NCBI GenBank assembly: GCA_964639275.1
Contig: CAZXCQ010000001.1
Span: 10,243-74,242 of the forward strand
Direction of reading: 5' to 3'
From: an uncultured Desulfobacteraceae bacterium
Lineage (GTDB): Bacteria > Desulfobacterota > DSM-4660 > Desulfatiglandales > Desulfatiglandaceae
Length of the DNA: 64,000 nucleotides
The position numbers were made by a program, and so were the translations under genes. Of the stretch, positions 1 through 64,000 are shown in pieces. Under the pieces are notes generated by a model that had not been told where the DNA came from, searched no databases, and saw only the letters and a program-made list of their open reading frames with translations. Position 1 is the stretch's first letter; the number at the start of each line of letters is the position of its first letter.

Positions 1-852
1 GAACTCCTCGCCTTTTTGTCCGAGATGAACAACCTGGACATTCCCTGGTTTCAGACGATAGGAAACCACGACTGCCTGGGGCTCGGAAACATCCCGCCAC
101 GGTACCTGGATGCCTTTTCCAATCTGGGTTTCGTCGACAAGGAAACATTTATCAAGAAACATTTTCCGGGCGAGAAAAAGGCCGTCAAAGTGGCATACGG
201 CTCCCGCGCTAAGGGGTTTGATTTCAGCCCCGGATTCGCGGGGTTTCCGGAAAGCAGTCGGGGGTATTACGCTTTTACTGCACGGCCCCCCATTCAAGGT
301 GGGGCAGGGCAGCTGATCCAGCCCGGTATAAGGTTCTATGTTCTAAACACCAGCAGGAGGGCAGGTACCGCCATGGGCCGGGTGGACAAGGGACAGCTTG
401 ATTGGCTTTCCGGGCAACTGGAAAGACATCCCAATCATCTTGCCCTGGTTGTTTCGCATCATCCGATCCACATGATCAGCGAAGGTCGAGATGAGCTGGT
501 CAGGATCCTTCACCGCTACCCACAGGTCATCGCGCTCCTTTGCGGCCACGACCATATGCATCACATCGAGGCCTTTGCGCAACCGGGCGATCCGGCACGG
601 GGGTTTTGGCAAATCCAGACGTCTTCTTTGATTGACTTTCCTCAACAGGGACGTATCGTGGAAGTCTTGAACAATGGAGACGGCACCGGCACGATTCGCA
701 CATTTGTCTTCAACCAGCAGGCACGCGGGCACCTGGGCGAGAATGCCCGGGCCTCGTACAAGTCAGCAAAAGGGGAACTGTTTGACGGCTCCGGGACAAC
801 CCGGGATCGCGACGTAGCCCTCCTTTTCCAGATGCCGATCATGGGGCAGTAA
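1..852 (+). CDS. Metallophosphoesterase (calcineurin-like), 5' end cut by the window edge
   Basis: The frame is open from nt 1. GNHD (TIGNHDCLG) and GHDHMHH motifs are present. The upstream DxH/GDxxD motifs are absent, so the start lies before the window. Confidence 0.7.
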   Translation, partial: ELLAFLSEMNNLDIPWFQTIGNHDCLGLGNIPPRYLDAFSNLGFVDKETFIKKHFPGEKKAVKVAYGSRAKGFDFSPGFAGFPESSRGYYAFTARPPIQGGAGQLIQPGIRFYVLNTSRRAGTAMGRVDKGQLDWLSGQLERHPNHLALVVSHHPIHMISEGRDELVRILHRYPQVIALLCGHDHMHHIEAFAQPGDPARGFWQIQTSSLIDFPQQGRIVEVLNNGDGTGTIRTFVFNQQARGHLGENARASYKSAKGELFDGSGTTRDRDVALLFQMPIMGQ

Positions 853-898
853 ATCAGGGGGGCTTTACTGCCACTTTTCTAACCGGTTACCAAATTTC

Positions 899-1402
899 TT
901 ATCTCACTCGGTGCGACCTATTGATTTCCCGACTATCATTTTCAGGAGAATTTACGGCGTTACGATATTCTATTATCTTCTCTCTTACTAATTTTTCTTC
1001 CTCAGGGGATAGCGGCTTATATCCTCTGCTATAAGTCCATCCATATCCCCATCTGTACCAGGTTGGAAAATAAGCGCTTCCACCAACCCTCACCCCATTG
1101 TACATTAGTTCTGCCAATTCAGCGTCTTTTGTTTTCTCATAGACACATTCCTTTAATTCAATGTCAGCCCTCTTCCGCTCCTCCTCAGTCCCTCCGCGCC
1201 AATAAGCAAGGTCGTGTCTATAACAGCATTCAAGCCAATCTTTACCTGAAAAGGGTGATTTATCAAAAAAAAGACTACACCCATCACTTCTAAAATCATT
1301 TAGCTCAAGAGTTGTGGCGCAGGCATTTAGTGCCAGCAGAGATATTAGAATCGTACAGGTAAAATACTTTCCCCTTTGTCGAATTCTTGCTAATTTTTTC
1401 AT
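899..1402 (-). CDS. Lipoprotein with a prokaryotic phospholipase A2-like domain
   Basis: Lipobox-like signal (LLALNAC). CCYRHDLAYW matches the PLA2 catalytic CCxxHDxxY motif. The gene is visibly more AT-rich than its neighbours. Confidence 0.55.
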   Translation of the reverse strand: MKKLARIRQRGKYFTCTILISLLALNACATTLELNDFRSDGCSLFFDKSPFSGKDWLECCYRHDLAYWRGGTEEERKRADIELKECVYEKTKDAELAELMYNGVRVGGSAYFPTWYRWGYGWTYSRGYKPLSPEEEKLVREKIIEYRNAVNSPENDSREINRSHRVR

Positions 1403-1582
1403 GATTCTAACAGTTTTTTTCAGAAAATCCGCCTAACATAAAGATTAAATGGACTTTATTTAAGCCTCGAAACCAGGCCCTTTACGCTTAGAAAGGGAAA
1501 GTGGAAGCACAACCCCTCATTCAACAAGGGCCAGGGGGAATTCGCGGGGTTTGGATCCCAAGGCTGATCACGGCTTATCCCC

Positions 1583-2197
1583 TCAATCGCCTGCCACGAT
1601 CTCCACGCGGCGGTTGAGCTGTTTGTTCTCTTTGGAGGTGTTTGGCATTAGGGGCATACCCTCGCCATACCCCATGACCTTTAGCCGATCAGGCAAAATC
1701 CCGCATTGGTCGGTTAGGTACTTTTTGACTGCAGAGGCCCGTTTGAAGCTGAGCTTGAGGTTGTATTCCTCTTTGCCGTCAGAGTCGGTGTGGCCGTTGA
1801 TGGTGATAGCACGGTCTCTCAGTTTCGGGCCCCTCAGGGCCTTTCCCAGTTGGTTCAGCGTCTCATAGGATTCCCGACGAATCCGGTAGGAATTGACATC
1901 GAATTGGATCTGAAGATTCACAAAACCGCCCTTTCTCTTTTCGGGGACCCTGATCGTCTCCCACGTCTCGACCCCTTTCTCCTTCTTCAGGACCTTGACC
2001 TCCCGGGTCTTCTCCGGTGGCTTGGGCTTGCTGGCCAGGGATTCCCAGCCGGCCTTCTCTGAAGAGCGGTCTTCATCAGAGCCCAGGAGACTTTGCGTGA
2101 TTCCATCGGATGTGGTCTCAAAACCGTACTTCCCGGCAAAACAGGTACTGGCGAAAATGAGAAATACCGCCGCAAATTGCAAAATCTCTCGTTTCAT
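1583..2197 (-). CDS. OmpA family protein (C-terminal OmpA-like peptidoglycan-binding domain)
   Basis: C-terminal NGHTDSDG...YNLKLSFKRA..V..YL...RL...GYGE..P......NRRVEIV signature. I place the start at the internal ATG at 2197 (MKREILQFAAVFLIFASTCFA signal peptide), preceded by GGAGG. Confidence 0.85.
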   Translation of the reverse strand: MKREILQFAAVFLIFASTCFAGKYGFETTSDGITQSLLGSDEDRSSEKAGWESLASKPKPPEKTREVKVLKKEKGVETWETIRVPEKRKGGFVNLQIQFDVNSYRIRRESYETLNQLGKALRGPKLRDRAITINGHTDSDGKEEYNLKLSFKRASAVKKYLTDQCGILPDRLKVMGYGEGMPLMPNTSKENKQLNRRVEIVAGD

Positions 2198-2433
2198 AAT
2201 GACCTCCCTACTTAAAATAAAAATGGCGGGATTTTGATACTCTATCCAAATCCAAACAGACGATTGGAATTGAAATATAACATAATCATGAGAAGCCATT
2301 CAAATGATTTTGTAATCTCGCGAGGGGCATACAAGGGCCATTTCAAGGCACTGGAATTGAGCATGGTTCGGCGCATTTTTTTGTTTGTTTGTTTGATTTG
2401 GCAGCGGTTGATTAAAAAAAATGGATGGAAAAA

Positions 2434-2462
2434 TTGACATTACCGCCCCTCTGAGGGATAAT
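2434..2462 (+). promoter_or_regulatory. Sigma70-like promoter candidate (TTGACA-N17-GATAAT)
   Basis: TTGACA at 2434-2439, a 17-nt spacer, then GATAAT at 2457-2462. It lies ~410 nt upstream of the vWA gene, which implies a long leader. Confidence 0.3.
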
Positions 2463-2871
2463 AATAGTGTATTAGACTTGAGCTTCTCTTTGGCCTCCAG
2501 TTGTTGTTTTGCCAATAATCTTCCCAGGTGCAGCCATGAGAAAACTGAGTCCTAAGATATTCCCGTCTCTCGCATTTGCTTTTTTGTCACCCTATTCCAT
2601 CTGTTCGCCTCTCCATCCGATTCAAAGGCAATCTCCCTTGGCTTGGCCTGACTGGAGCAGAACAGAATGGAGGGGTCAATTTGACCTTTAGGAGTTTGCC
2701 ACTTTACGTGCCAAATTAGACTTTTAAGAGCATGGGTTAGAAACATGGTGCCAATGCTAGGAGGTCCCCGCCGTGAAAATGCCGGATTTTTGGACTTTTC
2801 GGCAGAGGCATCGTCCCCTCTTTAATTATTTAACAACCTCACATTCAGCGGATAGGGAGGAGGAATGAGAA

Positions 2872-3612
2872 ATGAGCAAGCTTACATTGTTCTTGTGCTG
2901 CGTAATTTCCGTTTTCGCCATTGTCAGCGTGGCAAATGCTGGCCAGGCACCAAAGGGAGTTTACCTTACTAAACAGGAAGCACAGGCCAAGGCAGACGCC
3001 TTAAAAGGAAAGGTTTACAAAGATCAAATCGAGTGGGTTTACGATTTGGACGGCAACATCCTTAACGTGCGCCCGAAGATTCAGCCAGAGGGATATCATG
3101 ATAGTAATGGAAATTGGATTAAAGGCGCCCCTACAGGGTATCACGTAGTCCATGATATGAATACGGGAGCTGTGTATTGGTATAAAGATGATCCAATTGC
3201 CTTTTCTGTAGTATATGTTATTGATGCTTCTGGAAGTATGTCCGGAGCTAAACTATCGGAAGCCAAGGCATCGGTAAGGGGTGGCCTCGATTATTTGGCC
3301 AAGAAAGGAGCCAAAGGCATCGAGATAGCACTATTTTACTTTAGTGGTTGCGGCAACTGCAATTTGGTCCAGCCGTTTACGACCGACTACGAAGGAATTA
3401 AGAAAAAGCTTAACTTTTCCGCAAGTGGAGGTACGCCCATAACCTTTTCGCTGAAAAAGGTATCCAACTATCTCAGAAAGAATGGCAAAGGGGACAGCGG
3501 TGAGATCATTCTTCTATCAGATGGCGGAGAAAGCTGCCAAAATCCAAACTCCCCAGAAAAAGTGGCTGGTGATATTTACGTGAAGAGGAAATATTTTGAT
3601 AACCTAAAATAG
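2872..3612 (+). CDS. Exported von Willebrand factor A domain protein, N-terminal half of the fold (MIDAS-bearing)
   Basis: Signal peptide MSKLTLFLCCVISVFAIVSVANA. MIDAS DxSxS (VIDASGSMSG), GGTPI threonine motif and LLSDGGES are present. GGAGGAGG RBS. Ends with TAG at 3610-3612. Confidence 0.75.
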   Translation: MSKLTLFLCCVISVFAIVSVANAGQAPKGVYLTKQEAQAKADALKGKVYKDQIEWVYDLDGNILNVRPKIQPEGYHDSNGNWIKGAPTGYHVVHDMNTGAVYWYKDDPIAFSVVYVIDASGSMSGAKLSEAKASVRGGLDYLAKKGAKGIEIALFYFSGCGNCNLVQPFTTDYEGIKKKLNFSASGGTPITFSLKKVSNYLRKNGKGDSGEIILLSDGGESCQNPNSPEKVAGDIYVKRKYFDNLK

Positions 3613-3621
3613 GAGAGGATT

Positions 3622-4038
3622 ATGAAATCTATATTTGGGCTCATATTGGCGTTATTTCTCTCGGCGGCTTGGATATCGATAGGGCTGGCACAGGGCGGAC
3701 AGAAGTTGAACGATATGCCTATCCGCATACACGCTATCGGTTTTGATATCAAGAAAGGCTCTGCGGAAGAAAAACAGCTTAAAGGGATAGCAAGAAACGG
3801 AGGGGGCTCCTATTATCCTGCATCCAATGCGGAAGAGTTAAATGAAGTGCTCAAAGCTACCGTGGAAAAGGCTATTCTGGAGAGCACTCCTCCACCTCCT
3901 CCCAAACAACAACCCCGCTTCCAGGAGGACACCTGGCAGAGCATTCGTGAACGCGATTCCTCCTCGACAGGACTGGCCGAGGAACCGTTAGAGAGGAGAA
4001 AGATACCCAAAGGGCATAGGACCGGTTATGGATTCTAG
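3622..4038 (+). CDS. Exported protein carrying the C-terminal third of a vWA fold plus a Pro-rich tail
   Basis: Has its own signal-like segment (MKSIFGLILALFLSAAWISIGLA). IRIHAIGFD...QLKGIARNGGGSYYPASNAEELNEVL matches the beta5-alpha6-beta6 part of vWA domains. It is in the same reading frame as 2872-3612, 9 nt after that gene's TAG. Confidence 0.6.
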   Translation: MKSIFGLILALFLSAAWISIGLAQGGQKLNDMPIRIHAIGFDIKKGSAEEKQLKGIARNGGGSYYPASNAEELNEVLKATVEKAILESTPPPPPKQQPRFQEDTWQSIRERDSSSTGLAEEPLERRKIPKGHRTGYGF

Positions 4039-4127
4039 CCCGATGCACCCGGGTTTTGGGGTGAAAGGGATACCTAACGCCCGACAATGCGATGTTAACC
4101 ATAACTGACGGAAAGGAGGGACGAGAG

Positions 4128-7100
4128 ATGGCCCAGCGTCATTCCTTTTTCTTAAGTTTCGTCCTGATCGCATTTCTTGTCCTTGCATGGGCAGGGGTGG
4201 CTCTTGGGGAGAATCGCGGAATCACCGTCAAGATCAGGGCCTCAAATGACGCCAATGCGCCTGTGAGCGAGAGCGTTAAACTCTATGACAGCAGCTATGC
4301 CCTCGTGATTGGCATCGACAACTACACGGCTGGATGGCCGAAGCTGAAGAACGCAATTGCTGACGCCAAAGAAGTTGCCGCAGAATTAGAAAAGAGGGGT
4401 TTTGAAGTGACCTTTAAGGAAAACCTTGACAGCGCAAATTTGCGGGAAACCCTTAGAGAGTTCTTTCTAAAGGGGCAGGATCCCAACGCCCGCCTCTTTC
4501 TATGGTATGCGGGCCACGGCCATAGCCTCAAGGACGAGGGGTTCCTGGTTCCGGCTGACGCGCCACCTCCGACTGCACGCAAGTTCAAACTCAAGTCCAT
4601 TCACATGCGTGAGTTCGGTAGCTTAATGCGGCTCGCCGAATCAAAACACGTTTTCGCCGTGTTTGACAGCTGTTTTTCAGGCACCATCTTCAAGACTCGG
4701 GCCGGCATGGTGCCTGCTGCCGTCACTCACGCCACGACCAAGCCGGTGAGGCAGTTTTTGGCCTCTGGCGACGCCAACCAGGAGGTCCGTGACGACGGTA
4801 CCTTCCGCAAGGTCTTTTTGAGTGCCCTGCGGGGCGAAAGTCGGGCTGACGCAAATGGGGATGGCTATCTTCTGGGAAGCGAGTTAGGGCTTTATCTTTA
4901 TAATGAGGTTACCAATTACACCGAAGAGGCCCAGACACCCCTTTATGGGAAGCTGCAGGATCCGGATTTTAACCTTGGCGATTTCGTATTCTTGCTCCCG
5001 GACCGGGGTGGGGCTAAAGCCGCCTCCACTGAAGGTCCCAAGGAGGGTGCCACCAAAGCGACTGCGCAGACCGGGGAAGACAAGATGGTCGAGATTGCGT
5101 TCTGGGCGTCGATTGCGGCAGGCGACGATCCTGCTGAATTTGAAAACTATCTGGAAAAGTATCCCAAAGGTGACTATGTGACCCTTGCTAGACACAAGAT
5201 AGAAACGCTACGGGCCCCAAAGCCGGTCCCCCCGGAAGATAAAACGTCGGCAGCCACCGTGACGAAAGGAGAGAAACAGGCCAAGGTCCAGGAAAAGAAA
5301 GAAGAAGAGACCCATTTGCGCATTGGCGCCGATGCCAAGCTCGTGCAGGCAAGTGAAAAATCCCAGCAACAGGAATGGAGTCCAGTGGCCCCTTCCCAGG
5401 CTGAAAAGCCCTTTGTCATCGCAGCAGCAACCGGGCTTGATCAGGTCTTTGCCGGCACAGGCAAACCGACGGTTCTGAAGAAGGGCACTGAAGCGCCACA
5501 GGCCGCCGGGATGAAGGATGGCTATGCGATTGCGCCCGACGCATGGGCACTAAGCGACCCCCAGGGAGACAGCCTTTACAAGGTGGATGGCAGGTGGATT
5601 CACATGAAGGCCAACGGCGGCCACAATATCTGGGACTGCAACCGCGACCTGGCGCCCATCCTGTGGGTAAACACGCCTGGGAGGGATAGCTGGACCGCAC
5701 AGGTGAAATTCGAGCTTGCGGCCCGCATTGGGAACACCCATGTGGGTCTGGTCGTCTGGAATGGGAGGGAGGAGCGACCCGTCAACGCCCTCTATTTCGG
5801 CCCTGTGGGGACAAACCAGATCCAGGTGGCCGGATCTTACCGAGACGGATGCCGAAGCGGGCCGGGTCACCTGTCAAAGCAGAAGGGCAGCACTGGAGAT
5901 TTCGCTCTCCATTATACCGGTACCAGGGGATGGCTCCGCATATGCCGGCAGGGGGACCGGTTTACCTTCTATTTCAAATCCCCTTTTAAAAGGCAATGGC
6001 TTGAGGTAGGATCCCTTCTCACCGAGGCCAAGGATGGCTTTTCCCGTGTGGGCCTAATCACTAAGACGTGGCGAAATGAGCCGGTTCAGGTATCCTTTGC
6101 TGACTTCCGGATCATGCCGGGCCTGACCGGGGTAAAGCGCTGGCAGCCGGCCTATTTTCGCCGGCTTGAAGAGTCAGGTGAGGCAACTTTTAGAGACAAG
6201 GATTTCACCGATTTCGAGTGGAGCGACCCCCAGGGCGATTCGGTCCACGAAATCGTGGGTTCAAAAGTAATGTTGAAGGCGAACGGGGGTCATAGTATCT
6301 GGGACTGTAACAGAGAGCTCGCCCCTATCCTCTCTGTGGAGACACCGCCGGCCGACACCTGGACAGCACAGGTGGAATTTGAAATGCCATCGCGCATCGG
6401 CAATTCCCAGGTCGGCCTGGTGTTGTGGGACGGGGCAGAACAGCGACCGGTCCACGCCCTTTACTTTGGCCCAAGCGGTACAAACGAAATCGAGGTAGCC
6501 GGATCTTACCGAGACGGATGCCGAAGCGGCCCGGGCCACTTGGCCCAGGTCAAAGGGAGTTCGGGTGACTTCAGGCTAAAATATGACCGCACCAGGGGGT
6601 GGCTCCGCATCACCAAACAGGGCAACCTGGTCAGTTTCTATTTCAAGTCGCCCCACAAGAAGCAATGGCGGAAAATTGGTTCGCTCTTGACCACCGTAAA
6701 GGACGGCTTTGATCGGATCGGGCTGATGGCCAAAACCTGGCGGGGTGAGCCGGTCCAGACAACCTTCTCCGACTTCACCCTGATGACAGGCGTGGCCGGA
6801 GCCAGGCGATGGATTCCCGATTATTTTGCCAGGCTGAAAAGCGGCAAACCCGAACTGTTTTCTGGAAGGGACTTTGTTGATTTTGAATGGAGCGATCCAC
6901 AGGGAGATTCAGTCCACGAGATTGTCGGGGCAAGAGTCAAGTTGAAAGCAAACGGAGGCCACAGCATATGGGACTGTAACCGAGAGCTGGCACCCATGTT
7001 GACGGTTGAAGCGCCCCCCCGCGACACCTGGGTCACCCAGGTGGATTTCAACATGCCCTCGCGCGTGGGTAACTCCCATGTCGGTCTGGTCTTGTGGAAC

Positions 7101-7472
7101 GGTGCTGAGGAACGACCGGTTCACGCCCTTTACTTCGGCCCTACGGGAACAAACGAGATCCAGATAGCAGGCTCATACCGCGACGGATGCCGAAGCGGCC
7201 CAGATCATTTGGCCAAGGTAGAAGGAAATCAAGGCCAGTTTAGATCCGAGTATAAAGGGACCTCAGGTCGTCTTCGGATTATCAAGACCGGCCCCAACTA
7301 CCGGTTCGCCTTCTGGTCGCCCGAGTCAAAGAAATGGGAGGACATGGGGAACGTTGAAACCACGGTAAAGGATAACTTCAAACGCATCGGCCTGATCGCC
7401 AAGACCTGGCGCAACGAACCGGCTGAGGTAGAGTTCGCCAATTTCATGATCCTGCCAGGGGCCTGGCGATAA
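4128..7472 (+). CDS. Exported caspase-family (peptidase C14) protein with three tandem ConA-like/DUF1349-like repeats
   Basis: Start at ATG 4128 after GGAGGG, giving signal MAQRHSFFLSFVLIAFLVLAWAGVALG. His/Cys dyad context is YAGHGH and FDSCFSGT. A FW.S......F..YL..YP.G helical motif follows, then 3 x 223-aa repeats (DPQGDS...KANGGH.IWDCNR.LAP...GSYRDGCRSGP...FYFKSP). Confidence 0.85.
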   Translation: MAQRHSFFLSFVLIAFLVLAWAGVALGENRGITVKIRASNDANAPVSESVKLYDSSYALVIGIDNYTAGWPKLKNAIADAKEVAAELEKRGFEVTFKENLDSANLRETLREFFLKGQDPNARLFLWYAGHGHSLKDEGFLVPADAPPPTARKFKLKSIHMREFGSLMRLAESKHVFAVFDSCFSGTIFKTRAGMVPAAVTHATTKPVRQFLASGDANQEVRDDGTFRKVFLSALRGESRADANGDGYLLGSELGLYLYNEVTNYTEEAQTPLYGKLQDPDFNLGDFVFLLPDRGGAKAASTEGPKEGATKATAQTGEDKMVEIAFWASIAAGDDPAEFENYLEKYPKGDYVTLARHKIETLRAPKPVPPEDKTSAATVTKGEKQAKVQEKKEEETHLRIGADAKLVQASEKSQQQEWSPVAPSQAEKPFVIAAATGLDQVFAGTGKPTVLKKGTEAPQAAGMKDGYAIAPDAWALSDPQGDSLYKVDGRWIHMKANGGHNIWDCNRDLAPILWVNTPGRDSWTAQVKFELAARIGNTHVGLVVWNGREERPVNALYFGPVGTNQIQVAGSYRDGCRSGPGHLSKQKGSTGDFALHYTGTRGWLRICRQGDRFTFYFKSPFKRQWLEVGSLLTEAKDGFSRVGLITKTWRNEPVQVSFADFRIMPGLTGVKRWQPAYFRRLEESGEATFRDKDFTDFEWSDPQGDSVHEIVGSKVMLKANGGHSIWDCNRELAPILSVETPPADTWTAQVEFEMPSRIGNSQVGLVLWDGAEQRPVHALYFGPSGTNEIEVAGSYRDGCRSGPGHLAQVKGSSGDFRLKYDRTRGWLRITKQGNLVSFYFKSPHKKQWRKIGSLLTTVKDGFDRIGLMAKTWRGEPVQTTFSDFTLMTGVAGARRWIPDYFARLKSGKPELFSGRDFVDFEWSDPQGDSVHEIVGARVKLKANGGHSIWDCNRELAPMLTVEAPPRDTWVTQVDFNMPSRVGNSHVGLVLWNGAEERPVHALYFGPTGTNEIQIAGSYRDGCRSGPDHLAKVEGNQGQFRSEYKGTSGRLRIIKTGPNYRFAFWSPESKKWEDMGNVETTVKDNFKRIGLIAKTWRNEPAEVEFANFMILPGAWR
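5526..7469 (+). repeat. Three in-frame tandem repeats with an exact 669-nt period inside the caspase gene
   Basis: The DPQGDS codons start at 5556, 6225 and 6894 (669-nt spacing). The 31-nt string ccggatcttaccgagacggatgccgaagcgg is identical at 5830 and 6499. Confidence 0.9.
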
Positions 7473-7783
7473 GATTTCAGGCTGCAAACGAAGCTACATT
7501 GCAATTCCGGGAACCTTGCCCAGGCCTTAGGGAAAGGGAGATTCTTTTGACATCTAGTCAAGATTCTGTTAAAATTGTTTTTGTTTTTGATATCGCTTTT
7601 ATCCGGTTCAAGCAGATAAAGTCAGACCTATTTGGCTTACTTCGCGATATTCTCTCCAGCCCCTTCCGCTCGGCAATCTCCTGCCAAGAGTTAGGGGTCA
7701 CAATATTCTGATGCTTGATCAAATTCAATAGAATATTTCATGATTTTCAATTTTTTTCGAAATCAGGTGAAAGGAGAAATAAG

Positions 7784-8941
7784 ATGAAAGCAAGAGGGAA
7801 AAAATGGGTATTTTTGTTAGCCGGTATCTTGTTGCTCTCGTTTCTTTGCAATGCTGCCTGGGCCATAGAAACCACCGGCATTGGGGAAGGGAGGACCCGG
7901 CAGGAGGCCATAAACAACGCCATCCGGGCGGCAATTGAACAGGCCCTGGGCACGCTTGTGAAATCTGATACCCGAGTGAGCCAGGGAAAGCTGATCTATG
8001 ACCGGATTGCCTCTGCCAGCGCGGGATATGTCAAAAATTATGATGTCTTGGCAGAGGGAAAAGACCCGATCAGTGAGTTATACAAGGTAAAACTGAAGGT
8101 AGAGCTCGATGATCACAAATTGAGGAACGCCGTGGATGAGTTTTTGAAGGACCCTCGGGCTCAACGGGCCTTTCAGCAGACGCGGTTCGATGAAAGAAAG
8201 ATCATTGTAGTCTACCAGCCCAGAACCGGCTTTGATCTTCCTGCGAACTCCAAGGGTGTCCTGACCATCATGGATCTGATTGAAGACAAGCTGGCAAGTT
8301 ACGGCTTCAGGGTATTTTTACCAGATCAGCTCGTCCGCATAAGAAAAAGGACAGCAGAGATGGTAGTGGATGAAGAGGCGGCCATCAACCTCGGCAGACA
8401 GGAAGCAGCAGATGCGGCAGTAGTCGTCAGCTTTGACGGGGCCAAGAGACCCACCTCCGACGGTTATTATCTGATTATGGTTACCCTCACCTTAAAGGCC
8501 CTGGACGTCACCACGGGTGAGCTCTTCGCCAATGTGCAGGATCGAGACAAGACGATTTCCAGGAGCGGCGAGTATGCAGTTCAGGATGGCGTTGCCCGAG
8601 CGGCGATCAAGGTGGGACCAAGGGTCGTGGATCGTCTGACAAAGAAAATCGTAAAACGATTTAGTACAAAGCGGGCGAAGTTTGTGTCTCTTATATTTAG
8701 AAACCTATCTCCACAGAATCAAGACAAGGTAGAAGGCCTCCTGGAGGAAATTGGATGGAGATACCGTGTTGCCCGTCAAACTGGTAATTATATGGAATTG
8801 GAGATTTTTAGTGAGGCAGATCCGACATCAGTAAGGCGGACGATTCGCCAGGCCACGCTTAAGGCAGGTCTTGGCGTTAGGCCAAGTGAAATGATTGGAA
8901 GCCGGGTCATCTTTGACGGAAAGGATACAGGAGGATACTAG
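7784..8941 (+). CDS. Exported protein with FlgT-like architecture (LPP20/FlgT_N-like N-domain, TolB_N/CsgG-like middle domain)
   Basis: ATG 7784 after AAGGAG, with signal MKARGKKWVFLLAGILLLSFLCNAAWA. GIGEGRTRQEAINNAIRAAIEQALGTLV...YDVL...YKVKLKV resembles LPP20/FlgT_N. The middle region (KIIVVYQP...LASYGFRVF...AADAAVVVSF) resembles a TolB_N/FlgO-type fold. Confidence 0.45.
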   Translation: MKARGKKWVFLLAGILLLSFLCNAAWAIETTGIGEGRTRQEAINNAIRAAIEQALGTLVKSDTRVSQGKLIYDRIASASAGYVKNYDVLAEGKDPISELYKVKLKVELDDHKLRNAVDEFLKDPRAQRAFQQTRFDERKIIVVYQPRTGFDLPANSKGVLTIMDLIEDKLASYGFRVFLPDQLVRIRKRTAEMVVDEEAAINLGRQEAADAAVVVSFDGAKRPTSDGYYLIMVTLTLKALDVTTGELFANVQDRDKTISRSGEYAVQDGVARAAIKVGPRVVDRLTKKIVKRFSTKRAKFVSLIFRNLSPQNQDKVEGLLEEIGWRYRVARQTGNYMELEIFSEADPTSVRRTIRQATLKAGLGVRPSEMIGSRVIFDGKDTGGY

Positions 8942-9904
8942 ATGAGACGCTATGGCCCTTTTTTCGCCACATTGCTCTCCTTGTTTTTGATGGCCTGTGC
9001 AACCGTCCATGTGCCCACCAGGGGTGCGCTGGTAAAGATCTACAGACCAAACCCCGTAAAAGAGGCCCTGGTCTGTACGACGAAAGGTGAACAGGGCATC
9101 TCTTACATGTACGTGGGTCCCGAGACCGTGGGCGGCAAAGTCAGCGAAGAGGAAAAACAGATCATTGCCCAGTATGCGCGCGCGGTGTTGGGTCAGACCC
9201 GGTTTATAAATCCTGTTTCGGTGCCGTCAACGAACTGGGAATATCCGGATCTGAGCATCAGGGTGCACGAGTTTTCCGTAAAAACCAACCGCACGAGGGA
9301 CCGCGTTTTGAGAGACGGTGTCTTTCAGGCCAGCTTTTCCATCCGGCAGGCAGGGATGCTTGAGTGCTCCACGAGTGATCCCATCTTGATAGAAAAACAC
9401 TATGAGAGACCGGCCTATAAGAAAGAACTCCTGCCTTCCCCACGCCGCGTAAAAGAGGCCATGGTAAAAGAGGCGGTCATGCGCGTCGTTCGGCAGTTTG
9501 TGCCGGTTGAGAGCAGTGTGCTGAGGCCCATCAAGACCGAGGGAGAATTGGCATTGAAGGCGGCCCAGATGATCGATGCAGGCAACTGCCGGGGGGGCTA
9601 TGAGGTTGTTAAACCTGTGGCGAATGACCTCCAATGCAAAGATCCGGCCCTGCTTTACAATGCCGGGGTTGCCCTGGAATGTATGGCCTGGAATGTGGCG
9701 AATGATCAGAAGACCCAGGTGCGCTATTTGACACAGGCAAAGGACTATTATCTTCGGGCTGCTATCCTCAGACCAGAAGATGCAGACATGCAGAGGGCCA
9801 TGAAAGAGGTCTCTTATGAACTAGACACCTTCTTTGCCTCTTTCAAACGTCAAAAGGCCACGGGTAAATCCCTCGACGAATACAGATCCCCCAAGAGCTT
9901 TTAG
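8942..9904 (+). CDS. Lipoprotein of unknown function with a C-terminal TPR-like helical region
   Basis: Lipobox LFLMAC. The ATG abuts the upstream TAG (translational coupling), with GGAGGA 7 nt upstream. Confidence 0.5.
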   Translation: MRRYGPFFATLLSLFLMACATVHVPTRGALVKIYRPNPVKEALVCTTKGEQGISYMYVGPETVGGKVSEEEKQIIAQYARAVLGQTRFINPVSVPSTNWEYPDLSIRVHEFSVKTNRTRDRVLRDGVFQASFSIRQAGMLECSTSDPILIEKHYERPAYKKELLPSPRRVKEAMVKEAVMRVVRQFVPVESSVLRPIKTEGELALKAAQMIDAGNCRGGYEVVKPVANDLQCKDPALLYNAGVALECMAWNVANDQKTQVRYLTQAKDYYLRAAILRPEDADMQRAMKEVSYELDTFFASFKRQKATGKSLDEYRSPKSF

Positions 9905-9933
9905 CAGACCCTAAGGCGAGAGGAGAAATTTAG

Positions 9934-11256
9934 ATGAAAAGAATCTTATGCCTTCTCACAATCCTGGTTCTTCTTACAGGGTGTATGCAGGCCATAGAGC
10001 AGACAACGGGCATTCAGGTATCCAAGGCCGTAAATCCGGTAATGGAATTGGAGATGGACCTGGTCTTCCTGGATGAAATCACCGCAACGACCAAACTCAA
10101 CCAGATGCTCCTCAATCGGATGCCGATCTCTCTGGAAGACCCCTGGCCCGAACTGCTCAATCGCTATTCAAAGGATCCGGCGGAAAGAGACAAAGAGGCC
10201 AAGAAAAAATATGACGCCTGTTTATACAAGCTCTTAAAAGATGACTTCTATTTTTTCAAATTCTATCACCCGGCCCTCTATTTTGGCTATGTCGGACCCG
10301 GGGGCACCAGTGCCCTCCTGTCCCGGGCGATCATTGCAGCCAGGGCCACCCTTATCGTAGAAGCCGCCAAGGCCATGGGCCGGCGATACGAACATGCCAA
10401 GTCTGTTGTGAGCTATTATCCCTTCGGGTGCAAATGTGCCTTTTATGAGCAAAAGTCTGGCGATCTCCAGCCCGGGTCTCCAGAGTGTCTCGAGATGCGT
10501 ACCAAAGAGGAATGCACCTTTTTCAATCTCCCTACAGAAGAAACGCTTAACGACTACCTGTTTGAAAAAGGGGGATTAAAGGCCTGGGTGGACCTAAAGA
10601 CACCCCGCGAATGTCTCAGGGTAGTAGAAGGCGAGAGCCTGGGGACCTTCAAGCAGGTGTTCTATACACTCCTTCCGGACTATGTTCGCGACAATATCAG
10701 AAGGGTGGATGATGAGGTGCAGGTCGCAGAGGCAGACCTGGAAGAGATAAAGGCCAGGCTTAAGGAAAAGGAGCTGTCAAAAGGAGAAAGGGCCCGGCTT
10801 GAAAAGAGGGAGGAAGAATTAGAAAAGGAGGTGGACGTCAAGGCGGCAATACAGCAAAAACTATATAAGGAAGCGATTGGTACCGTGGAAGTCACACCGG
10901 AAAAGGTCAAGAAAGCCAAAAAACTCCTGGGTGTTGCATCTTATATAGATGACGGCTTCTCACTGGTCTCTGCCGCAATGACGGCCTTGACCGTCAAAAT
11001 GGTAGACGACATATTAATATTTGCCCGGTTTGATGCAAACCAGATTGCAAACAGCATCGGTTACTTGGCTGCCCAGGGCATTGCAAGCGGTCCTGACGCC
11101 CAGAAAAGGGGAAAAATCCTGGCCAAGCGATTTGCCAGTCTGTTTGTCAACTATCCCCAGGTCTGGGGGTACGCCATAGCACAGAAGTATCAGGCATCAA
11201 TGTACCTGGACTATTTAGAGGCGTTGGCAAAGATGGAACACAAGGTTAAGGGATGA
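9934..11256 (+). CDS. Lipoprotein of unknown function with a central charged coiled coil
   Basis: Lipobox LLTGC and AGGAG RBS. An E/K-rich heptad-like segment is present (EADLEEIKARLKEKELSKGERARLEKREEELEKE). Confidence 0.5.
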   Translation: MKRILCLLTILVLLTGCMQAIEQTTGIQVSKAVNPVMELEMDLVFLDEITATTKLNQMLLNRMPISLEDPWPELLNRYSKDPAERDKEAKKKYDACLYKLLKDDFYFFKFYHPALYFGYVGPGGTSALLSRAIIAARATLIVEAAKAMGRRYEHAKSVVSYYPFGCKCAFYEQKSGDLQPGSPECLEMRTKEECTFFNLPTEETLNDYLFEKGGLKAWVDLKTPRECLRVVEGESLGTFKQVFYTLLPDYVRDNIRRVDDEVQVAEADLEEIKARLKEKELSKGERARLEKREEELEKEVDVKAAIQQKLYKEAIGTVEVTPEKVKKAKKLLGVASYIDDGFSLVSAAMTALTVKMVDDILIFARFDANQIANSIGYLAAQGIASGPDAQKRGKILAKRFASLFVNYPQVWGYAIAQKYQASMYLDYLEALAKMEHKVKG

Positions 11257-11304
11257 TAGATGAGAATTGCGAACCATAACCCGCTGAAGAAAAGGGGGAG
11301 AACC

Positions 11305-12507
11305 ATGAAGAAGCATCTGACATTGATATGGGTCGTGGGATTTGTCTGGTTGGTGGGGGGCTGCGCTCCAAAGCCTATTACGCCTGTCTCACCCGAAGAC
11401 AACCCGGCCCATCATTACCTGATGGGGATGGAACTGGTTGACAAGAATGATCTGACAGAGGCCTCAGCCCGATTTGAAAGGTCGCTAAAACTGGAGCCAA
11501 ACTACGCCCCTGCCCTTGCGGGGAAGGCCCTGGTCGCGGCCGTTAGGACCCAAACAGAGCAGGACATCGGGCATAAGTCGGTAGAACTGAAAAGGGCGCT
11601 GGACCTGTTGGACGATGCCGGGGATGAAGCCAAGGGAGACTCCCAGAAGTTCATTGTACAGGTCACCGGCATTCGGGTTTATACGCACGCCACGCCCAAA
11701 AAGTGGATCAAAGAGGCAGAAAGGTGTTACAAAAAGGCCCAAAAGCTTGATCAGGTTAAGCCGGCGGAGTTGCCTTATTACCAGAGAAAGCAGGCGGCCG
11801 ATTACTTTATGGGCGTTGCCTATTTCAAAGGGTTGCGCTTCAGAGATGCCGAGGAAACCCTGGGTGTGGTCCTGAGTGCCACTCCGGGCCGCTGGCACGA
11901 ACCGGCCAACCAGCTCTATAAGAGGGTGCAGAAGATCACCCGGGCAGCCGCCAATTTCACGCTGACCGATGTGGCAAAGCGTATTGCCATAAAGGACGAT
12001 GTGGACCGGGCCGATGTGGCGGCTCTCCTTGTGGATGAAATCCATCTGGACCGGTTTCTGGCGGGTCGAATCCCCGTTCCCGCAAAGCAGTCAGAACCAG
12101 CCTTTGTGCCGGCCGATATAACCGACAATATGTTTAAGCCGGAGATTTTGATCGCACTGAAATGGGGTTTACGCGGGCTTGAACCCCTTTATAACAATAC
12201 CTCAAAGGCCTATCTCTTCTATCCCAAAAGACCGGTGACGCGAAAAGAACTGGCCTTTATCCTGGAGGATCTGTTGATAAAGATTACAGGGGATAAGTCT
12301 TTGGCCACAAAGTATTTTGGCCAAAAGAATTCACCATTTCCTGATGTCCCTGCCACCTCTTCGTCATTTAATGCCGCCATGAATGCAGTGACCAGAGGGC
12401 TTATGGAACCCGATCTCTCAGGGGCATTCAGACCCGACGACAATGCAGATGGTGCGGAGTTGTTGTTGGCCGTAACGCGTCTGAGAAATGTCATGAACGT
12501 CCATTAA
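11305..12507 (+). CDS. Lipoprotein with an N-terminal TPR region and a C-terminal SLH-like domain
   Basis: ATG 11305 after GGGGGAG, lipobox LVGGC. TPR-like EASARFERSLKLEPNYAPAL. The C-terminus (FPDVPATSSSFNAAMNAVTRGLMEP...FRPDDNADGAELLLAVTRL) resembles an S-layer homology motif. Confidence 0.5.
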   Translation: MKKHLTLIWVVGFVWLVGGCAPKPITPVSPEDNPAHHYLMGMELVDKNDLTEASARFERSLKLEPNYAPALAGKALVAAVRTQTEQDIGHKSVELKRALDLLDDAGDEAKGDSQKFIVQVTGIRVYTHATPKKWIKEAERCYKKAQKLDQVKPAELPYYQRKQAADYFMGVAYFKGLRFRDAEETLGVVLSATPGRWHEPANQLYKRVQKITRAAANFTLTDVAKRIAIKDDVDRADVAALLVDEIHLDRFLAGRIPVPAKQSEPAFVPADITDNMFKPEILIALKWGLRGLEPLYNNTSKAYLFYPKRPVTRKELAFILEDLLIKITGDKSLATKYFGQKNSPFPDVPATSSSFNAAMNAVTRGLMEPDLSGAFRPDDNADGAELLLAVTRLRNVMNVH

Positions 12508-12528
12508 GGGAAGGAGAGGAGGATTGTC

Positions 12529-13458
12529 ATGAAAAAGATCTTTGGAATCATCGCTGTTTTTTTGGGTGTGTTTGCCCTGGTTACGGGGGTATGGTCACAG
12601 GGAACCTGGCAGAGCGTAAAAGATCCCGTAAAGGTCTTTGAGGAAGGCTATATCCAGGTGGTCGGAGCATCAGAGGAAGGACAGAGTCGCTATAAGGCAA
12701 CGAGGGCGGCAACGGTTGTGGCCCAGCGTGAACTCTTGGAGATCCTTGAGGGTTTACGTCTTTACGGTACAACAACGGTCAGGGACGGGATGTTACAGTC
12801 GGACGAGATCCGCACATCGGTAGACGGGTTTTTGCGGGGGGCAACAAAGTGTGGTGAAAAATTCTATGGTGACAGAGGATATGCCGAGGTCTGCATGAGG
12901 CTTTACATCCGCGGCAAGGGGGGGCTTTATGACATCATTTTGCCCCTGATGAAGGAGAACAACCTGATGCCTCAGGCGGGGCCGTATTACAAGCCTAAAT
13001 TGATCCCAAAGGTCCTCAAGACCACCCCTGCGCCGGCTGAAAAGCCAATCACTGAGGCCAAGACAGAGGAAAAACCAGAAGCCAAGCCAGAGGTCGCCCG
13101 GCCATCTGAATTGAAGACCACTTACGATGGCATCATCGTTGACGTCCGGGCATTTCAATTTAGACCGGCCCTGGTAAATACGATTGTCACCGAAAAGGAT
13201 GAGGTCGTCTTTGATCCCTCCAAAATACTCAGCAGTGTCCTGGTGGAGAGGGGATGTGGGGGCTTTACCACCGACCCCAATAAGGCAAAGGCATTGCTGG
13301 AGAGCTGGGGGAGCAAGACCCCCATGACCCTCCAAGGTATCGGTGTGATCAAGAATACAAATGCGAAGATATCCGCCGATGACGCTGCAGCGGTCTTTGT
13401 ACACGACAAGAAGAGCAATATGCTGGCCCAGGCAAAGGTGGTGTTCCTGCTGAAGTAG
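12529..13458 (+). CDS. Exported LPP20/FlgP-like protein with a P/E/K-rich linker
   Basis: Signal peptide present. The segment VVGASEEGQSRYKATRAATVVAQRELLEILEGLRLYGTTTV...VDGFLRGA resembles the LPP20 family. Linker sequence is PAPAEKPITEAKTEEKPEAKPE. Confidence 0.45.
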   Translation: MKKIFGIIAVFLGVFALVTGVWSQGTWQSVKDPVKVFEEGYIQVVGASEEGQSRYKATRAATVVAQRELLEILEGLRLYGTTTVRDGMLQSDEIRTSVDGFLRGATKCGEKFYGDRGYAEVCMRLYIRGKGGLYDIILPLMKENNLMPQAGPYYKPKLIPKVLKTTPAPAEKPITEAKTEEKPEAKPEVARPSELKTTYDGIIVDVRAFQFRPALVNTIVTEKDEVVFDPSKILSSVLVERGCGGFTTDPNKAKALLESWGSKTPMTLQGIGVIKNTNAKISADDAAAVFVHDKKSNMLAQAKVVFLLK

Positions 13459-13491
13459 AAAATCCCGATATCCACATCGCAAGCAGACAGT

Positions 13492-13534
13492 GTTAGCCTG
13501 GATCTTGTTATAAGTCAGGAAGATCCGGGCTAAC
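13492..13534 (+). terminator. Strong hairpin after the LPP20-like gene (possible intrinsic terminator or attenuator)
   Basis: GTTAGCCtGGATCTT ... AAGATCCgGGCTAAC gives a 14-bp stem with one mismatch. A T-rich run follows, but only ~10 nt downstream. Confidence 0.4.
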
Positions 13535-13627
13535 AGCCATTACCTTTTTGGTTTGTTTCCGTCCTCTTGAAGTTATTGTCCACCTCTTGCTCATCTGACC
13601 ATTCACTTTTCCAGAGGGGGTATCAAG

Positions 13628-15838
13628 ATGAAAAAACTGCTGATAATTGTTGCTTCATGTCTCCTGGGCATCATTATTATATTATTTGGGGTGGGGCTCT
13701 ATATCAATGCCAATATTGAAGAGATCACCCGAAAACACCTGGGGGCAAAAGTCAATTTTGAACACGTTGAATTTCGCTATTCACCCATGCCTACTGTCGT
13801 CTTCACCGGCCTCGAGGTTGAGCACAAAAACAACAAGGTCAAGATCCCTTCCCTTGCGTTGTATCCCAATCTGATGGGTCTCATGAAGGGCCGCCTCTCC
13901 TTGAAGAAGGCGGTGTTGGAAGAACCCTTTGTCTTCACAGAGCTGGTTCCGGCATCCGGTGGAGACAGCCGAGACCAGGGATCAGCCCCCCTGAGCATAG
14001 CCGCCATCCCCGCCGAAAGGCTGGGGGGCATCCTGATAAATAAGGGCAGGCTGCTCCTAAAGGCTCCTGGCATCCAGCCTCAGCCCATCTCCTTTACGGT
14101 GGCCATGGAAAACATAGAGAAAAAGGATCAGACCATTTCGGTCCAGCTCAAGAAATTCTCAGTCGAAGAGCTGGGGCTCAAGTTTGCCGGAGATATCACC
14201 ATCACTTGCCTTGCCCCTTTGAAGTTGAAGGTTGACGCGCCTGAGGCATCCATTGACCCCTCGGCGGTAAAGGATTTTCTGGTCCGGTTCGGATTCATCA
14301 AGAAGGAGCTCGGCACCCAGATCCCCAAAATTCAAAGCGTGGGCTCAAAAGGCCTAAAACTGGAGATAGATCCGGATGCCGGAAAGTTCCTTCTCTCCTC
14401 GGCCGCCCTCAGTTTCGACCAAAGCCAGATCAAGGATACCACGGTCAGCCTGGCCAAAGGGGGCGCCTTTGAGCTCAAGTGTGCCCAGATTCTTCTGGAC
14501 ATGGGGGCCATTCAGGGCTGGGTCATGGAAATTCCAAAGGGAAAGGAGGCCATGGATAATATCCTTGCCAAGGCCAAGCTCAAGTCCCTGACCACTCAGG
14601 GCACCCTTCAAGTGTCTTCAGTGGATATCAGCGGGAGCCAGGAAAAGCCCGCAGATATCAGCGGCTCCCTGGACCTCAAGACAGACGGGCTCAAGATCAA
14701 TCTGGTCTCTGAAAATGGAGAAAAACAGAGTTTCACTGTAAGCCAGCTCGACACCAAGGTGACCATAGAAAAGGGAAAACCCTCGGTCAAGGTGGGGAAA
14801 CTCCTCTTGCGTTCATCAAAGGGGGGGACCGGTTCAATCACCGGATCGTTTGTCCTTCCGCTGGACTTAGAGGACATTGAATTCAGGACCTCCATGGACT
14901 CCTTCAAGGTCTTTGACGCAGTGGTCAATTTGGACGCCGTCAAACCAAAGGAGAGGCGGTTGACATTCGACCTCGACTTGAGATCCCCGTCACTTGAGGT
15001 CCTGGCAAAGGGGCTGGCGTACGCACCGGTCCACAAAAAGACCGATCTTGTCATGCGCCTTGAGAATTTTCGGGTATCGAGGGCCGGATCATCCGAAAGC
15101 GAGGGATCGGTCAAGACTGAAGGGCAAAGGCCCAAGGACTTTGATTTCACACGCGTAAAGGGAAAGACGATCTCGGCCGAGGCATTTATCAAGAACCTTC
15201 AGTTTAACAAGTTGCCCGAGTTGGAAGACGTGAAATTTCTGTTTCAGTGTCAGGATGACAAGGCCTATGTCCGGGGAAATATTCGACTCTGCAACACCAA
15301 CTTTACCCTGACCGCCGTTCTCATCCCCCCAAGCGAGATCACCGCCCAGATAGAAGGCAAGGGGGTGAGCCTGGACCTCACCTCTTTTATCGCCTGTTTT
15401 TCCAAAGAACTCCCTGTCTTTTTAACCGGGAAGATCTCCCTTTCCGCATTTCTTACTACTACGGGAGGAAACCCCAAGGCCTTGCTCGACAGCGCTGAGG
15501 GGGAAGTCGTGGTAACCCTCGCCAATTGCTCGGTATACAGGCTTTCCAATCTGGACTACCGGTTGCTTTTTATTCTGGACATGCTGCAAGTGGCCGGGAT
15601 TAACCCCAATACCCTGGATTCCATCGCATTTAGGAAAGGTCTTGCCAGGGCCAATTTCCAAAAGGGCCGGGTGATCCTCGATAGGTTTTCCCTTAGCGGG
15701 CCTGTGGTGGATGCCTCGGGGAAAGGGGAATTCTCGTTAGAAGATAAGCGACTGAGGCTCTCAGGAGAGGTCCGAACGGCCTTGGGCATAACAAAGGACT
15801 TGGAGATAGACAGGGTCTTAAAAAGGAGACAGATATGA
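13628..15838 (+). CDS. AsmA family protein
   Basis: Single N-terminal TM segment (LLIIVASCLLGIIIILFGVGLY), followed by a long beta-rich periplasmic body typical of AsmA-like proteins. The stop overlaps the next start (ATGA). Confidence 0.65.
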   Translation: MKKLLIIVASCLLGIIIILFGVGLYINANIEEITRKHLGAKVNFEHVEFRYSPMPTVVFTGLEVEHKNNKVKIPSLALYPNLMGLMKGRLSLKKAVLEEPFVFTELVPASGGDSRDQGSAPLSIAAIPAERLGGILINKGRLLLKAPGIQPQPISFTVAMENIEKKDQTISVQLKKFSVEELGLKFAGDITITCLAPLKLKVDAPEASIDPSAVKDFLVRFGFIKKELGTQIPKIQSVGSKGLKLEIDPDAGKFLLSSAALSFDQSQIKDTTVSLAKGGAFELKCAQILLDMGAIQGWVMEIPKGKEAMDNILAKAKLKSLTTQGTLQVSSVDISGSQEKPADISGSLDLKTDGLKINLVSENGEKQSFTVSQLDTKVTIEKGKPSVKVGKLLLRSSKGGTGSITGSFVLPLDLEDIEFRTSMDSFKVFDAVVNLDAVKPKERRLTFDLDLRSPSLEVLAKGLAYAPVHKKTDLVMRLENFRVSRAGSSESEGSVKTEGQRPKDFDFTRVKGKTISAEAFIKNLQFNKLPELEDVKFLFQCQDDKAYVRGNIRLCNTNFTLTAVLIPPSEITAQIEGKGVSLDLTSFIACFSKELPVFLTGKISLSAFLTTTGGNPKALLDSAEGEVVVTLANCSVYRLSNLDYRLLFILDMLQVAGINPNTLDSIAFRKGLARANFQKGRVILDRFSLSGPVVDASGKGEFSLEDKRLRLSGEVRTALGITKDLEIDRVLKRRQI

Positions 15839-18612
15839 TGAGAGGGCAAAGAACCAATTTCTTCTCCCGGGGGCCTTTGATCCTATTAGGCGTTTATCTG
15901 GCCTTATTTCTCAGCGCTTGCGGTCCCCCCAAAAAACCTCAAAAAGGCATCTATATCAAAGAAGAGGATATCCCCCGGAAAGTAGCGGTGTTGCCCACCA
16001 CGTTCGCTCCCAGAGAAAAAAAGGATGTCAGTCTGGAGGTAGAACCCGGAAGCGAAAAGGGGAAATTTATTGCCAACCTGGTTAGGGGCGTAATCCATAA
16101 CCAGCTTTCAGGAAAGGGATATGCGACCCAACCCCTCGATCTGGTGGACCAAAAGCTGGCCGCATCAAAGGAACGGAAGGGGTGGGATGCCCTGTCTCCG
16201 CAAAAACTCTGCAAGCTCTTGGGTGTGGATGGTCTCGTCTACCCGGAGATCATCTCGGCGACCATGATGAAGGCCGTGGCCTACGACGAGTACTCAATCG
16301 AGGCCCGGGTCAAGATGGTAAATAGCAATGGTGAGGAACTGGGGACCTGGACCGAATCTGCCTCAAAAAAGCGGATATCCATCCCGACCAGCCCGCTGAG
16401 TGTTGCAGCGACCGTGCTGGAGGCCGTGATGGACGAATCAGAAAGAAAGCACATGAGGCTTATCGTCTACGACCTGGGTTGGAAGATTGCCCAGTTTATC
16501 CCTGACAGTCCCCATGGGAAGGCCTTGCCCGAAGTGATCTCGGTGCTGACCAACGTGGACAAGGGGACATTCGCCGGGGGGGAGCAGATCAAGGTCGAGG
16601 TGAATGCCGAAAAGGACCTTACCTGTACCTTTGATGTGGGTGATTTCAAAAAGGCGATCCCGATGCCTTATTCAGAGGGGGGGGTTTATAAAGGCGTTTA
16701 CCAGGTCCGGGAAGGGGACAAGACATCTATGGCCCCGATCAAGATCCGAATGGTAAAACCCAATGGGGTTGAAAGGATCTGGGTAGAGACCGGGGGGACA
16801 GTTACCATTGATGCCATTTCGCCTCCTCCTCCGGGGGAAGTGGAAGGCACGGCAACCAAAGAAGGGATTTCCCTCTCTTGGACGCTCCCACAGTCCGAGG
16901 ATCTAAATGAATTTATTGTGGAAAGGAGTGACAGGGCCGTTGGAGATTTTAAGGTCCTGAAAAAAACCAAAGATCTCACTCTACTAGACTCAGATGTCAC
17001 ACAGGGGAGCACCCACTATTATCAAATCAGGTCGGTCGATCGGGTCGGCAACCGTTCGCAACCAACAAAGATCGTTAAAGTAACCATGCCATTTTTTGAT
17101 CAGGTCAAATTGTCTGGTCAACCCAAAGGCACGCTGGTCCCCGGGGTATATCTGGTGGAGGGAGAATCCGTTGTCCCCGTGGGAGAGGTCCTCAACATAG
17201 GACCCGGATCAAGGCTCAAATTTTCTCCCGAGGCAAGGTTGGTGGCCAAGGGTGTCCTGAGGGCAAAGGGGTCAGAAAAACGTTCAGCCGTCTTTGAGGG
17301 CAAAGGGTGGCAGGGCATTCACGTGCCTTCAGGGGGGCGGGCCGAGATCTCCCATGCCACTTTGGCGGGATGTTCCCCTTGTATCGCCGATGAGGGGGGC
17401 TCGCTGGGAGTGCGGTCCTCCTCGATCCACGCAGAGGGGGGTGACGGCATCACCATTGGAAGCGGCAGCACCTTTGAGCTGGAGGATATCCAGGTAAGCG
17501 GATGTCAAAAAGGGATCGTCCTAAATGGCGGTAAAGGCAAGATTGAGAAGAGCACGATCTCTAAGAATGGTGTTGGTGTCGAGTTTGCCAGTGGTATTGT
17601 CGAACTCGTTAACAACAATATATTCGGGAATCAGCAAAAAGAGGTCTTGTCCCGGGGCAAGCTCACCCTCTATGACAACTACCTCGGTGCACCAACGATC
17701 AAAGAGGCCAGACTGGGAGGAGATATATGGGTAAAAAGCCTCCTGGATGCCCCCTATCCCCATGGCCGAAAGGTCCTCCTGGTGGATGAAAAGGATATCA
17801 CCCCCAAGGTAATCGAGGCCCGTTTTAAAAAATACAAGGGAAAAGGCATCGAGGCCTTTACCAAGAGAAGATTCGGCGATGCCCATCAGTCCTTGACAAA
17901 GGCCATGTCCCTCAAGGACGACACAGAGGTCTATCTCTACCTGGCCTACACCCAGATGATCCTTGGAGAGGAATCTGGTCTGGAGAAGACCCTCAAAAAG
18001 GGGATAGAGGCGTTTCCTTACGAAGTAAGGCTCTACCAGATCTATGCAAAGCACCTTGCCGCCAAAGGGAAAAAACAAGAGGCCATATCGCTGCTGGATA
18101 AGGCACTCAAGATGAATCCCGATGACAAAGCCCTAAAGATTATGAAATTGAGCCTGGTCGAACCCCCGCCCACCCTTGCCACCAAGGAAAAACCAAAAGA
18201 GAAGAAGTTGCCCGTCAAGGAGAAAAAGGAGGTCGCATCAAAAGAGGCCGAGAACGCTTTTGAAAAATCCAAGGCCCGGGGGATTGCGGCATTTAAGAAC
18301 AGAAAATTCAAAGAGGCAAACACCCACCTCTCCAGGGCCCTATCCCTGAAGGACGATAAGGAGGTCTATCTCTACCTGGCCTACACCCAGATGAGCCTTG
18401 GACAAAAACCAAACCTCGAAAAGACCCTGGAGAACGGGATAAAGGCCTTTCCGAAAGAGGTGAGACTCTATCAGATCTATGCAAAACACCTGACAGCGAC
18501 TGGGGAGACAGAAAAGGCACTCTCCTTGGTAAAAAAAGGCCTCCAGATTGATCCGAGCAATAAGAACCTGCAATTCATGAAGGAATATCTGGAAGGGATG
18601 AAGAAAAAATAG
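15835..18612 (+). CDS. Multidomain lipoprotein: DUF799/GNA1162-like N-domain, FN3, parallel beta-helix, duplicated TPR module
   Basis: Lipobox LFLSAC. VAVLPTTF...GKGYATQP...LGVDGLVYPEI resembles DUF799. An FN3-like segment is present (ISLSWTLP...YYQIRSVDRVGNRS). Gly-rich beta-helix repeats follow, then two 145-aa TPR modules. Confidence 0.6.
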   Translation: MMRGQRTNFFSRGPLILLGVYLALFLSACGPPKKPQKGIYIKEEDIPRKVAVLPTTFAPREKKDVSLEVEPGSEKGKFIANLVRGVIHNQLSGKGYATQPLDLVDQKLAASKERKGWDALSPQKLCKLLGVDGLVYPEIISATMMKAVAYDEYSIEARVKMVNSNGEELGTWTESASKKRISIPTSPLSVAATVLEAVMDESERKHMRLIVYDLGWKIAQFIPDSPHGKALPEVISVLTNVDKGTFAGGEQIKVEVNAEKDLTCTFDVGDFKKAIPMPYSEGGVYKGVYQVREGDKTSMAPIKIRMVKPNGVERIWVETGGTVTIDAISPPPPGEVEGTATKEGISLSWTLPQSEDLNEFIVERSDRAVGDFKVLKKTKDLTLLDSDVTQGSTHYYQIRSVDRVGNRSQPTKIVKVTMPFFDQVKLSGQPKGTLVPGVYLVEGESVVPVGEVLNIGPGSRLKFSPEARLVAKGVLRAKGSEKRSAVFEGKGWQGIHVPSGGRAEISHATLAGCSPCIADEGGSLGVRSSSIHAEGGDGITIGSGSTFELEDIQVSGCQKGIVLNGGKGKIEKSTISKNGVGVEFASGIVELVNNNIFGNQQKEVLSRGKLTLYDNYLGAPTIKEARLGGDIWVKSLLDAPYPHGRKVLLVDEKDITPKVIEARFKKYKGKGIEAFTKRRFGDAHQSLTKAMSLKDDTEVYLYLAYTQMILGEESGLEKTLKKGIEAFPYEVRLYQIYAKHLAAKGKKQEAISLLDKALKMNPDDKALKIMKLSLVEPPPTLATKEKPKEKKLPVKEKKEVASKEAENAFEKSKARGIAAFKNRKFKEANTHLSRALSLKDDKEVYLYLAYTQMSLGQKPNLEKTLENGIKAFPKEVRLYQIYAKHLTATGETEKALSLVKKGLQIDPSNKNLQFMKEYLEGMKKK
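17815..18570 (+). repeat. Internal tandem duplication (435-nt period) of a TPR module
   Basis: A 34-nt identical string, gaggtctatctctacctggcctacacccagatga, occurs at 17926 and 18361. At protein level: LSLKDD.EVYLYLAYTQM.LG......EKTL..GI.AFP.EVRLYQIYAKHL. Confidence 0.85.
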
Positions 18613-18644
18613 CACATCTGCACATCGGTTTCGGGAAGGCAAGA

Positions 18645-20252
18645 ATGAAGAAATGGATATTACCGTTTACATTTATATTGATCATGTTGCTGGCCCTGTA
18701 TCCCGAGAATTCTCAGGCCCAGATCGATTTAGAGAAGGAGCGTGAGGCCCGCTACGACATCAACTATGCCAGCTACCTCATCGAGGTGGGCAAATATATG
18801 GAGGCCCTTGAAAATTATGAGACCGCCCTTGAACTCACCTCGATCGAAAAGACCCGGATAGACGCCCTCCTCGCCAAGGCCACGCTCTTATCGGCCTTTC
18901 TGGATGCCCCTGAAGAGGCCCTCAAGGTCTACAGGGAGATCTACCAGAAATATCCCCAGGCAGCGGAGATTGCCCGGTACAGGGAAGGCCTTCTGCTTTT
19001 CGATTTGAACCGCCCGGATGAGGCCAAGAAGGTCCTTGAGGACTATCTGTCAGAATACCCACTTGGAAGGTTTCGATTCCAGTCTGAAGCCCTCCTGGAG
19101 CAGATCAAGAGGATGCCTCCTCCACCGCCGCCACCACCACCCCCGCCACCGCCCCCGGTGGTAAAACCGCCCATGGTGAAGCCCCCGGTCGTAAAACCAC
19201 CCGTTGTAAAACCGCCGGTGGTAGAAAAGCCAGAGGTCCGGGTTCGGTTGTGCAAGACAACAGAAGCGGTCACCATAAAGGGCTCTCCGGTATGTGTGGA
19301 AGGGCTGGGTTGCAAGACAAGGTTTGCGGTCAGGGGCTCTGATGGCGAAATATCCATTGACGGTAGCCCGGTGAACCAGGGAAAGGTCTTTTTTGATGGT
19401 AAGGATCCCCTTGAGATAGACTGCGGGAAAAAGAGAAAGAAGGTCCGTGGCCGGCTCATGGCAACGGTAAAGGGGGGGAAGCTTTACATCATCAATTATG
19501 TGGACATAGAGGATTATCTCAAGTCTGTGGTTCCCTCTGAGTCATACTCCTCCTGGCCGCTCGAGACCCTCAAGGCCCAGGCCGTTGCCGCACGCACCTA
19601 TGCCTACTATCAGCTCCTCCACCGAAAAGACTGGGATTATGACCTTGTGGACGATGAAGGCGATCAGGCCTACAAAGGAATAAAAAGGGAGCGCCCCAAT
19701 TCCACCCAGGCAGTCAATGAGACGAGCGGGAGAATCCTCAGCTACCAGGAAAAACCCATACTCGCCATGTACAGTGCCAACAGCGGGGGATATACCGCAG
19801 ATGCCAAGTCCATATTCAGTCTCCACAAACCCTATCTGGTGGCACATCCCGACCCCGAGAGCCTCAAGGGCAAGATGGCGTACTGGACCAGGAAGTTTTC
19901 TGCCTCCCAAATCGAAGCGGCCCTGAAAAAAAGAGGCATCGAGGTAAGCGGGCTCCAGAGGATCGAACCCGCGGAGAGGGGAGAATCCGGCCGGATTATA
20001 AAGGCCCGTATCATCGATGACAAAGGGAGCAAGACACTCCGCACCCGAACCACGCTCCGCAGGGCGCTCAATTTACCGGAGATCCTCCTGGAGATCAAAC
20101 GCAAAAACGATCATTTCATATTTAACGGTCGTGGATGGGGACATGGGGTCGGCTATTCCCAGTGGGGGTCTGCCATCCTCGGAAAAAACACAACCTACGA
20201 TCGAATACTTTCATTCTATTATCCGAATGCCTCCCTTGAGAAGAAATGGTAG
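18645..20252 (+). CDS. SpoIID/LytB domain protein with an N-terminal TPR region and a TonB-like poly-Pro/(VVKPP)n spacer
   Basis: Signal peptide present. P14 followed by VVKPPMVKPPVVKPPVVKPPVV (nt 19116-19223). SpoIID signature: VVPSE...WPLETLKAQAVAARTYA...DQAYKG...A.Y.ANSGGYT. Confidence 0.85.
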   Translation: MKKWILPFTFILIMLLALYPENSQAQIDLEKEREARYDINYASYLIEVGKYMEALENYETALELTSIEKTRIDALLAKATLLSAFLDAPEEALKVYREIYQKYPQAAEIARYREGLLLFDLNRPDEAKKVLEDYLSEYPLGRFRFQSEALLEQIKRMPPPPPPPPPPPPPPVVKPPMVKPPVVKPPVVKPPVVEKPEVRVRLCKTTEAVTIKGSPVCVEGLGCKTRFAVRGSDGEISIDGSPVNQGKVFFDGKDPLEIDCGKKRKKVRGRLMATVKGGKLYIINYVDIEDYLKSVVPSESYSSWPLETLKAQAVAARTYAYYQLLHRKDWDYDLVDDEGDQAYKGIKRERPNSTQAVNETSGRILSYQEKPILAMYSANSGGYTADAKSIFSLHKPYLVAHPDPESLKGKMAYWTRKFSASQIEAALKKRGIEVSGLQRIEPAERGESGRIIKARIIDDKGSKTLRTRTTLRRALNLPEILLEIKRKNDHFIFNGRGWGHGVGYSQWGSAILGKNTTYDRILSFYYPNASLEKKW

Positions 20253-20264
20253 GTAGGGATAGGA

Positions 20265-21869
20265 GTGTGTAAAAAAATGGCCATAACCGAGAGAAGAAAA
20301 AAGGTCTCCTTGGCGATCTCATTATTGGGGTTCATCGTGGCCTTAAGTATGATCGTTGCCTCAGCGGTCTTTGCCCAAACCTATGACTTTGATCAAGGGA
20401 TTGAAGTCCTTTCCGAAGGTCTTATTTCCAAAAAGGAAGAGGCATTAAAGAATAAGAAGATAGCGGTCTTTGGGATAATTGATAGCAAGTCAAAGGAAAG
20501 ATTCGAAATCTCACCCCATATCGAAGACGGCATTATCGACTTGCTCGTAAACAAGGGGTATATGGTCATCGAGAGGAGACGGATCGAGGATGTTATCAAA
20601 AAGGAAATCAAAAAGGGCACGGATTGGTGGTTTGATGAGGCCCAGGCTGCGCAATTCGGCAGGCTCGTGGGAGCGGATATCATTATCACCGGACGCTATG
20701 TTCGGTGGGGACGCAGCATGCTTAAGGTTAGCATCAGGGCAATCAGTGTGGGTGATGGAAAGATCATTGCAGCGAACTCCGTTAAGGTCCTCACAGACAG
20801 GATTGCAGATCTATTAAAACCCGAAAAGAAGCGCCAACAAGTCGATGCGGTTGCCCCTGAAAAGACCCTTTCGATCGTACAGGACACCATCGAAAACAAG
20901 GCCCACAAGCTGGCAGTAGATGTAATTTCAGACCAGAAAAACCTGCGGATCTATATCAAACCGATCGTGGAGGGAAACGACAGATACGTGAGCGATTTCT
21001 CAAACTCTTTTACATCCAGGGTCAAATCCGAGATTATCAGGCTTCATAAAGATGTTGAGGTGATAGACGAAAAACCGATTTACAAAAGGCTCTCAAATAC
21101 CAGGGGCATAAAGAAAAAGGCAAAGACAGTCAAAAACCTCAAGACCTCTGATGCCTTTTTTGTCGATGCAAACGCGGTCCTGGAAGGCAATTGTTTTGAC
21201 CGGGGAGAAAGCGTTACCGTGGATCTCTATCTGAAAGACCTGGCCGGAAAGGTCTTGAATTCATCCACAGTCGATATCGACAAGTCTCTTATCAAAGCAA
21301 GCCTTGAGAACAAGCAAGCAAAGATGCTGGCAGACCTGGCAGATGTCTTATCAGAAGAGGGGGCTTCCAAGGTCAAGATATCCACCACAAAGGGCGGGGA
21401 TTATCCGGTCTATTACCGGGGGGAGAAGATCAAATTTCACATCCAGGTGGCTGGTCCTCTTTATGTCTATATGTACGACATCAACTCAAGGGGTGAAGTT
21501 ACCCTCCTTTATCCCTATGAAAAGAACAGTATACAACAAAAACTGATGCCTGGCAGGCTCTATACCATCCCCTCTGAAACCGATAATTTTGAGCTTGAGG
21601 TCGAGCCCCCTTTTGGGATGGATGCCGTAAAGATCTTTGCAAGCACTGCGGAATTACCCATCCCTGAATTGACCCCAAGCGTGGGCACCAGAAGCTACAC
21701 CGGTAATACGCGCGCCATCGTCAAGAAAAGAAAGGAGATACAGGAAGGGCTCTCTCGAATGAAGAGCATCAATCCCAGAGACCTGGTCGATTATTACAGA
21801 GGCGTGGTTGGGCGATTCGGCGCAAAACTTTACGAAGACAGCCTCATGCTGGAAACCAGGGCCGAGTGA
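20265..21869 (+). CDS. Exported protein with a CsgG/FlgO-like N-domain and a C-terminal DUF4384-like domain
   Basis: KIAVFGIID......IEDGIIDLLVNKGYMVIERRRIEDVIKKE...FGRLVGADIIITG resembles the CsgG/FlgO/LpoB-type fold. The C-terminus (YYRGEKIKFHIQVAGPLYVYMYDINSRGEVTLLYP...) resembles DUF4384. An alternative start is ATG 20277. Confidence 0.6.
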   Translation: MCKKMAITERRKKVSLAISLLGFIVALSMIVASAVFAQTYDFDQGIEVLSEGLISKKEEALKNKKIAVFGIIDSKSKERFEISPHIEDGIIDLLVNKGYMVIERRRIEDVIKKEIKKGTDWWFDEAQAAQFGRLVGADIIITGRYVRWGRSMLKVSIRAISVGDGKIIAANSVKVLTDRIADLLKPEKKRQQVDAVAPEKTLSIVQDTIENKAHKLAVDVISDQKNLRIYIKPIVEGNDRYVSDFSNSFTSRVKSEIIRLHKDVEVIDEKPIYKRLSNTRGIKKKAKTVKNLKTSDAFFVDANAVLEGNCFDRGESVTVDLYLKDLAGKVLNSSTVDIDKSLIKASLENKQAKMLADLADVLSEEGASKVKISTTKGGDYPVYYRGEKIKFHIQVAGPLYVYMYDINSRGEVTLLYPYEKNSIQQKLMPGRLYTIPSETDNFELEVEPPFGMDAVKIFASTAELPIPELTPSVGTRSYTGNTRAIVKKRKEIQEGLSRMKSINPRDLVDYYRGVVGRFGAKLYEDSLMLETRAE

Positions 21870-21955
21870 GTTGTTACTCTCCGCAGACAAATTTCAGATA
21901 ACCCGTCGATTTCAAAATGGAGTTGCCCTTCCCAGTCGAAAAACAATCCGGCAGG
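21774..21955 (+). repeat. Direct repeat copy A (last ~32 codons of the DUF4384 gene plus ~85 nt downstream)
   Basis: Aligns over ~182 nt with 24316-24497 with scattered substitutions. For example, gttgttactctccgca.acaaatttcaga.aacccgtcgat.tcaaaatggagttgcccttcccag is shared. Confidence 0.9.
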
Positions 21956-22071
21956 AGTAGGTCTTTGGTCAATCTGAAACCCAACGCTATCATTCAAAAA
22001 GCTTCGTATGTAAGCGTTTTTCCAAAAAACTTCAGAGAATATTTTTCATCGACTCACGGGGGGGCGGAGAG

Positions 22072-24306
22072 ATGAAAAGGCTCAAGGCTATCGCTATTGT
22101 TTGGATAACCGTCTGGTTGGTCTTATTTGGGGGAAACGCCGATGCGGAACGTGGCATCAGGGTAAAGAAGATCGATGATCTTAGCCATGGAAGTGGAAAA
22201 GTAGGGGCATATAAGGCACTGATCATCGGAATTAACGATTATGAAGGTCCGGAGATTCCTGATCTTAAAACGGCTATAAACGATGCGAAGGCCATGGCCA
22301 GGGTTCTTAAAAAGAAATACGGATTCAAAGTTACCCTTCTTCTGGACCGCGAAGCTACTAGAGAAGCTATATACAAGGGCCTACGGAGCTTGGCGGTATC
22401 GGCAAAGCCAAATGACAGCGTATTGATCTATTTTGCCGGTCATGGAGATCTTGATCGAACATTCGATGGTGGATGGTGGATTCCGGCGGACGCTATGGGC
22501 GGAAACCCTGCAACGTATCTTGACAATGTTCAGGTGCAAAAAGTTACGCGGAGTACGAAGGCCCGGCATGTCTTGCTGATTTCAGATTCCTGTTATTCGG
22601 GCACACTTTTTGGAGAGGCCCGGAGTATGCCTCCCGTAACTGATGATAAATATTATCTAAGCCTTTACAACGAAAAGAGCCGGTGGGGATTAACCTCGGG
22701 CAACAAAACACCTGTGTCTGATAAAGGCAGTGGTGGTCACAGCGTATTTGCCTACCAACTCATCAAGGAGTTGGAGAGAAGCGATAAACCTTTCATTAGC
22801 ATCCAAGAAATCTACACCCGGATAGCACCTGTTATCGCAAATAATTCGGAGCAAACACCACGCTGCAGTCCCATACTGAATGCCGGGGATCAAGGCGGGC
22901 AATTTGTGTTTATGGCATCTGTGAAAAAAGAGGAGGTAATAACCAAAGAGCCACCGCCAACTATTCCCAAAGTTCAAAAAAACGGGATTGATAAGGAAAT
23001 GCTTTTTTGGCAATCCATTCAAGACAGTGATGATCCAGCCCTATTTGAGGAGTATCTTAAGGCGTTTCGAAACGGAATTTTTGTCCCCATTGCCAAAAGC
23101 AAGATTAAGGCCCTTAAGCAAAAAAAGGTAGTTGCCTCTATTCCACCTGAGGTTACAAAATCCAGGCTATTTGTGGAAGTCAAGCCGGAAAATGCAAGGG
23201 TGAGGATCCTCAACATCAGGCCGAAGTTTCATCAGGGAATGGAACTTGATCCGGGTAGATACCATGTGGAGGCCTCGGATGATGGTTACGAGACAAAAAA
23301 GATGTGGGTAAAGCTGGAAGCTGGGAAGGATGAGACCTTTCGTGTCAGTCTTGAGCAGAAGGCCGCCCCGCCCAGAAGCACTCCAACCAAATACCTGGAG
23401 GCCGAAAAGCAGCAGACCCAAATGGCCAGCCTCCCATTGAAACCGAAGTATTCTCCTCCGGTGTCAGCATCTGAGGAGATTGAACGGGACGGGATATATA
23501 TCGCCTACGCCAACGGAATTGTGCGGGACACGAGCACGGGGCTTGAGTGGATTGCGGGGCAAGATAAAGACACAAATTGGCACGAAGCCAAGTCCTGGGT
23601 GGAGAGCTTGAATATTGATGGAGGTGGATGGCGAATGCCCACCGCGGACGAACTGGCTGGTCTTTTCAAGAAAGGGGCTGGAACTCGGAATATGACCCCT
23701 CTCTTGAAAACCACTGGACATTGGGTGTGGTCGGGACAGACCAAAGATTCGTCGTCGGCTTTGCTCTTTGCATTCGACACCGGAGGCGGTATGTACTGGC
23801 CTTACATCTACAGTTCCTCCTTCAGCAGGGCGTTTGCGGTGCGCTCCAGAAGCAAGGGGTACAAGGTCGCTAGCATCCCATCAAAACCAAAATACTCCTC
23901 TACACCCGGCAAATCTAGGGTGTTGACCGAGAGCCAGTTAAGGATTTTGGAAGATGAGCGAGAAAAAAGCATACGACATTGGCAAGAGTATAACAAGAAA
24001 AAGGGCATTAAGATCGCTTTACCCGAACTGGCTTCAACTCCATGCTTATTTTATTTAGAAAGGGAAAAGGGAGTTCTAGCACTTAGGCCTGAATTGTCAA
24101 CTCAAGAGGCTAAGAATATCTACAAAGATTTTGTGAAAAAAAAGCTAGGCATAAATCATGTGAATTTTGTCTTACTTCCATTTCGAGAGGTTCCGGATGC
24201 AATACGATCAGGCGTAATAAACGGTGTAATTACTACTATTGTTCCTCACATAAAGAAGCTCAAAGAGGACTTTCCTGAAGGCAAAATATTCGACTTGGGT
24301 AACTGA
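22072..24306 (+). CDS. Exported caspase-family (peptidase C14) protein with PEGA-like and DUF1566 (Lcl C-terminal)-like domains and a low-GC tail
   Basis: Signal peptide present. The dyad context is YFAGHGD and ISDSCYSGT. The FW.SI...DDPALFEEYL motif is present. RLFVEVKPENARVRIL...YHVEASDDGYE resembles PEGA. DTSTGLEWIAGQD...W.EA..WV..LN..GGGWRMPT..EL resembles DUF1566. Confidence 0.85.
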   Translation: MKRLKAIAIVWITVWLVLFGGNADAERGIRVKKIDDLSHGSGKVGAYKALIIGINDYEGPEIPDLKTAINDAKAMARVLKKKYGFKVTLLLDREATREAIYKGLRSLAVSAKPNDSVLIYFAGHGDLDRTFDGGWWIPADAMGGNPATYLDNVQVQKVTRSTKARHVLLISDSCYSGTLFGEARSMPPVTDDKYYLSLYNEKSRWGLTSGNKTPVSDKGSGGHSVFAYQLIKELERSDKPFISIQEIYTRIAPVIANNSEQTPRCSPILNAGDQGGQFVFMASVKKEEVITKEPPPTIPKVQKNGIDKEMLFWQSIQDSDDPALFEEYLKAFRNGIFVPIAKSKIKALKQKKVVASIPPEVTKSRLFVEVKPENARVRILNIRPKFHQGMELDPGRYHVEASDDGYETKKMWVKLEAGKDETFRVSLEQKAAPPRSTPTKYLEAEKQQTQMASLPLKPKYSPPVSASEEIERDGIYIAYANGIVRDTSTGLEWIAGQDKDTNWHEAKSWVESLNIDGGGWRMPTADELAGLFKKGAGTRNMTPLLKTTGHWVWSGQTKDSSSALLFAFDTGGGMYWPYIYSSSFSRAFAVRSRSKGYKVASIPSKPKYSSTPGKSRVLTESQLRILEDEREKSIRHWQEYNKKKGIKIALPELASTPCLFYLEREKGVLALRPELSTQEAKNIYKDFVKKKLGINHVNFVLLPFREVPDAIRSGVINGVITTIVPHIKKLKEDFPEGKIFDLGN

Positions 24307-24315
24307 TAACCAGTC

Positions 24316-24497
24316 CCCAGAGGTCTTGTCGATTACTACCGAGGGGTGGTTGGAAGATTCTGCGTAAAGCTTTACGAGGGCAGCCTCATGCTTGAAACCA
24401 GGGCCCAGTGAGTTGTTACTCTCCGCACACAAATTTCAGAAAACCCGTCGATATCAAAATGGAGTTGCCCTTCCCAGCCCAAAACAAATCTGGCAGG
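24316..24497 (+). repeat. Direct repeat copy B
   Basis: See copy A. It lies 2542 nt downstream in the same orientation. Confidence 0.9.
24331..24411 (+). pseudogene. Orphan 3' tail of a DUF4384-type gene (26 codons plus stop)
   Basis: Translates to DYYRGVVGRFCVKLYEGSLMLETRAQ*, compared with DYYRGVVGRFGAKLYEDSLMLETRAE* at the end of 20265-21869. It has no start codon and follows the TGA-TAA double stop of the caspase gene in the same frame. Confidence 0.75.
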
Positions 24498-24586
24498 GGA
24501 TATGTCTGGTGTGACCCATTTTGTGTATTGTCAGATGTTAATTTTTGCCCTCCTTTTTCACAAAAGGCTTGGCCCCTTTTACACGC

Positions 24587-24997
24587 TTACTTGTCAGTCA
24601 GCCAGATTACAGTTACAAGATCTTTGACCAATTCAAATTCCGGATCATTGGTGAAAATCCGGGCATTTGACCGCTGTGCTGTCGCTATACAGAAAGCATC
24701 GGCGTACGAAACAGCATACTCAGATTTGATTTCCGCTACTTCCTTGACCAGTTTTTCGTTTACAGGAAGTACGCTTACAGGGAGCTGCTCTAAAAGAACA
24801 AGTGCCTCTTCAGCCTTGCGCTTACCCACTCTTCTCTTAATGATATAATAAAACTCACCCCAGTTTATCAGGCTAAGAAGGGCCTTCTGCCCAGAAGAAG
24901 ATAGTTCATAAAAAGCCTTTCTCATTTTCTCCCATCCCGGCTCTTTATGAAAAAAACTTACCAGAGCAAAGCTATCAAGGACGATCGTTCCGTTCAT
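24587..24997 (-). CDS. vapC: Type II toxin, PIN domain (VapC family)
   Basis: PIN-like acidic residues are present (VLDSFALV..., ...SYADAFCIATA..., FTNDPEF). It sits immediately downstream of, and overlaps, an AbrB/SpoVT-type antitoxin gene. Confidence 0.85.
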   Translation of the reverse strand: MNGTIVLDSFALVSFFHKEPGWEKMRKAFYELSSSGQKALLSLINWGEFYYIIKRRVGKRKAEEALVLLEQLPVSVLPVNEKLVKEVAEIKSEYAVSYADAFCIATAQRSNARIFTNDPEFELVKDLVTVIWLTDK

Positions 24998-25223
24998 TGT
25001 CTAACTCTTTTTGATGCTCTTTAATCAAGTCATCTGTAAAAGAAAAGTCCCCCTCCAAAAATCCACAGGCAGCTGCGATCGGGTCTTCAGGGGCTGGTTT
25101 GACAACAATGCTATCAGGTTCCTCCAAGATATGAACATTTGAACCAGGCTTAACACCGTATTTCTCTCTGATTGCCTTTGGTATCAGGACCTGCCCTTTT
25201 TGTGATACCTGTACAACTGTCAT
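24975..25223 (-). CDS. AbrB/MazE/SpoVT family antitoxin (VapB-like)
   Basis: MTVVQVSQKGQVLIPKAIREKYGVKPGSNVHI matches the swapped-hairpin AbrB motif. I place the start at the internal ATG at 25223. Confidence 0.8.
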   Translation of the reverse strand: MTVVQVSQKGQVLIPKAIREKYGVKPGSNVHILEEPDSIVVKPAPEDPIAAACGFLEGDFSFTDDLIKEHQKELDNERNDRP

Positions 25224-25394
25224 CTTTTTTTCTCCCTTTTTTAGTTTAAGTCTAACTTTACCTTTGGAAGTTGTCAAGTAGAAATGGGATCAGCCTAACA
25301 AAATGAAATGACACCGCTTAGTACTACAGCAACACTTTTCAGGTAACCATTTGAAATTTAATATAAAACATGCCGATGGTCCCTTTACGGCGTC

Positions 25395-25467
25395 ATTCCG
25401 GCGAAAGCCGGAATCCAGTATTATCTTGACGTCCACAGTGTTCCTGGATGCCCGCCTTCGCGGGCAT
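25395..25467. repeat. Two 8-bp-stem tetraloop hairpins (REP-like palindromic units)
   Basis: ATTCCGGC-GAAA-GCCGGAAT at 25395-25414 and ATGCCCGC-CTTC-GCGGGCAT at 25448-25467. Confidence 0.6.
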
Positions 25468-25538
25468 GACATGCATAATAAGCGCAAAGTGTCGCTGCAG
25501 TATTAGGGCTCACGCACAATGATCACGCCTGGTGTTTC

Positions 25539-25567
25539 TTGACACAGAAAGGGTCTTGTTTTATGCT
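25539..25567 (+). promoter_or_regulatory. Sigma70-like promoter candidate (TTGACA-N17-TATGCT)
   Basis: TTGACA at 25539-25544 and TATGCT at 25562-25567, ~60 nt upstream of ATG 25628. Confidence 0.4.
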
Positions 25568-25627
25568 CTTTTTGTTCAAGGCTGACAAACCAGACAACAA
25601 CCACTCTTTTACGGAAGGAGTTTGGGG

Positions 25628-27724
25628 ATGAAAACGCTCAATTGGTTTGTAAAGACGGTGATTTTGGCATTTCTCTTGGGTCTGATGATACCGCTGTCTT
25701 CTTATGGAGAGAGGAGTGATTCCACTGATGGCGGGCAGATGACCGTTCGCAAGGTGGTGCTCTACAAGAGCGGGGTGGGCTATTTTGAAATGCGCGGTAC
25801 GGTCAAAGGGGGCAGGGCTGTGAGGCTGTACTTTAAGCGGAACCAGATGAATGACCTGCTCAAGAGCCTGACTGTCCTCAACTTGACCGGCGGAAAGATC
25901 AACAGCATTGTCTATGACAGCACCAAGACCGTCAGACAGCTATTGAGTGATTACACCTTTGATCTCAAAAGGGAGCAGGGTCTCCCCCAGGTCCTTCGAC
26001 AGCTCCAGGGCAGCACGATTGAGCTTGTAACGGGCAGCACAACCACGAAAGGGACCATAGTGGGCGTTGAAAAAAGGATCCTAACTGAAGATGATGTCGA
26101 GATTCCCAGCTTTTATTTAAATATACTCGACAATGACAATAAGGGCGACTTTCGCAGCTTCAATACGGATGAGATTACAGCCGTAAGGTTTCTGGACGAA
26201 AGGCTCAACCAGGACATCAAACACTATTTAAAGATCCTCTTTCAGAGGCTCCGGAGGGACGAAAAGGCGGTGACGATAACGACTTTGGGTCAGGGCGAAC
26301 AAGAACTCTTTGTAAGCTATGTCGCCGAAGTCCCGGTATGGAAGGCCACCTATCGCATTGTCCTCCCGGCGCAGAATAAGGAGAGCAAACCCTTTTTGCA
26401 GGGGTGGGCCATAGTGGATAATGTGAGTGCGGATGACTGGAAGGGAGTGGGACTTTCGCTGGTAAGCGGGTTACCCATCTCGTTTATCCAGGATCTCTAC
26501 GATCCCATATTTAAAAGGCGACCGGTGATCGAAATTGAAGAAGAGGTGGCATTGGCACCCAGTGTCCCGGAGGCGGCCATGCGCAGGAAAATGGTGAGGG
26601 AGGCCAAAAAGGCACCCCTGGCGCCCCGGGCAGCGGCAATGCCGATGAAATCCCTCGCTATGGCCGAGGAGCTGGGGGCCGGGCCCCCCGTGGAAGCTGA
26701 CCTTGAGGGGAGGATGCGAGACCTCAGGGCCGAGGTAGTCACCCGGGAGGTGGGAGACCTCTTTGAATACCGGATTGATCACCCCGTGACGATCGGGCGA
26801 AATCAATCTGCCTTGGTCCCGATCGTGGCAAAGGAGGTCGAGGGAGAGACAGTTGATCTATACAACGAAAAGACGCGCAAAAACAACCCCCTGGCAGCAG
26901 TCAGGCTCAAAAACACCACCGGCCTCATGTTGGAAGGGGGGCCTCTGACCGTAGTCCAGGGTGGCAATTACGCCGGCGATGCCTTGATCAAGACCGTCAG
27001 GCCGGGAGAGGAGCGTTATATTACCTATGCGGTTGATCTGGGCCTCCATGTAAATACCCAAAAGGGGACCAAGAGTGAAAGGGTTGATCGGGTCATTATA
27101 AACCGTGGGATGATGCGGATTCACCGGGGTATTATCGAAACAAAGACCTATAATCTGGACAATAAGGATAATCAGACCAAGACGGTCATTATCGAACACC
27201 CCTACCACCCGGAGTGGAAACTGCTCAACACAGAAAAGCCGATCGAGATCACCGACAACTACATCCGTTTTAGGGTGATGGTACCCGGGCAAGGCGTGGC
27301 AACCTTTACTGTCCGCGAAGTCAGGGACAGCTGGCAGACCATAATGGTAACCAATCTGACCCCCGATGATATCCTTGTCTTTTCCCAAAGAAGGTATCTC
27401 AGCGAAAGCTCCCAAAAACAACTTGAAAAGATCGTCGGGCTCAAGACAGAAATTGCCGGTATTGATGGGGATATCAGAGACCTGAAAAGGGAGCGGGGGC
27501 AAATATTTGAGGATCAGAAAAGACTCCGGGAAAACCTGACGGGTCTCGGGCAGACAGCCGAAGAAAAGAACCTGCGGAGCCGATATATCAAACAGCTCGA
27601 TCAACAGGAGACCCGACTCGCAACAATCAGAGACAAGCAAGAACGCCTGCAGGACCAGCGCAGGGGCAAACGGAAAGAGCTTGACACCTTGATCGCGGCC
27701 TTGGAACAGGATCTGGAGATCTGA
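25628..27724 (+). CDS. Exported DUF4140/DUF4139-like protein with a C-terminal coiled coil
   Basis: ATG 25628 after GGAAGGAG, with a signal peptide. The N-terminus VRKVVLYKSGVGYFEMRGTV..GRAVRLYF and the region AAVRLKNTTGLMLEGGPLTVVQGGNYAGDALIKTVRPGEERYITYAVDLGL resemble DUF4140/DUF4139. The last ~120 aa are heptad-rich. Confidence 0.5.
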   Translation: MKTLNWFVKTVILAFLLGLMIPLSSYGERSDSTDGGQMTVRKVVLYKSGVGYFEMRGTVKGGRAVRLYFKRNQMNDLLKSLTVLNLTGGKINSIVYDSTKTVRQLLSDYTFDLKREQGLPQVLRQLQGSTIELVTGSTTTKGTIVGVEKRILTEDDVEIPSFYLNILDNDNKGDFRSFNTDEITAVRFLDERLNQDIKHYLKILFQRLRRDEKAVTITTLGQGEQELFVSYVAEVPVWKATYRIVLPAQNKESKPFLQGWAIVDNVSADDWKGVGLSLVSGLPISFIQDLYDPIFKRRPVIEIEEEVALAPSVPEAAMRRKMVREAKKAPLAPRAAAMPMKSLAMAEELGAGPPVEADLEGRMRDLRAEVVTREVGDLFEYRIDHPVTIGRNQSALVPIVAKEVEGETVDLYNEKTRKNNPLAAVRLKNTTGLMLEGGPLTVVQGGNYAGDALIKTVRPGEERYITYAVDLGLHVNTQKGTKSERVDRVIINRGMMRIHRGIIETKTYNLDNKDNQTKTVIIEHPYHPEWKLLNTEKPIEITDNYIRFRVMVPGQGVATFTVREVRDSWQTIMVTNLTPDDILVFSQRRYLSESSQKQLEKIVGLKTEIAGIDGDIRDLKRERGQIFEDQKRLRENLTGLGQTAEEKNLRSRYIKQLDQQETRLATIRDKQERLQDQRRGKRKELDTLIAALEQDLEI

Positions 27725-27736
27725 AAACGCGGGACA

Positions 27737-29089
27737 GTGGAACAGTCATTAGAAAACCAGACCAGGATTATTCTGGACAGTATTGTTGACGGTGTTTTTA
27801 CCATAGACTCGGAGTGGCGGATTACTTCCTTTAACAGGGCCGCAGAGAAGATCACCGGCATCAAGGCAAAAGAGGCTACCAACAGGCATTGCTGGGATGT
27901 CTTTAAGGCTAGCATCTGTGAAAGCCGGTGTGCCCTGCGCCAGACCATGGAAACCGGCGAGCCCATAGTCAATCAATCCATATTCATTGTTAGCTCAGAA
28001 GGGGATCGCATACCCATCAGTATCTCAACGGCCCTCCTGAAAGACAAAGATGGCAAGGTAATCGGAGGAGTGGAGACCTTTAGGGACCTGAGTGTTGTTG
28101 AGGAACTGAGAAGGGAACTGGAGGGCCGACACTCTTTTTTGGACATTATCAGCAAGAATGAGAAAATGCACCGCCTCTTCGGGATACTCGAACAGGTAGC
28201 CGAAAGCAATGTTACTGTCCTGCTTGTCGGTGAAAGTGGTACCGGAAAAGAGCTTTTTGCAAAGGCAATCCACTCGCTAAGTCAAAGAAAAGACGGGCCC
28301 ATTATCACGATCAACTGTGGGGCCCTGCCCGATAGTCTTCTTGAATCGGAACTATTTGGCTATAAGGCCGGCGCCTTTACCGATGCCAAGAAAGATAAGC
28401 CTGGCCGACTGGCACTGGCAGAGGGGGGAACCCTGTTTCTGGATGAGATCGGCAATGTATCTCCCGCACTCCAGGTGCGACTGCTCAGGGTACTCCAGGA
28501 CAGGGTGTATGAACCCCTGGGTAGCACAAAGTCGCAGGAAGCGGATGTCCGGATAGTGGCGGCGACCAACAGCAACCTCGAAGCGCTTGTCTCAGAGGGA
28601 AAATTTAGACAGGACCTCTATTATCGCATCAATGTGGTCAGGCTAGCCCTGCCCCCCTTGAGGGAAAGAAAAGAGGATATCCCGCTTTTGGCGGATCACT
28701 TTATCCGCAAGTTTAATCGATTAAACGCAAAAGAGATCCAGGGCCTGTCCCCTGATGTACTTTCCGCTCTCATGTCTTATGAGTTCCCGGGAAATATCCG
28801 GGAATTGGAAAACATCATCGAATATGGAACGGTTGTCTGCAAGGACAACCTCATTGGCATCGAGCATCTCCCCGACCACCTCCCCCTGGACCCGCAGACC
28901 CCTGGAGCAAGTGGTAGCCGACGGCCCTCTCAAAAACTGGTTTCCTGGTATGATATAGAAAGAAATTTTGTCTATGAGGTACTAAGAGAGAACAACTGGA
29001 ATCGCGCGGCCACGGCAGCACAGATGGGCATACACAAAACCACCCTGTGGCGCAAGATCAAGCGTCTTGATATCAAGCCCCCAAAGTAA
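27737..29089 (+). CDS. Sigma54-dependent transcriptional activator, PAS-AAA+-Fis HTH
   Basis: GTG start. PAS domain carries Cys motif C52-x8-C61-x3-C65. Walker A GESGTGKE, GAFTDA loop, ESELFG and a C-terminal HTH (AAAQMGIHKTTLWRKIKR). Confidence 0.9.
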   Translation: MEQSLENQTRIILDSIVDGVFTIDSEWRITSFNRAAEKITGIKAKEATNRHCWDVFKASICESRCALRQTMETGEPIVNQSIFIVSSEGDRIPISISTALLKDKDGKVIGGVETFRDLSVVEELRRELEGRHSFLDIISKNEKMHRLFGILEQVAESNVTVLLVGESGTGKELFAKAIHSLSQRKDGPIITINCGALPDSLLESELFGYKAGAFTDAKKDKPGRLALAEGGTLFLDEIGNVSPALQVRLLRVLQDRVYEPLGSTKSQEADVRIVAATNSNLEALVSEGKFRQDLYYRINVVRLALPPLRERKEDIPLLADHFIRKFNRLNAKEIQGLSPDVLSALMSYEFPGNIRELENIIEYGTVVCKDNLIGIEHLPDHLPLDPQTPGASGSRRPSQKLVSWYDIERNFVYEVLRENNWNRAATAAQMGIHKTTLWRKIKRLDIKPPK

Positions 29090-29307
29090 TGCGACACAAA
29101 GCTGTATTGCATATACGCAATCTCATTCTCCTTTGACATTGCAGCTCTGATACTAACCCTGGATCTTGCCCCCCACCTCAACATCCCTTCGCACTAAAAA
29201 CTCCTAAGAACTCTAATGGGTTAGACGCGTTCCCCTCTCTTCCGGATGGCTGGCATGGAATGTGAAGGGCCATTTTGGCTACATCATTCACCCAAAGGAG
29301 GATACAC

Positions 29308-30759
29308 ATGGCCCTGTTGACGCCTGAGCAGTTTGAGGAGAGTTTAAAAGACCTGAAGCCCAGGGTATTTATGAACGGCAAAATGGTGGATGACGTTCTC
29401 AAAAATAGAAATACCCGGACCGTGGTAGAGGCCAATAAGGCCAGTTATGCCTGGGCACTGGACCCAAGATACAGCGATATCATGTCCTGCTATTCTCCTC
29501 TGATCGATGACATCATCAATCGATACACCTCTCTCAGTGCCAGCACCGGTGACCTGGTCAAAAAGGCAAAGGCAGGCACCTTTACCGCCGAGATGCTGGG
29601 GACATGTATTTACCGCTGCGTCGGGTATGATTCATTCCATGCCCTGGCCAGCACCACCTGGGAGATGGACCGTGATCTGGGCACCGAGTACCATCCCCGG
29701 TTTATGGATTACCTCAAGCTGGTACAGAGCAAAGATCTCTCTGTCGCCGGTGCCCTCACCGAACCAAGGGGCAGGCGAGATCAGAAGACACTATCATGGC
29801 CTGATCCTTATCTTTCGCTAAAACTGGTTGACAAGAACAACGAGGGAATAGTCGTCCGAGGTGCAAAGATCAACATCAGCGGTGCCTATGCCAGCCATGA
29901 ACTTGTGGTCCTTCCCCAGGCCGCCCACTTCGAAGGTGAGGAGGATTACGCCATCGCGTTCGCCACACCAACCGATGCCAAAGGCATTACCTACGTCTGC
30001 CAGTATTCCCCCTATTCCGCAGAAAGGGATATGGCCGATGACCTAGCAGAGTTGGGAAACCCTGTTTTTGGGCAGAGAGAGACCGCCATGATCATCTTTG
30101 ACAATGTCTTTGTCCCATGGGAGAGGGTCTTTCATTGTGGCGAATATCCCTATTCCATAAAGATGGTGACCCGGTATGCAAAGACCCACAGGATGACCTG
30201 TGGGGGGACCTGCAAGGTGGGCTTTATGAATCAGATCATAGGGGCCTCAAAATTGATCCAGGAGTACAAGGGTCTGGAAAAGGCCGCTCACATCAACGAC
30301 CAGTTGATGGAGATGGTTGTCCTGAGAGAGACCGGTAGGGCATGCGGCATGGCCGCGGCTACAAAAGGGACCGAAGAGCCGGCCGGTTCTGGCGTATTTT
30401 TGCCCGATGAAATCATGGGAAATGTCTCAAAACTGAACATCTGTAACGCCTTCTGGAGGGTAATGGCCCTGGCAGGGGACATCGGGGGTGGGCTCGTTGT
30501 GACAATGCCTTCGCTCAAGGAACTCAGGAATCCCGAGGTCAAGGATTATATTGAAGAATTTTACAGTTTCGGTTCAGATAAGCCTACGGAAAACATCATA
30601 AAGGTCCACAAACTCCTCCAGAATTGGACCGCAGGTCAGCACGGTGTGGGCACCTGGCACGGGGCCGGGCCGGTAATGGCTCAAAAGATCATGCTCCAGA
30701 GGGCCATTGACTACCGGCACGAGAAGGATCTGGTAAGAAGCGTTTTGAACCTAAGATAG
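29308..30759 (+). CDS. 4-hydroxybutyryl-CoA dehydratase/vinylacetyl-CoA isomerase-like protein (HpaB/AbfD superfamily)
   Basis: ATG 29308 after AGGAGG. The N-terminus MALLTPEQFEESLKDLKPRVFMNGKMVDD is typical of the family. CIYRC (CxxxC) and a nearby HRMTCGGTC are compatible with an AbfD-type [4Fe-4S] site. Confidence 0.7.
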   Translation: MALLTPEQFEESLKDLKPRVFMNGKMVDDVLKNRNTRTVVEANKASYAWALDPRYSDIMSCYSPLIDDIINRYTSLSASTGDLVKKAKAGTFTAEMLGTCIYRCVGYDSFHALASTTWEMDRDLGTEYHPRFMDYLKLVQSKDLSVAGALTEPRGRRDQKTLSWPDPYLSLKLVDKNNEGIVVRGAKINISGAYASHELVVLPQAAHFEGEEDYAIAFATPTDAKGITYVCQYSPYSAERDMADDLAELGNPVFGQRETAMIIFDNVFVPWERVFHCGEYPYSIKMVTRYAKTHRMTCGGTCKVGFMNQIIGASKLIQEYKGLEKAAHINDQLMEMVVLRETGRACGMAAATKGTEEPAGSGVFLPDEIMGNVSKLNICNAFWRVMALAGDIGGGLVVTMPSLKELRNPEVKDYIEEFYSFGSDKPTENIIKVHKLLQNWTAGQHGVGTWHGAGPVMAQKIMLQRAIDYRHEKDLVRSVLNLR

Positions 30760-30866
30760 GGTATTTGATTATTGTCTGGCAAGGGATCGACAAACCTACC
30801 AGCCTATTATACCCGTCAAATTGATGAGAAAACAGTACGGGAACAATTAAAGAAGGCCTCCTCGAT

Positions 30867-30934
30867 ACCAAAAACTGATCGATTATCCTGCGGATCAAGG
30901 CCGCCATTGCCCCTTGGAGCGCAAAAGCTCCTTG
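30867..30934. repeat. ~70-nt repeat, copy 1 (minus-strand translation resembles the tail of a ribbon-helix-helix protein)
   Basis: The string aaactgatcgatt..cctgcggatcaag.c.gc is shared with 39592-39663. The minus-strand translation contains LIRRIIDQF. Confidence 0.6.
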
Positions 30935-30958
30935 GGCAATTGCGCGCACCCATTTTTC

Positions 30959-30987
30959 TTGACACCTAAGCCGTACCTCAGTATCGT
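30959..30987 (+). promoter_or_regulatory. Sigma70-like promoter candidate (TTGACA-N17-TATCGT)
   Basis: TTGACA at 30959-30964 and TATCGT at 30982-30987, upstream of the second activator gene. Confidence 0.35.
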
Positions 30988-31374
30988 TTTTTATTCAACA
31001 AGTGATTTCAAACCACCTTCTTATCACCTGACCTCACCTTAAACTCGGCTTGGTGGGACGATTCCATGGTTTTTTCCCAACAGAATCGATCGACAATGGT
31101 GCAATACAGATGACCACAGAAAGCACATGCAGAAGGTGCTCGGTCTTGCGAGTCAACGCCCTTTGCAAGCTCTATGATGAAGGAAATCGAAAAAATGACA
31201 GCAAGGCTAAAAAACTACTGCATTTTTTTGTGGACCTGGCCAGAGAGAGAGGTTACGCGGGAGGTACCAAAATCTTGGTGCCTGGCTTGACAGAAGACCT
31301 TGCCAGAAAAGCATGCTGGAACATTTCCTCTCTTCTGACGAACCAGGACTTTGCCTTCAAAGGTATGGATATAG

Positions 31375-33114
31375 ATGGCCGAGGAAAGACAAACCGCTGA
31401 GCCTCCACAGGAGACGGTCGACTTTGACAACCTCCCGGAGGGGGATGGCTTCCTCGTCCTTTCTTCCGACAAGAAGGTCCTTTCCGCAAATGTCCAGGCA
31501 GAGAGACTCTTGAGAAGAAAGCTCAACCGGGGTGAGTTCTTTGATATCCTACAATTTGTCAATCGGCAGTATCGGAGCCAGGCTGAAGCGGGGATCCAGG
31601 AGGCGATGGAAGGGGGTGTTTCCAGTTCAAACCTGATGGCAAGGGTGTTCCTGGATTCCGGGCTTCCTGTTTCCTTGACTTTCTCTATCAACCCTTTGAT
31701 CAATAAGGACGAAGATATTATCGGGGTCCTTATTACTCTCCACGACAATGCCTCTGCAAAGGCCTCTCCCGAAGTGCTTGATCGGAACCAAATGCTCGAA
31801 TACGACAGCCTGTTTGAAAACCTTGCCGAAGGGGTTTTCACCATCAATACGCGCTGGCGGATAACCTCATTCAATCAACGGGCCCAGGAAATCACCGGCT
31901 TCAAAAGGGATGAGGTCATAGGCAAGTGTTGTTGGGACATCTTTAAGAGCGATCTGTGCCACAGCAATTGTCCTCTAAAAATCACCATGGAGACAGGCGT
32001 CGTGTACATGGACCAGGACGTTCGCATTGTGAGTAAAAGCGGACTGCAGCAATCCATCCTTGTAAACACCTCCGTCATCAAAAACAAAAGGGACCTGGTA
32101 GTCGGCGCTGTTGAAACCTTTCGGCCGGTGGCTCAGATCGACAGCTCTCTGGCCGCTGGGAATATCGCCCCAAAAAGCCGTGTGGACATCATCGGGAAAC
32201 ATCCCCACCTGGTGAAACTACTGGGGCTGTTGCCGGATATAGCGGTTTCAGAGGTGACGGTGGTCATAGAAGGGGAGTCGGGTACCGGAAAAGAGCTGAT
32301 TGCCAAATCCATCCATTACCAGAGCCCCCGCGCAAGGGGCCCTTTTGTCCCAGTGAACTGTTCGGCTCTTGCCGAGACCCTGTTGGAATCGGAGTTGTTC
32401 GGTCATGTGAAGGCTGCTTTTACCGGGGCACAGTACAACAAGGTGGGAAGATTCGAATTGGCCAAAGGAGGAACCCTTTTTCTGGACGAGATCGGAGAGA
32501 TTAAGCCGGAGATCCAGGTAAAGCTACTCCGCGTTATCGAAGAACGGGTGTTTGAACGTGTAGGCGGTACCCGGCGAATATTCATGGATGCCCGGATCAT
32601 CGCTGCAACAAATAAGAATCTGCTTCAGGAAGTTCGAGAGGGAAGATTCCGGGAGGATCTCTTCTATCGGCTACGTACCGTCCCTTTGTATGTATCGCCT
32701 TTAAGAGAACGTCCGTCTGACATTCCTTTATTGATCGAACATTTCGTAAGCAGATTTAACGAAAGGTACAAAAAAAATGTGCGAGGAGTAGACCCCAAGG
32801 TCATGTCCCTGTTTAAGCGGTATTCCTGGCCGGGCAATGTCCGTGAGCTTGAGCGTGCACTTGAGTATGCCTTTGTGTTTGTCAAGGGGCCGATTATCAC
32901 AACCTCCCACCTCCCGGAACTTGGGGAATCCAAAAACCTCAAAGAGACCCGTGTACCAAAAGTCAAAACAGATCAGTTTTACTGGGAGGACGAAAAAATA
33001 ACCGTGCAGAAGGCCTTGAAAAAGGCAAACGGTCGCCGGGAGGTTGCCGCCAACCTCCTGGGTATCAGCAGGACCTCCCTGTGGCGCAAAATGAAGACCC
33101 ACGGGCTTCTGTAG
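31375..33114 (+). CDS. Sigma54-dependent transcriptional activator, 2xPAS-AAA+-Fis HTH
   Basis: The second PAS domain carries KCCWDIFKSDLCHSNCP. GESGTGKE, GAFTGA and ESELFG are present, with a C-terminal HTH (AANLLGISRTSLWRKMK). Confidence 0.9.
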   Translation: MAEERQTAEPPQETVDFDNLPEGDGFLVLSSDKKVLSANVQAERLLRRKLNRGEFFDILQFVNRQYRSQAEAGIQEAMEGGVSSSNLMARVFLDSGLPVSLTFSINPLINKDEDIIGVLITLHDNASAKASPEVLDRNQMLEYDSLFENLAEGVFTINTRWRITSFNQRAQEITGFKRDEVIGKCCWDIFKSDLCHSNCPLKITMETGVVYMDQDVRIVSKSGLQQSILVNTSVIKNKRDLVVGAVETFRPVAQIDSSLAAGNIAPKSRVDIIGKHPHLVKLLGLLPDIAVSEVTVVIEGESGTGKELIAKSIHYQSPRARGPFVPVNCSALAETLLESELFGHVKAAFTGAQYNKVGRFELAKGGTLFLDEIGEIKPEIQVKLLRVIEERVFERVGGTRRIFMDARIIAATNKNLLQEVREGRFREDLFYRLRTVPLYVSPLRERPSDIPLLIEHFVSRFNERYKKNVRGVDPKVMSLFKRYSWPGNVRELERALEYAFVFVKGPIITTSHLPELGESKNLKETRVPKVKTDQFYWEDEKITVQKALKKANGRREVAANLLGISRTSLWRKMKTHGLL

Positions 33115-33682
33115 TTCCATTCTTGGCATATTTTACTTCACCGATAACCAAGTTCAATTCAATCCAAACAAGAACAATTCCTCTTCCTCCAACTCTCCTT
33201 CCATCTATATAAACACCGGAGCCGCATCTTTCCTCCGCTTTGGAGTCCTGGCATATGACTTCGCCCCACTTAATTTTTGACCAACGCATTTGTCATCCGT
33301 AATTCAATAAAGCGGCCAAAGACGTTTCACGAAGAAAATCTCCTGAAACAATCAACAAATGAAACATAAAGGAGTAGAGTCGCTTGGCAAGAGCTCAATA
33401 AGTCGCGGGGTAACCCCTGGATTCCCGCCTCTGTGGGAAGGGAAATATTACATAAGTGTATGACATATCAATCAAATCATGATTCCAGAAAAGGAGTCTT
33501 GGAAAGTATTTGCCTGACCTATTGAGGAGATATGTCAAATACTGCTTCAGCATAATATGTCATTTAATGTATCACGATGTTTCACCTTTGAAACGATAAT
33601 TCAGGCAGAGGTGGCTTTCCTGGTTTTGTCTTATGATAGGATTATTCTATATTATCAATATGTTAAATTGTATCCCATCTCT

Positions 33683-33697
33683 TGGCACGCCTGTTGC
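33683..33697 (+). promoter_or_regulatory. Sigma54 (-24/-12) promoter
   Basis: TGGCAC-gcctg-TTGC is an exact match to the TGGCAC-N5-TTGC consensus. It lies 68 nt upstream of GTG 33765 and directly downstream of a sigma54 activator gene. Confidence 0.75.
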
Positions 33698-33764
33698 TCA
33701 TAGATAAGACAGGTCTCAATCCTGGAGATACACCAATTCTGGGGAAGATAGAAAGGAGTGAAAC

Positions 33765-34229
33765 GTGAAAGAGAGGCCCATAGATATCGACAGCCTTCTG
33801 GAAAAATACCCGGGTGAACCAAAGTTCCTCATCAGCCTGCTCCAGGATGTGCAGGAGGAATACCAATTCATCTCGGAAGAGAACATGAATCTTATCTGCG
33901 ACCATGTCGGGGTCCCGCTCACTCAGGCCTGGTCGGTGGCAACCTTTTATAAATCCTTCAGTTTGGAGCCTCGGGGGGAGCATGAAGTGAAGGTATGCCT
34001 CGGCACCGCCTGTCATTTAAAGGGGGGGCAACGCCTGCTTGAAAACATCCGCCGGAAGTTGGAGATTGAGCAAGGTGAGACCACCTCGGACCTCAAATTT
34101 ACCGTAGAAACGGTCAATTGCCTGGGCGCTTGCGCCCTTGCGCCGGTGGCGGTTGTGGATGACAAATATTACCCGAAAACAACCTCATCCAAATTGGAAA
34201 AGATCCTCAAAAAGATTTCTGCTGGATAA
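33765..34229 (+). CDS. NuoE/HoxE-like thioredoxin-fold [2Fe-2S] subunit
   Basis: GTG start after AGGAG. CLGTACHLKGG...VNCLGACALAP four-Cys pattern. Confidence 0.85.
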   Translation: MKERPIDIDSLLEKYPGEPKFLISLLQDVQEEYQFISEENMNLICDHVGVPLTQAWSVATFYKSFSLEPRGEHEVKVCLGTACHLKGGQRLLENIRRKLEIEQGETTSDLKFTVETVNCLGACALAPVAVVDDKYYPKTTSSKLEKILKKISAG

Positions 34230-34239
34230 GGAGAAAGAG

Positions 34240-36141
34240 ATGGTTCAAACAAGTATTGCAGAAGCGTTCGGCCCTCCCCGCTTGAATTCAATCGAGGACC
34301 TGATTGCCTATCGCGAACAGATACTGGCCGAGCGTGATCCTGACAGACCCTATATTATTGTGTGTCATGGAACCGGATGCCAGGCAAACGGCAGCCCCGA
34401 GGTCGCCGAGGCACTCAAAAAGGCAATCCGTTCGGCAGACGTCAAGGCGGATGTCATTCCGGGCATAAAAACCACCGGCTGCCATGGTTTCTGTTCGCGA
34501 GGACCTCTGGTGATCATGCATCCATCCGGGATCTTTTATCAGATGGTGAAGCCCCGCGACTGCGAGGAGATCGTCGAGACTACCCTGATCGCGGGCAAAC
34601 CTGTGGAGCGCTTGCTATACCAGGACGCAAAAACCGGCAAGTACATTACCCACCATCATGAGATACCGTTCTACAGCAATCAAAAAAGGGTGGTCATGCG
34701 GAACATCGGAAAGATTGATCCCACAGATATTCGCGACTCCATCGTCACCGGCGGTTATCTATCCCTCGCAAAGGTCTTAACGACTATGGGGCCTGATGAA
34801 GTGGTAAGCACGATCGAAGCATCCGGCCTCAGGGGAAGAGGCGGTGCCGGTTTCCCCACCGGGAGAAAATGGAGGACCGCCATAAAGGCGGTTGAGAAAT
34901 GGGGTGGGCCTGTTTATGTGGTTGTCAACGGCGATGAGGGGGACCCCGGCGCCTTCATGGATCGAACCCTCATGGAGGGGGATCCCCATGCCCTATTGGA
35001 AGGACTCATTATCGGCGCCTATGGGATCGGTTCAAATCAGGGGTTTATCTACGTGCGGACAGAGTATCCTTTGGCGATCAAGCATCTCAACATCGCTATG
35101 GATCACGCCAGGGAACTCTGTCTCCTGGGGGAAGATATCCTTGGAAGCGGTTTTGATTTTGATATACAGATCAACAGAGGGGCGGGCGCCTTTGTGTGTG
35201 GCGAATCCACAGCGCTCTTCACCTCCATTGAGGGTCGTTCCGGTGAACCAAGACCCAAGTATATCCGCTCGGCCAAGGAAGGCCTTTGGGGAAAGCCAAC
35301 AGTCCTGAACAATGTTGAAACCTGGTGTAACGTGCCCATCATCATCGAGAAGGGTGCGGATTGGTATGCCGGGGTGGGTGTTCCCCACAGCACCGGGACC
35401 AAGGTGTTTTCCCTGGTTGGAAAGGTCAACAACGTTGGGTTGGTGGAGGTCCCCATGGGGATGCCTTTGGGCGATCTTATTGAAAAGATCGGTGGCGGTG
35501 TGCCCGGCAAGGATCATTTCAAGGCCGTTCAGACCGGCGGTCCATCGGGTGGCTGTCTCCCTTACGACAAAAGAGAGACACCCGTGGATTTTGATTCTCT
35601 TACCAGGGCCGGCTCTATGATGGGTTCGGGGGGCATGATTGTCATGGACGATCGAGATTGTCCCGTTGACCTGGGACGATACTTTCTCAGGTTTCTTGAA
35701 GACGAATCCTGTGGAAAATGCCTCCCCTGTCGATTGGGTCTGAAGGGAATGCTGGAGTTTCTCGACCGGTTTGCAAAGGGTGAGGGTTCGATAGAAGATC
35801 TGGATGAACTTCGAAGCCTGGCCCAGGCGGTCCAGGACGGTTCCCTTTGTGCACTGGGTGGCAGTGCCCCGAATCCGGTATTGACCACGCTCCATTATTT
35901 CCGGAAAGAATACGAAGCCCACATCCTGCATCAAAAATGCCCGGCGGGGGTGTGCAAGGACCTCATTACCTATCGTATCGATCCCGAGGCCTGTACTGGC
36001 TGTGGAACATGTGTTCGAAACTGTCCGCAAGGTTGTATAACCGGCGAAAAAAAACAGCCCCATACACTCGACCCCACCGCCTGCATCAAATGCGGGATAT
36101 GTTTGGATTCCTGTAAGTTTGGGGCGGTTAATGTGGTCTAG
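34240..36141 (+). CDS. NuoF/HoxF-like NAD(H)-binding FMN/[4Fe-4S] subunit with an N-terminal [2Fe-2S] domain and a C-terminal 2x[4Fe-4S] ferredoxin
   Basis: ATG 34240 after GGAGAAAGAG. Motifs: CHGTGC...CHGFC, GRGGAGFPTGRKW, ESCGKCLPCR, CTGCGTCVRNCP and CIKCGICLDSC. Confidence 0.9.
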   Translation: MVQTSIAEAFGPPRLNSIEDLIAYREQILAERDPDRPYIIVCHGTGCQANGSPEVAEALKKAIRSADVKADVIPGIKTTGCHGFCSRGPLVIMHPSGIFYQMVKPRDCEEIVETTLIAGKPVERLLYQDAKTGKYITHHHEIPFYSNQKRVVMRNIGKIDPTDIRDSIVTGGYLSLAKVLTTMGPDEVVSTIEASGLRGRGGAGFPTGRKWRTAIKAVEKWGGPVYVVVNGDEGDPGAFMDRTLMEGDPHALLEGLIIGAYGIGSNQGFIYVRTEYPLAIKHLNIAMDHARELCLLGEDILGSGFDFDIQINRGAGAFVCGESTALFTSIEGRSGEPRPKYIRSAKEGLWGKPTVLNNVETWCNVPIIIEKGADWYAGVGVPHSTGTKVFSLVGKVNNVGLVEVPMGMPLGDLIEKIGGGVPGKDHFKAVQTGGPSGGCLPYDKRETPVDFDSLTRAGSMMGSGGMIVMDDRDCPVDLGRYFLRFLEDESCGKCLPCRLGLKGMLEFLDRFAKGEGSIEDLDELRSLAQAVQDGSLCALGGSAPNPVLTTLHYFRKEYEAHILHQKCPAGVCKDLITYRIDPEACTGCGTCVRNCPQGCITGEKKQPHTLDPTACIKCGICLDSCKFGAVNVV

Positions 36142-36153
36142 AGAGGTGATAAC

Positions 36154-36379
36154 CGTTCACGGGTTCAAAGGTTCAGGGGTTCAAAGTCGATTCTCGTCCC
36201 CTTATTCCATTCAGGAGGCGTATTCACATGAGAAGCGTGCGGATTTGTCATTCCCAATCTGAAAATTGGCGGCGCATTGGTAAGTATGTGGGAAAGCCAG
36301 CATGTCTTGCAAGGACTTGCGGTCTTCAATTTTGTCTTTGTCCCTAACCCTGAACGTTGAACCCAGAACCTGTGAACCC
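36154..36379. repeat. Intergenic element: inverted arrays of GGTTCA-type units flanking a ~150-nt core
   Basis: Left arm is gttcacgggttcaaaggttcaggggttcaaag. The reverse complement of the right arm is gggttcacaggttctgggttcaacgttcaggg. Confidence 0.6.
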
Positions 36380-36396
36380 TTACGAGAGGTGTTATT

Positions 36397-37035
36397 ATGA
36401 GTAGGAAAAAAGCGACGGAAAACGGTTCCATCCATTTCACCATCGACGGCAAGAAGGTTGAGGCCCGGGCGGGATGGACCGTGCTGGAGACCGCAAGGCA
36501 CTATGGGATCAACATTCCCACACTTTGTTACCACGAGGCCTTAAAGCCGAGCGGCGCTTGCAGACTCTGTGTGGTTGAGGCAAGGGAGGGGGATTGGTCC
36601 AGGGTCGTCATATCTTGCATGTATCCAGCCCGGGAAGGTATCGAGATACAGACTGATTCAGTGCGAGTAAAAAACGTGCGCCGCTGGATCCTTGAGCTGC
36701 TTCTGGCAGAATGCCCTGCTTCGAAGGAAATCAAGGCCCTGGCAGCCGAATACGGCGTCGATACCACCCGCTTCAATATAAAGGATCAGGAAGAGGAGTG
36801 CATTCTATGCGGCCTGTGTGTGCGGGCATGCGAGGAAATTGTTGGGGTCAGGGCCATATCATTTGGTTCAAGGGGTGTGGACAAACATGTGGCTACGCCC
36901 TTTATGATACCCAATAAGGCATGTATCGCCTGTGGGACGTGCGTTTTAGTCTGTCCCACTGGTGCGATGCAGGCCCGTCTGGACAAGGTCCGCGGTGATA
37001 TCTCAGGGCGCACCGGACATGGCTTTGCCCATTAA
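36397..37035 (+). CDS. NuoG N-terminal-like [2Fe-2S]/2x[4Fe-4S] ferredoxin subunit
   Basis: FTIDGKKVEA..GWTVLETARHYGINIPTLCYHE...GACRLCVVE, then CILCGLCVRACEE and CIACGTCVLVCP. Confidence 0.8.
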   Translation: MSRKKATENGSIHFTIDGKKVEARAGWTVLETARHYGINIPTLCYHEALKPSGACRLCVVEAREGDWSRVVISCMYPAREGIEIQTDSVRVKNVRRWILELLLAECPASKEIKALAAEYGVDTTRFNIKDQEEECILCGLCVRACEEIVGVRAISFGSRGVDKHVATPFMIPNKACIACGTCVLVCPTGAMQARLDKVRGDISGRTGHGFAH

Positions 37036-37047
37036 AGGAGGTCCAAA

Positions 37048-39495
37048 ATGGAACATATCATAAATAAAGAAAAAGGTGAGCAAGCAAGAATCGGCGTATT
37101 CCTCTGCGAATGCGGCGGAAAAATTGGGGCCAGGGTCGATCTAAGCCATCTTGAGCAAATTATGGGCCATGATCCCGTGGTCAGTCGTGTGCAAACCCTC
37201 CCGTTTCCTTGCATAACCCCCGGTCTTGGAGAAGTCAAAAAGACCATATCCGACAATGGCCTCAATCGGGTCGTTATTGCCGGCTGTGAATACCGCACCA
37301 TGATCAAAAAGTTCGGAAGAGAGCTGGAGGGACTGGGCCTGGAGGAGGGACAAATAGACATGGTCAACCTCCGAGACCATGTCGCGGCCGTAAATGGTAG
37401 AGGTCCGTCTGAACTTGCCGAGAAGGGGGCAAAACTCATCAAGGCATCTTTGGCCGGATTAGAGGCGTTGCTTCCCTCGCCAAAGGTGAAGGTTGAATTC
37501 AATGGTCCTGTTATGATTTTGGGGGGTGGCTTGGCAACCTACTCGGCCGCTCAGGAACTTTCTCGTCAAGGCATCGAGACGGTTATTGCGGTTCAAACCG
37601 AGGAGATCGAAGACGAAATCAGAATGCTCCATGAACGCTACCCGGGGGAGCGCCGAAGCCATGAGCGGCTTATGGAGATAATGAAGGAGGTCGAGGAAAG
37701 TCCTCATGTCAAAAAGATCTCAGTGGGAGAACTGGAAAAGGTGCTGGGTGTAGTCGGGAACTATACCGTGGTCTTTTCTTCAGAGGTTGATAAACCGCAG
37801 AAGGTCTACACCGTGGGCGCCATCATTGCCGCCCTGGATGGCGAGATGCACAATCAGGGAACTGACTTTGGGCACGATGGAAAAAGGGTCCTCTGCCATA
37901 CAGAAATGGAAGAGCATATCTGGCTCCACGGGGTTCCGGGTCATCGAGTCGTCTTTTGGATCAATGACCTGGAAACCGATAGACCCTATGCTTCACTCTC
38001 CGCAAGAACCGCATGGAATATGGCGACCTATTTCCGTAAAAAGAACGTTCAATGCCAAACATCGATCTTATACAATGAAAAAATCGACCTGCCCTTGAGC
38101 GGTGCAGAGCGAAGAAGGGCCAGGCAATTGGGTATCAAATGGATTCCCTATGATGGTAGCGTGAGACCCGCAGTCCAGAAAGGCTATATCACCTACAATG
38201 AGCCTGAGACGCAGATCGAAAGGGAGCTGTCCTGGGATCAACTGGTCATTTCCCCCAAAAGGCATCCGGGGATCGAACAGATCAAAGTTGCGAAAATCCT
38301 CGGCCTGCACGTGCACGGGGAGGAATTCCTTGAAAGAAATCCACAAATGGTGCGACCGGAACAGGTCGGGATCGACGAAAAATATCTGGCAGGTTCGGCG
38401 CGCCGGCCCTGCGACCTGCGGGAGTCATTGCGGCAGGGACGTCGTGCAGCCCAAAAGACGGCAGAGATCGCTCGACGCGCTTTAGCCGGTGAGCTTTATG
38501 CCCCGAGGATGGTTTGCACCGTGGACCAGAGCAAGTGCAACGGGTGCGGGCTCTGTCGCGAGATTTGTGATTGCGGCGGCATTGCGCCGGTTGACGGTCT
38601 TGGCGGGAACATCCCCCGTGTTGTGGATCCCATGGCTTGTACAGGAGGAGGGACCTGCGCGGCAGCTTGCCCCAACAGTGCCCTGGTCCTGCTCAACAAC
38701 ACCACGGCCCAACGAGAGGCGAGAGTGGCCGCATTGGCCTCCAGCCTGGCAGCCAATGAAGTCATGGGGTACGGGTGTAGCTGGGGCGGGGCGGCCGCGG
38801 CCGATCATGCGGGACTAAAGGGCATGAAATATAGCGAGCGGTTTTATCTGCTCCCCATCGGTTGTATCGGCCAGCTGGATCCGACAGTCCTGGGGAGGGC
38901 CTTTCTGGAAGGGGCTAGCGGACTCATCCTTATCGGGTGCCCCACCGAGGAGTGTCATCATAGTTATGGTCTCGACCATACCTGGAGTCGTGTCCTCCTC
39001 GTCAAAAAGCTCCTTTCCCTTGTCGGGTTGGAGCGAGACCGCATTGCCCTGGCCCACACCGACCTGAACAAGCCGGAACAATACATCAAGACCGTCAACA
39101 GTTTTGTGGGCCTAATAAACCGGTTGGGGCCCATCCACCGGGACAGGGATATGAAAACAAAGCTCAGAGACATGTACGACACGCTCAAAAACCCCCGTAT
39201 TCGATGGGTGCTGGGGGCCAGCCTTCGTCGGCCGTGGGAAACCACATATCCGACGGATCAGAGAAATGCGCTGGCCTACGATGAAACCCTGTCCGATGTG
39301 GTTACGGAGGAATTCATCCGCACGAGAGTCATGAACCTTCTCAGGCATGAGTCTCAATTCCTTCACATAAACCAGATCACCCAGTCTCTAAACGAGGAAA
39401 AGCAGGAGGTTTTGACCTGCCTCAAGGAAATGACACGGGAAGGCATTGTTTCACGCATCTTTAAAGATCGTGTCCCCTATTACTTGATGCAGTAG
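37048..39495 (+). CDS. HdrA-like flavoprotein fused to an MvhD/FlpD domain
   Basis: RIGVFLCECGGKIG...RVVIAGCEY is the HdrA inserted-domain pattern. A GGGLATYSAA dinucleotide fold is present, then CNGCGLCREIC and CTGGGTCAAACP. The MvhD-like block is GYGCSWGG...YLLPIGCIGQLD...LILIGCPTEECHHSYG. Confidence 0.75.
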   Translation: MEHIINKEKGEQARIGVFLCECGGKIGARVDLSHLEQIMGHDPVVSRVQTLPFPCITPGLGEVKKTISDNGLNRVVIAGCEYRTMIKKFGRELEGLGLEEGQIDMVNLRDHVAAVNGRGPSELAEKGAKLIKASLAGLEALLPSPKVKVEFNGPVMILGGGLATYSAAQELSRQGIETVIAVQTEEIEDEIRMLHERYPGERRSHERLMEIMKEVEESPHVKKISVGELEKVLGVVGNYTVVFSSEVDKPQKVYTVGAIIAALDGEMHNQGTDFGHDGKRVLCHTEMEEHIWLHGVPGHRVVFWINDLETDRPYASLSARTAWNMATYFRKKNVQCQTSILYNEKIDLPLSGAERRRARQLGIKWIPYDGSVRPAVQKGYITYNEPETQIERELSWDQLVISPKRHPGIEQIKVAKILGLHVHGEEFLERNPQMVRPEQVGIDEKYLAGSARRPCDLRESLRQGRRAAQKTAEIARRALAGELYAPRMVCTVDQSKCNGCGLCREICDCGGIAPVDGLGGNIPRVVDPMACTGGGTCAAACPNSALVLLNNTTAQREARVAALASSLAANEVMGYGCSWGGAAAADHAGLKGMKYSERFYLLPIGCIGQLDPTVLGRAFLEGASGLILIGCPTEECHHSYGLDHTWSRVLLVKKLLSLVGLERDRIALAHTDLNKPEQYIKTVNSFVGLINRLGPIHRDRDMKTKLRDMYDTLKNPRIRWVLGASLRRPWETTYPTDQRNALAYDETLSDVVTEEFIRTRVMNLLRHESQFLHINQITQSLNEEKQEVLTCLKEMTREGIVSRIFKDRVPYYLMQ

Positions 39496-39591
39496 TCCTG
39501 CAAAGCCATATTACGACCAGACCCCGCCACCATATTTGCCCGTAGCAGTGGGGGCCTGACAATAAAAAATCGACCGAAACGGCCCCCTTGA

Positions 39592-39663
39592 CACCAAAAC
39601 TGATCGATTGCCCTGCGGATCAAGACTGCAACTGACTCACCGTTGGGGCGCGAAATCTCCTTG
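39592..39663. repeat. ~70-nt repeat, copy 2
   Basis: See 30867-30934. The minus-strand translation contains SVAVLIRRAIDQF. Confidence 0.6.
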
Positions 39664-39718
39664 ACCAAATGAACCCGTCCCTCTATCGTCACCCCTTGCC
39701 ACCCGAGGCTCCGGGAAG

Positions 39719-40147
39719 TTATCTCTGCGCAAGCCCTTCGGATCGATCTCTCTTCTGTCCCACATTCAGCCCTGCCTCAAGATTCTTAAGGGCCTTCAGA
39801 CGCTTCAGAAGCTCCTCTGCCTGTCCTCTATCCGGACTGATCGGTAGCTGGGCCATGAGCCCTAGGCCCTCACTGGCCTCATGAAAGTCTTCTGCAGAAA
39901 GGGGACTTACAATCGCACAATGGGTCATCGGATTCACACCGAGAAGTCTCCCGGCCAACTCCAGCCCTGTCATATCCCCGAGTTCTCTATCCGCCACCAC
40001 CAAATCGAAGGAGGTCTCTGAAACCCTGCGCAAGGCATCCTCACCCGATTCCACGTTGGAGAGATCCACATCTTCATGTTGCTCCAGGGCTTCAGCCAGG
40101 CTGAATAAAGAGGTATCATCAGAACTCACCAGCAATACCTTATACAT
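39719..40147 (-). CDS. Stand-alone response regulator receiver protein
   Basis: MYKVLLVSSDD...FDLVVADRELGDMTG matches the receiver pattern. No output domain is present. Confidence 0.75.
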   Translation of the reverse strand: MYKVLLVSSDDTSLFSLAEALEQHEDVDLSNVESGEDALRRVSETSFDLVVADRELGDMTGLELAGRLLGVNPMTHCAIVSPLSAEDFHEASEGLGLMAQLPISPDRGQAEELLKRLKALKNLEAGLNVGQKRDRSEGLAQR

Positions 40148-40159
40148 AGCTACCTCCTC

Positions 40160-40909
40160 CTATCTCAGACGCAGGTTAACCTTCCTGATGTGATTCTTAA
40201 AGACCCTCATCCCTCCCCCTTCACTGACAACGCGCAACACCTCCCGAGGTCTGGTCACAACAACGCCGGATAGAAGTGTCACGGGTGTCTCTTTGAATGC
40301 TTCGGAGACCAGGGGCGTAGAAGCACCCAGCAGCACAACCTCCCGGCAAGAAACAGTCGCATCAAGGATACGGTCAATCGTATGATTAACGATTGATGTT
40401 GAGGTGATCAGGGCCACCTGGCAGTGCGGCAGGTGGTTATAAGCCTCGCTTTCGGGCAATATATCCCCCTCTGGCCTGTCGATCTGCTCAAATATCTTCA
40501 GAGAGGAGGTCCTTTTCCGCAACTCCGAAACCATGGGTGCAAAATACCCGACCATCCCCGCCCTGTCATCTGGGCCAAGCCTGAGATGTCTAAGGACATC
40601 CCCTTCAACAAACCCCTCTCTTGTTGTGTTTGAAATGGCATTGGCGGTGGCCAGCGCAACCGCCAATTCAACCTTGTGGGTTGAGTCAAACAGGGTGAGC
40701 AATCCAGTGGCCTTTTTCCCTGCCAGTGGGCCCAGGTCTCTCAGGCCACCGCACCCTCCCGTTGCGTCCCTGTGAAAGGTAAATGCAAGGCCCACCTGAC
40801 CATTATCCAGATGCACTGCCGTGTATCTCAAGCCGATACGGACGTCTATTACACATAGATCTTCTGCCGCAGTGATAGCCAGTTCCTTAAGTCGCTCTGA
40901 TATATGCAT
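40160..40909 (-). CDS. DUF4213/DUF364 family protein (Rossmann-like, putative metal/cofactor handling)
   Basis: The N-terminus (VIDVRIGLRYTAVHLDNGQVGLAFTF) and C-terminus (VALITSTSIVNHTID...VVLLGASTPL) follow the pattern typical of DUF4213+DUF364 proteins. Confidence 0.65.
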   Translation of the reverse strand: MHISERLKELAITAAEDLCVIDVRIGLRYTAVHLDNGQVGLAFTFHRDATGGCGGLRDLGPLAGKKATGLLTLFDSTHKVELAVALATANAISNTTREGFVEGDVLRHLRLGPDDRAGMVGYFAPMVSELRKRTSSLKIFEQIDRPEGDILPESEAYNHLPHCQVALITSTSIVNHTIDRILDATVSCREVVLLGASTPLVSEAFKETPVTLLSGVVVTRPREVLRVVSEGGGMRVFKNHIRKVNLRLR

Positions 40910-41224
40910 AAATTCCTTTCTGCGCCAAGGGTACTGTCGAACCCTGGGAGTTTCTTCCTATTGCCCATATCTTGCCATTCGCAGTCAAAATGTGCAAGAT
41001 TTTGTGCTCTATTGTGTTGAACTTGAGGTTCTAGAGTTCCCTCGTCATGCCGGAGTTGATCCGGCTAGGCGGTTCAATCAGTTGTCTCTCCTCCCGGAAA
41101 TTTCCCCTTAAACTAGCCATTGCAAGGGGAGGTAAGGCTTGTAAGTCCTTCTTAGAACTCCTCGTAATCAAGAGGGGGTCCTACCAGAAAGATCGCCTAT
41201 CTTAATTGTGTGTATGCGTGAGGC

Positions 41225-43264
41225 TCAGAGTTTTGTGATCCTCACGCAAGCCACTTTAAATTCTGGAATCTTGGCCAGAGGGTCGAACGCCTCTGCATTG
41301 GTGAGTATGTTTGTTGGGCTTTCCCCAAAGTGAATGGGCAGAAAAACCATTCCTGGTTTCACAGATGTTGTCACTCGTGCGGGAACCTCCATCTCACCTC
41401 TCCGGGATGAAACAAGAAGAATATCTCCGTCCTTAACACCCGTTGCCCGCGCATCCTCCGGATTGATGTCCACATATCCCGTCGTCTGCTCGACGTCGAG
41501 ATGAGGGGATATCCTTGTCATGGTTCCGGTGTGGAAATGGGCAAACATCCGGCCTGTAGTCATGGAAACCGCGTATTTGGCATCTGGGCTTTCTGCCGGG
41601 GATTGATAATGGATAGCATGGAATTTTCCCTTTCCGCCTGCAAATCGGTCTTTGTGAAGATAGGGAGTTCCGGGGTGATCAATACTGGGACAAGGCCACA
41701 TCAGCCCATTGATCCCCAACCTTTCATAGGTCATGCCCCCATAGTGCCTCTGATTCAGGCTGGCCATTTCGAGAAAAATCTCTTCGGGGTCTCTATATAC
41801 CATTTCATAGCCCATGGCCGTAGAGAGTTTGCAGATAATCTCCCAGTCAGGGAGTGCCTCTCCGATCGGTTCAATGGCTTTATTCACCTTCATGCATCGG
41901 CGCTCCGAGTTTGTGAATGTCCCTTCCTTTTCGGCAGCCGAGGCCGCTGGAAACACCACATGTGCGACCTGGGCCGTCTCTGAGAGAAAGAGATCCTGAA
42001 CAACCAAGAGATCAAGGTGTTTCATGGCATGATTGAGATGGTTCCAGTCGGGATCACTCAGCTTCGGGTTCTCACCGATTACATACAGGGCCTTCAACTG
42101 ACCTTCTAGCATGGCCGCGACCATCTCGGTAATGGTCAGTCCGACCCTTTCCGGAATTCTCTTGCCCCAGGCCCTGGAGAATCTCTCGTTTACCTCCGGA
42201 TCGATGACAGGCTGATATCCTGGCAGTACGTTGGGAAGCCCGCCCATATCACACGCCCCCTGGACATTGTTCTGTCCTCTTAAGGGATTAACACCCCCGC
42301 TCGGTATACCCACATACCCGCAGAGCAGGGCCAGATTGCAACAGGACTTGACGTTGTCCACACCCGTTGTGTGCTGGGTGATGCCCATGGCATAGAGCAA
42401 GGAGCCCGGAGGATTATTGGCATAGAGATCAGCCATCCGATAAATGTCCCTTGGGCGGACATCCGTAATGGCCTCTACCTTTTGAGGGCTGTAATCCTCC
42501 AGAACTTTTTGGAATTCAGCGAAATCCTCAGTCCTCTCTTTAATATAGTCCTTTGCCTGCCAGTCATTTTGAATGATGACATACATTATCCCGTTGAGCA
42601 GGGCGACATCAGTGCCGAGACGGTGTTGCACGGCGATATCCGCAAACTGTGCCAGGTGTATATTTCTTGGATCGGCTACAATCAACTTGGCACCCTTCTC
42701 TTTGGCCCGGATGATGCGGCGTGCGATTAAGGGATGGCATGCTGTGGTATTAGAACCGGTGACAAAAATGCAACCGGCATCCTCAATCTCGGAGATAGAA
42801 TTGGTCATCGCTCCGCTGCCAAATGCGGCGACAAGACCTGCCACCGTGGAGGAATGTCAGAGACGGGCACAGTGATCCACATTGTTGGTGCCGATGACAG
42901 CCCTGGCAAACTTCTGGGCAAGATAGTTCTCTTCATTGGTCATTTTGGCTGATACCAGGACCCCGACGCTATCCGGGCCACTTTTTTTGACGATTTCCTT
43001 TAGCCTCTCGGAGGCAAAATGGATGGCCTTATCCCACGTGGCCTGACGAAATCTCCCGTTCATTTTGATAAGGGGTGATTTGAGGCGCATGGGGCTGTTT
43101 ATGTATTCGTGAAGTTGCCAGCCTTTGATACACAGTTTTCCTTCATTAACGGGATGGGTCTTCAAGGGCATGGTGCCACCAAGCTTCCCATTAATGACCA
43201 GGAAAAGGACACCGCAGCCTGTCCCGCAGTAAGAACAGACAGATGGGACTATTTTGCTATCCAT
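41225..43264 (-). CDS. fdhA: Formate dehydrogenase catalytic subunit (molybdo/tungstopterin), selenocysteine-containing; joins two track ORFs
   Basis: The N-terminal CSYCGTGC...C motif indicates a [4Fe-4S] site. The in-frame TGA at 42857-42859 gives [30 protein letters not shown], the canonical FdhH/FdhA Sec context. ATG 43264 follows GAGGTG. No Tat signal is present. Confidence 0.9.
42857..42859 (-). other. UGA selenocysteine codon of fdhA
   Basis: See the CDS entry. A hairpin, GGUGGC-AGGUCUU-GUCGCC (42827-42845), starts 11 nt downstream and has a GGUC-containing loop. Confidence 0.85.
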
Positions 43265-43587
43265 TTTTCTCACCTCATTGCGTCAATCACAGATACCCGA
43301 CAGCATCAAGATCCATTTTGTTGACTACAGCCCGTATTCCGCAAAATTGTCTTCTGACCTTGCAAGTGTATGGAATCATTGTGTGTTGTTCGCTCATATT
43401 TATGGGCTATAGTTTCCAGTAGATTGGAAACATATTGCTATTTCAATATGTTACAAATCTGCTTTCCAGAATACGGGCTACAGGAGAAAATGGTATCATC
43501 ATTGGAAAGGTCTGTTTCTCAATCCATGATTGGGAATGGGATAAAAAATCTCCTGGGTCAGGACCTGTTTCAATTCCGATACCTCGT

Positions 43588-44394
43588 TCATGCTGGCTTC
43601 AGCGCTCTCATCTGCAATGTGACCTCATCACCCAAAATATTAAACGGCGATGGTGTTGAATCGATACCAGCCCTGTAATCAAACACATCCGCAACGATTT
43701 GATTCACCATCTTGTAAAGAAATCGCAACGGAATATCCATTGGGCAGGCATCTTCACACAGACCACAGTCAATGCACCTACCCGCCATATGAACCGCTCG
43801 AACAAGATGAAAAATAGGCACTTCGACGGGGAGGTCCCCATTCCTTATGAGCGAATGGTGCTCAAGGCTGCACTCCTTGCAGAAGCATACAGGGCAAGAA
43901 TCCCTGCACCCATAACATTTGATGCACTTTTTGAATTCATATGCCCATCGCTTAAACCGCTCCTGCCGCCCCCATGTTTTGGCCTCTTGCATATCTATGT
44001 TCTTGTCTATCCCCACCTTCTTTTTATAGAGCCCTGTCTTTTCCGGACTCATAAATGAACAATCGGGCGGGCTGGTAAGCCTGGAAGGGCAGCAGTTTAC
44101 GGGAATCGCCGCTATATTATCTGGTGAGAGCTGCTTCCAAACAAAAAGGACATTCAGTGCTCGCTGGTTGCAGTCGCGAACGAGGAGCCCTACTCTTATT
44201 CCAGGTTCTTCTTCAGTCAGCGTAAGGGCTATCTTTTCAAGGGGGTAGCGGGCGGGCCCAGTAATAAGCCCATCCACTTCTTCTATCTTATCCTTTACAA
44301 AAAAATGGGGGAGAGGATGCCCATCCACCATCTTATAGCCTAGAAAGAGATCCACTTTCCCCTCCCTGAGCAACCGTTTCACTCGGTCCTTCAT
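43588..44394 (-). CDS. Iron-sulfur protein (2x[4Fe-4S]-type Cys clusters), FrhB/FdhB-like electron-transfer subunit
   Basis: CIKCYGCRDSCPVCFCKEC and CIDCGLCEDACP are present. The start lies 2 nt from the mvhD stop. Confidence 0.55.
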   Translation of the reverse strand: MKDRVKRLLREGKVDLFLGYKMVDGHPLPHFFVKDKIEEVDGLITGPARYPLEKIALTLTEEEPGIRVGLLVRDCNQRALNVLFVWKQLSPDNIAAIPVNCCPSRLTSPPDCSFMSPEKTGLYKKKVGIDKNIDMQEAKTWGRQERFKRWAYEFKKCIKCYGCRDSCPVCFCKECSLEHHSLIRNGDLPVEVPIFHLVRAVHMAGRCIDCGLCEDACPMDIPLRFLYKMVNQIVADVFDYRAGIDSTPSPFNILGDEVTLQMRALKPA

Positions 44395-44395
44395 T

Positions 44396-44878
44396 TCAAC
44401 CTCCTTGGGCGGCTGTCTTTTGGTTTGGAGGCATCTCTGGGATCATTGCCAGGGGTAGATCCTGCTTTCCAGAAAGCGGATTGGGACCCAGGTGCCTTAT
44501 TTTTTCGGTAAAATCGGTGACCACCTGGACAAATTTTTGGGCCTCTGCCGATGAGATCCACTCCAGATGCAAACGGTCCTCCAGTCCGATTAGTGCTAAC
44601 AATTCCTGAAGAAAAGTGATCCTCTTGATCGTCATGTAGTTACCATACAGGTAATGGCAGTCTCCGACATGTCACCCGCCCACTAGGATGCCGTCAGCCC
44701 CGCTCTGAAAGGCCCTCAGGATATAGTGAGGCGATACCGTGGCCGAGCACATGACACGGATGGAACGAATGTTGGGCGGATATTGCAACCGGCTCACACC
44801 GGCCAGATCCGCCGCACCATAGGCGCACCAGTTACACATGAAAGCAATGATCCTGGGTTCGAAAAGCGCATTCTCCAT
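44396..44878 (-). CDS. mvhD: MvhD (methyl-viologen-reducing hydrogenase delta subunit family), selenocysteine-containing; joins two track ORFs
   Basis: [16 protein letters not shown]...[20 protein letters not shown]. The TGA at 44672-44674 replaces the first Cys of the conserved GCxxGDCHY motif. The start could be ATG 44878 or 44884. Confidence 0.85.
44672..44674 (-). other. UGA selenocysteine codon of mvhD
   Basis: In-frame TGA. The downstream frame continues [17 protein letters not shown] into track ORF 44396-44635. Confidence 0.8.
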
Positions 44879-44899
44879 TTCCATCTCCTTATCTGATGA

Positions 44900-47800
44900 T
44901 TAGGGCAGTGCACTTCCAATCTGGGCATAGATCTCTTCTCTGTCAAATCCCATCAGGGATATGGCCTCCGAAGGACAGGTTGCTGAACAGGCCCCACAGC
45001 CCTTGCACATCGCCTCATTCACCACTCCTATGCTCCTTTCAGGATCAAATGTGATGGCACCGTACGGACATACATTGAGGCACCCGAAGCATCCGGAGCA
45101 GAGTTCGGGCACGATATGGGCGATAGTTCCTCCGACCTGAATACTCTCCCTGGACAGAATCGTGATAGCGTGGGATGCGGCCGCCTTGGCCTGTGCGATG
45201 CTCTCGTCAACAGGTTTGGGATAATGTCCCATACCACAGAGGAAGATGCCATCATTAGGAAAGTCCACCGGCCTCAGCTTTTGGTGTGCCTCCAGAAGCC
45301 AGCCGTCTTTGTCTACGGGTATTTTAAACAATTGAGCAAGGCTCCGGTCCTTGTGAGACACAATTGCCGTTGCCAAACAGAGAATGTCTGCCTCAACCGC
45401 AATTGCGCGATCAAGGATCGGATCTCTGAACTCGATCAGGATCTTTTCTCCGGCCGGCTCAACAACAGGCCTTTCATCAGGGGAATAGCGGAAGAAAAGG
45501 ACACCGATTTTCCTTGCCTCCCGGTAGAGGTCCTCCCTTTTTCCGTAAGCCCTTATATCCCTATACAGGATATAGACATTGGCCTTCCTGTTCCTGCGCT
45601 TGACCTCCACGGCACTTACCAGAGAATGGGTACAACAGACCTTTGAGCAATAGGGATTCTCGTCAGTCCTTGATCCAACACATTGAATAAACATGATATT
45701 TTCGATCTGATCCAATCGGCGATCCTGACTCATGAGTAGCTGATCCAGCTCCAGATGAGTCATGACAGCGTCATGTTCCCCATAGAGATATTCCTTTGGC
45801 CTGTACTCTTCAGCACCGGTTGCAAGGATGGTGACGCCGTGTTCTATCATCGTTTCTCTAGCGCTGCTGGCCAATTTGGTTTCAAAGTTACCCACGAAAC
45901 CGTCGACTTGCATAATTTCAGCACCCAGATAAACGGTTATCCGTTTTTCATTTTCCACTTTTTGTATAATTCTGTTTACATGAGGGACAAATTCCTCGCC
46001 TTTATATGATTTATACAGCCGCAGGGCATTTCCACCAAGAGAGCCCGACCGCTCCACAAGATGTACGGGATAGCCTTGCCGTGCTATCGAAAGGGCGGCC
46101 GTCATCCCCGCGATTCCACCCCCTACGACAAGGGCATCCCGGCTGACAGGAAGATCCGTCTCCTTCAACGGGCTGAGGAGGACTGTCTTGGCCACAGCCA
46201 TTCGGATCAGGTCTTTCGCCTTCTCTGTAGCGGCCTTTGGATCGATCGAGTGGACCCAGGAATCCTGATTCCTGATGTTGGCCATCTCAAAAAGATACTT
46301 GTTCAGGCCCGCATTCATCAAAGTCTCCTGAAAAAGGCCTTCATGAGTCCGTGGAGAACAGGCAGCCACGACCACGCGGTTTAGACCCTCCTCCTTTATT
46401 ATCTCCGTCATCCTTTCCTGAGTGTCCTGCGAACAGGTAAAAAGGTTTTCTGCCACATACACCACTCGGGGGAGGGTCTTTGCATATTCTACGACCTGCG
46501 GGACGTCAACCACTCCGCGAATGTTTATCCCGCAGTTACAGACAAAAACGCCTATCCGGGGAGGCTCCCTTGTCACCTCTCTTTCGGGTGGTCTCTCAAG
46601 AGTCCTTGTTCGGGTGTAACGGGCAGGGGCCAGGCATTCTGTGGCGGCACAGGCGGCAGCACTGGCCTCCGTGACCGAAACGGGGATGTCCTTGGGGCCG
46701 GTAAAGGTACCGCAGACATAGATGCCGGGTACGGAGGTAGTTACTGGATCAAAGGTATCCGTATACGCAAAATGATAGTGATCCATATCAACACCGAGGC
46801 GATTTGCGAGCTCAACAACGTTCTCGTCCGTTTCAAGACCCGTAGAAAGGACCACCATATTGAAGATCTCTTCATCTACTCTCCCATCTTCCCTCACATA
46901 CCGAATGAGAAGATCATCTGTGCCCGACACGGGGCACAAAGAGTGGACCCGTGACCGGATAAATCGGACACCATCCTTTTTGGCCTTTTCATAATACCGA
47001 TCAAAGTCCTTTCCATGGCTACGGATATCCATATAGAAGATAACACAGTCCAGAGCTCCACGGATGTGTTCCAAGGCAAGGGTACTTTGTTTAATGGCAT
47101 ACATGCAGCAGACTGAGGAGCAGTACCCATTATCACAGCGGTTCATCTCTCTCGATCCGACGCATTGAAGCCAGGCAATTTTCTGGGGGTCCTTCCGGTC
47201 CGAAGGTCTTATAAGGTGCCCCATAGACGGTCCGGTTGCAGATAGAATTCGCTCAAATTCAATAGCGGTTAGCACATTAGGCAGGTTGGTGTACGAGTAT
47301 GCCTCATAGGGGGTGGGGTCAAATGGTTTCAAACCCGGTGCCAGGATGATAGATCCCACGTCTATAATGATCTCTTTTTCGGCATCATCAAAATCTATGG
47401 CGCCTGCCGGGCAAAACTTCTCACACGCCCTGCACCTGCCCTTCTTAAAATAGATACAGTTCTGCTGATCAATAACATATTTGAGAGGCACTGTCTGCGA
47501 GTAAGGAATATAAATTGCCTTTCGCTTTTTCAGCTTTTCATTGTAACGATCGTCCACCTCCTTCGGGCATTTTTCTGCGCAGATTCCACAGGCGATGCAC
47601 TTATCAAGATCTACAAAACGCGGGCGCTGAGAGACGGTGACCCTAAAATGGCCCTCTTTTCCCAATAGTCGTTTTACCTCACTCAGAGTGAGCAGCTGAA
47701 TATTAATATGCCTGCCGACCTCGACAAGTCTTGGGGCAAGAATTCACATGGAACAATCATTGGTCGGAAAGGTCTTGTCCAGCTGGGCCATAACCCCGCC

Positions 47801-47938
47801 GATCCCTGGAGACCTCTCCACCAGGTAGACGTAATACCCTGCGTTCGCAATATCAAGAGCGGCTTGCATGCCCGAAATCCCGGCGCCAACGACCATGACA
47901 GCGCCTTGCAGTTCTTTATCCGTATGAATCTTGTTCAT
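44900..47938 (-). CDS. hdrA: Heterodisulfide reductase subunit A-like flavoprotein (long form, ~1012 aa), selenocysteine-containing; joins two track ORFs
   Basis: [15 protein letters not shown]...[24 protein letters not shown] at 47744-47746. Several 4Fe-4S Cys motifs are present, plus the [13 protein letters not shown] inserted domain and a second [14 protein letters not shown] fold. Confidence 0.9.
47744..47746 (-). other. UGA selenocysteine codon of hdrA
   Basis: In-frame TGA within the conserved DCSxC/U motif. Candidate hairpin CUUGUC-GAGGUC-GGCAGG at 47711-47728. Confidence 0.8.
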
Positions 47939-48115
47939 TAGAAGACCCCCGTTTCAATACAACCCGTCCAGAGACACGAGTCGCTAGGAAGATATCCCGA
48001 CTTCGCAGAATAGTTTTCGGTTGCTGAACATTCTCCAAAATCTAGTCGGGAACACTTTCTCTTTGCATCAACTTCTTTGGCCCCTCTCGTTTCAGTGTCA
48101 CACCAGAGGAAAGGC

Positions 48116-48799
48116 CTACCATGCCTCCCTCTCCAGGCGTTTGAAGATGAACATGAGCTGCTTTTGAGTCAGTTCCCCCACATTTTCGTTAATCCACTTC
48201 AGGTCACCCGAAAGGATAGCTGCCCTGGCCTCACTCGAGAGCTGGTATTCTCGGAGGACCTCGGGCCCGTTCTCCGCCAATTCAGTCCAGAATGCCTGGT
48301 CCTCATAAGTTCTGTCCAGGACCCGGATCACTTCGCGTTTCTGAATGAGTCTCCCTTCATTTGTCTCTGTAAGAAATCTCTCTGTGGCATCCTTCTCGCG
48401 TTTCTTTAGGGCATCATCCACAGCTGCCAGGAAATCATCATCGGTAAAAGGCTTACGAAGATATTCCGAGACCCCAATCTTCGCCGATTCCACGGCTGAT
48501 GAGACAGATGGATATCCCGTGATAATAACGATATTTGTCTCGGGTCGTTCTTGTTTGATCTTTCGGATCACATCCATACCATCAATGTCCGGCAGGCGGA
48601 GATCGGCGACAACGAGGTCAAAGCCATTGCCCCTAAATGTCTTGAGTGCCTCTATTCCCGTCATGGCCACATCTACACCATACCCCTCTTCCGAAAGGAC
48701 CATCTTAAGCCCATTGGCCACACTGAGCTCGTCTTCCACCAAGAGAACATGGTGTGGATGAACACTTGTCTCCCCCCTGACTGCTTGAAGTGCGCCCAT
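48116..48799 (-). CDS. Response regulator receiver protein with an unassigned ~100-aa C-terminal domain
   Basis: VLLVEDE...DLVVADLRLPDIDG...LRKPF matches the receiver pattern. The C-terminal region (...REYQLSSEARAAILSGDLKWINENVGELT...) is not a recognisable DNA-binding or AAA+ domain. Confidence 0.8.
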   Translation of the reverse strand: MGALQAVRGETSVHPHHVLLVEDELSVANGLKMVLSEEGYGVDVAMTGIEALKTFRGNGFDLVVADLRLPDIDGMDVIRKIKQERPETNIVIITGYPSVSSAVESAKIGVSEYLRKPFTDDDFLAAVDDALKKREKDATERFLTETNEGRLIQKREVIRVLDRTYEDQAFWTELAENGPEVLREYQLSSEARAAILSGDLKWINENVGELTQKQLMFIFKRLEREAW

Positions 48800-48878
48800 A
48801 CCTATACCTCCTTTCTAGCAAAAACCTTCCCTGAATTGGCCCGACTTTATTGGTAAAAGAACAATATTCCTTTCTTAC

Positions 48879-48893
48879 GCAATTTATGTTCCA
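48879..48893 (-). promoter_or_regulatory. Sigma54 promoter candidate
   Basis: The minus strand reads TGGAAC-ataaa-TTGC (GG-N10-GC spacing is correct). It lies ~80 nt upstream of ATG 48799. Confidence 0.5.
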
Positions 48894-49283
48894 ATACCCA
48901 CGCTTTTCGGCAGCAGGCGGTTATCATATTTTTCCCTTTATTATCGATAAGTTAACACAGCCGGTGAAAAAACGAGTGAGGCATCGGATATAGAAATGTA
49001 TAAGATCCAATACGCCTATTTTGGGTTCGAGATTGAAATGATTTGACAAATCAATATGTTATTTACGTATGATCATTTATACGGTAAGGAGGACATTTGG
49101 AGAGAATTGGAGGGTCATTCCACCATTTCATGAGTCCATGATCGAGGCAAGCATACATGCCGCATAGAATATCCATCCAATCACTTGTCCCATTTCCGAG
49201 ATCCTGGATTAGAACGCAATTTTTTCTTGGAAATTAGAGAAAAGAGGAATAAGATAGAAAAACAGGTTACATAAGGGCGTTTT

Positions 49284-50504
49284 ATGGAGAACACACAGAA
49301 AATCGAATGTATGAATTGCATCTTCCGGGATATCAGTCCCTCGGTATACGCCTGTACACGGGTCAAGGATGTGGGAGAAAAGTTGATAAACAGAGTGACG
49401 GATCTCCTAGGTGCCAAAGGTGCCATTGTCCGAACTTTGAACCCTGAAACGAATCATCTCGATTTGGTCCTTTGCTATGGTCTGAGCGAACAATATATAT
49501 CTAAGGGACCTGTTTTTTTGGAAAAAGCCATCCACGATCTGCACCAGCAGAGTGAAATTAGCATCATAACGAACATCCTTGGAGATCCGCGCATTCAATA
49601 TCCAGATATGGCATGGAAGGAAGGGGTCCGGATGGCAGTCGATGCCCCCCTCTTCTTTCGTGGCACGACCGTAGGACTGATGCGCATTTACTTTGATAAA
49701 CAAAGGGAACTTTCTACTGAGGAACTCAAATTCCTGCAACTGAAATCTCGTGAGGCCGCCTGTGCCATTGAAAAGGCCGGAATCCTGGAAAAGCAGAGGC
49801 GGCATTACGAAAGCCTGTCTCGCCAGACCGAAAAATTGTCAGCCCTCGGTCGATTATCCGCGGGTATCGCCCATGAGATCAACAACCCCCTGGCTGGGAT
49901 TTTGCTTTACAGTTCGAACCTGATCAAAAAGGTGCCAGAGGGAAGTCCCCTAAGGGAAGGACTGCAAGTCATCATTAATGAAACCAAGAGATGTAAGACA
50001 ATTATTCAGGATCTTTTAGAATTCTCCAGAACAAGCGAACCCCAAAAAGAGTTGGCGAATATCAACGAAGTCATCGAAAACGCCTTATCTATCCTTGGAA
50101 ATGAGTTCCGTCTCCAACATATCCGGCTTGAAAAACAGTTATCCGGTGATATGGTGGAACTCTTCATTGATAAAAAACAGATCCAACAGGTCTTTATCAA
50201 TATTCTCCTTAACGCTATTCAGGCCACGGAGAATGAAGGCACCGTTACCATCAGAAGCTCGATTATCTCACACCGGAAGCAGGTTAGTGTAGAGGTCTCA
50301 GACTCTGGATGTGGCATTCAGGAAGATGATCTTCCTAGAGTATTCGATCCATTTTTCTCCACCAAGACAGATGGTACAGGCCTGGGATTGGCCGTAAGCT
50401 ACAGCATCATCCAGAATCACAGTGCGAATATTCAAGTTTCTAGTGAACCTGGCAAGGGGACATGCGTTACCATAGACTTCCCTGTTCATAGTGGTCCCCG
50501 GTAA
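49284..50504 (+). CDS. GAF-domain sensor histidine kinase (cytoplasmic)
   Basis: H-box AHEINNPLAGI, N-box ILLNAIQA, G-boxes DSGCGI and GTGLGLAVS. Confidence 0.85.
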   Translation: MENTQKIECMNCIFRDISPSVYACTRVKDVGEKLINRVTDLLGAKGAIVRTLNPETNHLDLVLCYGLSEQYISKGPVFLEKAIHDLHQQSEISIITNILGDPRIQYPDMAWKEGVRMAVDAPLFFRGTTVGLMRIYFDKQRELSTEELKFLQLKSREAACAIEKAGILEKQRRHYESLSRQTEKLSALGRLSAGIAHEINNPLAGILLYSSNLIKKVPEGSPLREGLQVIINETKRCKTIIQDLLEFSRTSEPQKELANINEVIENALSILGNEFRLQHIRLEKQLSGDMVELFIDKKQIQQVFINILLNAIQATENEGTVTIRSSIISHRKQVSVEVSDSGCGIQEDDLPRVFDPFFSTKTDGTGLGLAVSYSIIQNHSANIQVSSEPGKGTCVTIDFPVHSGPR

Positions 50505-50516
50505 GGCCAAACAAAG

Positions 50517-51932
50517 ATGGAACAGACGAAAAACGCCCATATCCTCGTCATTGACGATGAACAGGTCATATGCGACGGATGTCGTTTGGTCTTATCCGAC
50601 AAAGACCATGCTGTGGACATCTGCATGAGTGGAAAGGCGGGACTCAAAGCGCTCCAGGAAAACGCATATGATCTTGTCCTATTGGACATGAAATTACCCG
50701 ACATGGATGGGATGGCTATCCTTGACACATTTCGGAACAGAAAAACTGATATGTACTTCATCGTCATGACCGGTTATTCGACTGTTCAAAATGCGGTGGA
50801 AGCCATGAAGTTGGGCGCCTTTGATTATCTCTCCAAGCCTTTCACGGATGACGAGCTTGTACTTGCCGTAGAGAAGGCCCTTGATAAGAAGCGCCTGGTC
50901 GAGGAAAATCTATTTCTCAGAAAAGAGCTTGTTGAACGCTTTGGCTTTGACAATATTATCGGAACGAACCCTAAAATCCTGGAGATATTTGCCCAAATTG
51001 AGAAGTTGGCCCCATCTGATGCAACAGTAATCATCTATGGAGAAAGTGGAACAGGCAAGGAACTCTTTGCCAAGGCCATCCATGGCCATGGCCGCCGTTC
51101 GACCCGTCAGTTCGTGGCTGTGGACTGCAGTACCCTCTCTCCTACACTCTTGGAGAGTGAGTTGTTTGGACACGTGAGGGGGGCATTCACGGGCGCCTAT
51201 AAAGACAAGTCCGGCATCTTTGAGGTGGCCAAGGGCGGGACCCTTTTTATGGATGATGTGACAAACCTGAGCATGGAGGTCCAGGGAAAGCTTCTGAGAG
51301 TGCTTGAGACGGGCGAGTACAAACCTGTAGGTGCAAGCCAGTTCAAAAAGACGGATGTGAGGATTATTACTGCAACCAATAAAGACCTGAAGACCATGGT
51401 GAAAGAAGGAGACTTCAGGGAGGACCTCTTCTACCGGTTGAATGTCTTTCCGATCTATCTGCCTCCTCTTAGGGAGAGAAAGGACGACATACCCAAGCTT
51501 CTCTACTACTTTCTGAGACGTTTTTGCCGCAAGACAGGAAAAAAGCTCCAGGGTTTTTCCGACGATGCGCTTGAGACCTTGGTGAATTACCACTGGCCAG
51601 GCAATGTGCGACAGCTCAAGAATGTGGTTGAACGGCTGGTCATCATGGCCGATAGCCGTACCATGGACTCACTCGATCTTATGGATTGCCTACCCATGAA
51701 ACAAGCTTGGAATGGGTTCCCCGTACCGGAAACCCTCGAAGAGCTCCATGCAATCAAGAAACATATCCTTGAGGAATATTTCGGGCAAGTCCAGAAGGCC
51801 TTTCTGCTTAAGGCTCTCAAGGCATGCAACGGTAATATTACCCGCGCAGCCGAAAGGGTCGGTATGAAGAGGCCCAACTTCCACACCTTAATGAAAAGAC
51901 ATAATGTTACCTATCAAAAGGCCAAGGCCTAA
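50517..51932 (+). CDS. NtrC-family sigma54-dependent response regulator (REC-AAA+-HTH)
   Basis: ILVIDDE...DLVLLDMKLPDMDG, GESGTGKE, GAFTGA, and C-terminal ITRAAERVGMKRPNFHTLMKR. Confidence 0.9.
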   Translation: MEQTKNAHILVIDDEQVICDGCRLVLSDKDHAVDICMSGKAGLKALQENAYDLVLLDMKLPDMDGMAILDTFRNRKTDMYFIVMTGYSTVQNAVEAMKLGAFDYLSKPFTDDELVLAVEKALDKKRLVEENLFLRKELVERFGFDNIIGTNPKILEIFAQIEKLAPSDATVIIYGESGTGKELFAKAIHGHGRRSTRQFVAVDCSTLSPTLLESELFGHVRGAFTGAYKDKSGIFEVAKGGTLFMDDVTNLSMEVQGKLLRVLETGEYKPVGASQFKKTDVRIITATNKDLKTMVKEGDFREDLFYRLNVFPIYLPPLRERKDDIPKLLYYFLRRFCRKTGKKLQGFSDDALETLVNYHWPGNVRQLKNVVERLVIMADSRTMDSLDLMDCLPMKQAWNGFPVPETLEELHAIKKHILEEYFGQVQKAFLLKALKACNGNITRAAERVGMKRPNFHTLMKRHNVTYQKAKA

Positions 51933-52288
51933 ATGATAACAGGTCTTGTTTTGTGGGTGGTAATACTAGGAAATTTGGTGGTGTATCTCAATGACATAGA
52001 TACCCTACCCTATGGTGTTGTGGCGTTAGTTCCATATTCTCTGTGTCCATCCGGACTCTGGCATAGAAATAAGCGGATGTAAGATACTATGCCTCTTCCA
52101 CTATTGTAAGCGTCTTTGAATCCTTCAGCCCCTCACTAAGATAGTAAGAAAGTGCTTTTCGGGAGATATGGCTTGACTCTCCGGATTCATGTGGTGTTTT
52201 TTTGTCCTGTTGCTTCTGTGGCCTTGCTGGTGTATGCTAAAAGGCAGACAAGGGATTGCAATTATGAGCTATTGTGAGGAGAATTCGC

Positions 52289-53833
52289 ATGGCCGAAGAG
52301 GGCAAGGCAATTGATCGCGATGCCCAGAAATCTTCCCTCAAGCTTGTTATTGTAGGGGGGGGTAAAGACTGTAAACGATTCCTGGAGCTTTTTGAGCTTC
52401 TGAAGAGTGAATCACTCCCTTATATGGATATCAAACTGGTAGGCGTCTGCGACATTGATCCCGAAGCCGAAGGACTTCGTCTGGCTCGGCAGATGGGGAT
52501 TTACACCACAAACGATTTTCGGGATCTTTTCAAGATCAAAGACCTCGATGGCGTAATTGAACTCACAACAGGCAAAGATGTCCTCCTCGAGCTTATAAGG
52601 CACAGGCCAACAGGTGTGGGGGTTCTGGAGCACAATGTCAGCCGATTACTAATGAATCTGTTAATAACCAATCAGAATTTACAGGCTGCGAAACGACAGG
52701 TTGCCATTGAGAAAGGGGCTACAGATTTTCTCATCCAGCAGGCCAACGAAAGGATTGTGGTCTTGAAACCGGATTTCACGATTGTAGACGCCAATGAGGC
52801 CTATCTGGAGGCGGTAACCAGGTTTAAACACGAGGTGATAGGTGCCAATTGTTATGAAGTCACCCACGGTCTCAGTGCCCCCTGCTCCAGGTCTCAACCA
52901 GGGCTCGAATGTCCTCTGGCAATCACCTTAAAAACCGGGGAATCGGCTCAGGTGATTCATGAACATACGATCTCCAGTGATCTCGTAATCTACTGTGATA
53001 TGGCCACATATCCCGTGAAGGACCAGAAGGGTGAAATCGTTCGGGTCATCGAGGTGTGGCGGGATATCACTGAAGAGCTTTCGTACCGATGGGAAAGACG
53101 AGCAAGGGCGCTCAAGGCTGACCTTAAGAAACTCGTCCAGGAAGACCGATTGATCTCGCTGGGGAAGCTCGTGGCCAGTAGCGTCCATGAGATCAACAAT
53201 CCTATCCAGGGACTGCTGACATTTAGCCACCTCATGAAGGAAATCCTGGATGGGGGTGAGCCGGACTCGCAAGATTTGAAGAAGTTCCGCGACTACCTTT
53301 CTCTCATGTCCAGGGAACTGGAGAGATGCGGTGGAATTGTCTCCGGCCTCCTGTCCTTTTCTCGGGCCTCCTCAACGGAGTTCAAGGACGTTGACCTCAA
53401 TGAAATCCTGACGCAGGTCATCGCCCTGACCCGGCACAGGATAGAACTCCAGAATATCCATTTGAACACAGAATTCTCCTTACGACCGCTAATCATCTAC
53501 GGGGATCCAAATCAGTTGCAACAATGCTTTCTCAACCTGATCTTCAACGCTATTGAAGCCATGCCCGGCGGGGGCCAGCTGAGTATAAATTCCAATCTGG
53601 ACAGCTCCCGCGGGCATGCCCAAATAACCATAGCGGATACGGGATGCGGGATAGAGGAAGAAGACTTGGACCACGTGTTTGATCCCTTTTTCACCACCAA
53701 GGAGGAAGGTGAAGGGACGGGACTCGGGCTATCCATAGTGCACGGGGTGGTCAAGGGGCACAAGGGAGATATCAGGGTGAAGAGCAAGGTGGGCGAAGGG
53801 AGTTCCTTTGTTTTGGATTTTCCTGTAGGCTAG
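52289..53833 (+). CDS. Sensor histidine kinase with an N-terminal Rossmann-like domain and a Cys-motif PAS domain
   Basis: KLVIVGGGKDCKRFL...VGVCDIDPEAEG resembles a dinucleotide-binding fold. PAS domain carries NCYEVTHGLSAPC...ECP. HEINNPIQG and GTGLGLSIV are present. An alternative GTG start is at 52274. Confidence 0.85.
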   Translation: MAEEGKAIDRDAQKSSLKLVIVGGGKDCKRFLELFELLKSESLPYMDIKLVGVCDIDPEAEGLRLARQMGIYTTNDFRDLFKIKDLDGVIELTTGKDVLLELIRHRPTGVGVLEHNVSRLLMNLLITNQNLQAAKRQVAIEKGATDFLIQQANERIVVLKPDFTIVDANEAYLEAVTRFKHEVIGANCYEVTHGLSAPCSRSQPGLECPLAITLKTGESAQVIHEHTISSDLVIYCDMATYPVKDQKGEIVRVIEVWRDITEELSYRWERRARALKADLKKLVQEDRLISLGKLVASSVHEINNPIQGLLTFSHLMKEILDGGEPDSQDLKKFRDYLSLMSRELERCGGIVSGLLSFSRASSTEFKDVDLNEILTQVIALTRHRIELQNIHLNTEFSLRPLIIYGDPNQLQQCFLNLIFNAIEAMPGGGQLSINSNLDSSRGHAQITIADTGCGIEEEDLDHVFDPFFTTKEEGEGTGLGLSIVHGVVKGHKGDIRVKSKVGEGSSFVLDFPVG

Positions 53834-53862
53834 TGGTTGGCAACGTATGGGGGAGGAGTGCA

Positions 53863-55212
53863 ATGGGTGAAAAAATGACCATAATGGTTGTAGACGACGA
53901 GATGATTGTCCGCGAATCCCTTTTCCAGTGGTTCAAAAAGTATGGCCACGAGGTTGAGACGGCTTCATCAGCCTTCGAGGCCCTGGAAAGACTCCGGGAA
54001 TTTCCCTTTGAGCTCCTTTTTATCGACATAAAAATGCCCGGGATGAATGGTATGGAACTTCTTGAGGAGGTAAAAAAAGAATACCCGGATACCATTGTCA
54101 TTATCATGACGGCATATGGCTCTATTGAAACTGCGGTGCAGGCGATGAAAATGGGGGCCAGCGACTACCTGCTCAAGCCGTTCAAACCGGATCAGCTTTC
54201 CCTTGTGATGGAGAAGGCAGCCCATCAGCACCGGCTAAGCTCCGAATACCTGTATCTCAAGGGCCAGTTGGACGAAAAGACGCGGTTTGACAACATCATC
54301 GGGCAATCTCCTGCCATGGAAGAGATCTTCTCCCTTATCCCGGAGATCGCAGCGAGCGAATCTTCGATTCTCATACTCGGAGAGACCGGCAGCGGAAAAG
54401 AGCTAGTAGCCAAGGCCATCCACGCCAAGAGCAGACGATCCAATGGCCCATTCATCGCCATCAATTGCGGTGCAATGCCTGAGACGCTTCTCGAGAGCGA
54501 ACTTTTTGGTCATCAAAAGGGAGCCTTTACCGGGGCAGTTCATGGCCGAAAAGGCTTTTTAGAGGTAGTTACCGGAGGGACCCTTTTCTTGGATGAAGTC
54601 GGTGAGATCAGCCGGAAGATGCAGGTGGATCTCCTGCGGGTCCTGGAAGAGAAAAAGATTACAAGGGTCGGGGAAAGACACCCCATCGATGTGGATTTCC
54701 GTTTGATTTCGGCCACCCGGAGAGAGCTTGAAAAGGAGGTTGCCGAAAAGAAATTCAGGGAAGACTTTTTCTATCGCATCAACGTCATCACAATGAGAGT
54801 CCCTCCTCTGAGAGAGAGAAAAGAGGATATCCCCTTGCTGGTTCAGCATTTTCTTCAGAAATATAGTCATGAAACCACAAAGAAAGTGGATCACCTCACT
54901 CCTGATGCAACTGACTTCTTGAAGGGTTATGATTGGCCCGGGAATGTCAGGGAACTGGAGAATGCCATCGAGCGGGCCGTGGTCCTATCCAAGTCCAGGA
55001 CACTTGGGACCCGGGATTTCTCATTTCTTCGTCCTGCGATTTCTTCCCCTCTAAAGCCGCGATCACTGCGCCAGATGGAAAAGGAGTACATTCAAGACAT
55101 CCTCGCGGAATGCGATTGGAACATCACCCGGGCCGCCGGTATCCTCAACATAAATCGCGTCACCCTTCATAAGATGATCAAAAGGTATGATATAAAAAGG
55201 CCGAGTCCTTGA
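53863..55212 (+). CDS. NtrC-family sigma54-dependent response regulator (REC-AAA+-HTH)
   Basis: ATG 53863 after GGAGGAG. IMVVDDE...LLFIDIKMPGMNG, GETGSGKE, GAFTGA, and ITRAAGILNINRVTLHKMIKR. Confidence 0.9.
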   Translation: MGEKMTIMVVDDEMIVRESLFQWFKKYGHEVETASSAFEALERLREFPFELLFIDIKMPGMNGMELLEEVKKEYPDTIVIIMTAYGSIETAVQAMKMGASDYLLKPFKPDQLSLVMEKAAHQHRLSSEYLYLKGQLDEKTRFDNIIGQSPAMEEIFSLIPEIAASESSILILGETGSGKELVAKAIHAKSRRSNGPFIAINCGAMPETLLESELFGHQKGAFTGAVHGRKGFLEVVTGGTLFLDEVGEISRKMQVDLLRVLEEKKITRVGERHPIDVDFRLISATRRELEKEVAEKKFREDFFYRINVITMRVPPLRERKEDIPLLVQHFLQKYSHETTKKVDHLTPDATDFLKGYDWPGNVRELENAIERAVVLSKSRTLGTRDFSFLRPAISSPLKPRSLRQMEKEYIQDILAECDWNITRAAGILNINRVTLHKMIKRYDIKRPSP

Positions 55213-55232
55213 TTGGCGGCATCAGGCACCCA

Positions 55233-55775
55233 ATGGCTGACATTCGGATAGGGGTGGTTCCTCTGGGAGACGTTCCCGAAATCGCATCCAAAACCATTGC
55301 AGCGCATATCTTGGGCTACACGGGCCTCAACCCGGATATCCATCCGCGGCTGGCCCTCCCCGAGCATGCGCTCGACGAAAATCGGCTCCAATACGATGCG
55401 GGCAATATCCTAATGACGCTTGAAAAGGAGCCCTTCCCTGATTATGACAAAGTAATCGGGGTTCTCGATGTGGACATCTTTGTTCCCATACTCACCCATG
55501 TCTTTGGCGAGGCAAGGCAGGGGGGGACGTCTGCACTGGTTTCGATCTTCAGGCTAAGAAAAAATCCGGGGGGTTTCACTACGCCAACGGCGCTTTTTCT
55601 TGAGAGAGTGGCCAAGGTAGCGCTTCACGAACTGTGTCATCTTTTTGATCTTACCCACTGCATGGATGAAAAATGCCTGATGCATTTTTCCGGCGGACTC
55701 AGAGACCTGGATAGAACACCTCTCAATTTCTGCAGGTATTGCTCGACCTATCTCAGGGATGCTCTGCAAACCTAA
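55233..55775 (+). CDS. Archaemetzincin-like zinc metallopeptidase (M54 family)
   Basis: HELCHLFDLTHCMDEKCLMHF-x-CRYC fits the archaemetzincin HExxHxx(G/D)xxHCxxxxCxM...CxxC signature. The gene follows the NtrC gene with essentially no gap. Confidence 0.75.
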   Translation: MADIRIGVVPLGDVPEIASKTIAAHILGYTGLNPDIHPRLALPEHALDENRLQYDAGNILMTLEKEPFPDYDKVIGVLDVDIFVPILTHVFGEARQGGTSALVSIFRLRKNPGGFTTPTALFLERVAKVALHELCHLFDLTHCMDEKCLMHFSGGLRDLDRTPLNFCRYCSTYLRDALQT

Positions 55776-55894
55776 AAAGCCCCTTTTCGGTCTCTCCGTC
55801 AAAGGTCCGGACCACATCAATGGGGTATCAATTTAGCTTTCTTCAAATACTGTTACGATGCAGGATATACTGCAGCTGCAATCCAGTTCTTTGT

Positions 55895-56836
55895 TTATAT
55901 CTTCTCCGTTCCTAGAAAGGTCTTCACCAACCTATCCCAACCTATTTCAGGAAACTGTCCAAATATGTCGTTGACCGGTTCGCCACCAGTCGATGCCAGG
56001 TCTTTATATCCAGCGCCCATGATAGCCAAAAGCTTCTGACCCTCTTGCTCCATCCAGCGAATACCCTCGTCTCCAAAATATAGTCGCTTGAGGTTTCTCT
56101 TTGGAAACTCAGGTTCCATGATAAAAAGCCACCCATTCTGGTAGGGATCGTGATGGGCAATTTCCGGATGCTCCCGGGTCTTATGGTTGACAGCGAGTAC
56201 CGTCCCTGTCACAGGGGATAGGACCGCTGCCTTATGCTCTTCTCGTCCAAAGGTCCACCCGACTTCCTCCTGCTTCATGGTGGCACCCAGGGGCGGAAGG
56301 TTCAGCTCCTGTATGGCCCCAAAAAGCCTGACCGCAAAATCGTCGAACCCAACCCTGACGCGTCCCCCATGTTCGAAACGCACCCAGCTGTGTCCCATAT
56401 GATAGTAATAGCCCTGGGCCAACCGGTATCCTGAAGCCAGCTTGTAGGTGGGGGTCTCGGTAAACGCCCCCATATCCAGTTCGTCCAGCATCTGGTCATA
56501 TGAACAATGGTGACACTCATAATACATGGTGCATATCTTTGGGGCACTAACCCGCCCTGTCAAGGCATGGCGGCACGGTCGCACAGCACCATGATAGCTT
56601 TTTTTCAGGTGTTCGACCCAGGCCGGTTGCTCCCCTCTTTCTCTGGCATTGGTCTCCAGCCCCATGACCTTTCTCATCCCCTTGTCAAAGGGACAGTTGT
56701 AGCAGTCGTAGGCATTGTCGCATATCCTGAAATTGACAACACCTGCCTTCATCCATATGCATTCCTCCTCCAGCACCGCAAAGCCTATCACTTTCTTTTT
56801 TTTGGGCCCCTCCGGTTTTTCTACTTTTTGTTTCAT
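55895..56836 (-). CDS. GcvH-like (lipoyl/biotinyl-type) domain protein with an N-terminal Cys-rich extension
   Basis: ATG 56836 after AAGGAGG. Two C-x5-C-x2-C motifs are present (CDNAYDCYNC, CTMYYECHHC). The GcvH-like core is HMGHSWVRFE...VGWTFGREEHKAAVLSPVTGTVLAVN...DPYQNGWLF, with the Lys retained. Confidence 0.7.
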   Translation of the reverse strand: MKQKVEKPEGPKKKKVIGFAVLEEECIWMKAGVVNFRICDNAYDCYNCPFDKGMRKVMGLETNARERGEQPAWVEHLKKSYHGAVRPCRHALTGRVSAPKICTMYYECHHCSYDQMLDELDMGAFTETPTYKLASGYRLAQGYYYHMGHSWVRFEHGGRVRVGFDDFAVRLFGAIQELNLPPLGATMKQEEVGWTFGREEHKAAVLSPVTGTVLAVNHKTREHPEIAHHDPYQNGWLFIMEPEFPKRNLKRLYFGDEGIRWMEQEGQKLLAIMGAGYKDLASTGGEPVNDIFGQFPEIGWDRLVKTFLGTEKI

Positions 56837-57051
56837 CTCATTTACCTCCTTGACTTGTAATCCAGATTCAAACCCCCAACACCCCTGATGTCTTACAGAT
56901 TTTGCCGGGCCAATCGCTCCAACGCTATCTCTCATCCTCAATCTCGCGTATTTCCAGCTCCTCAAGCCATTGATCAAAGCCACAGTGTCACCGTTCATAA
57001 TCACGGATACAGAACACTTTCCCACCCAGTCCAGCCTGCCTTTGTGTAAGA

Positions 57052-57066
57052 GCAACGGGTGTGCCA
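57052..57066 (-). promoter_or_regulatory. Sigma54 promoter
   Basis: The minus strand reads TGGCAC-acccg-TTGC, an exact consensus match, ~215 nt upstream of ATG 56836. Confidence 0.6.
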
Positions 57067-57333
57067 GTTGTGCGATGGAAAGGGTTATGAGGTTTTCATG
57101 TTGAAATTATTAATAATTTTTCTGATATTTCACAGCCAGGTCTTTTATGGGTGGAAAGAACGGAATGGAGAAGATGGCTACAATATGAAGCAACGCATGC
57201 GGAAAACCTCAAATAGTCAAACAAAACCGATGCGTTATGTACACGTAGCTTTTGACAACAGTCAATGTAGCCTTTGTTAACATACCAAGGAAATAATCAG
57301 GAAGGCCTGTTTCGATGGCCCAACATGATACAA

Positions 57334-57347
57334 TTGCAATATTGCAA
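57334..57347. promoter_or_regulatory. Perfect 14-bp palindrome, candidate enhancer (UAS) for a sigma54 activator
   Basis: TTGCAATATTGCAA is its own reverse complement. It lies between the two divergent sigma54 promoters, ~130 nt from the plus-strand one. Confidence 0.4.
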
Positions 57348-57474
57348 TGCTAACCATTCTTTTGTTGCGATGATGAAAACGGGGATTTTCTGCTTCGTGC
57401 CCAATCAGCGGCGCAGCTCTGGAATCAATCCCTTAATTCAATAGGTTATCGCCCTATTCGATTCCACAAAAATT

Positions 57475-57489
57475 TGGCACAGAAGATGC
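57475..57489 (+). promoter_or_regulatory. Sigma54 promoter
   Basis: TGGCAC-agaag-ATGC, with correct GG-N10-GC spacing, ~210 nt upstream of ATG 57699. Confidence 0.6.
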
Positions 57490-57698
57490 TATCCCTTTTT
57501 TGACACGGATTTGTCAAGCCTCAAAAGGGGAAGGCGTAACATATCGAAAAAGAGGGAAATGTCAAAGAATCTTAGATTGTAACACTTTAGCCGTATGAAA
57601 CCCGGACAACGGGGATTCCGAACCCCCATTGTCCTCCCCAGGTACAAATCCTGAAGAAAGCTAAATTGATACCTTAGACTAAGGAGGGTTTGTTGGAT

Positions 57699-58088
57699 AT
57701 GAAGACTGGCAGAATTGCTGTACCGAGTGTGGCGCCGGGCGGTCTGGACGCGGAGAGGTCGGGGCATTTTGGGCACTGCGATGTCTTTACCTTTGTAGAT
57801 GTGGAGGGTGGAGAGATCAAACAGGTGAAGACTGTTTCCAACCAGACCCATGTTCAGGGAGGGTGTATGGTCCCGGTCAATTTACTGGCAAGCCATAATG
57901 TGAAGGCCCTGATTGTCGGGGGCATCGGCATGCGACCCCTTATGGGGTTCAGGCAGGTGGGGATCGACGTATACTATGATGGAACCCGACCCCAAATAAG
58001 ACCGGTTGTGGAGGACCTGGTAGCCGGAAGGCTGCCCCTGATAGGAGACGATCAGGTCTGTGGCGGCGGGGCTCAGGATTTGGCATAG
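57699..58088 (+). CDS. NifB/NifX-family (dinitrogenase FeMo-cofactor-binding fold) protein 1
   Basis: ATG 57699 after AGGAGG. RIAVPS......SGHFGHCDVFTFVDVEGGEI...LLASHNVKALIVGGIGMRP is the typical family pattern. Confidence 0.8.
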   Translation: MKTGRIAVPSVAPGGLDAERSGHFGHCDVFTFVDVEGGEIKQVKTVSNQTHVQGGCMVPVNLLASHNVKALIVGGIGMRPLMGFRQVGIDVYYDGTRPQIRPVVEDLVAGRLPLIGDDQVCGGGAQDLA

Positions 58089-58122
58089 CGACTATCATCT
58101 GTTTCAAGAGGGGTTTGTATCT

Positions 58123-58560
58123 ATGGGAAATCAGAAACCGGATGACGACATCTACAGGATGCTCTCTGAATCAGGCTATTCGCCCAAGGCCATTCAGTAT
58201 TTTCAGGAGAGGGAGAACATCGGCGTTATTGAAAATGCGGATCAGACCCTCGACCTCACCGGGCCATGTGGCGATACCATGAAGATCTCCATGAATATAG
58301 CGGGTGACAAGATAAGTGATGCAAAGATACAGGTCCTCGGTTGTCCCGGGGCTGTTGCCTCCGGGTGCGCGGTAATCGATCTTGCCAAGGGAAAGACACT
58401 GGAAGAGGCCGCAAGTATTGATCTGGATGCACTTTATAAGGAACTCGAGAGACTGCCGGATCAAAAGATCCACTGTGCACGTTTGGCAATCAAGACGCTG
58501 CATAAGGCCCTAGAACAATACAATGGCAAGAGAAATCCCGGTCGAGGAGACAAACAATGA
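58123..58560 (+). CDS. NifU/IscU N-terminal-like Fe-S scaffold protein
   Basis: Motifs GPCGDTMKI, VLGCPGAVAS and IHCARLAIKTLHKA supply the three scaffold Cys residues. Confidence 0.8.
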   Translation: MGNQKPDDDIYRMLSESGYSPKAIQYFQERENIGVIENADQTLDLTGPCGDTMKISMNIAGDKISDAKIQVLGCPGAVASGCAVIDLAKGKTLEEAASIDLDALYKELERLPDQKIHCARLAIKTLHKALEQYNGKRNPGRGDKQ

Positions 58561-58934
58561 TCGAGAGAGGTACAATAAAGATTGCGGTCACATCTAGAGG
58601 CACTGGCCTCGACTCTGAGGTCGAGCCCAGATTCGGAAGGGCCCCTTATATCCTTTTGGTTGATTCAGAAACCCTTGAGTTTGAGGTGGTGGATAACAAG
58701 GAGAACGCGAATGCCCTTAAGGGGGCCGGTATTCATGCGGCCAAGATGGTTTGCGATAAGGGAGCAAAGGTCTTGCTCACCGGATTTTGCGGGCCCAACG
58801 CCTTCAGGGCCCTGAAGGCGGCCAAGATTGGGGTCGCCAACAATGCGAGCGGGTCGATAAGAGATGCTGTAAAGGCCTACCTCAACGGAAAATTACCTTT
58901 TTCTGACGCGCCGAATGTGGAGGGTCATTGGTAA
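58557..58934 (+). CDS. NifB/NifX-family protein 2
   Basis: IAVTSRG......PRFGRAPYILLVD...GAGIHAAKMVCDKGAKVLLTGFCGPNAF. The start overlaps the upstream stop (ATGA). Confidence 0.8.
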   Translation: MIERGTIKIAVTSRGTGLDSEVEPRFGRAPYILLVDSETLEFEVVDNKENANALKGAGIHAAKMVCDKGAKVLLTGFCGPNAFRALKAAKIGVANNASGSIRDAVKAYLNGKLPFSDAPNVEGHW

Positions 58935-59021
58935 AGACTCAAACATCTTCAACCAGCTTGTGGGTTTGAGGCAAAGCTTCGCGGGCAATAGGGGGCAAGA
59001 ATAGGCGGGGAGAGTTTTCCC

Positions 59022-59390
59022 ATGAAGATAGCCGTTTCGGTCTGGGAAGGGAAGATATCGCCCGTGTTTGATACCGCTTCGAGGTTATTGATCCTTGACG
59101 TGGAGGGGAGAAGGGAGACATCTCGATCCGAGATCTATCTGGAAGAGCAGGCCCTTACTCGAAAATGCATGCGAATTGAGGTCTTGGGAATCGACATCCT
59201 GATATGCGGGGCCATATCGCGCCCCTTTTACGATATGCTTAGTGCCGTGGGTATCAATGTCATACCCTGGATATGTGGCCCCGAAAAGGATGTCTTACAG
59301 GCCTATATGGAGGGGACTCTATTAGATTCAAGGTTTTCAATGCCGGGTTGTGACCGGAAAAAAGGGAGAAGGGGGGACCGAGCAAAGTGA
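59022..59390 (+). CDS. NifB/NifX-family protein 3 (divergent)
   Basis: MKIAVSVWEGKISPVFDTASRLLILD...GIDILICGAISRPFYDML. Confidence 0.7.
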   Translation: MKIAVSVWEGKISPVFDTASRLLILDVEGRRETSRSEIYLEEQALTRKCMRIEVLGIDILICGAISRPFYDMLSAVGINVIPWICGPEKDVLQAYMEGTLLDSRFSMPGCDRKKGRRGDRAK

Positions 59391-59608
59391 TGACACCAAG
59401 AGGAGGAGAAAAGGGCGGCGGGGGCAAAGGCAAAGGGAGAGGCCAAGGAGCTTCGGGTAGAGGAAAAGGCGCGGGGGGCGGCAGGGGCCTGGGCCCGGGA
59501 GGGGAGTGCGTCTGCCCCAACTGCGGGAAAAGAGTACCGCACCAGCGGGCCAATCCCTGTTTTGAGAGAAAATGTGCCGAATGCGGGACATACATGACAA
59601 GGGCTTAG
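59390..59608 (+). CDS. Small Gly/Lys/Arg-rich protein with a C-terminal CxxC...CxxC zinc ribbon
   Basis: MTPRGGEKGGGGKGKGRGQGASGRGKGAGGGRGLGPGGECVCPNCGKRVPHQRANPCFERKCAECGTYM. The start overlaps the upstream stop. Confidence 0.5.
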   Translation: MTPRGGEKGGGGKGKGRGQGASGRGKGAGGGRGLGPGGECVCPNCGKRVPHQRANPCFERKCAECGTYMTRA

Positions 59609-59615
59609 TCTGGAA

Positions 59616-60509
59616 ATGATCATCAGCATTGCAAGCGGAAAGGGTGGGACTGGCAAGACAACGGTTGCCACAAACCTGGCTGTTTCTCTTGGGGCCGGCG
59701 TTCAGTTGTTGGACTGTGATGTGGAAGAACCCAACGCCCATCTCTTCATACATCCGATCATTGAGGCAGTAGAGAAGGCAACAACGCCGGTTCCCGTTGT
59801 AGACGAAGAAAAATGTACCCTCTGCAGGAAATGCGGCGAAATATGCCAGTTCAAGGCGATCGTTGTGATTGGTGAAACAGTGCTGCCCTTCCATCAACTC
59901 TGCCACAGCTGCGGCGGCTGCGGCGCGGTATGCCCCGAGAAGGCAATCAGTGAGACGAGTCGAGAATTGGGGGTCATTGAAAGGGGAAAGGGAGACGGCC
60001 TGGAGTTTGTCCATGGGAGATTGCGGGTCGGCGAGGCCATGTCACCTCCCCTGATCAGAAAAGTCCGCTCCTTCACAAACCCCGATAGGCTGACCATCAT
60101 CGATGCCCCACCCGGGACTTCATGTCCGGTCATCGCTGCCATAAAGGGGGTCCACTTTGTCTTGCTCGTTACCGAGCCCACACCGTTTGGTCTCCACGAC
60201 CTAAGACTGGCTGTTGAGGCGATCAAGATCCTCGGAATCCCTTCCGGAGTGGTTATTAATCGCTCAGATATGGGAGATGATCAGGTCAAGGCCTATGCCC
60301 AACAGGAGGGTCTGCCTGTCCTGATGGAGATCCCCTTTGATCGCGGTATCGCAGAGGCCTATTCTAGGGGTGACCTCCTCGTTGCGGTTATGCCGGAATA
60401 TAGAGACCGGTTTCGCAGCTTATATCGTCGCATAGAAGGCATGATCAAATCGTTGGGCGTTGACACCGGAGTGTGCCCTGATGAAGGAATTGGTTGTTAT
60501 CAGCGGTAA
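59616..60509 (+). CDS. MinD/Mrp-type P-loop ATPase with an inserted 2x[4Fe-4S] ferredoxin domain (1)
   Basis: Deviant Walker A SGKGGTGKTT. CTLCRKCGEIC and CHSCGGCGAVCP are present. Confidence 0.85.
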   Translation: MIISIASGKGGTGKTTVATNLAVSLGAGVQLLDCDVEEPNAHLFIHPIIEAVEKATTPVPVVDEEKCTLCRKCGEICQFKAIVVIGETVLPFHQLCHSCGGCGAVCPEKAISETSRELGVIERGKGDGLEFVHGRLRVGEAMSPPLIRKVRSFTNPDRLTIIDAPPGTSCPVIAAIKGVHFVLLVTEPTPFGLHDLRLAVEAIKILGIPSGVVINRSDMGDDQVKAYAQQEGLPVLMEIPFDRGIAEAYSRGDLLVAVMPEYRDRFRSLYRRIEGMIKSLGVDTGVCPDEGIGCYQR

Positions 60510-61341
60510 AGGCGGTACCGGGAAGACCAGCATTGTGGCGGCCTTTGCCTCATTGGCTGAAAACCAGGTCATTTGCGATGCTGACGTGGATGCGGCAGAC
60601 CTCCACCTCATAATGGACCCTTCTGTCCAGGAACGCCACATTTTTCAGGGTGGTCATTCGGCTGTCATTGATCCAGATAGATGCACTCGGTGTGGCCTGT
60701 GCAGGGATCTGTGTCGGTGGCAGGCCATTAGCCAGGATCTTGAAGTCGATCCAATCGAGTGCGAGGGCTGCGGGGTCTGTGTCTATTTTTGTCCTGAAAA
60801 TGCCATCGAATTTCCTGTGAAGACCTGCGGCGAGTGGTACCGCTCGGGTACGCGTTTTGGCCCCATGGTCCACGCCCGCCTGGGGATTGCCGAGGAGAAT
60901 TCTGGCAAACTCGTAACTCTGGTGCGACACGAAGCCAGGAGACTTGCTGAAAACACAGGTTCAGATATCATCCTTACCGACGGACCGCCGGGCGTCGGGT
61001 GCCCCGTGATCGCCTCCATCGGTGGGGCCTCCGCTGTCCTGATCGTCGCCGAACCCACGGTTTCAGGAATACATGACATGGAACGGGTCGCCCAATTGGC
61101 AGCCCATTTTGGCGTCCCTGCCATGGTTTGTGTCAACAAGTTTGACCTGAACCTTGATCAATCACAGGCGATAGAGAAATATGCAAGAAAGAACAATCTA
61201 GGCCTGATGGGACGGATACCCTTTGATCCCCTTTTTACCGGAGCTATGCTGCGAGGGCAGACCATCTTTGAATACAATGGAGATTCTCAAGCTGCCGACG
61301 CGGTGCAGGGTATTTGGGAGAAATGGTTGAATCCAGATTAG
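60481..61341 (+). CDS. MinD/Mrp-type P-loop ATPase with an inserted 2x[4Fe-4S] ferredoxin domain (2)
   Basis: ATG 60481. SGKGGTGKTS, CTRCGLCRDLC and CEGCGVCVYFCP are present. It overlaps the upstream gene by 29 nt. Confidence 0.85.
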   Translation: MKELVVISGKGGTGKTSIVAAFASLAENQVICDADVDAADLHLIMDPSVQERHIFQGGHSAVIDPDRCTRCGLCRDLCRWQAISQDLEVDPIECEGCGVCVYFCPENAIEFPVKTCGEWYRSGTRFGPMVHARLGIAEENSGKLVTLVRHEARRLAENTGSDIILTDGPPGVGCPVIASIGGASAVLIVAEPTVSGIHDMERVAQLAAHFGVPAMVCVNKFDLNLDQSQAIEKYARKNNLGLMGRIPFDPLFTGAMLRGQTIFEYNGDSQAADAVQGIWEKWLNPD

Positions 61342-61515
61342 GCTTTTTTGAAACTCGCGCTTGGCCCTTCCAAGACCTTTTCCCTGAGCTCTTCAATGAT
61401 TTCTCTGCGATGCAACGCTCATCTCCGCTGTACAATTTACAATTGAAAGGCAACGTCTCAATAAGCAGGGGGAGTATCAATTTAGGTGGCACCCTGGCCC
61501 TCACAAAAAAGTGCC

Positions 61516-61908
61516 CTATTGCCCCAGCAATTCCTTTATCGTGGCGAGGAGTTTTTCCTTATCCACAGGTTTTTCAAAGAACTCGTCGGGAGCGAAGTAT
61601 TCCATATCCTTTTCGATGTCATAACGAACACCCAATTCATCGGTCATGGCGGAGACTCCGATGATAGGGATCTCCTTGAGTTCGGGATCCCTCCTGACCT
61701 GTTTACACACCTCGAACCCCGAAAAAAGGAGTTCCATCATGACATCCAACAAGACGAGATCCGGACGCTCTTTCCTGATTTTGTCCATCCCGTCTTGACC
61801 GTCTTTGGCTGTGACGGTTTCAAAGCCGTTTCTCTTCAAAAATGTCTCCATGGTAAAGAGGAAATCCGGGTTGTCATCAATGATAAGGATCTTTGCCGGT
61901 CTATTCAT
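61516..61908 (-). CDS. Stand-alone response regulator receiver protein
   Basis: KILIIDDNPD...DLVLLDVMM...FEKP. The start is ATG 61908 (or 61914), after GGAGA. Confidence 0.8.
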   Translation of the reverse strand: MNRPAKILIIDDNPDFLFTMETFLKRNGFETVTAKDGQDGMDKIRKERPDLVLLDVMMELLFSGFEVCKQVRRDPELKEIPIIGVSAMTDELGVRYDIEKDMEYFAPDEFFEKPVDKEKLLATIKELLGQ

Positions 61909-61979
61909 TGTCATTTCTCCATCATTTTTCAAGTGACCTTTCACAAAACTCCTCAGCGAGGCATCCCGCACCGAGGCCC

Positions 61980-63074
61980 CTACCTGAGCCTGAAAATGAT
62001 TCTAAAGGTACTGCCCTTTTCAGGGGCCGTCAAGACCTCGATGCGCCCCCCGTGGGCCTTTACAATCTGATCCACCACCATAAGCCCGAGTCCTGTCCCC
62101 TCTGAACCTTTCCTGGAGAAGAACTTTTCAAAGAGGTTGCTCTGGGTGGTCTCATCCATTCCGGCACCATTATCTTCTACCTCAAACATAAAGTGACCGG
62201 GATCGTACAGATCGGTCCGCACGACGATGCTATGGAATTCCTTCAGCGAATCCCTCTCGCATGCCTGCAGGGCATTCAATATAAGATTCCCCAGCATCCT
62301 CCGAATTCCCTGGGGGTCCAATGAGACCTCCGGGAGATTGGCGTTTGGCTTTTCGATCAATGCAATGTCAAGACCCCTGGCCTTTTCCTCAAAAAGCACC
62401 ACCACGTCCTTTACGAGTTCAGCAGGCCGTACCTTCTCTCGTTTGGGGACCCTTTTTTTTGATGCATAGAGTATATTCTGAACGACCGCTGAAATCTCAT
62501 GGATGTTCTTTTTGACGATTTCCCAGCCCTTCCCGGCCAGCTTCATGTCCTTGTCTTTGATGCCTTCATCGACCACATAGGCTCCCCCCTGAAGTCCCTC
62601 CAGGATGTTCTTGATGTCGTGAGAGAGCATGGCAACGGACTGCCCCAGAAAGGTCAGCTCCTTCTCAAACTCCCTTACCGTGGTGATGTTAAGGGACATC
62701 TCGATGACGGCCACCACATTGCCCGAGACATCGGGAATGGGTGTGGCAAGAACAATCATCTGGCCGGCTTTCCCGCTTGACAGATAGACTGTCTCCTCGC
62801 TTAAATGTATCCCTTTGTCGTTAAAGGCCCTCTGGACAGGGCATATATGACAGGGGGTGGGGCTTCCCTTGTAAACGAGGTGACAAAGCCTGCCCGTTCC
62901 ATCACCAAAGTCCTTTCTGAAGGCCTGGTTCGTAAAGAGGATTTGAAGGGAGCGATCCTGGATCGAGAGGTAACAGGGCAGGAGGTCAATGAGCGCCCTG
63001 TATCCCAGGTCAGAAAGGATGGGGTTACCTTGAGGCTCCATAATGCCTCCGCTGACGGGCTGCTTCCCCTCCAA
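61980..63074 (-). CDS. PAS sensor histidine kinase (cytoplasmic) with a Cys-motif PAS domain
   Basis: PAS domain carries LCHLVYKGSPTPCHICP. H-box MLSHDIKNIL, N-box LILNALQA, G-boxes DNGAGM and GTGLGLMVV. Confidence 0.85.
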   Translation of the reverse strand: MEGKQPVSGGIMEPQGNPILSDLGYRALIDLLPCYLSIQDRSLQILFTNQAFRKDFGDGTGRLCHLVYKGSPTPCHICPVQRAFNDKGIHLSEETVYLSSGKAGQMIVLATPIPDVSGNVVAVIEMSLNITTVREFEKELTFLGQSVAMLSHDIKNILEGLQGGAYVVDEGIKDKDMKLAGKGWEIVKKNIHEISAVVQNILYASKKRVPKREKVRPAELVKDVVVLFEEKARGLDIALIEKPNANLPEVSLDPQGIRRMLGNLILNALQACERDSLKEFHSIVVRTDLYDPGHFMFEVEDNGAGMDETTQSNLFEKFFSRKGSEGTGLGLMVVDQIVKAHGGRIEVLTAPEKGSTFRIIFRLR

Positions 63075-63422
63075 CGGGGGAAACTCCTTATCAAACCACG
63101 TGATTTATAGGAAATTTTGTGTATAAGCCTTAGTGTATATGAGACCTGTCTTTTGGTGTCAAGAAAAACCCCCTCCTCCACTCCCTTCCCCATTTTTCCT
63201 GTTTCACATTCCGCAAGAGGCCTCCTCAACACGCTTTGTCAAGGCCCATGAAGACTTCTGGAAAGAGGAAACCCGCTCACCCATTTCTGCGAGGGCAAAA
63301 AAAAGCCCCGGAATCCTGCGGGGCCTTTGTGCTGTCTTGGAGAAATCCTTTTTTTTCCTGATCGAAATCTGAGCGTCAATTTTGCCAAGTTGAATCAGTT
63401 TAACTTTCTGCAAATTGGGACT

Positions 63423-63643
63423 GGGGTATGGGGGTTCTGTTTTGAAGGGTGTATCCCTGCCTGAGGCAGACAAGCCTGTCTGAGACCGTTAGAGAGCGTT
63501 AAGAAATCACGGAGATCGACGTTGCCAAAAACCATAAGACTTTTCAGCAAATACTGCCCCCTGTTTTCACCTATGGCACGTGATTTCTTTACGCTCTCTT
63601 ACGGGCGAGTTATACACCCTTCAAAACAGAACCCCCATACCCC
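63423..63643. repeat. 221-bp element bounded by 31-bp perfect terminal inverted repeats (MITE-like or a long structured RNA)
   Basis: ggggtatgggggttctgttttgaagggtgta (63423-63453) is the exact reverse complement of 63613-63643. A second inverted pair, agagagcgttaagaaatcacg (63491-63511) and cgtgatttctttacgctctct (63579-63599), has 1 mismatch. Confidence 0.7.
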
Positions 63644-63692
63644 CGGGTTTCAAAAGTTCAAAGTGTTACGCCAACTCATTTTTGGGCGCGCC

Positions 63693-64000
63693 CTAGTATT
63701 CCGGTGGCATGGTCTTGAGCTGGGCCAGAGAGAAGACGGGGCCGTCTTTACAGACGAACTTTTCTCCGATGTTGCAGCGGCCACACATACCGATCCCGCA
63801 TTTCATACGGCTTTCCAGGGACAGGATGATCTTTTCCGGGGGGAATTGCAACTTTTCTAAGACCGGCTGCGTGAACCGGATCATAATCGGGGGGCCGCAA
63901 ACAAGGGCAATGGCATCATTGGCACTGGTGATTTTTTGTTCGGTTACGGCCGGAACAAAGCCCACGTTATATTTCCAGTCGGGGTCTTCAGTGGCATCGA
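63693..64000 (-). CDS. PyrK/NfnA/AsrB-like FAD/NAD(P)-binding oxidoreductase subunit with a C-terminal [2Fe-2S] site; 5' end lies beyond the window
   Basis: ALVCGPPIMIRF...SLESRMKCGIGMCGRCNIGEKFVCKDGPVF. The frame stays open to nt 64000. Confidence 0.7.
   Translation of the reverse strand, partial: DATEDPDWKYNVGFVPAVTEQKITSANDAIALVCGPPIMIRFTQPVLEKLQFPPEKIILSLESRMKCGIGMCGRCNIGEKFVCKDGPVFSLAQLKTMPPEY

Follow-up and report, generated by a model that had tools for sequence, protein, structure and literature searches.

A candidate sigma54-controlled operon linking a selenocysteine-dependent formate dehydrogenase to an HdrA-type flavoprotein

Five genes on the minus strand of the analyzed stretch of bacterial DNA (64,000 nucleotides, here called the window) lie in the order RR-hdrA-mvhD-fdhB'-fdhA, encoding a response regulator (RR), an HdrA-type flavoprotein, an MvhD protein, a truncated FdhB homologue, and the alpha subunit of a formate dehydrogenase (FDH) (Table 1). 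The original prediction, made from sequence alone, had listed receiver, HdrA, MvhD, FrhB/FdhB-like Fe-S and FdhA genes; open reading frames and translations place all five as it did, and the names hold, with FdhA scoring 817.6 bits against TIGR01591 (cut-off 666.25), MvhD 176 bits in the FlpD family, HdrA matching solved HdrA chains (1e-173), and the Fe-S protein being the truncated FdhB homologue. We regard these identities as practically certain. Gene order is kept across the best 80 related loci, which form the comparison set, with mvhD upstream and fdhA downstream of the FdhB homologue in 78 of the 80 in each case. A terminator scan found no terminator-like site between RR and hdrA, and located one at 39572-39584, after the gene for a 142-aa receiver protein. 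This protein and a DUF364/DUF4213 protein, both encoded downstream of fdhA, were seen in none of the 80 related loci, and their membership of the operon is uncertain.

Table 1. Features of the Hdr-Fdh locus and its surroundings (window coordinates)
Feature	Position	Strand	Description
RR	48116-48799	-	response regulator, 227 aa, ATG at 48799
hdrA	44900-47938	-	1012 aa, tandem (BamE-type) HdrA
mvhD	44396-44884	-	FlpD family, 162 aa, PF02662 176.4 bits
fdhB'	43588-44394	-	truncated FdhB homologue, 268 aa
fdhA	41225-43264	-	679 aa, cytoplasmic Mo/W-bisPGD formate dehydrogenase alpha subunit
Sec codon, hdrA	47744-47746	-	UGA, U65
Sec codon, mvhD	44672-44674	-	UGA, U71
Sec codon, fdhA	42857-42859	-	UGA, U136
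SECIS-like hairpin, hdrA	47711-47728	-	7-bp stem, loop AGGU, begins 18 nt past UGA
SECIS-like hairpin, mvhD	44639-44655	-	AUUACC-UGUAU-GGUAAU
SECIS, fdhA	42804-42862	-	Rfam SECIS_3, 48.4 bits, E 7.8e-9
sigma54-type -24/-12 promoter	48879-48893	-	TGGAAC-N5-TTGC = TGGAACATAAATTGC, ~80 nt upstream of RR start codon
IHF-like site	48942-48954	-	TAACTTATCGATA (YAANNNNTTGATW, 1 mismatch), at -61
UAS2	48998-49013	.	second GTATA-N6-TATAC repeat, 1 mismatch, ~-120
UAS1	49067-49082	.	GTATA-N6-TATAC inverted repeat, 1 mismatch, ~-189 from -24 T
Histidine kinase	49284-50504	+	soluble GAF-HisKA-HATPase, divergent from operon
NtrC-type sigma54 activator	50517-51932	+	receiver, AAA+, HTH_8 domains; PF00158 224 bits
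MITE	43331-43477	-	147 bp, terminal inverted repeats, between fdhB' and fdhA
Target duplication	43478-43483 and 43325-43330		CTGTAG (6 bp), flanks MITE
DUF364/DUF4213 protein	40160-40909	-	downstream of fdhA
142-aa receiver protein	39719-40147	-	downstream of fdhA
Neighbor operon	33765-39495	convergent with Hdr-Fdh operon	nuoE/F-like, hoxU-like, hdrA/mvhD fusion genes

HdrA consists of an FAD domain (TrxR1, thioredoxin-reductase-like) that bears a C62-x-x-U65 pair and has a ferredoxin inserted in it, the HdrA N-domain, a second such domain (TrxR2), and a C-terminal ferredoxin. Its tandem build is drawn from three aligned stretches against solved HdrA chains, and its score with NCBIfam HdrA models is sub-threshold (955 against a cut-off of 1100). 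The FdhB homologue has a 2x[4Fe-4S] domain at its C-terminus and an extra set of conserved cysteines (C75, C101, C102, C112); its profile matches F420-type FdhB chains (9t1s_M, 8rvu_E, and 7bkb_E, 2e-34 to 1e-28) in the C-terminal ~105-125 residues only, Pfam FrhB/FdhB domains are absent from it, and ~110-145 residues of the F420/FAD part are missing. The start of fdhA is taken as ATG 43264, the position from which 78 orthologues align (alternative GTG, 43273). FdhA has no space for a Tat signal, since its N-terminus reads MDSKIVPSV... and the Fe4S4 domain runs already from residue 4.

The sigma54 promoter proposed ahead of RR is upheld: 32 of 38 RR orthologues are preceded by a sigma54-like motif, compared with 2 of 48 upstream regions of hdrA. 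By window count alone the motif is weak (three matches to TGGNAC-N5-TTGC against 0.7 expected), so that its support comes from the RR orthologues; the -24 element in the window is TGGAAC rather than TGGCAC. Farther upstream, the two inverted repeats UAS1 and UAS2 are likely, as putative sites, to bind an NtrC-type activator. GTATA-N6-TATAC sites occur in 32 of 33 upstream regions (mean 1.5 and maximum 6 in 200 shuffles), where they cluster near -190 and -122, and four matches across the window compare with 0.22 expected. An IHF-like match is found at -60 to -64 in 16 of the 33 regions and anywhere in 21 (shuffle mean 6.3, maximum 13). The palindrome TTATCGATAA is indeed at 48941-48950, but as a separate operator it falls away, overlapping the conserved IHF-like site at ~-61. 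Judged by sequence conservation, the promoter region is a set of two candidate GTATA-N6-TATAC sites, an IHF-like site, and a -24/-12 element.

Promoters of the NtrC-family sigma54 type carry GG-N10-GC, two dyads 100-200 bp upstream, an intervening IHF bend site, and an adjacent activator gene; GG-N10-GC, the dyad pair, the IHF-like site, and the adjoining activator gene are all matched in the window. Of 57 informative loci, 40 show a two-component set, the kinase among its members, in synteny with the operon. The adjoining kinase would phosphorylate the NtrC-type activator, which in turn would occupy both GTATA repeats and fire sigma54 RNA polymerase, a scheme of regulation that we hold to be quite probable. 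A single transcript would then run from RR to fdhA, crossing the inserted MITE. No RNA run was found to contain the stretch. Within the searches made, no literature description was found of the GTATA-N6-TATAC dyad or of its link to FDH operons.

By homology with BamEF and with the Fdh/Elp-MvhD-Hdr complexes solved from methanogens, we infer an electron path in which FdhA (Sec136, Mo/W) would oxidize formate or reduce CO2. The Fe-S clusters of the truncated FdhB and the Fe-S domains of HdrA would carry electrons to the [2Fe-2S] cluster of MvhD, which has Sec71 beside it, and from there they would reach the FAD of TrxR1 in the tandem HdrA, the domain with the Cys62/Sec65 pair. This flavin would most likely be bifurcating, with ferredoxin receiving one electron and an acceptor of higher potential, not encoded in the operon, the other; in sister operons this slot would be filled by NuoF/HoxU (NAD+) or HdrBC. 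We give bifurcation itself about an even chance, and it would be bifurcation lacking a visible second acceptor at the locus, because HdrBC, NuoF, and any other high-potential module are missing from the operon. We know of no purified bacterial Hdr-Fdh complex of this type. The claimed absence of HdrB and HdrC is confirmed, with no CCG (HdrB) match in the window and 39 elsewhere in the genome. Orthologous loci that consistently held hdrBC would have spoken against the original prediction; as upstream partners in the 57 informative loci, we found the two-component set in 40, NuoF/HoxU in 12, and HdrB in 6, one locus falling in both of the last two classes.

Alternatively, the tandem HdrA and MvhD might be a mere Fe-S/flavin wire, making the complex a non-bifurcating formate:ferredoxin oxidoreductase or a Wood-Ljungdahl ferredoxin-dependent CO2 reductase. 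The CO2/formate potential lies near that of ferredoxin, and 40 of the 57 informative loci, including the window, do not encode a second acceptor module. The second FAD of BamE, moreover, is described as structural and non-bifurcating in the covered part of a preprint (bioRxiv 10.64898/2026.04.10.717634). Nevertheless, TrxR1 retains two traits of bifurcating HdrA, the inserted ferredoxin and the CxxC/U pair, and sister operons join HdrB or NuoF/HoxU to this core, as fits a third redox partner. We consider the wire rather unlikely. Less probable still is a two-module machine, in which the Hdr-Fdh operon and the adjoining neighbor operon together specify an NADH- and ferredoxin-linked formate dehydrogenase/CO2 reductase. 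Class II benzoyl-CoA reductase, as portrayed in the same preprint (bioRxiv 10.64898/2026.04.10.717634), couples its BamE-type module with one resembling HydBC in this manner, and NuoF/HoxU genes lie within the Hdr-Fdh operon in 12 of 57 loci. However, the neighbor operon is served by a separate canonical sigma54 motif (33683-33697) and lacks a GTATA-N6-TATAC site, and the adjacency is not conserved, since at none of the 80 related loci was the 815-aa fusion protein found within 8 kb.

Equally improbable is that fdhA forms its own transcription unit, with a terminator and/or promoter in the gap that precedes it (314 nt with the GTG start, 323 nt with the ATG). The search for an internal promoter suggested by the original prediction gave a sigma70-like match (43495-43522), and a weak terminator-like hairpin (43551-43563) is also present, but both the terminator scan and the promoter scan yielded no more sites than shuffles. 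Much of the gap, 153 nt, is a MITE insertion (147 nt plus one 6-nt target duplication) that is missing in a ~95% identical relative, and the gap was accordingly rejected as a conserved regulatory region. The short orthologous gaps (median 58 nt over 78 loci, below 45 nt in 36 of them) fit ancestral co-transcription. The MITE folds strongly (-46 kcal/mol, z -4.4) and, with the weak hairpin, could uncouple fdhA from the upstream genes.

The three UGA recoding events that had been predicted are borne out, with one in-frame TGA each in the genes for HdrA, MvhD, and FdhA. The aligned codon is TGA in nearly all orthologous loci (HdrA 61 of 62, MvhD 75 of 77, FdhA 78 of 78), which places the in-frame TGAs beyond chance; the two MvhD exceptions read TGT and TGC. 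Synonymous sites of the hdrA hairpin are invariant in 38 of 39 sequences, and in the window a base pair is retained by a compensatory G-C to U-A double change, while all six stem pairs of the mvhD hairpin are identical in 40-41 of 41 sequences. The fdhA SECIS falls below the Rfam SECIS_3 gathering score of 63, and folding energies of single SECIS hairpins are no better than those of shuffles. The genome encodes tRNA-Sec, selB, and rpoN. Although translation with table 11 breaks each of the three genes into two, the constant codon position, the Cys codons of the MvhD exceptions, the conserved hairpins, and the Sec machinery make it scarcely conceivable that the TGAs are genuine stops in split or decayed genes. 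Expression would, we infer, depend strongly on selenium.

On balance, we favor a reading in which sigma54 controls the operon and the formate dehydrogenase it encodes, cytoplasmic and dependent on selenocysteine, is wired to a flavoprotein of the HdrA type. Clusters of this kind are familiar from sulfate-reducing bacteria, and the window has a typical copy: a Sec-containing hdrA-mvhD-fdhB-fdhA arrangement was reported for Desulfobacterium autotrophicum HRM2 in 2009 and again later. HRM2 loci V and VI have fdhB-fdhA behind hdrA-mvhD, with Sec in hdrA, mvhD, and cytoplasmic fdhA (Strittmatter et al. 2009, PMC2702500). The window shares their gene set, order, cytoplasmic FDH, Sec positions by gene, lack of hdrBC, and phylum, a likeness resting on the published description of these loci, as HRM2 is outside the best 80; the RR, the sigma54/UAS architecture, and a tandem HdrA go unmentioned in the parts of that paper covered here. 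In Desulfobacula toluolica Tol2 and in Chloroflexi from the deep sea, HdrBCA-MvhD-FdhBA clusters, for which a formate-linked, bifurcating complex has been proposed, likewise place Sec-FdhA and Fe-S FdhB behind mvhD and hdrA, but include hdrBC, which the window and most relatives lack (HdrB in 6 of 57 informative loci) (PMC5736913, covered part).

As far as the consulted portions of the sources extend, electrons in methanogens run from FdhB/ElpB through MvhD to the HdrA FAD (PMC12350162). FdhA, FdhB, MvhD, and HdrA are homologous to their counterparts in FdhAB-MvhD-HdrABC complexes (M. maripaludis, M. hungatei 7BKB, Elp-Hdr; PMC12350162, PMC6085437), and the Sec position of HdrA corresponds to Sec197 of HdrA (PMC13518236). 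Unlike those complexes, the window has a fused tandem HdrA, no HdrBC, no heterodisulfide, a bacterial host, and an FdhB of 268 aa without an F420/FAD domain by Pfam, methanogen FdhB having 380-414 aa (PMC12350162, PMC6085437). In BamE of Geobacter metallireducens an HdrA dimer is fused and one FAD bifurcates; by its description, BamE resembles the window HdrA in having two TrxR-like domains, the first with a CxxC-type pair. BamF, also likened by description, is an MvhD-like adaptor holding Sec, more than 100 aa longer than the 162-aa MvhD. The substrate modules differ (FdhAB versus tungsten BamBC), and the operon is without BamD or BamGHI (bioRxiv 10.64898/2026.04.10.717634, covered part).

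That a receiver protein leads the operon stood, whereas its C-terminal domain, previously unassigned, has a predicted LigA/Os1348-like fold. The receiver conserves E22, D23, D66, T94, and K116, and is followed by an 82-aa helical domain (residues ~146-227) whose predicted five-helix fold resembles DesB (Z 8.9), LigA (Z 8.4), the SonA leader (Z 6.3), and Os1348 (Z 4.0). It has no significant sequence match in PDB or Pfam, and its relatives match NF038399 sub-threshold. The likeness to LigA (a protocatechuate 4,5-dioxygenase subunit), Os1348, and NHLP-type leader domains lies in the predicted fold; LigA/Os1348-type domains belong to a dioxygenase or RiPP precursor, in contrast to the RR domain, which is joined to a receiver, FdhA or FocA. 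Neither this fold with its FdhA and FocA fusions nor a two-component module shared by two kinds of cytoplasmic FDH operon was found described in the literature. The same two-component module heads two such kinds of operon, and the C-terminal domain of RR also occurs fused to FdhA and to the formate channel FocA.

The operon is an ordinary one for Desulfobacterales, and the part of the locus worth following is its regulatory module together with a formate-linked domain on the 227-aa response regulator (RR) at its head. All genes of the proposed minus-strand series (RR, HdrA(U), MvhD(U), an Fe-S protein, a gap, and FdhA(U)) were found where they had been placed, and they are well identified. FdhA scores 817.6 bits on TIGR01591 in the family scan (cut-off 666.25), carries selenocysteine (Sec) in its active-site motif, and is of the cytoplasmic type, its N-terminus entering the Fe4S4 domain at residue 4 without an export signal. 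The profile of the Fe-S protein matches solved chains of F420-type FdhB (9t1s_M, 8rvu_E, and 7bkb_E, E 2e-34 to 1e-28) over the C-terminal two-cluster domain and a short N-terminal stretch only. Because this alignment is partial, the protein is shorter than the solved chains (268 aa versus 380-414 residues), and Pfam finds no FrhB/FdhB domain, the F420/FAD-binding part, within it, we regard it as a truncated FdhB homologue, fdhB'. Clustered at 90%, its family counts 1203 members or more, chiefly from Desulfobacterota metagenomes, and some carry the JGI label 'formate dehydrogenase beta'.

Features of the locus and its surroundings, in window coordinates
Feature	Position	Strand	Remarks
RR, 227 aa	48116-48799	-	receiver, no other recognised family
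HdrA, 1012 aa	44900-47938	-	one in-frame TGA (U65, 47744-47746)
MvhD, 162 aa	44396-44884	-	U71, 44672-44674; PF02662 (FlpD), 176.4 bits
Fe-S protein (fdhB'), 268 aa	43588-44394	-	Pfam: 4Fe-4S domains only
FdhA, 679 aa	41225-43264	-	U136, 42857-42859; TIGR01591
147-bp MITE	43331-43477		in fdhB'-fdhA gap; terminal inverted repeats and target duplication
Sigma54-type -24/-12 motif TGGAACATAAATTGC	48879-48893	-	upstream of RR
IHF-like site	48942-48954		overlaps the palindrome noted earlier
GTATA-N6-TATAC sites	49067-49082 and 48998-49013
Soluble GAF histidine kinase	49284-50504		divergent from operon
NtrC-type sigma54 activator	50517-51932		divergent from operon, beside kinase
NuoE-like	33765-34229	+	convergent operon
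NuoF-like	to 36141	+	convergent operon
HoxU/NuoG-N-like	36397-37035	+	convergent operon
HdrA-like/MvhD fusion, 815 aa	37048-39495	+	convergent operon; weak winged-helix-like C-terminus

HdrA is strong on the HdrA and HdrA2 models yet falls under their full-length cut-offs (955 versus 1100), and it matches the solved chain 8rvv_A with E 1.7e-173. Three separate pieces align to solved HdrA: residues 15-383 cover the FAD domain and the ferredoxin inserted in it, 460-619 the N-terminal domain, and 833-1011 the last part of the FAD domain together with the C-terminal ferredoxin, which makes the protein a fused tandem. Pyr_redox_2 is found in two stretches, residues 14-47 and 601-640 carry FAD-binding motifs, and the first FAD domain holds a C62-S-M-U65 pair. 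In the alignment this C62-x-x-U65 falls on the DCSMC motif, which in Methanococcus maripaludis HdrA contains Sec197 (PMC13518236). A fused tandem HdrA is also present in BamE of class II benzoyl-CoA reductase, of which the account in bioRxiv 10.64898/2026.04.10.717634 states that only the first FAD bifurcates, that a Cys59-Cys62 pair lies beside that FAD, and that the MvhD-like BamF has Sec. The window HdrA is alike in having two thioredoxin-reductase-like FAD domains, the first with a C-x-x-U pair and an inserted ferredoxin.

In completely oxidising and in autotrophic sulfate reducers, the Wood-Ljungdahl pathway is believed to be closed by HdrA-linked cytoplasmic formate dehydrogenases (FDHs); the question of their redox partners goes back to 2009. 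The window operon matches the known Hdr-associated cytoplasmic FDH cluster in its Sec-containing FdhA, its adjoining FdhB-type subunit, and MvhD and HdrA directly upstream. Unlike the methanogen FdhAB-MvhD-HdrABC, it has neither HdrB nor HdrC (CCG), and its FdhB, at 268 against 380-414 aa, shows no F420/FAD domain by Pfam. In Desulfobacterium autotrophicum HRM2, according to Strittmatter et al. (2009, PMC2702500), each hdrA/hdrL locus is followed by mvhD, fdhB stands directly before fdhA in loci V and VI, and Sec occurs in HdrA1/2, four mvhD, and four cytoplasmic fdhA genes. 'HdrBCA-MvhD-FdhBA' is described in Chloroflexi and D. toluolica (Sewell et al. 2017, PMC5736913), and D. autotrophicum FdhA takes the basal position in 'bifurcating Fdh' according to Poudel et al. 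(2018, PMC6085437). Given the loci described in these papers, the operon belongs to an already known type, and the locus adds no new enzyme type.

Other genes of this kind occur nearby and elsewhere in the same genome. The fdhB'-fdhA pair recurs at C33:29020-31851 with Sec retained (46% and 56% identity), next to a contig end that cuts off its upstream genes; its FdhA alignment switches frame at residue 301, indicating a frameshift or an assembly error. Just past the window end (C1:75961-77288) a further Sec-MvhD gene is accompanied by one whose match to the FdhB homologue is confined to the C-terminal cluster domain. Downstream of fdhA in the window are a DUF364/DUF4213 ('heavy-metal chelation') gene (40160-40909, minus strand) and a lone receiver, present in none of the 80 related loci; any tie to Mo/W or Se handling is speculative.

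The three predicted UGA recoding sites are each borne out by a single in-frame TGA, in HdrA (U65), MvhD (U71), and FdhA (U136), and all three are conserved: TGA is kept at the aligned codon in 61 of 62 HdrA orthologues (the exception being TCC), in 75 of 77 for MvhD (exceptions TGT and TGC), and in 78 of 78 for FdhA. Since single-sequence folds after the three UGAs have energies no better than those of shuffles (z -0.18 to -0.27), comparative conservation was used to assess candidate SECIS elements. In hdrA a 7-bp hairpin follows the UGA, with synonymous sites invariant in 38 of 39 sequences, the window being the one exception through a compensatory G-C to U-A change; in mvhD a 6-bp hairpin is likewise fixed among orthologues. 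At the fdhA UGA, Rfam SECIS_3 reaches 48.4 bits (E 7.8e-9), under its gathering score of 63, and this was the only Rfam match at E<=1, with none at hdrA, mvhD, the gap, or the leader.

The window's own genome uses Sec widely, and holds tRNA-Sec predictions, two selB matches over cut-off, and rpoN. The bin, with 5.87% contamination, has three tRNA-SeC predictions beside the two selB, which may represent two organisms or true duplicates. In the proposed search for Cys paralogues, Cys stands at the HdrA motif in 2 of 13 matches and TGA in 9 of 13, TGA is found in 5 of 12 MvhD paralogues, and every FdhA paralogue in the genome with the HCARL-x-H active-site motif (contigs C33 and C348) has TGA. 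With TGA kept in orthologues and Sec common among these paralogues, the triple Sec is the normal state of this operon type and is not peculiar to the window copy.

The gap between fdhB' and fdhA had been marked for a check for an internal promoter, which the data do not favor, as scans for sigma70 promoters and terminators gave the same counts as shuffles and the gap is explained by an insertion. Among 78 orthologous loci the gap has a median of 58 nt (range -1 to 374). In the window it contains a MITE with 22 copies of at least 120 nt in the draft genome (the window and 21 other places), terminal inverted repeats of about 12 bp (CCCGTATTCCGG...), and a 6-bp, mostly AT-rich target duplication that is exact in 16 of the 19 copies listed and reads CTGTAG at 43478-43483 and 43325-43330 for the window copy. 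In a contig with about 95% identity across the operon, from an independent metagenome run, 25 different letters stand where the window has positions 43328-43508, and this, together with the copies, inverted repeats, and duplication, identifies the gap as a MITE insertion. The element has a strong RNA fold (-46.3 kcal/mol, z -4.4). Another element, REP-like, lies in the 315-nt gap between fdhA and the DUF364 gene (about 41020-41065): a repeat of about 45 nt with copies of 82-100% identity on 17 or more further contigs.

For the comparison of gene order, one genome per species was scanned with an FdhB-like profile, giving 581 confirmed stretches, of which only the best 80 loci were used, so that the sample leans to close relatives. 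The order HdrA-MvhD-FdhB'-FdhA is kept where contigs reach, with FdhA after fdhB' in 78 of 80 loci and MvhD before it in 78 of 80. The region upstream of hdrA is readable in 57 loci, the remaining 23 being too short. Two-component genes and an RR lie there in 40 of the 57, as in the window; NuoF/HoxU-type genes are fused into or stand beside a split HdrA in 11 (12 including one that has HdrB too); and tblastn finds an HdrB gene in 5, or 6/57 with that same mixed locus. The absence of HdrB and HdrC stated in the original prediction holds, with 0 CCG matches within the window, and the upstream gene counts argue against hdrBC being a consistent part of orthologous loci.

Formate-driven bifurcation is plausible for such an operon. 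In sister operons, judged by gene content, the same FdhA-FdhB'-MvhD-HdrA core does take NAD(H)-type or HdrBC-type partners, and the finding of one core combined with nothing, HdrBC, or NuoF/HoxU leaves fewer candidates for the missing acceptor. The genome has so many candidates, some ten large HdrA paralogues and 39 CCG matches, that no unlinked partner can be named. Related operons are carried by the cultured Desulfosarcina alkanivorans PL12 and Desulfopila sp. IMCC35006, so that expression, selenium dependence, and the complex are open to experiment.

The proposed sigma54 promoter motif before RR is present and is backed by comparison. We searched the 300 nt before each RR orthologue for a -24/-12 motif that keeps GG and GC and agrees in 8 or more of 10 positions. 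One is present in 32 of 38 loci, mostly 65-95 nt before the start codon, and in 2 of 48 control regions upstream of hdrA. The genome encodes rpoN (435.9 bits), and the adjacent NtrC-type gene belongs to the two-component set that is syntenic in 40/57 loci. Further upstream sites were surveyed in 33 regions, namely the 32 motif-bearing loci and the window, leaving out the six motif-less loci. GTATA-N6-TATAC with at most one mismatch occurs in 32 of the 33, clustered at about -190 and about -122 from the -24 T, against a mean of 1.5 and a maximum of 6 in 200 shuffles, and an IHF-like YAANNNNTTGATW lies at -60 to -64 in 16. The palindrome TTATCGATAA noted earlier at 48941-48950 does exist; given its overlap with the window's IHF-like site, we read it as part of that site. 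We take the window arrangement to be a classical UAS-IHF-sigma54 promoter of the NtrC-family kind. The kinase, the NtrC-type activator, and the predicted sites, two GTATA-N6-TATAC, one IHF, and the sigma54 promoter, would form a testable regulatory unit.

Two further ideas about this unit were dropped. A role of the kinase as a metal or Fe-S sensor fails on its N-terminal Cys, which is not conserved in 36 orthologues, and a regulon shared with the neighboring nuoEF-type operon fails on the GTATA-N6-TATAC dyad, none of which was found upstream of that operon. The latter, convergent operon (33683-39495, plus strand) stands behind a canonical sigma54 motif of its own, TGGCACGCCTGTTGC (TGGCAC-N5-TTGC, 33683-33697), with ATATGTCA-type repeats upstream of it and not the GTATA dyad. 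The window also holds a second pair of PAS histidine kinase and NtrC-type genes (52274-55212, plus strand) and a third sigma54-like motif, TGGCACACCCGTTGC (57052-57066, minus strand), at the 5' end of ORF 55895-57055.

The C-terminal domain of the RR, described as unassigned in the original prediction, is indeed so by Pfam, which finds nothing beyond the receiver, and these last 82 residues are more conserved than the receiver itself. Modelled alone, the domain forms five helices (pLDDT 87.9), with best structural matches to the LigA-like part of DesB (Z 8.9) and to LigA (Z 8.4), each over 77 residues, followed by the NHLP-type leader of SonA (Z 6.3) and Os1348 (Z 4.0), the next unrelated chain standing at 4.5. 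The model thus suggests a LigA-like five-helix fold, bearing in mind that helical models can reach such Z by chance. Foldseek returns the same families at probability 0.91 with a non-significant E of 0.77, a sequence profile against the PDB gave no significant match (best E 0.14), and the ESM Atlas gave no usable one. NF038399, the NCBIfam model of the Os1348/NHLP/LigA-like helical domain (cut-off 40 bits), is absent for the window RR among the 25 best of 104 families; it scores 16.6-34.2 bits on 14 of 20 short relatives and 43.8 bits on one fusion protein, P0139.

The spread of the domain may point toward formate metabolism. Its profile retrieves 241 proteins from 1.84 billion representatives, many of 70-145 aa, some of these being fragments, and about twenty of RR size, along with fusions to a FocA formate channel (P0266), a ShyB/AsrA-like Fe-S protein (P0139), and GcvH (P0146). 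Among 401 sampled genomes of the phylum, 36 carry it, and in 7 of these a second copy forms the C-terminus of an NAD-type FdhA of about 980 aa, a domain-bearing type represented by 42 protein clusters. The kinase, activator, and RR lead the operon of this larger FdhA too, and the sigma54 and GTATA-N6-TATAC sites recur there. Around C-domain matches, 15 of 23 loci have focA or an FdhA at least 50% identical to that of the window; two others break off in hdrA where the contig stops, two give weak FdhA-like or HoxU matches, and four have nothing. Related genomes not being independent, the apparent link of the domain to FDH and focA should be taken as a strong lead, not as a statistical result. 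No paper describing the domain or connecting it with FdhA or FocA was found in the literature searched.

Homologous copies at the C-terminus of NAD-type FdhA and of a FocA channel, and in RRs encoded directly beside Hdr-linked FDH, NuoF-linked FDH, and focA lead us to a tentative proposal, one that we consider rather less probable than its negation: that the domain is a dedicated formate-metabolism module acting at the protein level, through which the phosphorylated RR would dock onto the enzyme or channel or sense formate for it. A complex prediction with a Cys-type FdhA core and the RR C-domain, both from one other genome, scored 0.01, which speaks neither for nor against binding. Were the proposal true, post-translational control would be added to the sigma54 switch, and the domain, with the kinase, activator, and GTATA-N6-TATAC sites, would make up a conserved and so far undescribed formate regulon of Desulfobacterota.

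An RR paralogue sharing the C-domain (37% identical) is encoded on another contig of the window's own genome (C95:1688-4696). An sCache/HAMP histidine kinase and a solitary receiver come next, and an HdrD-like CCG protein and an acetyl-CoA synthetase are encoded nearby. In three genomes of other families (loci L121, L122, and L124), a kinase, a receiver, the domain-bearing RR, a second receiver, and focA stand in a row without a sigma54 activator, which leaves the domain-bearing RR as the only regulator with an output domain there.
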